Below are positions 1 through 64,000 of a DNA stretch of 64,000 bases, one piece after another. Within the stretch, counting starts at the first letter, position 1, and each line of letters opens with the position of its first letter. A program made the position numbers and the translations under genes. The stretch is taken from positions 9,300,001 through 9,364,000 of the forward strand of contig OZ024761.1 in the NCBI GenBank assembly GCA_964016885.1. The letters are read 5' to 3'. The notes beneath the pieces were generated by a model. That model was not told where the DNA came from, did not search any database, and saw nothing but the letters and a program-made list of their open reading frames with translations. This stretch comes from Eledone cirrhosa (taxonomy: Eukaryota).

Positions 1-14636: not shown

Positions 14637-16568
14637 GTTTCTACTTTAGGCGCAAGACCGGCCATTTGAAGGGAAGGGGAAGTCGATTAAATTGACCCAG
14701 TGTGCGACTGGTACTTTATTTATCGACCCCCGTAAGGATGAAAGGCAAAGTTAACCTCGGCGGGATTTGAACTCAGAATGTAACACAACGTCCTTCGAAT
14801 TCTGCCAAATTCCCCTCATCATCATAATCGTCCTCTTCCTCCTCCTTCCCCTGATCATCATCATCATCATCATTATCACCATTATCATCGTTAACATCAC
14901 CACCACCATCGTCATCATCATCGTCGTCCGTGTTCTTGTTGCTGTATCGTTTCATTCTTTCCTTTGTCATTATAGTTAATGACACAGCCACTTGATATTT
15001 TGTGATTGTCGTGATTGTTTATACACATTTTTGTTGCTGCTGTGTTGTTATTGTCGTGTTTGTTTATACATATTTTTGCTGCTGTTGTTATAATTATTTT
15101 GCTGTGATTGTCGTGATTGTTTATACATATTTTTGTTGTTGCTGTTGATGTTATTGTCGTGTTTGTTTATACATATTTTTGCTGTTGTTGTTATAATTAT
15201 TTTTGCTGTGATTGTCGTGATTGTTTATATACATTTTTGTTGCTGCTGTTTTTGTTATTGTCGTGTTTGTTTATACATATTTTTGCTGCTGGTGTTATAA
15301 TTATTTTGCTGTGATTGCCGTGTTTGTTTATACACATTTTTGTTGCTGCTGTTGTTATTATCGTGTTTGTTTATTCATATTTTTGTTTTGCTGCTATTGT
15401 TATAGTTATTTAAATATTGTTGTTGTTGTTGTTATAGACGCAGTTACAATGATCCGATTAAAATATTTTTAAAGTCCCCTGTAGTTTAGCGATCCAGAAA
15501 TGTGAGAATTTCTGTGTTTGTACCTATGTATGTATATGTATGTGTTCCTGGTTGTATTTGTATATATCTGTTTTGCTTGTGTGTGTATGTTTGTGTTTGT
15601 ACGTTTATACATATACACACACACACACACATATATATGGACATGTGTATATATACATATATATATATGTGTGTGTGTGTATATATATATATATACATGT
15701 GTGTGTGTTCGTGTATATATTTGTATGCGTCTGTTTGCTTGTGTATGTTTGTGTATTGTTATATGTGTGTGTTTTTACGTGTGTTGTGTATGCGTGAGTT
15801 TGTGTGTACGTTTTTTCAATAGAGTGTAATTAAGTGTATATGTATGTGCTCGTGTATGTCTGTGTTGTGTGTGTGTGTATGTGTGTGTATGTGTGTGTGT
15901 GTATGTGTGTGTGTGTGTGTGTAGTGCTGCAGAGGTAGTAGATGTATTTGCGTTTCTAAGGTGCATTTTGAAAAAGGAAATTAATTACGAGACATTCTTC
16001 AAATCCTAAATGATTAACTAAGTTTACTAAAATGTGCGTGCTAACTAAACAACTTCTCTTTGAACAATATCATCGCCATCATCGTCGTTATCGTCATTAT
16101 TATCATCACCATCATCATCACCTGAAGATGGTACAAGGTTGTCATCAAAAATATCTGAAGAAAAACAAAAATAATCCATTGTTTGGTTGTCTTAAAAGAA
16201 TACATTTGTAACGTTGGACGTCTTAAACCTCGCGCTGTTAATTATTTCTGTATATGTAGAATGACGTCATTCCATTTCTATTATTCAGAAGATATATATA
16301 TATATATATATATACATACATGCATGCTTCAAGTAAACTACCATTTCCTTCTATATATATACATATATATATACATACTTATATATATATACATATATAT
16401 ATAAATATATACATACTTATATATATATACATATATAAATATATATACATATATATACATATATATATACATATATATATATACATATATATACATATAT
16501 ATATATATACATATATATACATACATATATATAAATATATATATATACATATATATACATATATATAC

Positions 16569-16635
<67 letters not shown>

Positions 16636-16809
16636 CATATATATATACATATATACATAATATATATATATACATATATATATACATATATACATATATA
16701 TATAAATATACATATATATATATAAATATATACATATATATATAAATATACATATATATATATAAATATATACATATATATATATACATATATATATATA
16801 CATATATAT

Positions 16810-16855
<46 letters not shown>

Positions 16856-16959
16856 ATACATATATATATATACATATATATATATACATATATATATATA
16901 CATATATATATATACATATATATATATATACATATATATATATAGATATATATATATAT

Positions 16960-17289
16960 AACTTTGAATAACTTTGAAATGTTTTGGCCAGTATTGGCCC
17001 AGGCCATGTCTAACTTAATAGCACCACCTGGCGAAGTCTTTCAATTCAGGATTTGGGCACCATGGCCCATTCGAGAAGAGAATTACTGTTTGCGGAGACA
17101 TATCCGGGTGTGGGTGGTTTGTCCGGGATTACTTGGAGGAATTTGTCCAAAGACTTCTTGAATTTTGTGTGGTCAGTTTCTGTTTTGACGTGTCCTGGTG
17201 TGATGTTGAAGAGAGCAGGGCCGATTGAGGTGAAATAATTGTGCCGTATTGTTGTTATGAGTTGCGATTTAGATTTTTGAATGGGACGG

Positions 17290-17290
<1 letters not shown>
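16960..17290 (-). mobile_element. CR1-group LINE 3' end (5'-truncated)
   Basis: [62 protein letters not shown], a typical ORF2 C-terminus. Short 3' UTR; sits inside (TA)n. Confidence 0.75.
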
Positions 17291-20130
<2,840 letters not shown>

Positions 20131-20154
20131 CATGCTTCAAGTAAACTACCATTT

Positions 20155-20208
<54 letters not shown>

Positions 20209-20234
20209 GGAAATGGTAGTTTACTTGAAGCATG

Positions 20235-20272
<38 letters not shown>

Positions 20273-20372
20273 CATACATACATACATACATATATATGTA
20301 TACTCTTTTATTACTCTTTTACCTGTTTCAAGCCATCCGCCTGAGGCCATGGTGGGGCACCGCCCTTGGAAT

Positions 20373-20448
20373 GAAATGTTTAACCCCGACGGCAGAGCTC
20401 AAGCGCCGTCGAAACTGTTTGAGCTCTGTCATCGGGGTTAAACATTTT

Positions 20449-20452
<4 letters not shown>
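20373..20452. mobile_element. Family A remnant (palindrome only)
   Basis: aaatgtttaaccccgacggcagagctcaag / ttgagctctgtcatcggggttaaacattttccta. Confidence 0.7.
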
Positions 20453-20485
<33 letters not shown>

Positions 20486-20912
20486 CACACACATATATAT
20501 ATGTATATATATATATATATATACACATATATATATATTCAGATTTCAAATCTCGCTGAGGTTAGATTTGCCTTTCATCCATTCAGGGATTGATAAAATA
20601 AAATACCAGTAACGCACTGGAGTCGATTTAATCAATTCCCCCTTAAAACAAAAGTTGTTGACCTTGTACCTAAATCATGTTATTTATACTCGATGTTTGT
20701 GTAAAACCCCATAACCGTGTCTATTGTAGTGTCCCCTATATGTCGGCCCTTGTGACCAATAAACAAAACCATCTGAGTTCAAATCCCGCCGAGGTTAACT
20801 TTGCCTTTCATCCTTACGGGGTCAATAAAATAAAGTACCAGTAATGCACTGGGTAATTGCTGGCCTTGTGCCTAAAGTAGAAACAATTATTCTTAGTAGT
20901 AATAGCAGCAAT

Positions 20913-21292
20913 GTGGCGACAATGGCCCGTGGGAGTGGGCCTACTCTGATCATGCGCCTGTAGGCTGGTGTATTTGAAGAGAAGAGGGGTGCCCTTGAAG
21001 CGTCGGGTGGTTCAGGATTGGTGGGGGGTACCTGAATCAACCCTGGGTGGTTATCCCCCCCCCTATTGGGGAATTATCATTGTTGTATTTTTCTTGTTTA
21101 TTGTTATTGTTTTCCTATTTTTTTTACTCGATTCTTGTGTACCCCCTCCCACTGTCCCAATCTATCGTAGTGTCCCCTATATGTCGGCCCCACTGTCCCA
21201 ATCTATCGTAGTGTCCCCTATATGTCGGCCCCACTGTCCCAATCTATCGTAGTGTCCCCTATATGTCGGCCCCTGTGGCCAATAAATAAAAC
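20913..21292 (+). mobile_element. Tx1-like 3' end with internal 41-bp x3 tandem repeat
   Basis: gtggcgacaatggcccg...gggcct...cctgtagg matches 56388-56439; ends ccctgtggccaataaa. Repeat at 21149-21272. Confidence 0.6.
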
Positions 21293-21339
21293 AATTATTG
21301 TTAGTAGTAATAGTAGTAAGCAGAATAATAGTAATAATA

Positions 21340-21762
21340 ATAATTGCTTCTACTTTAGGCACAAGGCCAGTAATTTTAAGGGGAGGGGGAAGTCGATTAA
21401 ATCGACCCCAGTGCGTGACTGGTACTTTATTTTATCAACCCCGTAAGGACGAAAAGCAAAGTTAACCTCGGCAGGATTTGAACTCAGAATGGCAAGGGCC
21501 GTAACTCTATACGTCAAAGCATGGCGTCCGACCCTCTACCGACACTGACAATCCACAATAATGATAATAATAATTGTTTCTACTTTTGGCACAAGGCCAG
21601 CAATTACCCAGTGCATTACTGGTACTTTATTTTATCGACCCCGTAAGGACGAAAGGCAAAGTTAACCTCGGCAGGATTTGAACTTAGAAAGTAAAGGATC
21701 GTAACGCTATGCCGTGAAGCATGTTGTCCGACGCTCTACTGATTCTGTCAATCCACTGCCCT
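21340..21762 (-). mobile_element. Two tandem SINE-1 copies
   Basis: Reverse complement of the SINE-1 consensus. Confidence 0.85.
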
Positions 21763-22888
21763 AATAATAAGAATAAGAATAAGAATAAGAATAAGAATAA
21801 GAAGAAGAAGAATAAAATAGAAAAGAAGATGAAGTCAAGAAAAGAAAAATGTTTTAATATCGATCAGAAAATGGTTATATGAGACTACCATAGTAGTTGT
21901 AGTAGTTGTAGTTGAAGGTGTCGGTAGTGATTGGTTGTTGTAGGTGATGGTGGTGCTGGTGCTGGGTGGTTGTGGTAGTGGTAGGTGTCGTGGGGTAACG
22001 TTGGAAGTGTTATTGATGGTTCAACTCTTGGATGGTCGCTTCCGTGTCTTTATTTATTTAATTAATCCTTTATATATTTTCTTGTACTGATGTTGGTTCG
22101 CTAAAGACACCCCATAATAATTATTTATTATTATTATTTGAATTACAACTATTATTTTTATCATTATTAGTATCATTATTATTGTTATTATCATAAATAC
22201 TTCCAATTAAAACCCTTATATATATATTTATATATATTTATATATATTTATATCAATAACATGTTTATTTATCTTCATTTGTTTTGTGTTGTAAATTCGT
22301 TTTGATAACATAATAATATCCAAACATGGCTGCCATTATCGTTTGCTTCTTCTTTGAATCTTTCACGTTATCTTTCTCTTTCTCGTTCTCTCACTCATTC
22401 TCTTTCTTTTTCCCTGTCTTTTTTACCATTTATGCCTCTCTCTCTTTTCATATATTTATATATCTTTCTCTCTCTTTCTTGTTATCTCTCCTTCTCTTTC
22501 TCTCCCGATCTCTCTCTCTACATATATATATATATATATCACTGCCATGGGTCTCATCTCTGTTCTATTTCCAAGGAATTATTTTATTTGTTTGGTTTTG
22601 TTGTAATATTATTATTATTATTATTATATATATATTTTTTTCCTTTTGGTTTTGAAATTCAGAATTGAGTCTCAGAAGAATCACATTTTTTTTTTCATTT
22701 TTCTTTTCTCTGTTTTTTTTAATTCATATTTTTCTATTAATGCTTAAATCTTGAACAAAAAATATGTGTACATACAAATACATATATACATACATATATA
22801 TATATATATATATATGTATTTATATATATTTATATATATTTATATATATTTATATATATTTATATATATTTATTTATATATATATATA

Positions 22889-22964
<76 letters not shown>

Positions 22965-23080
22965 TATATTTATAAATACATATACATTTCAGATTGTTTT
23001 TTCTGTTTTATTTTGCGTTCTTGAACAAATTTCCATTTCAGAATTTTCTTTTTTTTTTTTTTCATTTTTTAATATTGTTT

Positions 23081-23274
23081 CTATAATCCAAATCCGGTGT
23101 CGAGAAGGTTCCTTAGCAATTGCGAAGTCATGGCCCAGTTCCGTTCGGGCATTCCGAAAGATTGCATTTCCCGTGGATCATCTTCTTCGGCTGCGATCAA
23201 AGCTTTTTCGATGTTCTTCACCGCATCCGTACTAAGACCCAAGATGACCTGAAGATCGTTGATGTCGCCCGCAG
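23081..23274 (-). CDS. Prohormone-4-like precursor, terminal coding exon
   Basis: ttttttttcag|ct gcg...TAG. (T)[63 protein letters not shown] ends in the family-like L..TGF.. terminus. The spliced CDS is 570 bp = 189 aa + stop. Confidence 0.92.
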
Positions 23275-23659
23275 CTGAAAAAAAAAGGTAAAAGTAGAAT
23301 AAATATATATTAAAAATATAATTGTTTCTACTTTTGGCACAAGGCCAGCAATTATCCCAGTGCATTACTGGTACTTTATTTTATCGACCCCAGTTAACCT
23401 CGGTGGGATTTAAACTCAGATCCTAAAGGGGCGTAACTTTGTGCTACCGATACTGCTAATCCAAACCTAATTAATCATATCAAAAATATGATGCATTTAC
23501 AGACCTGCCAATCTCTAAAAGCCGTCCAAACGTGGACTACCATGAAATAAAGTACCCCCAAACGGGGAGAAATGAGGCAAAATGGGGAGATATTACATAA
23601 TGGTTTCTTATATAGGCACAAGGTCAGCTATTTTAAGGGGAGGGGAAAGTTGATTAAAA

Positions 23660-25012
23660 ATACTGAACAACACCGGAAACTTCCACATAAACCGCCTTTA
23701 CTTGAAACGTAGGCAGGGAGGCAGAGGCCTAACATCAGTCCAGACAACATTTGAATGTCGCATCATATCTCTCCGACAACATCTACGAACCTCGAAGCGT
23801 AGGAGCCCGCTTCTCGAGCAAGTCTATCTGCATGAAACAGATAAGATCATGAGAGTTGGGAAGGAACTCCTTGAGAGATATTCCCTGTGTGATAATCAAA
23901 CACTCACACCCAGGGATGTCGCTCAGCAGTATCGCAGTGAATCCATGGATGAAAAACTGCATGCTTATCAGCAAAAAATCATGCATGGATATGTTGCCAG
24001 GAAGCTCCAGAGTGAGAGTAATATAGATAAGGAAAGTAGTGTATCTTGGACCAACAACCGCTATATTGGCTCCCACTTTGAAGGATACGCTTTTGCAATC
24101 CAAGAACAGGAGATTAGCACGAAATACCTGATTCACAAAAGAGATAGGATGCAGGCAAACAACTAGATGTGATAACAAGTGCAGACTCTGCAGAACTAAC
24201 ATCGAGGATATCACCCATGTCATCAGCAGCTGCCCAAAGATGTCATCGCGGTACTATCTACCTAGGCATGATGTAGTGGCCAAAACACTGTACAATGCAG
24301 TTCGTAAAAAAGATAGCCCCGATGATAAACACATTAAAAGCTACAACAATGTGGAAGACATCCATGTACATAATATGAAAGAGTACTGGTGGAATGTTCC
24401 AGTAAAAACCCCAATAAAATGAAGGCATAACAGACCAGATATTATGATATGGGACAGAGAGAAGAAAACATGCACAGTAGTGGAAATTAGCTGCCCAGCA
24501 GATGCCAATATAATATCAAAGATTAGTGAAAAGGAGAATATTTATGCAGAACTGATGAGAAATCTGCAGATACGCCACCCTGATTACATCTTCAGATTTA
24601 TACCTGTGATTATTGGGGCACTGGGATATGTTAGTAACTGCCTCAATACAAATGTTGAGAAGCTAGGTTTCACAGGAACAGAAAGAACCCAACTAGTTAG
24701 GAAATTAAAAGGACAATCCATTAATGGAACAGTAAAAATATGTAAAACATTCCAAAAATTTTGCATCTAACAACTGCATATACACATGTACAGATACAAA
24801 GCATATACACATGCACACATACAACTCAAAACATACACATCCACACATACAATAACATCCATATCTACACATGCATGCATGCAGACATACATACATATCT
24901 ACCTAGTTGATGTTGTGTAAATTCCAATGAGAGAGTCTTGTGTCTATGTTAGAAACCGACTCTCTCTCTATTGGTAAAACTTTGTGAAATTATAAAACCA
25001 GAAGAACATACA
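23660..25012 (+). mobile_element. R4/Dong-like RLE non-LTR retrotransposon 3' part, in intron 3 antisense to the gene
   Basis: RLYLKRRQGGRGL, CCHC knuckle CRLC...HVISSC, RHD motif and RPDI...VEISCP endonuclease. One frameshift (about 24165) and one stop (24420). 3' UTR hairpin at 24924-24974. Confidence 0.85.
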
Positions 25013-25013
25013 T

Positions 25014-25045
<32 letters not shown>

Positions 25046-25102
25046 CATACATGCATATATATATATATATACATACATATTTATATATATATATATACAT
25101 AC

Positions 25103-25153
<51 letters not shown>

Positions 25154-25155
25154 CA

Positions 25156-25193
<38 letters not shown>

Positions 25194-25673
25194 CATATTT
25201 ATATATATATACATACATATATACATACATATATATATATATATATACATACATATTTATATATATATACATACATATATACATACATATATATATATAA
25301 TACATATATACATACATATATATATATATACATACATATTTATATATATATATATATACATACATATTTATATATATATACATACATATATACATACATA
25401 TATATATATATATATACACATACATATTTATATATATATACATACATATATACATACATATATATATATATATATAATACATATATACATACATACATAT
25501 ATATATATAATACATATATACATACATACATATATATATATATACATATATATAAATATATATATACATATATATAAATATATATATACATATATATATA
25601 CACACACACATATATATATATACATACATATATATATATATACACACACACATATATATATATATATACATAC

Positions 25674-25706
<33 letters not shown>

Positions 25707-25733
25707 CATATATACATATATATATATACATAC

Positions 25734-25764
<31 letters not shown>

Positions 25765-26228
25765 CATACATACATATATACATACATACATATATACATA
25801 CATATATATACATATATATATATATACATACATAGATATATATATACATACATATATATACATATATATATATACATACATATACATACATATATATACA
25901 TATATAAATACATATTATACATACATATATATACATATATAAATACATATATATACATACATATATATATATACATACATACATATATATATATATATAC
26001 ACACATATATATATATATACATACACACACATATATATATATACATACATACACACATATATATATATATACATACATATATATATATACATACATATAT
26101 ATATATATATATACACACACATATATATATATATACATACACATATATATATATATATACATACATATATATATATACATACATATATATATATATATAT
26201 ATACATATATATATACATGTATATATAC

Positions 26229-26293
<65 letters not shown>

Positions 26294-26332
26294 AACATAT
26301 ATACATATATATATACATATATACATATATAC

Positions 26333-26407
<75 letters not shown>

Positions 26408-26442
26408 CATATATATATATATTTACATATATATATATATAC

Positions 26443-26489
<47 letters not shown>

Positions 26490-26610
26490 CATATATATAT
26501 ATATTTACATATATATATATATACATATATATATATACATATATATATATATACATATATATATACATATATATATATATACATATATATATACATATAT
26601 ATATATATAC

Positions 26611-26648
<38 letters not shown>

Positions 26649-26808
26649 ATACATACATATATATATATACATACATATACATACATACATATATATATAT
26701 ATACATACATATACATACATACATATATATATATATACATACATATACATATATATATATACATACATATACATATATATATATACATACATATATATAT
26801 ATATATAT

Positions 26809-26847
<39 letters not shown>

Positions 26848-26950
26848 TATAAATATATATATATATAAATATATATATATATAAATATATATATACATAT
26901 ATATATATACAGACATATATATATATATATACACACACATATATATACAT

Positions 26951-27036
<86 letters not shown>

Positions 27037-27109
27037 TTTACAAATCCATATGATGTTCTGTTCGTCCAACCACGGGGGACCGTTACAAAGTGAAACATGA
27101 TCTACTTAC

Positions 27110-27223
27110 TCGCTAATGCTACTGCCACAACGTCAGCATCAATGCCATCAAATAGTTTATCTATTGTCCACGCTCCAGGTCCACTGAGGTACTCATATAT
27201 TTCTTCAACGCGTGGTCGTTTGG
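27110..27223 (-). CDS. Prohormone-4-like precursor, coding exon 3
   Basis: tctttacag|...|gtaagt; 114 bp, phase 1-1. (S)KRPRVEEIYEYLSGPGAWTIDKLFDGIDADVVAVALA resembles the KRPPVEE...EKLF...VAIAL motifs I recall from insect prohormone-4. Confidence 0.92.
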
Positions 27224-27697
27224 CTGTAAAGATACCACAATCATTCATACATTAAACAGACAATAATTATGGGAAGTTTTTAGATTAATATAAACACTTT
27301 AACAATTGATAAGCTTCACTTCTAAATAATTTAAAAGACTGTATGACGCACATGGTTTCACAGATTCAGGCTAGTCTCATAACCGTACTGCTAGAAATAA
27401 CAGTCGTATATATGAGGCGAATTTTAGCTCGACGAAGAGCCGTTATATTAAGTGTAAGGAATTCTTTTACAATGGAATTAGCTCGAAAGGAAATATTCCT
27501 GAGCCGTGTATAAAAGTAATATATATGAGTAATATATATGATGAAACAGATACCAACATATCTGTATTTATATTGCAAAAGAAAGTTAGCCAGACTGAAG
27601 AGTATTAATTATTTTACCACAGTTCGTCCACATCGATTTAAAATAATAATAATAATAAATCGACAAAAACTAGCTGTGCTGCCAAATGGCAATACTT

Positions 27698-28432
27698 TAA
27701 CCGTATCTCTACCGAAATAGCCCCTAATATTTTCAAATAATTAAAAAAAAATTAATCCACAACGTTCTCATTAATAGGCTGGTTTATGGAACATAACTTA
27801 ACAAAGGTTCTTACAAACAATAATTATGGGAAGTTTTTAGATTAATATAAACACTTTAATCGTATCTCTACCGAAATAGCCCCTAATATTTTCAAATAAT
27901 AAAAAAAAAAATTAATCCACAACTTTCTCATTAATAGGCTGGTTTATGGAACATAACTTAACAAAGGTTCTTACAGACAATATTTATCGGAAGTTTTTAG
28001 ATTAATATAAACACTTTAACCGAATCTCTACCGAAATAGCCCCTAATATTTTCAAATAATTAGAAAAAAATTAATCCACAACTTTCTCATTAATAGGCTG
28101 GTTTATGGAACATAACTTAAAGGTTCTTACAGACAATAATTATGGGAAGTTTTTAGATTAATATAAACACTTTAACCGAATCTCTACCGAAATAGCCCCT
28201 AATATTTTCAAATAATTAGAAAAAAATTAATCCACAACTTTCTCATTAATAGGCTGGTTTATGGAACATAACTTAACAAAGGTTCTTACAGACAATAATT
28301 ATGGGAAGTTTTTAGATTAATATAAACACTTTAACCATATCTTTACTGAAATAGCAAATAATATTTTTGAATTAAAAATTAATCGATAACTTTCTGAAAA
28401 AATTAGTTGGTTGGTTTATGGAACATAACTTA
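27698..28432. repeat. About 159-bp tandem repeat x4.5 in intron 2
   Basis: aagtttttag at 27831, 27991, 28147 and 28306. Confidence 0.9.
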
Positions 28433-28661
28433 ACCCTTTAGCATTTAAACTGGCCGTATCTGGCCAGAATTCTCTCACCTCTTTCTGTTCAAACCGGCTG
28501 TAACCAGCTGCTCATGCTGATGTTAAGGTATTGTTTTCAAATAAAATGTTCAAATAATTTTGAAAATAATCAAGAATAGAAAGCACGAGACATGACCGTT
28601 TGCAAATCATTTTGAAATTTATCGATCTGAGAACGAACGAAATATGGGATGGATTACTTAC

Positions 28662-28793
28662 ATGATATACATAGCGCCACGTCTTCGTCGAATCCGTCAT
28701 CACAGTTTGTGATATCATCGCAAACTGACGACAAAGGTATGCATTTGTGCGAACTCTTGCAAAGGAATGGTTTGTAGGGAGGACAAGGATTCG
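28662..28793 (-). CDS. Prohormone-4-like precursor, coding exon 2 (LDL-receptor class A domain)
   Basis: ttttgttttccag|...|gtaagt; 132 bp, phase 1-1. (A)NPCPPYKPFLCKSSHKCIPLSSVCDDITNCDDGFDEDVALCIS has the six-Cys LDLa pattern with CD..C.DG.DE. Confidence 0.93.
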
Positions 28794-28849
28794 CTGGAAA
28801 ACAAAAGAAACAGGGTTAAGAACAACAACACTAACAGGTTAGAGTTAAG

Positions 28850-28850
28850 T

Positions 28851-28913
<63 letters not shown>

Positions 28914-29130
28914 GGTTTGCAGTCGAGCCCCTAACAGTGGGGAGTTCTGGTGTCCTTGGCCATAGGGCTACCTCCCACTTACCATTATAGGCGCTGGGCT
29001 GACGAACCGCAGGTGTGAGTCTCGCGAGATGGAATGGCTCTTCTTGTGCATCTCCCTTACCATCCTCCGGGGAAACGCCTTCTCCATTCTGTTCACCGGG
29101 GCTGTGGCGCGGCCACAGTGTGGGACCCCA
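28850..29130 (-). mobile_element. Probable LINE 3' end with (TTG)n tail
   Basis: GC-rich segment abutting an (AAC)n tract; no diagnostic protein motif recognised. Confidence 0.3.
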
Positions 29131-29142
29131 TTTGCTCATAAT

Positions 29143-31897
29143 AGTGACAGATGGGGAGGGCGAGAGAGATGGAGGCGATGACAGTGGGAGTTCATCTCCT
29201 CTGTGTTAGGACCCGGTGTACGTATATGTGATGGGGAAGGGCGAGAGAGATGGTGGCGATGACAGTGGGAGTTCATCTCCTCTGTGTTAGGACCCGGTGT
29301 ACGTATATGTGATGGGGAAGGGCGAGAGAGATGGAGGCGATGACAGTGGGAGTTCATCTCCTCTGTGTTAGGACCTGGTGTACGTATATGTGATGGGGAA
29401 GGGCGAGAGAGATGGAGGCGATGACAGTGGGAGTTCAACTCCTCTGTGTTAGGACCCGGTGTACGTATATGTGATGGGGGAGGGCGAGAGAGATGGAGGC
29501 GATGACAGTGGGAGTTCATCTCCTCTGTGTTAGGACCTGGTGTATGTATATGTGATGGGGGAGGGCGAGAGAGATGGAGGCGATGACAGTGGGAGTTCAG
29601 CTCCTCTGTGTTAGGACCTGGTGTACGTATATGTGATGGGGGAGGGCGAGAGAGATGGAGGCGATGACAGTGGGAGTTCAACTCCTCTATGTTGGGACCC
29701 GGTGTACGTATATGTGATGGGGGAGGGCGAGAGAGATGGAGGCGATGACAGTGGGTGTTCAACTCCTCTGTGTTAGGACCTGGTGTACGTATATGTGATG
29801 GGGAAGGGCGAGAGAGATGGAGGCGATGACAGTGGGAGTTCAACTCCTCTGTGTTAGGACCTGGTGTACGTATATGTGATGGGGAAGGGCGAGAGAGATG
29901 GAGGCGATGACAGTGGGTGTTCAACTCCTCTGTGTTAGGACCTGGTGTACGTATATGTGATGGGGGAGGGCGAGAGAGATGGAGGCGATGACAGTGGGAG
30001 TTCAACTCCTCTATGTTGGGACCCGGTGTACGTATATGTGATGGGGGAGGGCGAGAGAGATGGAGGCGATGACAGTGGGAGTTCAACTCCTCTGTGTTAG
30101 GACCTGGTGTACGTATATGTGATGGGGGAGGGCGAGAGAGATGGAGGCGATGACAGTGGGAGTTCAGCTCCTCTGTGTTAGGACCCGGTGTACGTATATG
30201 TGATGGGGGAGGGCGAGAGAGATGGAGGCGATGACAGTGGGAGTTCAGCTCCTCTGTGTTAGGACCTGGTGTACGTATATGTGATGGGGGAGGGCGAGAG
30301 AGATGGAGGCGATGAGAGTGGGAGTTCAGCTCCTCTGTGTTAGGACCTGGTGTACGTATATGTGATGGGGGAGGGCGAGAGAGATGGAGGCGATGACAGT
30401 GGGAGTTCAGCTCCTCTGTGTTAGGACCTGGTGTACGTATATGTGATGGGGGAGGGCGAGAGAGATGGAGGCGATGAGAGTGGGAGTTCAGCTCCTCTGT
30501 GTTAGGACCTGGTGTACGTATATGTGATGGGGGAGGGCGAGAGAGATGGAGGCGATGACAGTGGGAGTTCAGCTCCTCTGTGTTAGGACCTGGTGTACGT
30601 ATATGTGATGGGGAAGGGCGAGAGAGATGGAGGCGATGACAGTGGGAGTTCAACTCCTCTGTGTTAGGACCTGGTGTACGTATATGTGATGGGGAAGGGC
30701 GAGAGAGATGGAGGCGATGACAGTGGGAGTTCAACTCCTCTGTGTTAGGACCTGGTGTACGTATATGTGATGGGGGAGGGCGAGAGAGATGGAGGCGATG
30801 ACAGTGGGAGTTCATCTCCTCTGTGTTAGGACCTGGTGTACGTATATGTGATGGGGGAGGGCGAGAGAGATGGAGGCGATGACAGTGGGAGTTCAACTCC
30901 TCTGTGTTAGGACCTGGTGTACGTATATGTGATGGGGAAGGGCGAGAGAGATGGAGGCGATGACAGTGGGTGTTCAGCTCCTCTGTGTTAGGACCTGGTG
31001 TACGTATATGTGATGGGGGAGGGCGAGAGAGATGGAGGCGATGACAGTGGGTGTTCAGCTCCTCTGTGTTAGGACCTGGTGTACGTATATGTGATGGGGG
31101 AGGGCGAGAGAGATGGAGGCGATGACAGTGGGTGTTCAGCTCCTCTGTGTTAGGACCTGGTGTACGTATATGTGATGGGGGAGGGCGAGAGAGATGGAGG
31201 CGATGACAGTGGGTGTTCAGCTCCTCTGTGTTAGGACCTGGTGTACGTATATGTGATGGGGGAGGGCGAGAGAGATGGAGGCGATGACAGTGGGAGTTCA
31301 GCTCCTCTGTGTTAGGACCTGGTGTACGTATATGTGATGGGGAAGGGCGAGAGAGATGGAGGCGATGACAGTGGGTGTTCAGCTCCTCTGTGTTAGGACC
31401 TGGTGTACGTATATGTGATGGGGGAGGGCGAGAGAGATGGAGGCGATGACAGTGGGAGTTCAGCTCCTCTGTGTTAGGACCTGGTGTACGTATATGTGAT
31501 GGGGAAGGGCGAGAGAGATGGAGGCGATGACAGTGGGTGTTCAGCTCCTCTGTGTTAGGACCTGGTGTACGTATATGTGATGGGGGAGGGCGAGAGAGAT
31601 GGAGGCGATGACAGTGGGAGTTCAGCTCCTCTGTGTTAGGACCTGGTGTACGTATATGTGATGGGGAAGGGCGAGAGAGATGGAGGCGATGACAGTGGGA
31701 GTTCAACTCCTCTATGTTGGGACCCGGTGTACGTATATGTGATGGGGGAGGGCGAGAGAGATGGAGGCGATGACAGTGGGAGTTCAGCTCCTCTATGTTG
31801 GGACCCGGTGTACGTATATGTGATGGGGGAGGGCGAGAGAGATGGAGGCGATGACAGTGGGAGTTCAACTCCTCTGTGTTCAGACCCGGTGTACGTA
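29143..31897. repeat. 81-bp GC-rich satellite x34 in intron 1
   Basis: gatgggggagggcgagagagatggaggcgatgacagtgggagttcagctcctctgtgttaggacctggtgtacgtatatgt; no indels seen. Confidence 0.97.
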
Positions 31898-32149
31898 CGT
31901 GTCTGTGCATGCTGTAGTCTTATCATATAGACATATTTATTCACCATTGATATTTGCGAGTTTGACTTAAGTCATAAGCTGAGTCAATAAGGATTACTTT
32001 AAATTCTCATAAATATTCCTTATTTCACTAGAATGTGAGACGGGTTTATAAACAACAACAACATCATATACTTCTTCAACGGATTTTCATTACACATTTT
32101 TTAAAGTAAATATACTATTTTACAAACAATATAAATATCATTTCAGTGA

Positions 32150-32762
32150 TAACTGTTTCTACTTTAGGCACAAGGCCAGCAATTACCCCAGTGCATTACT
32201 GGTACTTTATTTTATCGACCCCCGTAAGGATGAAAGGCAAAGTACAAAGTAAACCTCGGCGGGATTTGAACTCAGACCGTAAAGGGACGTAACTATGCTG
32301 GAAAGCATGGCGTCCGACTCTCTACCGATTCTGCCAATATCAAATAATTGTTTCTACTTTAGGCACAAGGCCAGCAATTACTCAGTGCATTACTGGTATT
32401 TTATTTTATCGACCCTGTAAGGATGAAAAGGCAAAGTAAATCTCGGCGGGATTTGAACTCAGACCGTAAAGGGCCGTAACTCTATGCTGGAAAGCATGGC
32501 GTCCGACTCTCTACCGATACTGCCACAGTGATAACGATGACTATTAATGATTTCTTGTATAGGCACAAGGCCAGTAATCTGGGGAGAGGGGAAAGTCGAT
32601 TAAATCGACCCAGTACGTTACTGGTGCTTTATTTTATCGACCGCGTAAGGATGAAAGGCAAAGTTAACCTCGGCGGGATTTGAACTCAGACCACAAAGGG
32701 CCGTAACTCTATGCTGCAAACATAGTGGTTGACGCTCTACCGATTCTGCCAATACACCGCCC
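32150..32762 (-). mobile_element. Three tandem SINE-1 copies
   Basis: Head-to-tail copies starting at about 32150, 32345 and 32547. Confidence 0.85.
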
Positions 32763-32970
32763 TAACGATGAGAATTAATGAAAACCTGAAATCAAAAGAA
32801 AGGAAAGAAAAAACAAAAACAAAACAATAGGGGCCAACTGTCACTAAAGAAGACCGAAGGGAGATACAGTTGTTATATATATATGTGTATATATGTATGT
32901 AAAGGAACGAAGAGTGCTCTATGAATGCTACAATAACTGTATGCATGGTTTATTACATAATATATATATA

Positions 32971-33146
32971 TAGGAAAAGATTCAGGGCCCCGACGGCTGA
33001 GCTCCGGCCTTTTCGACAGTTCTGATCTAGTCGTCGAAACGGCCGGAGCTCAGCCGTCGGGGTCCTGACTCTTTTCCTATTACCCACTCTACTACCCTAA
33101 GTATTGAGTACTCTGGTGCGTTATGGTCCATCTGGTTTCTTACCAT

Positions 33147-33151
<5 letters not shown>
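32971..33151 (+). mobile_element. Family A fold-back element
   Basis: taggaaaag...palindrome...ttttccta plus tail, within (TA)n. Confidence 0.85.
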
Positions 33152-33230
<79 letters not shown>

Positions 33231-33310
33231 TATATATATATATATTAAATATATATATATATATATATATATTAAATATATATATATATATTAAATATAT
33301 ATATATATAT

Positions 33311-33355
<45 letters not shown>

Positions 33356-33362
<7 letters not shown>

Positions 33363-33560
33363 TAACCAGATTAAAGTTTAAGCAAAGAAATGCTGCTTTC
33401 ACCCTTAACAGGGATCTTCTGTATATAACAGGTAAACAGAAATAACAACACAATCGGTACAGTATATGGAAGGAATATATTAGGTAAACGCTTGATATAG
33501 CAGGAAGAGGGTCTTAACGTTTCGGACGCTAGCCCTTCATCAGAAGAAAGTTTGAGAAAT
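33356..33560 (-). mobile_element. Family E hammerhead element
   Basis: Hammerhead followed by about 155 nt and (TA)n. Its 3' end recurs as a palindrome at 35997-36133. Confidence 0.65.
33512..33547 (-). ncRNA. Minimal type I hammerhead ribozyme (family E)
   Basis: Minus: TCTT CTGATGA A GGGC-TAGC-GTCC GAA ACGT T AAGA. Confidence 0.75.
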
Positions 33561-33635
33561 AATATAGATTGGAGGGACGGGCGGGGTAGTACATACATAC
33601 ATACTGACGTACATGCATATGTACGTACATACATA

Positions 33636-33667
<32 letters not shown>

Positions 33668-33671
<4 letters not shown>

Positions 33672-33830
33672 AAAAAGTATGACCCGTTTCGACGGCTATT
33701 TCTAGAAATTGAGCTCTGCCGTCGGGGTCATACTTTTTCCTATTTTTTTGCTATTTCCCAGTCTACTACCCTAAGTATTGAGTACTCTGGTGCGTTATGG
33801 TCCATCTCGTTCCTTACCACAATTCCTATG

Positions 33831-33832
<2 letters not shown>
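33668..33832 (+). mobile_element. Family A fold-back element (internal deletions)
   Basis: taggaaaaagtatgaccc / gggtcatactttttccta arms plus tail. Confidence 0.8.
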
Positions 33833-33871
<39 letters not shown>

Positions 33872-34138
33872 CACATACGCACGCACATTCAGACATATAC
33901 ATACATACGTACATAAGCACATATATACATACGTACATACATACATACATACATACATACGTAGAGAAACGTATAAGTGCGTGAGTGTTGTATATATACA
34001 CACACAAATATAGATATATATGTATAGATTTATGTATGTATACACACACACATACATACATATGATAATATGCATATATATGTATATATATATATATATG
34101 TATCTATATATGCGTACGTATGAATGTATGTATATGTG

Positions 34139-34182
<44 letters not shown>

Positions 34183-34397
34183 TGTGTGTGTGCGTGTGTG
34201 TATGTGTGTATATGTGCATATGTGTGTCTATGTGTGTGTGTGTAGTTGTGTAGGTGTGTGTATGTGTGTAGGTGTGTATGTGTGTGTATATGTGTGTATG
34301 TATGTGCGTGTATATATATGTGTGTGTAGGTGCGTGTGTATGTGTGTGTGTGTGCATGTGTAGGTGTGTATGTGTGTATGTGTATATATATATATGC

Positions 34398-34539
<142 letters not shown>

Positions 34540-34547
34540 CTATATAC

Positions 34548-34596
<49 letters not shown>

Positions 34597-34609
34597 CATA
34601 TATATATAC

Positions 34610-34663
<54 letters not shown>

Positions 34664-34688
34664 GTGTATATATATATATATGTATATC

Positions 34689-34922
<234 letters not shown>

Positions 34923-35118
34923 TATGTGTATGTGTATATATGAATATAATGGCCAACATGCCAGATCATGCCAGATATGTTGTTTACGTAATAGGAAGTA
35001 AACATGAACGCAATACAAATTTATTCAATGAATTGTGACTGACTCTAATGAACCTATCAAGGTCTTCCATTCAAGCATTTCTCTGTCTCTCTATCAGTGC
35101 ATCTATCTATCTATTATA

Positions 35119-35295
35119 TAGGAACGAGTAGGACCCCGACGGCTGAGCTCAAGCCGCTTCGACGGAATTAGCCGTCGAAACGGCTTGAGCTCAGCCGTCG
35201 GGGTCATACTCGTTCCTATTACCCACTCTACCACCCTAAGTATTGAGTCCTTTGGTGCGTTATGGTCCACCTGGTTCTTTACCATATTTCCTTCG

Positions 35296-35297
<2 letters not shown>
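35119..35297 (+). mobile_element. Family A fold-back element
   Basis: taggaacgagta.gaccccgacggctgagctcaagccg / cggcttgagctcagccgtcggggtc.tactcgttccta plus tail. Confidence 0.85.
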
Positions 35298-35362
<65 letters not shown>

Positions 35363-35525
35363 GGCCGTGGATTGGTTGTATCGGTAGAGGGTCGGACGCC
35401 ATGCTTTGACGCATAGAGTTACGGCCCTCGCCATTCTGTCTTCAAACCTTTCATCCTTACGGGATCGATAAAATAAAGTACCAGTAATGCACTAGGTATT
35501 TGCTGGCCTTGTGCCAAAAGTAGAA

Positions 35526-35570
<45 letters not shown>

Positions 35571-35573
<3 letters not shown>

Positions 35574-35817
35574 GATATATTAACAAATGGAAACTATAAT
35601 TATAAAACCATATTTACTTCATTATACATATTTCAAGGACACCAAGTTAAATTATGGTGTGCTTTCATCAGATGAAATATAATATAGAGCAGTTTTATAA
35701 ATGAATATTGACATACCCTTATATCGTATTTTTACTCCAATAATTTGTTGAGTGCTTTATATCAGTTATAAAATATTTGCTTGTTGTATCCCAACAATTT
35801 AAATAGAACTTCTACAC
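35571..35817. mobile_element. Family B hammerhead element with 5' inversion
   Basis: The hammerhead half is on the minus strand and the 3' end (...ttgagtgct...cttctacac) on the plus strand. Homologous to 51436-51738 and 54698-55330. Confidence 0.75.
35616..35678 (-). ncRNA. Minimal type I hammerhead ribozyme (family B)
   Basis: Minus: ATTTCAT CTGATGA AAGCACACCA-TAATTTAACT-TGGTGTCCTT GAA ATATGTAT A ATGAAGT. Confidence 0.8.
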
Positions 35818-35825
35818 ACACACAC

Positions 35826-35913
<88 letters not shown>

Positions 35914-35996
35914 ATAATAATAAATTTGAAGACTAAAATCCAAAAAGGGCTCGATAAGGATAAATATATATCAAATATATAAGAACCGTAGAGCAA

Positions 35997-36125
35997 ATAT
36001 TTATTAAAATAACAGATTAAAGTTTAAGCAAATAATCGCTGCTTTCACCCTTAACGGGATCCTCAGAAGATTCCGTTAAGGGTGAAAGCAGCGATTCTTT
36101 GCTTAAACTTTAATCTGTTATTTTA

Positions 36126-36133
<8 letters not shown>
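35997..36133. repeat. Fold-back palindrome of family E 3' end
   Basis: ttattaaaataacagattaaagtttaagcaaa...ttaacgggatc / gattccgttaa...tttgcttaaactttaatctgttattttaataa. Confidence 0.85.
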
Positions 36134-36178
<45 letters not shown>

Positions 36179-36180
36179 TA

Positions 36181-36212
<32 letters not shown>

Positions 36213-36332
36213 CATATATATATATATTTATAAATATATATATGTTTATATATGCATATATATATATGTATATGTATATATACACATACATATATAGATA
36301 TATACATGTATAAATATACATATGTTTATATA

Positions 36333-36382
<50 letters not shown>

Positions 36383-36487
36383 AATATATATATGTTTATA
36401 TATGCATATATATATATATGTATATGTATATATACACATACATATATAGATATATACATGTATAAATATACATATGTTTATATATGC

Positions 36488-36562
<75 letters not shown>

Positions 36563-36891
36563 GGATAAACACTGATACAAGTATACATGTGTTCGTATTG
36601 CAAATGACCAAGTTAGCTAGGTTGAAAAATACTAATTTAAAATAATGCGGTTTGCCTGACTCGATTTAAAATCATATTATACCTCATATATATATCGCAT
36701 TAATTTCATGTTGTATTTTAACGTTAATTTTAATTTTATCCTCTTTTGATATGACTGTAACCTTTAAATGTATACTGCCACGCTAAATGTTATAATGGAT
36801 GTCAACCCACCCAGCAACAGTATATGCATATGTTTCTGTATGTCTCTTGGGTTGAAAAGGAGGTCATATATGTAATCAATCATTAATAAAT

Positions 36892-36938
36892 TACTCCGAA
36901 GAAACCAAACCTCGGTTTGGAGGAAACAATCGTAAGCA
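36892..36938 (+). ncRNA. Degenerate hammerhead motif
   Basis: CT CCGAAGA AA CCAAAC-CTCG-GTTTGG AG GAA ACAATCGT A AG. Core has U4C; stem I is short. Confidence 0.45.
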
Positions 36939-36988
36939 TATAAATGATTTGAACAGAACTTTGATTCATATAACTTATATATATATAT

Positions 36989-37341
36989 AAGAAAGTGAAG
37001 TTTTTTTACAAAATGAAAAATAACCGAGGTGTCCTACACGAGTGAAAGTATAAAGAAAAAAAAGCTGAAATCGAAAATGCAACTGGAGTCTTATTTAAAA
37101 AAAAAAAAAAAAAATTATTTGGTTCCTTTACCGGTTTCGCAGTTCTTCTGCTTTTCAAAACTAGAATAGAGATGGAGGGTTTGTGGTTTTCCTCAGATCT
37201 GAGAAAAACCACAGACCCTCCATCTCAACTATACTTTTGAAAATCAGAAGAACTGTGAAACCAGTAAAGGAACCAAATAAATATATATATTTTTTTAAAA
37301 ATAAGACTCCAGTTGCATCATTTTCGATTTCATCTGTATTT

Positions 37342-37345
<4 letters not shown>
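36989..37345. mobile_element. Family F fold-back palindrome
   Basis: Arms of about 130 bp centred on ctcagatctgag (37192-37203). Homologues at 42733-42880 and 53690-53793. Confidence 0.8.
37126..37161 (-). ncRNA. Hammerhead variant with U3-A8 core (family F, left arm of palindrome)
   Basis: Minus: GTT TTGAAAA GCAG-AAGAA-CTGC GAA ACCGGT A AAG. The mirror copy at 37234-37269 (+) is mutated. Confidence 0.6.
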
Positions 37346-37398
<53 letters not shown>

Positions 37399-37426
37399 CT
37401 ATGCATGAACCCATAATCCTTTATTT

Positions 37427-37482
37427 ACTGCTATATATATTTCGATGATAGCCATTGAATGGCTATGACCTCATCAGGCAGT
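37427..37482 (-). ncRNA. Minimal type I hammerhead ribozyme
   Basis: Minus: ACTGC CTGATGA GGTCATAGCCAT-TCA-ATGGCTATCATC GAA ATATATAT A GCAGT. All core nucleotides are intact. Confidence 0.82.
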
Positions 37483-37566
37483 TAGTCAGTTCTTAGATAT
37501 GCCAGCTCTGTGTTTATGGTGTTGATGGTATTAGAGTCTTGGGACATATATATATATATATATGTG

Positions 37567-37630
<64 letters not shown>

Positions 37631-37949
37631 AGAGTATTGAAGATATATATATATATATATATTCATATGCACATATATATGTGTGTCTGTGTATTTATAT
37701 ATTATATATATTACATATTATAAACAGGCATATATGTATATAGACTCACACACACATACATATAAATATAAATATATATATATATATAATCCATGAACAG
37801 AAGGATTAAGGTAAAAGAATGGTGAGACAGACAGACAGACAGACAGAGAGACAGACAGACAGAGAGACAGACAGACAGATATACAGACAGACATATCAGG
37901 ATGAAGAATAAATGTACTCATTACCCACATCGATTATACACACACAATT

Positions 37950-38032
<83 letters not shown>

Positions 38033-38215
38033 TACATACATACAAATATATATATATATATATATACATACATACAAATATATAAATATATATATATATA
38101 TACATACATACAAATATATATATATATATATATACATACATACAAATATATATATATATACATATATATATACATACATACATACAAATATATAAATATA
38201 TATTTGTACATACAT

Positions 38216-38268
<53 letters not shown>

Positions 38269-38271
38269 CAT

Positions 38272-38312
<41 letters not shown>

Positions 38313-38317
38313 CAAAT

Positions 38318-38356
<39 letters not shown>

Positions 38357-38363
38357 CATACAT

Positions 38364-38408
<45 letters not shown>

Positions 38409-38719
38409 CAGCGTAGAATATGTCAAAGTAATGTTTTAAACAATAAAATATATATACTGTGTATATATATATATATATATATATACACAATATATATATT
38501 TTATTGTTTAAAACATTACTGTGACATGTTCCACGCTGTATCTTATATACTGTCCGTTGTCTATTCTTTTCAGACCCACGACGCATCTATTAACATTGTA
38601 TTTTAATTGTTTCACGAGTGTTTTCTAGTTGGTTGCTATGATATATTGATGGACAGCCATTGCTATTGAATCTACAAATAATCAATAAAGACGTAGTCCT
38701 ATTTTATACTTTTTCTTTT

Positions 38720-38752
<33 letters not shown>

Positions 38753-38963
38753 CTTCTTCTTCTCTATCTGAGATGAACGGGTCGTTAACAGTTAACTTCT
38801 TATTGCAGGGAAGGTGAGCTTTATAATCCGGCTATCCATACTGCTAACGTTGTTATCCGGGTATCCGGTGTATTTACGTTGCTAACTTTAGAATCCGGGA
38901 TCCGGGTGTCCATATCGCTAATATTATTATTATCCGCTAATATTATTATTATAAGGTTGGATT

Positions 38964-39686
38964 CCTTTCATCCTTACGGGGTCGATAACATAAAGTACCA
39001 GTAATGTACTGGGTAATTGCTGGCCTTGTGCCTAAAGTAGAAACAATTATTATTATAAGGTTGGATTGGCAGTATTGGTAGAGGGTCGGACGCCATGCTT
39101 TGACGTATAGAGTTACGGCCCTTGCCATTCTGAGTTCAAATCCCGCCAAGGTTAACTTTGCCTTTCATCCTTACGGGGTCGATAAAATAAAGTACCAGTA
39201 ATGTACTGTGTTAATTGCTGGCCTTGTGCCAAAAGTAGAAACAATTATTATTATCCGTTGGCGGTGGATTGGCAGTATCGAAAGAGGGTCGGACGCCATG
39301 CTTTCCAGCATAGTTACGTCCCTTTGCGGTCTGAGTTCAAATCCCGCCGAGGTTAACTTTGCCTTTCATCCTTACGGGGCCGATAAAATAAAGTACCAGT
39401 AATGTACTGGGTTAATTGCTGGCCTTGTGCCAAAAGTAGAAACAATTATTATCCGGGAGCTGGGTGTCTACATTGCTAATATTATCATCCTGGATCTGCA
39501 GTGGATTGGCAGTATCGGTAGAGGGTCGGACACTATGCTTTGCAGCTAAGAGTTACGGCCCTTTATGGTCTGAGTTCAAATCCCGCCGAGGTTAACTTTG
39601 CCTTTCATCCTTACGCGGGTCGATAAAATAAAGTACCAGTAATGTACTGAAATAATGGCTGGCCTTGTACCAAAAGTAGAAACATT
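38964..39686 (+). mobile_element. Four tandem SINE-1 copies inside a 33-bp minisatellite
   Basis: SINE consensus interleaved with atccgggagctgggtgtctacattgctaatatt-like units (38826-39860). Confidence 0.85.
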
Positions 39687-39862
39687 TATCATCCGCGATC
39701 TGGGTGGCCATATCGCCAATAAAATCATCCGGGAGCTAGGTGCCTACGTTTCTAACTTTACAATCCGGGATCCGGGTGTCCATATCGCTAATATTCTTAT
39801 CCGGGAGCTGAGTGTCTACATTGCTAACGGTGTCTACGTTAGTGATATTATCATCCGGGGTC

Positions 39863-40342
39863 CTAATACCCCTTACATTTAATACATTAAGCTGACTAGG
39901 GAGAGGTATTAATACCCCTTACACACAAGAAGGAAAGTTAACCAGGCGGGGAGGATATTAATACCTTTTACAATTAAGAAACAGATTTGACTTAGGGAGG
40001 TACCTAATACCCTTTACACTTAAGGAACAAAGATTACTAGGGTGGTATCTAATACCCTTTACAATTAAGGAACAAAAATGACTAGGGAGAGGTATCTAAT
40101 ACCCCTTACAATTAAGGCACAAAGATTATTAGGGAGGGGTATTTATACCTCTTACAATTACGAAACAGATTTGACTTAGGGAGGTATCTAATACCCTTTA
40201 CAATTAAGGAACAAAGATTACTAGGGAGAGGTATCTAATACCCTTTACAATTAAGGAACAAAGATTACTAGGGAGAGATACCTAATACCCTTTACAATTA
40301 AGGAACCAAGATGACCAGGGAGAGGTATTTATATCCCTTACG
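39863..40342. repeat. About 40-bp minisatellite
   Basis: taataccctttacaattaaggaacaaagattactagggagaggtatc-like units. Confidence 0.85.
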
Positions 40343-40544
40343 ATAAAGAAAGAAAAACAAGAGAGAGGTAAAGTGAGAAAAAGAAATGAAAGAGAATGAA
40401 AACCTGTGGCAAAGGAAACACAAATGTGGATAAAAACTGACAAACAAGGGTAACTATAAAACAGCTGAACGGTTTCTGTTGTTGAAGCTTTTCGTACCTT
40501 CCTCCATGTACTGGAAGATGTTGGTTATGATTGGTAGATCTTTG

Positions 40545-40700
40545 AGGGTTAGGGTTAAGGTTAGGGCTGGTGTTGGGGTTTGGGTTCGGGGTTAGGGATT
40601 GGGTTTGGGTTAGGGTTAGGGTTCAGGTTAAGGTTGGGGTTACGGTTTGGGTTGGAGTTGGGGTTAGGGTTTGGGTTAGTGTTAGGGTTAAATTAGGTTT
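40545..40700 (+). repeat. Degenerate interstitial (TTAGGG)n
   Basis: ggttagggttagg mixed with variant hexamers. Confidence 0.7.
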
Positions 40701-41118
40701 TAAGCTATCCTCTCTCTTTCTCTCTCACTCTCCACCCACCCTCTCCCTATTTCAGACAGGTATTTTTTTTTTTACATTAGTGTACATAGTGCTATAGTGT
40801 TTCTGGGTAATGGTGATTGACCGAAGTTGTTTCAAGTCAACAAGGCTGTTGTTACAGAGAGTAATTGCGTTGCTTCAGGGTTTAAATAATATATTTTAAA
40901 ATAAACCGAATTTGTTTTGTCTGAAATGAAATTATGTCCAGAGACAACAGATATTAAATGATGTTATTTCAGAGAATACCGACATTTCTTCAAATTTATA
41001 TAAATTGTTTCGGTCATTAACGAAAATAATTTTGGTACAACTAATAATATTTTCAGCGATCAACTAATCTTGTTTCAAAGATCAAATGAAATTCTTTATA
41101 AAATCAACGAAAGCTTCT

Positions 41119-41695
41119 TCAAGGATGAACTGCCGAACAAAGACGAACTGATCAACAAAGAGAAACTGATCAACAAAGATGAACTGCCAAATAAAGACGA
41201 ATTGATCAACAAAGAGAAACTGATCAACAAAGATGAACTGCCAAATAAAGACGAATTGATCAACAAAGAGAAACTGATCAACAAAGATGAACTGCCAAAT
41301 AAAGACGAATTGATCAACAAAGATGAACTGCCAAATAAAGACGAATTGATCAATAAAGAGAAACTGATTAACAAAGATGAACTGCCAAATAAAGACGAAT
41401 TGATCAACAAAGAGAAACTGATTAACAAAGATGAACTGCCAAATAAAGACGAATTGATCAACAAAGAGAAACTGATCAACAAAGTTGAACTGCCAAATAA
41501 AGACGAATTGATCAACAAAGAGAAACTGATCAACAAAGATGAACTTCCAAATAAAGACGAATTGATCAACACAAAGGAATTGAACAATAAAGATGAACTG
41601 CCCAACAAAGACGAACTGATCAACAAACAGAATTTGAACAACGAAGATGAACTGCTGAACAAAGATGATCTGATCAACGAAGATGATTGATCAAG
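41119..41695. repeat. 15-bp minisatellite with 45-bp higher order
   Basis: aaagatgaactgcca / aataaagacgaattg / atcaacaaagagaaa-type units. Confidence 0.9.
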
Positions 41696-41911
41696 AAAGA
41701 CCCGATAATTTGAATTAAATTTAGCTCATTCAGATTAGCTTATTATACTGGAAAATATAATCATGGGTATATATTATAAAAGGTGGAATTGTCACAACAG
41801 TAATGCTTTTAAATGCAGGTAAAATCAATCAGGCTCACGTTGGGTCAAAAGAACAACAACATCAACAATATTAACAACAGGAATTTTAGATAAACGTGAG
41901 ATCTTCTACAC

Positions 41912-42105
41912 CAGGCATGTCAAACTGAAGGTCCTCCCGAGGGTCACATATGTGTTTTCTGAGGGCCACACACGACAATTAATTGCGCACATTAAAAGTA
42001 ATTTTTTAAAAATTTTATATTACAAAGATAAAACATGCTCGCCCTGTAAAAACCTTTGTGCGGGCCGCAGGTGTGCTGTAAAGGGCCGCATGTTTGACAT
42101 ACCCG
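41912..42105. mobile_element. hAT (Charlie-like) MITE
   Basis: TIRs caggcatgtcaaac / gtttgacatacccg; perfect 8-bp TSD ttctacac (41904-41911, 42106-42113). Confidence 0.9.
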
Positions 42106-42280
42106 TTCTACACAATATATATTGATCAACATAAATGATTAGCGTACGGTTGAAGCAAATGAGACTTGCTGTGTTTCTATGTACGACTTGTGAGCTTATG
42201 GATTATAGCGCCAATATATCTAAAAGACGTGTAGGTATATTTCAGTAAAAATAAAACAAAGTATATATTTATATATATAA

Positions 42281-42315
<35 letters not shown>

Positions 42316-42414
42316 CATGCAACATGAAACGGTGATTTTATTTCTCATTACTTGCTACATTTTTTATACCTTCACACACACTCTCTCTCTCTCTTTCACA
42401 CACACACACGCACA

Positions 42415-42465
<51 letters not shown>

Positions 42466-42644
42466 ATATATATATATATATATATATTATCAAATTACAT
42501 TTATAAAAAAAAAGCCTTCGTGAGCCCCCCTTTTTTAAGTAAGAAGAAATTCAAACACTCATATATGAAAAAACAACCTGACCCCCCCCCCCCTTGTTTG
42601 AAGAACTTTGTAACGCGAACTGGTGCGAAATTTATTATACTCAT

Positions 42645-42740
42645 TGACCAACCAATCAAATTACTTCTCTAAAAACGTGGCGTTTCGAGCCACTTTTTTC
42701 CGTATAAAACAAGTAACATTCAAAGACCAACCAGATGTGA
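42645..42740 (+). promoter_or_regulatory. Putative Pol II promoter of family F element (CCAAT, TATA, initiator)
   Basis: ccaatc at about 42653, TATAAAA at 42703-42709, and CA initiator with the A at 42733, 30 bp after TATA and about 40 bp before the hammerhead. Confidence 0.45.
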
Positions 42741-42771
42741 GAAAAACCACAGACCCTCCATCTCAACTCTA

Positions 42772-42807
42772 CTTTTGAAAAGCAGAAGAACTGCGAAACC
42801 GGTAAAG
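42772..42807 (+). ncRNA. Hammerhead variant with U3-A8 core (family F)
   Basis: CTT TTGAAAA GCAG-AAGAA-CTGC GAA ACCGGT A AAG. Confidence 0.65.
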
Positions 42808-43118
42808 GAACCAAATAAATATATATATATTTTTAAAAAGTAAGACTCCAGTTGCATTTTCGATTTCATCTTTTTTTCTTTATATATATATATATATATA
42901 TAAATAGAAAAAGAGAGGGGAGGCAAAGATATACATTCTATAGTGGAACTTTTGTTAGGGAAATAGCATCTGATCAAATAGACAAACATACACACATATA
43001 TTTACATACATACATACATACCTATATATGCATATATACTTACATAATATATACATACAACCATACATTTGTTCAAACATATATATATATATATATGTGG
43101 TGTGTGTTAAGTAATTAA

Positions 43119-43153
<35 letters not shown>

Positions 43154-43180
43154 TATATATATATATACATATATATATAA

Positions 43181-43211
<31 letters not shown>

Positions 43212-43255
43212 CACACAAACATATATATATATATATTTATATATATATACACACA

Positions 43256-43307
<52 letters not shown>

Positions 43308-43404
43308 AATGTATGTATATATATATATATATATATAAATGTATGTATATATATATATATATTTATATATATATGAATATATATATATATTTATATATAT
43401 ATGA

Positions 43405-43436
<32 letters not shown>

Positions 43437-43477
43437 GTATATATATATATTTATATATATATGTATATATATATATT

Positions 43478-43538
<61 letters not shown>

Positions 43539-43539
43539 T

Positions 43540-43600
<61 letters not shown>

Positions 43601-43601
43601 T

Positions 43602-43634
<33 letters not shown>

Positions 43635-43673
43635 GTATATATATATGTATATATACATATTTATATATATATT

Positions 43674-43708
<35 letters not shown>

Positions 43709-43755
43709 GTATATATATATATTTATATATATATTTATATATATATATTTATATA

Positions 43756-43810
<55 letters not shown>

Positions 43811-43811
43811 T

Positions 43812-43844
<33 letters not shown>

Positions 43845-43895
43845 TTATATATATATATTTATATATATATTTATATATATATGTATATATATATT

Positions 43896-44420
<525 letters not shown>

Positions 44421-44566
44421 GTATATATATATATACATATATATATATGTATATATATATACATATATATATATGTATATATATATACATATATATATAT
44501 GTATATATATATACATATATATATATGTATATATATATACATATATATATATGTATATATATATAC

Positions 44567-44738
<172 letters not shown>

Positions 44739-46507
44739 ATATACACCCATCCGTATATGCATACATGTAGTTGAAAATGAACAAAGAAAACACAGGAGGC
44801 AGTTGTACATACATATATACATATATACATAAATACTCATATACACATATTTACATACATATACTTGCATACATATACATACATACACACACACCACAGA
44901 ACCCACAGAATAGAAAGATTAATCAAAAGTTATATACATACATATATATACACACATACTCATACACATATATACATACATATACATACATACACATACA
45001 TACATACACACACATACATACACACACATACATACACATACATACATACACATATATATTTACTCACACATACATACATATACATACATACATGCATCTT
45101 TACATACATATTTACACATACATACATACACATATATACATACATGCATATACATACATGCATCTTTACATACATATATACACACACATACATACATACA
45201 CATATATACATACACACACATACATACATATACATACATACACATACATAACGGACATACATACATCTTTACATACATATATATATATATATACATACAC
45301 ATATATATACATATACACATACATACATACACATACACATACACACATACACATACACACACACAACCCTCAGAATAGATAGATTAATCAAAAGTTAGAC
45401 TGTTCGATACCGAACAGCTGATCAAAAGAAAATGAATGTCTGAATTGATTTTTACAAATTCCACCATTTTTTTGGGGTTTACACCTCCTTTATTTTCTGT
45501 CTTTTTTTATATCTCTTTCTCTCTCTTTCTCTCTCTGTCTTTCACTCTCTCTTTCTCTTTCTGTCTCTTTCACTCTCTGTCTTTCTCTCTCTCCCTCCAC
45601 CTCTCTTTCTCTTTCTGTCTCTTTCATTCTCTCTTTCTCTCTCTGTCTCTTTTACTCTCTCTCTTACTCTCTTTCTCTCACTCTTTCACAGACACACACT
45701 CTCTCACTCTCTCTCACACACACACACCCTCTCTTTCTCTCAAAGTCTCTCCTTTGTTATTGCTGTTGTTGTTATTGCTGTTGTTATTGTTACTGTTGTT
45801 GTTGTTATTGCTGTTGTTGTTATTGCTGTTGTTGTTATTGCTGTTGTTGCTGCTGTTATTGTTACTGTTGTTGTTGTTACTGTTGTTGCTGTTGTTATTG
45901 CTGTTGTCGTTTTTATATTGTTTGTTTGTTTTTGAGGAGGATTTGAAGGAGTAGTGTGAGGGAATGAGGACTGGAGTATAGAAGGGGGAATAGAGAGAAG
46001 AAGAAGAAGAAGAGTGAGAAGGAACTAGAAAGGGGGGTGTAGAAAGAGGGGAGTAGTGTGAGTGAATGAGACGTGAAGTAAGAGGGGCGAAGTAAGAGGG
46101 GAGAAGTGGGGGCAGAGAGCAGAAGAGTGAGAAGGAACTAGACGAAAGGGGCAGGTAGAAAGGGGGGTGAGTAGTGTGAGTGAATGAGACGTTAAGTAAG
46201 AGGGGGTGGGTGGTGAGGGGGGAGGTGGCAGAGAAAAGAAGGGAAAAGTGAGAAGAAAACGGGAGGTGTGTGTGTGTGTGTGGGGGGGGGGGGTGTTACA
46301 AAAAGGTAAAAAGGTTTTTCTAGAATGTTCTGTCTCTTTTTTGTAATATGTGGAGCTGTTGTATTGATCCGAGACTTGAAGAAACTAAATATGTCTTCTC
46401 TTGTTTTTTATTGTTTTGCAGTTGCTGTGGAATTTACCATTCTCACCTGTATCTTTACAGTTGCTGTGGAATTTACCATTCTCACCTGTATCTTTACAAA
46501 GACGTAA

Positions 46508-46950
46508 GTATTGTTTCTACTTTAGATACAAGGCCAGCAATTTCAAGAGCAGAGGAGAACGTCGATTAGATCGACCCCCAGTGCATTACTGGTACTTTAT
46601 TTTATCGACCTTCCGTAAGGATGAAAGGCAAAGTTAACCTCGGCGGGATTTGAACTCAGACCGGAAAGGGGCGTAACTCTATACTGCAAAGCATCGTGTC
46701 CGACCCTCTACCGATACCGATAAGAGGGGGAAAGTCTATTAAATCAACCCCCAGTGTATTACTGGTACTTTATTTTATCGACCCCCGTAAGGAGGAAAGG
46801 CAAAGTTAACCTCGGCGGGATTTGAACTCAGACCGGAAAGGGGCCTAACTCTATACTGCAAAGCATGGTGTCCGACCCTCTACCGATACCGATAAGAGGG
46901 GGAAAGTCGATTAAATCAACCCCAGTGTATTACTGGTACTTTATTTTATT
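46508..46950 (-). mobile_element. Tandem SINE-1 copies
   Basis: About 2.4 head-to-tail copies. Confidence 0.85.
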
Positions 46951-46987
46951 GCTAGTACTCATTTTTTTTCCAGCTGAGTATACTGGA

Positions 46988-48975
46988 GCAATGGGGAATG
47001 AAGTGTTTTGCTCAAGAACGCAACAGGTAACCCAGCCCAGGAATCGAACCCACGACGGTATAATCGTAAGTCCAACAGCCTTACCACTAGGGCAACGTGA
47101 AATGAAGTCTTTTGCTCAAGAACACAACACGCAACCCAGACCAGAAATCGAACCCACGACGGTATAATCGTAAGTCCAACAGCCTTACCACTAGGGCAAC
47201 GTGAAATGAAGTCTTTTGCTCAAGAACACAACACGCAACCCAGACCAGAAATCGAACCCACGACGGTATAATCGTAAGTCCAACAGCCTTACCACTAGGG
47301 CAACGTGAAATGAAGTCTTTTGCTCAAGAACACAACACGTAACCCAGCCCAGGAATCGAACCCACGACGGTATAATCGTAAGTCCAACAGCCTTACCACT
47401 AGGGCAACGTGAAATGAAGTCTTTTGCTCAAGAACACAACACGCAACCCAGTCCAGAAATTGAACCCACGACGGTATAATCGTAAGTCCAACAGCCTTAC
47501 CACTAGGGCAACGTGAAATGAAGTCTTTTGCTCAAGAACACAACACGTAACCCAGCACAGGAATCGAACCCACGACGGTATAATCGTAAGTCCAACAGCC
47601 TTACCACTAGGGCAACGTGAAATGAAGTCTTTTGCTCAAGAACACAACACGCAACCCAGTCCAGAAATTGAACCCACGACGGTATAATCGTAAGTCCAAC
47701 AGCCTTACCACTAGGGCAACGTGAAATGAAGTCTTTTGCTCAAGAACACAACACGTAACCCAGCCCAGGAATCGAACCCACGACGGTATAATCGTAAGTC
47801 CAACAGCCTTACCACTAGGGCAACGTGAAATGAAGTCTTTTGCTCAAGAACACAACACGCAACCCAGTCCAGAAATTGAACCCACGACGGTATAATCGTA
47901 AGTCCAACAGCCTTACCACTAGGGCAACGTGAAATGAAGTCTTTTGCTCAAGAACACAACACGTAACCCAGCCCAGGAATCGAACCCACGACGGTATAAT
48001 CGTAAGTCCAACAGCCTTACCACTAGGGCAACGTGAAATGAAGTCTTTTGCTCAAGAACACAACACGTAACCCAGCCCAGGAATCGAACCCACGACGGTA
48101 TAATCGTAAGTCCAACAGCCTTACCACTAGGGCAACGTGAAATGAAGTCTTTTGCTCAAGAACACAACACGCAACCCAGTCCAGAAATTGAACCCACGAC
48201 GGTATAATCGTAAGTCCAACAGCCTTACCACTAGGGCAACGTGAAATGAAGTCTTTTGCTCAAGAACACAACACGTAACCCAGCCCAGGAATCGAACCCA
48301 CGACGGTATAATCGTAAGTCCAACAGCCTTACCACTAGGGCAACGTGAAATGAAGTCTTTTGCTCAAGAACACAACACGCAACCCAGTCCAGAAATTGAA
48401 CCCACGACGGTATAATCGTAAGTCCAACAGCCTTACCACTAGGGCAACGTGAAATGAAGTCTTTTGCTCAAGAACACAACACGTAACCCAGCCCAGGAAT
48501 CGAACCCACGACGGTATAATCGTAAGTCCAACAGCCTTACCACTAGGGCAACGTGAAATGAAGTCTTTTGCTCAAGAACACAACACGTAACCCAGCCCAG
48601 GAATCGAACCCACGACGGTATAATCGTAAGTCCAACAGCCTTACCACTAGGGCAACGTGAAATGAAGTCTTTTGCTCAAGAACACAACACGTAACCCAGC
48701 CCAGGAATCGAACCCACGACGGTATAATCGTAAGTCCAACAGCCTTACCACTAGGGCAACGTGAAATGAAGTCTTTTGCTCAAGAACACAACACGTAACC
48801 CAGCCCAGGAATCGAACCCACGACGGTATAATCGTAAGTCCAACAGCCTTACCACTAGGGCAACGTGAAATGAAGTCTTTTGCTCAAGAACACAACACGT
48901 AACCCAGCCCAGGAATCGAACCCACGACGGTATGATTGTACGTCCAAAACCCTAACCACTAATCCATGCGCCTCC
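46988..48975 (-). repeat. 104-bp tandem array (19 units) of a tRNA-like SINE head
   Basis: Exact 104-bp period (47092, 47196, 47300 ... 48860). Flanks continue into the SINE body (46950-46990) and 5' end (48960-48975). Confidence 0.95.
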
Positions 48976-49269
48976 ACATATGTACAAGGAACAGAAAAAA
49001 ATTAATTAGCTCTTATTAATAAAGAAAGACCTGATTACAAAGCTACAGGTAATGGCAAGAAGAGCTTTGGTCTTTGTTTACACGGAGAGAATGCAGAAAT
49101 TTTAATTAAAAAGAAAGACCTCCACAGCGTAGCATTATATAAGACATTTTGAGTGATAATTAATATAGAGAACCAGTTGGAGGTTTATGGTAAACTATGA
49201 GTACAATAATAGTAATTAGTTCGAGGCTACAAAGAATGAAGAACAAAAATCTCTATATATAAATATATA

Positions 49270-49371
49270 CAGGGTGTTCTCCAAAAATGTATACACACTT
49301 TGATCACCTGTACTGGCAATATTTATTAGAATGCTGTTGAAGTGTGTAAACATTTTTTGGGGGACACCCTG
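49270..49371. mobile_element. Tc1/mariner-type MITE
   Basis: About 30-bp TIRs cagggtgttctccaaaaatgtatacacactt / aagtgtgtaaacattttttgggggacaccctg; TA on the left. Confidence 0.75.
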
Positions 49372-49858
49372 TGTGTATATATATTGGTTGAGCAAACGTC
49401 ATTTGGTGCTTGGGATTATTTTTAGTTGCAGGTATTTAGATGATGATGATGATGATGATAATGATTTCTACTTTAGGCACAAGACCAGCAATTTGGGAGG
49501 CGGGGAAAGTCGGTTAAATCGACACCATGCTCTGCAGCATAGTGTTATGGCCATTTACGTTCTGAGTTCAAATCACGCCGAGGTTAACTTTACCTTTCAT
49601 CCTTACGGGGGTCGATAAAATAAAGTACCAGTAATACATATATATTTAAACCAGTACATTACTGGTACTTTATTTTATCGACCCCGTAAGGATGAAAGGC
49701 AAAGTTAATCTCGGCGTGATTTATTTGAACTCAGACCGTAAGGGGTCGTAACTCTATGCTACAAAGCATGGTGCCCGACCCTCTACTGATACTGCCAATG
49801 GTTTCTACTATAGGCAAAAGGCCAACAATTAACGATAAAAAAATTGGTGTTTACCTAC

Positions 49859-49988
49859 CTTCGCAAGTAGAACTGCGTTGGCTGAAAATCCTTTTCAACT
49901 GATCCCTGTTTATATTCATAGCACAAGTAGTTAGACAGAATATCCACGCGACCAACAGATATGACTCGAATCTGATTGTAGTCCTCAT
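49859..49988 (-). CDS. Prohormone-4 / IDLSRF-like neuropeptide precursor, coding exon 1 (signal peptide + N-terminal peptide region)
   Basis: Minus strand reads ttttttctcag|ATG...gaa g|gtaggt. It translates MRTTIRFESYLLVAWIFCLTTCA-MNINRDQLKRIFSQRSSTCE, with a hydrophobic signal peptide and a KR site. 130 bp; the phase 1 end matches the next exon. Confidence 0.8.
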
Positions 49989-50280
49989 CTGAGAAAAAAA
50001 AAATAACAGGAAAAAATTAAACAACAAATATATATAAAAAAAAATTAATTAATTAATTAAATAAATAAATATCATCATCATTGGGCGGTGGATTGGCAGT
50101 ATCGTTAGAGAGTCGGACACCATGCTTTGAAGCATAGAGTTACGTCCCTTTATGATCTGAGTTCAAATCCCGCCGAGGTTAACTTTGCCTTTCATCCTCA
50201 CGGGGTCGATAAAATAAAGTACCAGTAATACACTGGGTATTTGCTGGCCTTGTGCCAAAAGTAGAAACAATTATCACCAT

Positions 50281-50635
50281 CATCATCATTTTACGTCCGC
50301 TTTTCCCTGCTTGCAAGGGTGGGACGGGTCCTATTCAGCACAGCATCTCTCCACTTGTCACGGTCCTTCGTCATCTCCTCCATGAGTTTCAGCAATCTGA
50401 GGAGGTCTGCTCTTACCACATCCGCTCATGTTTTTCGTGGTCTACCCCTACTGCGTCTTCCTTCTACTGGGATTTCTTGACACTTCTTTATCCAGCGGTC
50501 ATCCTCCATGCACCACCACATGTCCATACTATCTCAGCCTTCTCCCCCTCACACCACAACTTATCCCTCTTATACCCAGTTTCTCTCTCAACTCATCTAT
50601 GCTTGGTCGTTCATGCACATTGACATTGCACGTCC
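50281..50635 (-). mobile_element. RTE-clade LINE 3' end
   Basis: Minus frames give RGRPRKT...VVRADL...MTKDRDKWRDAV, followed by a (GAT)n tail. Confidence 0.75.
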
Positions 50636-50698
50636 AATAAATATTATTGTTATACTTGGGGAGGGTCATAATGGTGTAATAATACTGCCAGAAATAAT

Positions 50699-51302
50699 TG
50701 TTTCTACGTTAGGCACAAGGCCAGCAATTACCCAGTGCATTACTGGTACTTTATTTTATCGACCCCGTAAGGATGAAAGGCAAAGTCAACCCCGGCGGGA
50801 TTTGAACTCAGACCGTAAAGGGACGTAACTATGCTGGAAAGCATGGCGTCCGACCCTCTACCGATACTGCCAATCCACCGCCCTAGCATGGTGTCCGACC
50901 CTCTACCGATACTGCCAATCCACCACCCTAACATGGCGTCCGACCCTCCACCGATACTGCCAATCCACCGCCCTAGCATGGTGTCCGACCCTCTACCGAT
51001 ACTGCCAATCCACCACCCTAACATGGCGTCCGACCCTCCACCGATACTGCCAATCCACCGCCCTATTGTCATCAACAATGACAATAATAATAAAGATTTC
51101 TAGTATAGGCACAAGACCAGCAATTTGGGGAGAGGAGAACATTACCCCAGTGTATTACTGGTGCTTTATTTTATCCCCCCCCCTCGTAAGGATGAAAAGG
51201 AAGGCTAACTTCAGTGGGATTTCAACTCAGGACGTAAAGAGCCGCAACTCTATGCTGTAAAGCATGGCGTCCGACCCTCTACATATACTGCCAATCCACC
51301 GC
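50699..51302 (-). mobile_element. SINE-1 dimer with 45-bp head amplified x5, bounded by 11-bp duplication
   Basis: ccagaaataat at 50688-50698 and 51303-51313; the uninterrupted site is seen at about 53070. Confidence 0.8.
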
Positions 51303-51435
51303 CCAGAAATAATAACAGAACACACTCACTGCTTGGTTGGTTTTCGCTTCTGTATCTTTTATATCTCCATAGTTAATTTATTTGGCAATCAACATTTATC
51401 ATTCATTGACTAACGGTTAAAAATACAGATATAAA

Positions 51436-51738
51436 AATACGATATATTAACAAATGGAAACTATATTTATAAAACCATATTTATTTCATTATACATATTT
51501 CAAGGACACCAAGTTAAATTATGGTGGGCTTTCATCAGATAAAATATAATATAGATCAGTTTTATAAATAAATATTGACATACCCTTAAAGAATGCGACC
51601 ATTTCTGTTGGAAGCCCCCGGATAGTTTCCATTTGTTAATATATCGTATTTTTACTCCAATAATTTGTTGAGTGCTTTATATCAGTTATAAAAATATTTG
51701 CTTGTTGTATCCCAACAATTTAAATAGAACTTCTACAG
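51436..51738. mobile_element. Family B hammerhead element with 5' inversion
   Basis: Inverts at ggatagt (about 51620-51626). Confidence 0.75.
51483..51545 (-). ncRNA. Minimal hammerhead (family B)
   Basis: Homologous to 35616-35678; CTGATGA and GAAA are intact. Confidence 0.72.
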
Positions 51739-52679
51739 ATATATATATATATATATATTACTGGTACTTTATTTTATCGACCCCGTAAGGATGAAAGGCT
51801 AAGTTAACCTCGGCAAGATTTGAACTCAGAACGTAAATGGCCATAACACTATGCTGCAGAGCATGGTGTCTGACGCTCTACCGATTATTGCCAATCCACC
51901 TCCAGTTCATAGCAATAATACATCTCTACCAAGTAAATAAACAAAATATTAGTTTATAACAATGATTTGATATATCTCCTCTAATAACTATTTCTAACTG
52001 ATTTCCACGGGAATGCTTTTGCGATCCTGTCCGCAGGGCGCAGCCTCTATACCACCTCATTCTAGGCCCAGAGCACATCACCCTTCTCCGTCCTCCTCCA
52101 CATTCTTCTGTAACACTAGAGCCCTTGCTTTTTCCTTCCTTTCCCCTTCTCATAACCACAAAAGACACTTGAATATTCTATATAACTCTACTTTGTGTAG
52201 TGAGAACCGTTTTTTATTTGCTTCTAAATGTTCAATATTTGAATAAACCCTTTTAAATAGAAGAAGAAGAACAACAAAAAAAAAAACAACCCCTAAAAAA
52301 ACAATTGAATTTTTTTCTGAACGTCATTTGAAGCTGAATACAAAATGTTGGGTTTAATTTCCACGGGGAAAAACTGATATGTTTGTGGAAATTACAGAAC
52401 CGCTAGACCAGATCTTTATACAATATATTGTTTTGTTGGTTGAATTTTTTCCAGTTATATTTGCAAGAGCAAATATAGCGCTGGCTAACTTATTTATTCC
52501 TTGAGTTATATTTACAAGGGGCAACGAATTGCCAGAGTTGTTAGAACGTCGGATAAAATGCTTTACAGTATTCGTTCGTAATCTTCCTACCGAGGTCAAC
52601 TTTGCCTTTCATACTTTCTGGGTCTATAAAAAAAGTACCAGTCTTGTACTGGGAGTAGATTCTTTCTTCTCTCTCTCTC

Positions 52680-52742
<63 letters not shown>

Positions 52743-52744
<2 letters not shown>

Positions 52745-52899
52745 CAAAGGAATTGTGGTAAGGAACCAGATGGATCATAACGCACCAGAGTACTCAATAC
52801 TTAGGGTAGTAGAGTGGGTAATAGGAAAAGACTCAGAACCCCGACGGTTGAGCTCCGGTCGTTTCGACAGCTAGATCCGAACTGTTCGAATCTAGCTGT
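52743..52899 (-). mobile_element. Family A element with short fold-back
   Basis: Tail and one full arm ending gaact, followed by only a 16-bp inverted copy. Confidence 0.8.
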
Positions 52900-52935
52900 G
52901 TATATATATATATATGAGTGTATGTGTGTGTGTAT

Positions 52936-53011
<76 letters not shown>

Positions 53012-53030
53012 ACTATATATATATATATAT

Positions 53031-53676
53031 ATTGTTATACTTGGGGAGGGTCATATTGTTGTAATATTGCCAGAAATAATAACAGAACACACTCACTGTT
53101 TGGTTAGTTTTTGCTTCTGTATCTTTTATATCTCCATAGTTAATTTATCTGTCAATCAATGTTTATCATTGTTTGACCAACGGTTAAAAATACAGACATA
53201 TTTATATATAGTCTGCCAAAGTTCTTTTGTCACACATCTGTGACAACATGAATGGTATTATTATGTTTCCTCCCGTTGTATTGTAATAGTACCACTGATG
53301 GTGTCTCAGAAAATGCAACTGGAGACTTTTTAAGAATATTTATTTATAAATATTGTTATACTTTGGGAGGGTCATGTTGCCAATAAGAAACACACGCACC
53401 AGTTGCTTTCACTTCAATTTATTATAATAAATTTATAAATTTAGGAATTTATAAATTTCTGGTTGGTTGGTTGGTTCCACAACCAGATAGTTGTTTATAT
53501 ATATTGTCAAAGTTCTTTCGTCACACATTCTGTGACCTCTTCAGTGACTGGGCATTCTTATTGACTGGTGCGTGTGTTTCTTATTGGCAACATGACCCTC
53601 CCAAAGTATAACAATATCGGTTTCAACACACGATTTCAGATAAAGAATCTTGCTAAACAAATTCAGAAACGAAATA
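53031..53676 (-). mobile_element. Families D (53031-53310) and C (53351-53676), with inverted terminal duplication
   Basis: Shared terminus atgaccctccc(c)aagtataacaata. 53351-53402 is inverted at 53564-53617. Confidence 0.7.
53506..53548 (-). ncRNA. Minimal hammerhead (family C)
   Basis: Minus: GTCA CTGAAGA G GTCACA-GAATG-TGTGAC GAA AGAACT T TGAC. Confidence 0.75.
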
Positions 53677-53865
53677 TTTATAAATAAATATTCTTAAAAA
53701 GACTCCAGTTGAATTTTCGATTTCTTTTCCTTATACTTCCACCCGTGTAGGACATCACGTTTTTTTTTTATTTAAAAAAACCTCATTTTCTTATATATAT
53801 ATATATATAGGCCTTTTTGAGATTTTCTCGCATGCTACGGATGCTTACCTCACAACAATGTTGCA

Positions 53866-53918
53866 TCTCTATGATGTAGGATTTTTGCATACTGACCAAC
53901 GAAACTGTACAGTCGAGA
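53866..53918 (+). ncRNA. Degenerate hammerhead (5' core damaged)
   Basis: TCTC TATGA ... GAA ACTGTACAGT C GAGA. Palindromic stem III, GUC site and TCTC/GAGA stem I are present; CUGAUGA is incomplete. Confidence 0.4.
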
Positions 53919-54166
53919 CATTGAAGGAAAAATAGTTATATATCTGTGTCTACTATTTCTTCTTACTTTATAATTGTTACATAGCTCTGATATCGAATCA
54001 ATTTAATTATTTCGATTACCTTGTCTCTCAAAATCATAGAGCAACTCTGATTAAGGTCGACAACACACAATCTCACATACTTGTGAAAAAGTATATGTGT
54101 ATATATACATGTGTATGTATGTATGCACATATATGTGTGTACCTCTCATTATTGTATATATATATA

Positions 54167-54358
54167 GGGCGGTGAATTGGCAGTATCGGTAGAGGGTCGG
54201 ACGCCATGCTTTGACGCATAGAGTTACGGCCCTTGCCATTCTGAGTTCAAATTCCGCTGAGGTTAACTTTGCCTTTTCATCCTTACGGGGTCGATAAAAT
54301 AAAGTACCAGTAATGTACTGGGTAATTGTGGCCTTGTGCCAATAGTAGAAACAATTAT
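54167..54358 (+). mobile_element. tRNA-derived SINE family 1, representative full copy (about 30 copies or fragments in window)
   Basis: A box TGGCAGTATCGG and B box GAGTTCAAATTC; core gcctttcatccttacggggtcgataaaataaagtacc (Meta/Sauria-like core, from memory); tail agtagaaacaattatt. Confidence 0.9.
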
Positions 54359-54376
54359 TGTATATATATATATATA

Positions 54377-54409
<33 letters not shown>

Positions 54410-54697
54410 GTATAACTGAACGGTAGTTACCACAATACTGGTTTGTATTTATTTTTCTTGATTTATTCTTAAATTGAGTCTAGCAAACCCTATTGTCTGT
54501 AGTTAGTATTTTTTTCACCTTAGCGTTTCTGGTCCATTACGATTTGAACGCATACCTGTATATGTCTGTGTTCGTTTTTCTTTTTTGTTCAGTTATACTA
54601 TACGGCTCGGAAAAACCTTTTTCCTAGAGGTAATTTTACTGTAATGAGACTATTTTGAGTTTCTAACTCAATACATGCTTTTGATATATATATATAT

Positions 54698-54764
54698 AGT
54701 GCTTTTTATCAGTTAGAAAAATGTTTGCTTGTATCCCAACAATTTAAATATAACTTCTACACAT

Positions 54765-54829
<65 letters not shown>

Positions 54830-55328
54830 AGAAGTTATATTTAAATTGTTGGGATACAACAAGCAAACATTTTTCTAACTGATAAAAAGCACTCAACAAA
54901 TTATTGGAGTAAAAATACGATATATTAACAAATGGAAACTATATTTATAAAGCCATATTTATTTCATTATACATACTTCAAGGACACCAAGTCAAATTAT
55001 GGTGCGCTTTCATCAGATAAAGTATAATATAGATCAGTTTTATAAATAAATATTGACATACCCTTAAAGAATGCGACCATTTATGTTGGAAGCTCCCGGA
55101 TAGTGGGAGCTTCCAACAGAAATGGTCGCATTCTTTAAGGGTATGTCAATATTTATTTATAAAACTGATCTATATTATACTTTATCTGATGAAAGCGCAC
55201 CATAATTTGACTTGGTGTCCTTGAAATATGTATAATGAAATAAATATGGTTATACTTTGGGAGGGTCATGTTGCCAATGTTGAAATAAATATGGTTTTAT
55301 AAATATAGATTCCATTTGTTAATATATC

Positions 55329-55330
<2 letters not shown>
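54698..55330. mobile_element. Family B complex: tail-to-tail ends around (TA)n plus about 150-bp fold-back palindrome
   Basis: 54698-54762 is inverted relative to 54826-54893. Palindrome about 54950-55250, centred on ggatagt at about 55100. Confidence 0.8.
55181..55239 (+). ncRNA. Minimal hammerhead (family B), with mirror copy at 54963-55021 (-)
   Basis: TTTAT CTGATGA AAGCGCACCA...TGGTGTCCTT GAA ATATGTAT A ATGAA. The mirror copy has GAAG instead of GAAA. Confidence 0.75.
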
Positions 55331-55370
<40 letters not shown>

Positions 55371-56154
55371 AAAAAAAGCAGAAGTAAATACTACAAATAT
55401 TATTAGTTTCACGCTTGGTGACAGTGGTGAGCTCAAACGAGGAGTTCCTATAAAATAGGTTGAAGACAATTATAGACGGAAAAAGAGGTTGCCATTTGTA
55501 TGTCTACCTATTCATATGTCTCTCTACCTGTCTATTTATTTCTCTATCTACCTGTATCTCTGTCTGTGTGTCTGTATGTCTCCCAGTCTCTCCAATTACC
55601 ATTGAGTCGTTGTGTTTTGCTCTTATTTCCAGTAAAGTATTATCTTATAACACACACACACACACACACCTACACATACTCACACATATACCCCCTCACA
55701 CACACACACACATACACACACCCTCACACACACACACACTCTCATCTCTCTCTCTTTCCTTCCCACACTTTCATTAAAACTCTATCTTTCCTCCTCAGCC
55801 TCATCTTTCTCCGGCTCCTTCTCCCCCTCCCCTTCTCTCTCCTTTTCCTCCTCTCCTTCTGCTTCTTCTTTACTATTTCTTCTCCCCCCCCCCCCCTCCC
55901 CTCCCTCACTATGCTTTCTATCTCTCCTCTCTATATATCTATCTCTACCCATTGATATATTCCAAGCCTCTTACTCCTATTTCTCTCTCCTACATTAACA
56001 TAACCCTTACCATAATTAATATCTTTACCTCTCACATTCTCACATTCTCGCCCCCTCTCTCTCTCTAGCTATCTATCTGTCTATCTGTCTATCTATCTAT
56101 CTATCTGTCTATCTGTCTATCTGTCTATCTATCTGTCTGTCTGCCTGTCTATCT

Positions 56155-57042
56155 ATATCATGATCAAACCGCCACCCTCCTTCAAAAACGAAGGAGAGGC
56201 GGTTTTCCTTTGTGTGATAGCTATGGCGAAAGAGGTTGTATGGTGGACGAGGTTGAAAGGGCTGAGATCAGACACCTTTCTCTCCAGCCAACAACTGATT
56301 TTTTTTTTCAAATACCACTTTGGAAGAAGAATCAGGATGGAGAGAGAGGTGCTGTACCCCAGCAAGTTTTATGAAAGGTGGGTGAAAGTGGCGAGAATGG
56401 CCCGAGTGAATGGGCCTTCTCTCTATATCAGCCTGTAGGTTGAGGAAAAGGAGGAGGAGAGGAAAGGAGTACAAACTCTTCGTACTCCTGGAGATGAGGG
56501 TTGTACATTTTTTCAGGGGTATGTGTTACCCATATGAACTGTCTCCCCTATTGGGGAAAATAGACTAATTTTTAAATTACATTTGTGATAATATTTTACA
56601 CGTTTTTATTGTATGTAAACTTCCCCCTTTGTAATTGTCCCCTTCTTTTGTGTCCCTGTGGCTAATAAAGAAACATATCTGTCTATCTATCTGTCTGTCT
56701 ATAATATGGCAAAAATGGCCCGAGTGAATGGACCTTCTCTGTATATAAACCTGTGTTTCAGGAAGACAAACAGAGAGAAGACAGGAACACCTACAAAGCG
56801 TGTTCCTGGTGTTGAGGGTTGTTCTATCCACGGGGTGTAAAACAACCCTGCAGTAACCCCCCCCCCCCTGTTGGGGATTTCAATTGTTATTTTATTAATG
56901 TTAAAGTTATATGATTTTTATGTAAAACCCCCGCCGTCACGTCTTGTAATGTCCCATTTTTGTACGCCCCTGTGGCAAATAAAGAAATATATATATATCT
57001 ATCTATCTCTAACTTTCTGTCTGTCTGTCTGTCTGTCTGTCA

Positions 57043-57078
<36 letters not shown>

Positions 57079-57812
57079 CTAACTGTCTGTCTGTCTGTCT
57101 GTCTATCTATATATCTATCTATCTGTCCCAGATGCGTGTGCTACGAGGAAGCCGTTGCACACGCATTAGTACACTGCTCGGGCGTAGCCGATCTGTGGGG
57201 CTATGTCGAACGACTGCTGTCAAGGGTGGGACCGATCCGGTTGACCACCGAGTCTATTGTAACGATCAAGCCGCCTCCCCTCTTCAAAAACGAAGGAGAG
57301 GCGGTGTTTCTGTGCGTAATAGCCATGGCGGAAGAGGTTGTATGGTGGACGCGTCTGAAAGGACTGAGGTCAGGCACCTTTCTCTCTGGCCAACAACTGG
57401 TCCGTTTCTTCCGATATCATTTCGGAAGAAGGATCAGGATGGAGAGAGAGGTGCTGCACCCCAGCCGTTTTTATGAAAGGTGGGTGAAAGTGGCGAGAAT
57501 GGCCCGTGTGAATGGGCCTTCACTCTACATCCATCAGACTGTAGGTGAGAAAGATGAAAGATCAAGGGAACACCCTCTCTCTGTGCTCCTGAGGAGAAGG
57601 GTTACACACTTTTTTCGGGGGTGTGTGCGACCCCCCAAGGCGCCTCCTCCCTATTGAGGATTTTGTTATTCAATTTATTTTTGTTATATTTTATATATTA
57701 TTTTTTTATATTTTGTTATTGCCTCCTCCTTATTGAGGACGCCTTGTTTTGTAAACTCCCCCCATTGTACTTGTCCCCTCTTTGATGCCCTGGTGGCAAA
57801 TAAAAAGAAAGT
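56155..57812 (+). mobile_element. Three head-to-tail Tx1/L1-clade LINE 3' ends in (TCTA/TCTG)n
   Basis: Copies at about 56155-56672, 56705-56987 and 57125-57810. Zinc-knuckle region HALVHC...LW...WWTR; each copy ends ccctgtggc.aataaa(g)aaa. Confidence 0.8.
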
Positions 57813-57989
57813 TATCTATCTCACACTCCTTCCTTCTCTTTCTAACACTGTCATCATCTCTTGCTCATCGCTTTTCTCTACCTTTCACTCTCGCTCACAC
57901 TCACTCCCCCCTCTCTCTCTTATTATCCCCCTCTTTGCCACTTATTCTAACCAACTCTCCCTCACTCAATCTCTCAACTCTTCCTATCT

Positions 57990-58655
57990 CTCTCTATTCG
58001 CCCCTTCTATCTACTGGCTTATCTATTTCTCTCTCTACTCACCCCTCTCTCTCTCTCTGTCTACTCCCCCCTCTCTCTCTCTTCTCTCACCCTTTCCCTA
58101 TCTAAACGTCTCCCCTGTCTCTACTCACCCCCCTCTCTCTGTCTAGTCCCCTCTCTCTCTCTTCTCTCACCCTTTCTCTCTCTAACCGTCTCCTCTCTCT
58201 CTCGTCACACTCTCTCTCTCTGTCTACTCCATTTCTCTCTCTCTTCTCTAACCCTTTCTCTCTCTAACCGTCTCCTCTCTGTCTACTCCCCTCTTTCTCT
58301 CTCATCTCTCACCCTTTCTCTCTCTAAACGACTCCTCTCTCTCTACTCACACCCTCTCTCTCTCTTCTCTAACCGTCTCCTCTCTCATACTCACCCCCTC
58401 TCTCTCTCTGTCTACTCCCCCTCTCCCTCACCCTTTCTCTCTCTAACCGTCTCCTCTCTCTCTACTCACCCTCCTCTCTCTGTCTACTCCCCTCTTTCTC
58501 TCTCTTCTCTCACCCTTTCTTTCTCTAAACGTCTCCTCTCTCTCTACTCACCTCCTCTTTCTTTGTTTACTCCCCTCTTTCTCTCTCTTCTCTCACCCTT
58601 TCTCTCTCTAACCGGCCTCTCTCTCTCTACTCACCCCCTCTCTCTCTATTCAACC
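57990..58655. repeat. CT-rich minisatellite
   Basis: tctactccc...ctctcaccctttctctctctaaccgtctcc units. Confidence 0.85.
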
Positions 58656-59029
58656 CTCAAACTATTTCCCATTGCTCAAAGAATCACCACGAAACGAAAT
58701 TAACGTAAAAACAAAAATACAGCAATAACTATATATATACATATATATATATAACTATATAACTATATATATACATATATATATATAACTATATAACTAT
58801 ATATATACATATATATATATAACTATATAACTATATATATAAATATAAACACAATATGATGTTACCAATGAAATATTAACTTAGAAAAAAAAGAAGACAT
58901 TTATTAAAATTGTAATCGATATGAAGAAGATATTTTGGTTTTGAAAAAAAATTCAAACACACATAAAATCACAGAGACAGACAGACAGACTCACTCACAG
59001 ACAAACATTCACGTACATACACATACATA

Positions 59030-59895
59030 CCCACAGATATATATTCACACACACAAATTCACAGATATATATTCAGACACATAGACTGACAGATACATAT
59101 TCACACACACAGATTAACAGATATATATTCACACACACAAATTCACAGATATATATTCACACACACAGATTCACAGATATATATTCACACACAGATTCAC
59201 AGATATATATTCACACACATATTCACAGATATATATTCACACACACAGATTCACAGATATATATTCACACACACAGATTCACAGATATATATTCACACAC
59301 AGAGACAGACAGATATATATTCACACACAGATTCACAGATATATATTCACACACAGAGACAGACAGATATATATTCACACACAGATTCACAGATATATAT
59401 TCACACACACAGATTCACAGATATATATTCACACACACAGATTCACAGATATATATTCACACACACAGATTCACAGATATATATTCACACACACAGATTC
59501 ACAGATATATATTCACACACAGATTCACAGATATATATTCACACACAGATTCACAGATATATATTCACACACAGATTCACAGATATATATTCACACACAG
59601 AGACAGACAGATATATATTCACACACAGATTAACAGATATATATTCACACACACAGATTCACAGATATATATTCACACACAGATTCACAGATATATATTC
59701 ACACACACAGATTCACAGATATATATTCACACACAGATTCACAGATATATATTCACACACAGATTCACAGATATATATTCACACACAGAGACAGACAGAT
59801 ATATATTCACACACAGATTCACAGATATATATTCACACACAGAGACAGACAGATATATATTCACACACACAGATTCACAGATATATATTCACACA
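59030..59895. repeat. 26-28-bp minisatellite
   Basis: cagatatatattcacacacagattca. Confidence 0.9.
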
Positions 59896-60242
59896 CCACA
59901 TACAAACACACACACTCACACACACACACATATGCTCAGGTGCAGTGAACAGCGACACTATTATTGACAAATGAGCTATTTAAAAATTAGTACAGTTTTG
60001 AACAGCATACTTGTTCGTTCCCAATCAAATATATCAATGTTCTATAAATGGAAAAAATAAACAGACGAGAAGACTTCAGCGAATACACAAGATGGCAGCA
60101 GATATATAATTGAAGCAGACGACACCCTGATAGAATGCCTGTCCCATCCCGCAATAGGAAATAAAAATGTAACAAACAGACGATAGAGATTTATAGAGTT
60201 GATATACAGAAATAGACGAACTAGTCTGTCATGATTGAGACT

Positions 60243-60530
60243 GGTGGAGACGCGCCGCTTAGTGGTAAGTGTGTTGGACGTACGATCATAATGCTGTGGG
60301 TTCGATTCCTAGACTGGGTTGCGTGTTGTGTTCTTGAGCAAAACACTTCATTTTACGTTGCACCAGTATACTCAGCTAAAAATGAGTATCAGCATTAGCT
60401 GGGGGTGGGTTGAGCTTGCGATAGACTGGCGTCCTGTGCAGTAGGAAGAGAGTCTTGTACTTTCAGTCGCTTCATGCCACAGAAATGGGGATAAACGCCA
60501 GCCATTGGAGCCTTCAGTATCGAGACAGAA
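60243..60530 (+). mobile_element. tRNA-derived SINE family 3 (monomer of the 104-bp array)
   Basis: cttagtggtaag...GGTTCGATTCC...gttcttgagcaaaacactt...tactcagct.aaaatgagta. Confidence 0.8.
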
Positions 60531-60696
60531 TTTAGATGATTGAACCAACGTAAAATGATCAGGTTTGAAAGGTCTGTAGCTTCGGTAAAATTTCGAAATA
60601 AAGAGAGAATTTCTCTTGGTGGCAGAAACTAAAATTGGACGAAAGAGCTGACCCGGGATAGTAGCCCGATTTATACGGTTATTTTATAGTAAGGAA

Positions 60697-60908
60697 CGAT
60701 CGACTTTTCGTCAAATCGGACCGAGGGAACAATGTTTCCGTTGGTCTTTCCAATTGCTAATACTATCTATCGGTCGCAACTCCAGGTAGAAGGAGCAACG
60801 TGAAATAAAGTGTCTTGCTCAAGGACATAACGCATCGCCTGGTCCAGGAATCGAACTCACACCCTTACGATTGCGAATCCAATTCTCTAACCACTCAGCC
60901 ACACGCCT
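60697..60908 (-). mobile_element. tRNA-derived SINE family 2
   Basis: Near-identical to 5596-5808; A box TGGCTGAGTGG, B box GAGTTCGATTCC. Confidence 0.85.
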
Positions 60909-61157
60909 TCACTTTATAGTAAATATATTTGAAATATTTTTTTTTTGTAAATGTATCAGTTATATTACCATATTGTTAATATACTATGACAGCCACAACG
61001 TCGAGTGTTCACGCCTGATTGCATGAAGTTGGTCGATTGGTTCGATCAACAAACACTGATTACCAGTAACGGGGGTCGATAAAATAAAGTACCAGTAATA
61101 CACTGGGATAATTGCTGGCCATGTGCCAAAAGTAGAAACAATTATATATATATATAT

Positions 61158-61205
61158 AATAGCCGTCGAAACGGCTTGAGCTCTGCCGTTGGGGTCATAC
61201 CTTTT

Positions 61206-61252
<47 letters not shown>

Positions 61253-61615
61253 ATGTGTGTGTGTGTGTGTGTATACACACACACACATATATATATGTAT
61301 ATATATACAAACATATAAATATATATATATATATGTATATATATATACAAACATATAAATATATATATATATATCTATCTATATATTTATATATAAATAT
61401 ATATATACATATATATTTATATATAATTATATATATATTTATAACGAAGGAATTGTGGTAAGGAACCAGATGGTCCATAACGCACCAGAGTACTCAATAC
61501 TTAGGGTAGTAGAGTGGGTCATAGGAAAAAGTATGACCCCGACGGCAGAGCTCAAGCCGTTTCGACGGCTATTTCTGGACTAAATTAGAATTTTTAGCCC
61601 GGGGTCATCCTTTTT

Positions 61616-61619
<4 letters not shown>
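61158..61619 (-). mobile_element. Family A: single arm (61158-61209) and near-complete copy (61443-61619)
   Basis: Same arm and tail sequences, separated by TA/TG microsatellite. Confidence 0.8.
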
Positions 61620-61663
<44 letters not shown>

Positions 61664-61666
<3 letters not shown>

Positions 61667-62060
61667 CGTTTCTGAATTTATTTAGCAAGATTCTTTATCT
61701 GAAATCGCGTGTTGAAACCGATATTGTTATACTTTCGGATGTGGCGCATGCGCAGACTGAGCACACAACACACACACAGAAACAAAATGGCGTAGGACAG
61801 AACAAAGGAGAGGCACAGAAACAAAGAAAGGAATCCCCAGTCACTGAAGAGGTCACAGAGTGTGTGACGAAAGAACTATGACTATATATAAACAACTATC
61901 TGGTTGTGGAACCAACCAACCAACCAACCAGAAATTTATAAATTTATAAATTTATAAATTTATAGGTTTATAAATTTATAAATATATAATAAATTGAAGT
62001 GAAAGCAACTGGTGCGTGTGTTTCTTATTGGCAACATGACCCTCCCAAAGTGTAACAATA
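61664..62060 (+). mobile_element. Family C hammerhead element
   Basis: Reverse complement of segments of 53351-53676, flanked by (TA)n. Confidence 0.75.
61839..61883 (+). ncRNA. Minimal hammerhead (family C)
   Basis: AGTCA CTGAAGA G GTCACA-GAGTG-TGTGAC GAA AGAACT A TGACT. Confidence 0.8.
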
Positions 62061-62075
62061 TATGTATATATATAT

Positions 62076-62147
<72 letters not shown>

Positions 62148-62574
62148 CATACATATATATACATATATATATATATATACATACATATATATATATATAC
62201 ATAAATATATATATATACATAAATATATATATATACATACATATATATATACATACATATATATATATATATATACATACATATATATATATATACATAC
62301 ATATATATATATATATACATACATATATATATATATATACATACATATATATATATATACATACATATATATATATATATATACATACATATATATATAT
62401 ATACATACATATATATATATATATACATACATATATATATATATATACATACATATATATATATATATACATACATATATATATATAACATACATATATA
62501 TATATATATATACATATATACATATAAATATGCATATATACATATATATATACATACATATATATATACATACA

Positions 62575-62630
<56 letters not shown>

Positions 62631-62697
62631 CATACATATATATATATATACATACATATATATATATATATATATACATATATACATATATATATAC

Positions 62698-62730
<33 letters not shown>

Positions 62731-62783
62731 CATATATACATATATATATACATACATATATATATATATATATACATATATAC

Positions 62784-62834
<51 letters not shown>

Positions 62835-62859
62835 CATATATACATATATATATACATAC

Positions 62860-62894
<35 letters not shown>

Positions 62895-63230
62895 CATATA
62901 TACATATATATATACATACATATATATACATATATACATATATATATACATACATATATACATATATACATATATATATACATACATACATATACATATA
63001 TATACATACATACATATACATATATATATATATATATATATCATACATACATATATATATATATATACATACATACATATATATATATATACATACATAC
63101 ATATATATATACATACATATATACATACATATATATATACATACATACATATATATATACATACATACATACATATATATACATACATACATACATATAT
63201 ATACATACATACATACATATATATACATAC

Positions 63231-63264
<34 letters not shown>

Positions 63265-63526
63265 ATATATATACATACATATATATATATATATACATAC
63301 ATACATATATATATACATACATATATATATATATACATACATACATATATATATACATACATATATATATATACATACATACATATATACATACATACAT
63401 ATATATATATATACATACATACATATATATATATATATACATACATATATATATACATACATACATATATATATATATATACATACATACATATATATAT
63501 ATATATACATACATATATATATATAC

Positions 63527-63559
<33 letters not shown>

Positions 63560-63644
63560 CATACATACATATATATATATACATACATACATATATATAT
63601 ATATATACATACATACATATATATATATACATATATATGCTTGT

Positions 63645-64000
63645 GTCTTGAAGGCGTGTCAACACCAACTTGCATCTCCTCTTGCCAATCTGTGGCGGAA
63701 CTCACTGGATGCTGGATATGTGCCAGAAAACCTTCTATCCCAGTCTGTTGTCCCAGTTTTCAAAAAGGGAAACAAATCCCTTGCCGTGAATTACCGTCCA
63801 ATCTCACTCACCTCTCATATCATTAAGGTATTTGAGAGAGTGGTGAGATCGCGAATGACCCACTTCCTTGAGAGTAACAATATGCTGAACTCCAACCAGC
63901 ATGGATTCCGTAATGGAAGGGATTGCCTGACGCAGCTACTGCATCACTTTGATGACACTTTGAGAGCCTTGGGAGAGGGTTCCAACACTGATGTTATCTA
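63645..64000 (+). mobile_element. CR1/Jockey-group LINE reverse transcriptase, 5'-truncated, runs off window
   Basis: Open frame [24 protein letters not shown]...[31 protein letters not shown]...[16 protein letters not shown]...TDVI. Confidence 0.9.

Follow-up and report, generated by a model that had tools for sequence, protein, structure and literature searches.

Penelope-like elements (PLEs) have been described as having a tail on one side only, an inverted and 5'-truncated copy and a bias towards microsatellites, and the way in which the tandem and inverted arrangements and the tails come about is presented, in the accessible part of that account, as still undefined (PMC8557442). As far as the available text of the respective papers goes, the promoter of Drosophila Penelope is internal and TATA-less, with a downstream element (PMC2377424), and the PLEs of Schistosoma contain hammerheads with a U3-A8 core, in opposite-strand pairs 100-700 bp apart (PMC4209133). 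The only in vitro PLE system, which stops at initiation, is that of PAc, a Poseidon element of the green anole Anolis carolinensis; according to the portion of its account at hand, two internal starts of reverse transcription (RT) define the tail, cutting and extension take place on both target strands, the enzyme uses uncleaved RNA as its substrate, and a dimer is predicted (PMC11167929).

In this work, we analyzed a repeat family, family F, within a 64-kb stretch of DNA, the whole of which we call the window. F shows (i) a hammerhead motif, (ii) a tail at one end, (iii) an inverted copy joined on the 5' side and (iv) insertion into (TA)n, all of them PLE-derived traits, and it is very probably a non-autonomous element of the PLE type. 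In the accessible descriptions of PLEs with a pseudo-LTR (pLTR), namely Penelope/Poseidon, Neptune and Naiad/Chlamys (PMC8557442, PMC2377424), F finds its counterparts for the inverted 5'-truncated partner, the one-end tail, the microsatellite targets, the predicted transcription start and hammerhead within the pLTR, and the 3' part of an upstream unit as promoter region. It departs from those descriptions in the absence of an ORF, the insertion being a doubled leader of ~150-210 nt alone; in its tail of ~60 nt, compared with 30-40 nt in published PLEs; in a predicted upstream TATA/CCAAT promoter instead of the TATA-less internal one of Penelope; and in a turn at the predicted +1.

Within the available PAc account (PMC11167929), the two systems have in common a pair of RT starts that bound the tail and AT-rich targets, to which F would add the cutting and extension of both strands and an uncleaved hammerhead upstream of the RT starts; PAc, however, starts RT inside an ORF, whereas F starts in non-coding sequence, and that account includes neither head-to-head joining of cDNAs nor a turn at the RNA 5' end. 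The Cercyon hammerheads of Schistosoma mansoni resemble that of F in the U3-A8 core, the G10.1-C11.1 pair, the palindromic helix III and the opposite-strand pairs 100-700 bp apart, whereas F has a helix II of 4 bp without a bulge and a helix I of 3 bp, compared with 7-8 and 4-5 bp in Cercyon, and the accessible text of that paper, unlike the present work, holds no junction analysis (PMC4209133). Animal non-LTR retrozymes, as described in the available part of their preprint (bioRxiv 10.64898/2026.07.22.740005), are likewise non-autonomous, related to the PLE pLTR and equipped with a type I hammerhead, but they form head-to-tail tandem arrays. An identification of F as a tandem retrozyme was rejected, as its copies in the window are solo or head-to-head, with no head-to-tail units.

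All six reading frames of the long F copy (42490-42880) contain stops. A Pfam scan of 91 of the 148 candidate frames, including four over 42504-43001, gave no match to PLE RT or GIY-YIG, and its three sub-threshold matches, zf-RVT at 24132-24419, DUF6320 and TPR_NAA35, are not of PLE type; most of the 57 frames outside the scan belonged to SINEs, satellites and palindromes. The window holds no parent element with the partial tandem pLTR-ORF-pLTR arrangement of an autonomous PLE. Bacterial and archaeal genomes gave no exact match to a 22-nt F sequence.

The F palindrome and its junction

The palindrome at 36989-37345 is a real feature of the sequence (DNA fold z = -18.9; 0/100 shuffles as good), and it is asymmetric. 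Its left, tailed arm (36989-37200, minus strand) comprises 212 nt including the centre (+1..+212), and its right, tail-less arm (37195-37345, plus strand) about 150 nt (+1..+148); both overlap in the junction AGATCT (37195-37200), a 6-bp self-complementary sequence that represents +1..+6 of each. The hammerhead core is kept in the tailed arm, with a helix I of only 2 bp, and is degenerate in the tail-less one, which shares its short end with the copy starting at 42733. The ~60-nt tail (36989-37048, minus strand) has no partner in the right arm and is also missing from the 42733 copy, but an older relative has it as well, at about 53733-53792. Stretches of (TA)n lie to the left (36976-36989) and right (37345-37394) and constitute the target site, any target duplication being unresolvable inside the microsatellite; both F loci are flanked in this way, in a window that is itself very TA-rich.

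Palindromes are a known class of chimeras, and a fold-back arising in sequencing, amplification or assembly has to be considered here; we regard this as a practically negligible possibility, since the arms differ at 20/148 aligned positions and each has private differences outside the AT spacer. A three-way comparison over 132 columns, from which the AT spacer (+85..+104) was dropped, assigned 10 and 7 private differences to the arms and 2 to the long copy, a pattern that does not discriminate between mechanisms of formation.

The earlier note placed the turn exactly at the predicted transcription start and took this as independent support for a fold-back at the RNA 5' end. The turn does fall at the predicted +1, but with a precision of only a few nt: the symmetry axis lies between +3 and +4, and the homology spans -1..+6. 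The independence could not be upheld, as the window holds a single intact palindrome of F and a single F copy that extends upstream, and AGATCT could itself attract a junction. It is one of only three 6-bp palindromes in the tailed arm, and the other two were not used as the turn. A turn at +1 is further disfavored by an older F-related pair, formed by a tailed 3' fragment at 53691-53792 (plus strand; about +100..+212, ~80% identity) and its inverted partner at 53309-53347 (minus strand; about +90..+128), which starts near +90-100; this pair is ambiguous, with a family-K insertion filling its centre.

Upstream segment and hammerhead motif of the long copy

Homology of the long copy to both palindrome arms begins at 42732/42733 (BLAST). 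Its F unit (42733-42880, plus strand; +1..+148) reads AGATGT where the palindrome has AGATCT, with the mismatch at +5, and stops without a tail at the short end, beyond which lies (TA)n; the extra length of this copy is thus upstream only. The promoter-like upstream segment (42490-42732, plus strand; its 5' limit is nominal, being a microsatellite edge) contains a CCAAT box at 42650-42658, AACCAATCA, which we take to fit the NF-Y consensus and in which CCAAT itself (42652-42656) begins 81 nt 5' of 42733, at -81. A TATA box, TATAAAA (42703-42709), follows at -30, its first T lying exactly 30 nt from A42733, the predicted start within the initiator-like CCA(+1)GATG (42731-42737); all three features are on the plus strand. 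In the palindrome arms, AGATC presumably completes the initiator consensus YYANWYY. The positions given previously for CCAAT, TATAAAA, the A located 30 nt downstream and the AGATCT centre were all confirmed, with CCAAT at 42652.

The CpG observed/expected ratio is 1.6 over 42600-42732, compared with 0.77 in the unmasked window. A combination of TATAWAW at -26..-34 and CCAAT at -45..-120, spacings that were set after the site had been seen, was present at 103 of the 71,863 background positions left unmasked (0.14%) and, among 20,000 dinucleotide shuffles, in 0.09%.

The F unit of this copy also carries a type I minimal hammerhead motif (42772-42807, plus strand; core motif 42775-42804, +43..+72), with a 3-bp helix I, a U3-A8 core (42775-42781), a 4-bp helix II closed by GAAA and a palindromic helix III, ACCGGT. 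The hammerhead and the asymmetry of the palindrome are two features that the earlier note had not mentioned, and both are PLE hallmarks. The motif is one of nine descriptor matches in the window, against 0.05 per 42 kb of shuffled sequence, and was found in 4/5000 shuffles of the 148-nt F unit. Its short helix I and the monomer RNA fold of +1..+148, which scores like shuffled sequence (z -0.04) and does not form the motif, count against it; it is predicted to need a dimer, and a cofold pairs both ACCGGU. Searches against Rfam gave nothing at gathering score over the whole window, and the 57 matches at E<=10 in 36900-43000, all sub-gathering and mostly miRNA-type hairpins, included no hammerhead. 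The cut is predicted after A42804 (+72), and its identification with the turn, at +1..+6, was rejected.

Taken together, the TATA/CCAAT statistics and a hammerhead 43 nt past +1 support the view of the long copy as pLTR-like and as bearing a predicted promoter. Its proposed role as the source of the palindrome did not survive: lacking the tail, it could not template a tailed arm, and, since it too ends tail-less at the short end, within (TA)n, it is itself an insertion product. The earlier description of palindromic copies as promoterless is likewise unsupported, the Drosophila Penelope promoter being internal (PMC2377424). We consider it improbable that the 5' ends were fixed in some other way (cleavage of the RNA, a structure that stops RT or a DNA strand switch at the 6-bp palindrome), with the spacing of TATA and CCAAT being coincidental or the two belonging to host DNA beside which a full-length F unit had inserted. 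The single F palindrome, the palindromic nature of AGATCT and the single-copy state of the upstream segment (42480-42735 has no second BLAST match in the window) are compatible with such an origin, as is family A, which seems to begin within a split hammerhead; against it, the promoter pair is expected by chance at only ~0.1%, initiator-like A starts recur in three unrelated families, the turn avoided the two remaining 6-bp palindromes of the arm, and the hammerhead cut lies elsewhere.

Sister families and the origin of the palindrome

In the sister families A and H, an arm begins at the same first base in 6/9 and 2/3 junctions, respectively (for A, p ~1e-7 under a uniform distribution over 61 nt), while neither arm is at +1 in the other 3/9 and 1/3. 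ANWYY is an initiator consensus, and the starts of three unrelated families, AGATC, AGTYC and ACTAT, match it fully twice and nearly once (joint probability ~9e-4). As no upstream-extended copy of A or H is present in the window, their fixed ends are candidate transcription starts only; A seems to carry only the 3' half of the hammerhead, and its fixed end might be a structural stop. The TATA/CCAAT pair, the hammerhead and these fixed ends make it probable that the turn marks the capped RNA 5' end, as had been claimed before, although one F palindrome cannot prove it.

The distal ends are also fixed. Among solo copies, those without a tail stop at the short end (42880 for F, 61210 for A) and a solo tail copy of H (54698-54763) stops at the long end; F, A and H all have one-sided tails of 60-90 nt whose positions are fixed. 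These ends bear on the idea that a palindromic DNA element (MITE/foldback) amplified as a unit, junction differences and asymmetry being later deletions, which we find very unlikely. An inverted repeat of ~350 bp, TA-flanked and non-coding, would suit such an element, and central deletions likewise leave microhomology junctions; the asymmetric ends with their fixed tails, the sequences of all nine A centres, which differ from each other (F offers one), the existence of solo half-elements and the outward-facing hammerheads, which imply an RNA stage, do not. A MITE was rejected as the class of F, symmetric terminal inverted repeats being absent and the left arm lacking a partner for its terminal 60 nt.

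How the two arms were joined is the point at which the junctions matter most. In L1 twin priming, an inverted 5' segment is joined through microhomology. F shares a microhomology-joined inverted 5' segment with that process and with the snap-back of R2 proteins, which is enriched after full-length cDNA, but differs from L1/R2 in a second primer at a fixed site, in arms that can both be full-length, in the lack of a poly(A) tail and in its (TA)n target, as far as the R2 account at hand allows the comparison (PMC11371274). By snap-back, a cDNA primed at the long end would reach the RNA 5' end, fold at AGATCT and be copied back to a joint with the target at the short end. The tailed arm of A extends at least as far 5' as its partner in 8/8 tailed junctions and in all six unequal ones, a pattern that snap-back predicts and that counts against symmetric twin priming; the junctions of F and H55100 are nested as well, micro-hairpins (AGATCT, TCTAGA) lie at junctions, and snap-back following full-length cDNA is documented, in the accessible text, for R2 proteins (PMC11371274).

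Barring later deletion, however, fold-back could not alone have made the four non-nested junctions of H and K, in which each arm has sequence that the other does not share: H51619 (+1 vs +163, 5-bp microhomology), H35721 (+39 vs +181, 2 bp) and both K pairs. In all four, only ~10-55 nt separate the start of the tailed arm from the short end downstream of it. Nor could it have made A932, in which both arms are at +1 with a 1-nt spacer, or A52880, in which they are at +1/+2 with none, since a spacer of 0-1 nt leaves no loop for self-priming; it also leaves unexplained why copying would halt precisely at the end of the solo tail-less copies. Later central deletions could instead account for the non-nested and loop-less junctions. 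We hold snap-back, the mechanism originally proposed, to be possible but rather unlikely, and lean slightly towards two primed cDNAs.

Our preferred account, to which we give about even confidence, is that F is a non-autonomous derivative of a PLE pLTR/5' leader and that the palindrome is a single insertion of two cDNAs. RNA polymerase II would start at A+1 (the equivalent of 42733) from an upstream CCAAT/TATA promoter, giving an uncleaved RNA with a dimer-type hammerhead at +43..+72. By analogy with PAc in vitro, a PLE RT-endonuclease acting in trans would nick both (TA)n strands, and reverse transcription would be primed at two internal RNA sites, ~+148 (before TATA) and ~+212, the 60 nt that separate the short end from the long end being the tail. 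Both arms reach +1, as their anatomy shows, and overlap via AGATCT; each cDNA may have run off the RNA 5' end, with the 3' ends annealing through the self-complementary AGATCT, so that a tailed and a tail-less arm were joined head-to-head in a palindrome. The 42490-42880 copy, which has no tail, would stem from a single priming event on a read-through or tandem transcript and would for that reason have kept a copy of the promoter.

A possible record of transcription starts and candidate source of dsRNA

Elements of this class, hammerheads of this variant and the layout with an inverted copy and a tail were known before. We found no published PLE inversion at a transcription start and no PLE twin priming in the accessible texts, and the supplements of PMC11167929, PMC8557442 and PMC4209133 may show such junctions. 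The upstream TATA/CCAAT promoter, if real, would be of a type different from that of Penelope.

It is tempting to speculate, and we do so tentatively, that PLE RTs routinely insert two cDNAs, one per nicked target strand and each with its own internal start, joined head-to-head, and that run-off at the 5' end leaves a "strong-stop" palindrome recording the transcription start to the base; the lone G at junction A932, otherwise unexplained, might derive from copying of the cap. These miniature insertions hold both priming ends and the junction in 120-400 bp, many per 64 kb, so that a genome-wide survey of junctions can distinguish twin priming from snap-back and directly probe the rule of a turn at the start. 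If the broader reading is true, one mechanism would account for both the inverted copy of PLEs and their one-sided tail, and such palindromes would form a fossil map of transcription starts. They would also supply the host with near-perfect dsRNA from a large source that renews itself and, if the host is an octopus, as the type of its SINEs may suggest, are candidates for the unusually high dsRNA potential and A-to-I hyper-editing of octopus, as reported in the available part of PMC5625713.

Anatomy and class of family F

The window consists of AT-rich eukaryotic repeat DNA with abundant microsatellites. In it, the palindrome of repeat family F (36989-37345) is real and old enough for its arms to be mismatched at 20/148 positions. 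It is centred on AGATCT (37195-37200) and is asymmetric, with ~60 extra nt (the tail) on the left arm. In the long copy of the family (42490-42880), CCAAT lies at 42652, TATAAAA at 42703 and A42733 (+1) thirty bases further on, so that the F coordinates of the earlier note are all correct. Homology of this copy with both palindrome arms starts at 42732/3, and the sequence upstream has no second occurrence within the window. The long copy ends where the right arm does (~+148, the short end), and in both a TATA and then (TA)n follow. The CCAAT/TATA pair at the F spacings, by criteria fixed only after the F site had been seen, occurred at 103 of the 71,863 background positions; among 20,000 shuffles its frequency was 0.09%.

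The long copy had been proposed as the source of the palindromes, but it lacks the tail and therefore cannot have been the template for the tailed arm. This copy, too, is an insertion into (TA)n, without a tail, and would have been copied from a read-through or tandem transcript if 42490-42732 is part of the element. In Penelope, according to PMC2377424, partial tandems take their regulatory region from the 3' part of the upstream unit and the promoter is internal and TATA-less; an F promoter with TATA and CCAAT would thus be of another type.

A descriptor scan placed a type I minimal hammerhead motif at 42772-42807, with a U3-A8 core, a 4-bp helix II closed by G-C, the palindromic ACCGGT as helix III and a predicted helix I of 3 bp only; Rfam did not detect it. 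The window holds nine descriptor matches, F's among them, against 0.05 per shuffle, and 4/5000 shuffles of the F unit matched. Elements of this class, this ribozyme variant and an inverted layout with a tail are already known: Penelope-like elements (PLEs) of Schistosoma have been described with a U3-A8 core and with pairs on opposite strands (PMC4209133); PLEs characteristically show a bias to microsatellites, a tail on one side only and an inverted partner truncated at its 5' end (PMC8557442); and an anole PLE protein uses uncleaved RNA, starts reverse transcription from two internal sites, which delimit the tail, and cuts and extends both target strands (PMC11167929). F is built in this way but lacks an ORF, and the 91 of 148 window frames scanned gave no PLE domain; we therefore do not class F as an autonomous PLE and read it as a putative non-autonomous PLE leader. 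A small intron, as in the Penelope leader, could be delimited by donor-like GTAAAG and GTAAGA in F (42801-42845) and by a TAG that closes a pyrimidine tract in the tail (36989-37048).

Sister families and other repeats

The members of family A, nine asymmetric palindromes plus a solo arm, lie in (TA)n (873-1069, 1627-1816, 2148-2335, 20374-20447, 32970-33151, 33670-33827, 35118-35296, 52744-52900, 61160-61210 and 61444-61620) and form two subfamilies, with a tail of ~80 nt. Family H (54825-55332, 51432-51737, 35570-35818 and the solo tail fragment 54698-54763) has a ~90-nt tail and a type I hammerhead with canonical core at about +83..+131. Family K (53350-53690 and 61665-62056) carries minimal hammerheads at 53544(-) and 61844(+), and its ends are also located within H and F-related elements. 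In the longer K copy, NRF1-like and YY1-like motifs lie upstream of the hammerhead.

On the (-) strand at 33355-33585, a Penelope-type minimal hammerhead (33543-33516) follows a GC box and CCAAT; the unit after it is found again at 36005-36125 (region 35911-36125), as an asymmetric palindrome whose hammerhead-like core is degenerate, and hammerhead and unit may be one element or two. A single-copy hammerhead motif (37432-37477, -) adjoins the F palindrome, and another lies in an old palindrome (1969-2122) with its turn immediately 5' of the ribozyme. The inverted repeat at 38409-38600 has a (TA)n centre; its left arm stops in the microsatellite and its right arm goes on, possibly the same tail layout.

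The remaining repeats include a ~200-bp tRNA-like SINE, presumably octopus-type, in many copies and in tandem and inverted pairs (38964-39734, 49523-50883, 5684-6364, 46560-46900); LINE-like coding remnants (20000-20200, 57013-57654 and 23654-24419, with five homologs for 23654-24163 and a weak zf-RVT match at 24132-24419); a degenerate TTAGGG-like tract (40545-40690); an open-frame, 18-bp-based minisatellite (41121-41690); an 81-bp array of 34 copies at 97% (29153-31897); and a ~104-bp tandem array (46950-48950).

Position of the inversion points

The F turn had been offered as independent support for fold-back at the RNA 5' end. From F alone this support is weak, because there is one junction and AGATCT is self-complementary; the long copy differs at +5, and the junction is ambiguous over -1..+6. 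Families A and H, which have an F-like layout, add more: inversion points there are not random, since an arm begins at one common A in 6/9 junctions of family A (the others at +6, +7 and +13; p ~1e-7 if starts were uniform) and 2/3 junctions of family H reach one common A. All nine family A centres differ, so these palindromes do not derive from a single master. The starts AGATC, AGTYC and ACTAT give two full fits and one near fit to ANWYY, half of the initiator consensus (joint ~9e-4). No upstream-extended copies of A or H were found. Family A has GAAAC, a 6-bp helix and GTC, like a hammerhead 3' half, and no 5' half; as it seems to hold that half only, its fixed end could be a structural stop rather than an RNA start. 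In an older inverted pair related to F (53309-53347 / 53691-53792), the start is near +90-100 and family K fills the centre.

Two cDNAs and snap-back as possible routes

Snap-back, one cDNA folding back on itself, requires a loop of a few bases, and arms of which the tail-less one is nested in the tailed one. In family A all 8 of the 8 tailed junctions are nested, and the six unequal ones differ in the direction that snap-back predicts; for R2 proteins, snap-back following full-length cDNA has been described (PMC11371274). However, only one family H junction is nested; non-nested arms are seen in H51619 (+1 tail-less against +163 tailed, 5-bp microhomology), in H35721 (+39 against +181, 2 bp) and in the two K pairs, and the loops measure 1 nt at A932 and 0 nt at A52880. 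In these non-nested junctions the tailed arm begins close to the short end, just ~10-55 nt upstream of it; a later central deletion could mimic them. The observation of the earlier note is confirmed, and its interpretation is supported in part only. The single extra G between the two full-length arms of A932 is possibly a copied cap.

Twin priming, the joining of two separately primed cDNAs, is known for L1. From the observed anatomy, motifs and junction geometry we infer transcription, priming and joining: some solo copies terminate at the short end and others at the long end, which suggests that both are priming sites, and two cDNAs, each primed independently, would join at their 3' ends. 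F would be the limiting case, where both cDNAs extend to +1 and anneal via AGATCT. Two independently primed cDNAs explain all junctions without extra events, and snap-back may operate alongside them. In the partial set of papers searched we found no statement of PLE inversion at the transcription start or by twin priming, and the accessible parts of PMC12910113 and PMC6431247 contain nothing on junctions. We tentatively propose that these palindromes might arise by a two-cDNA mechanism that records the transcription start, a reading that we regard as possible and somewhat doubtful.
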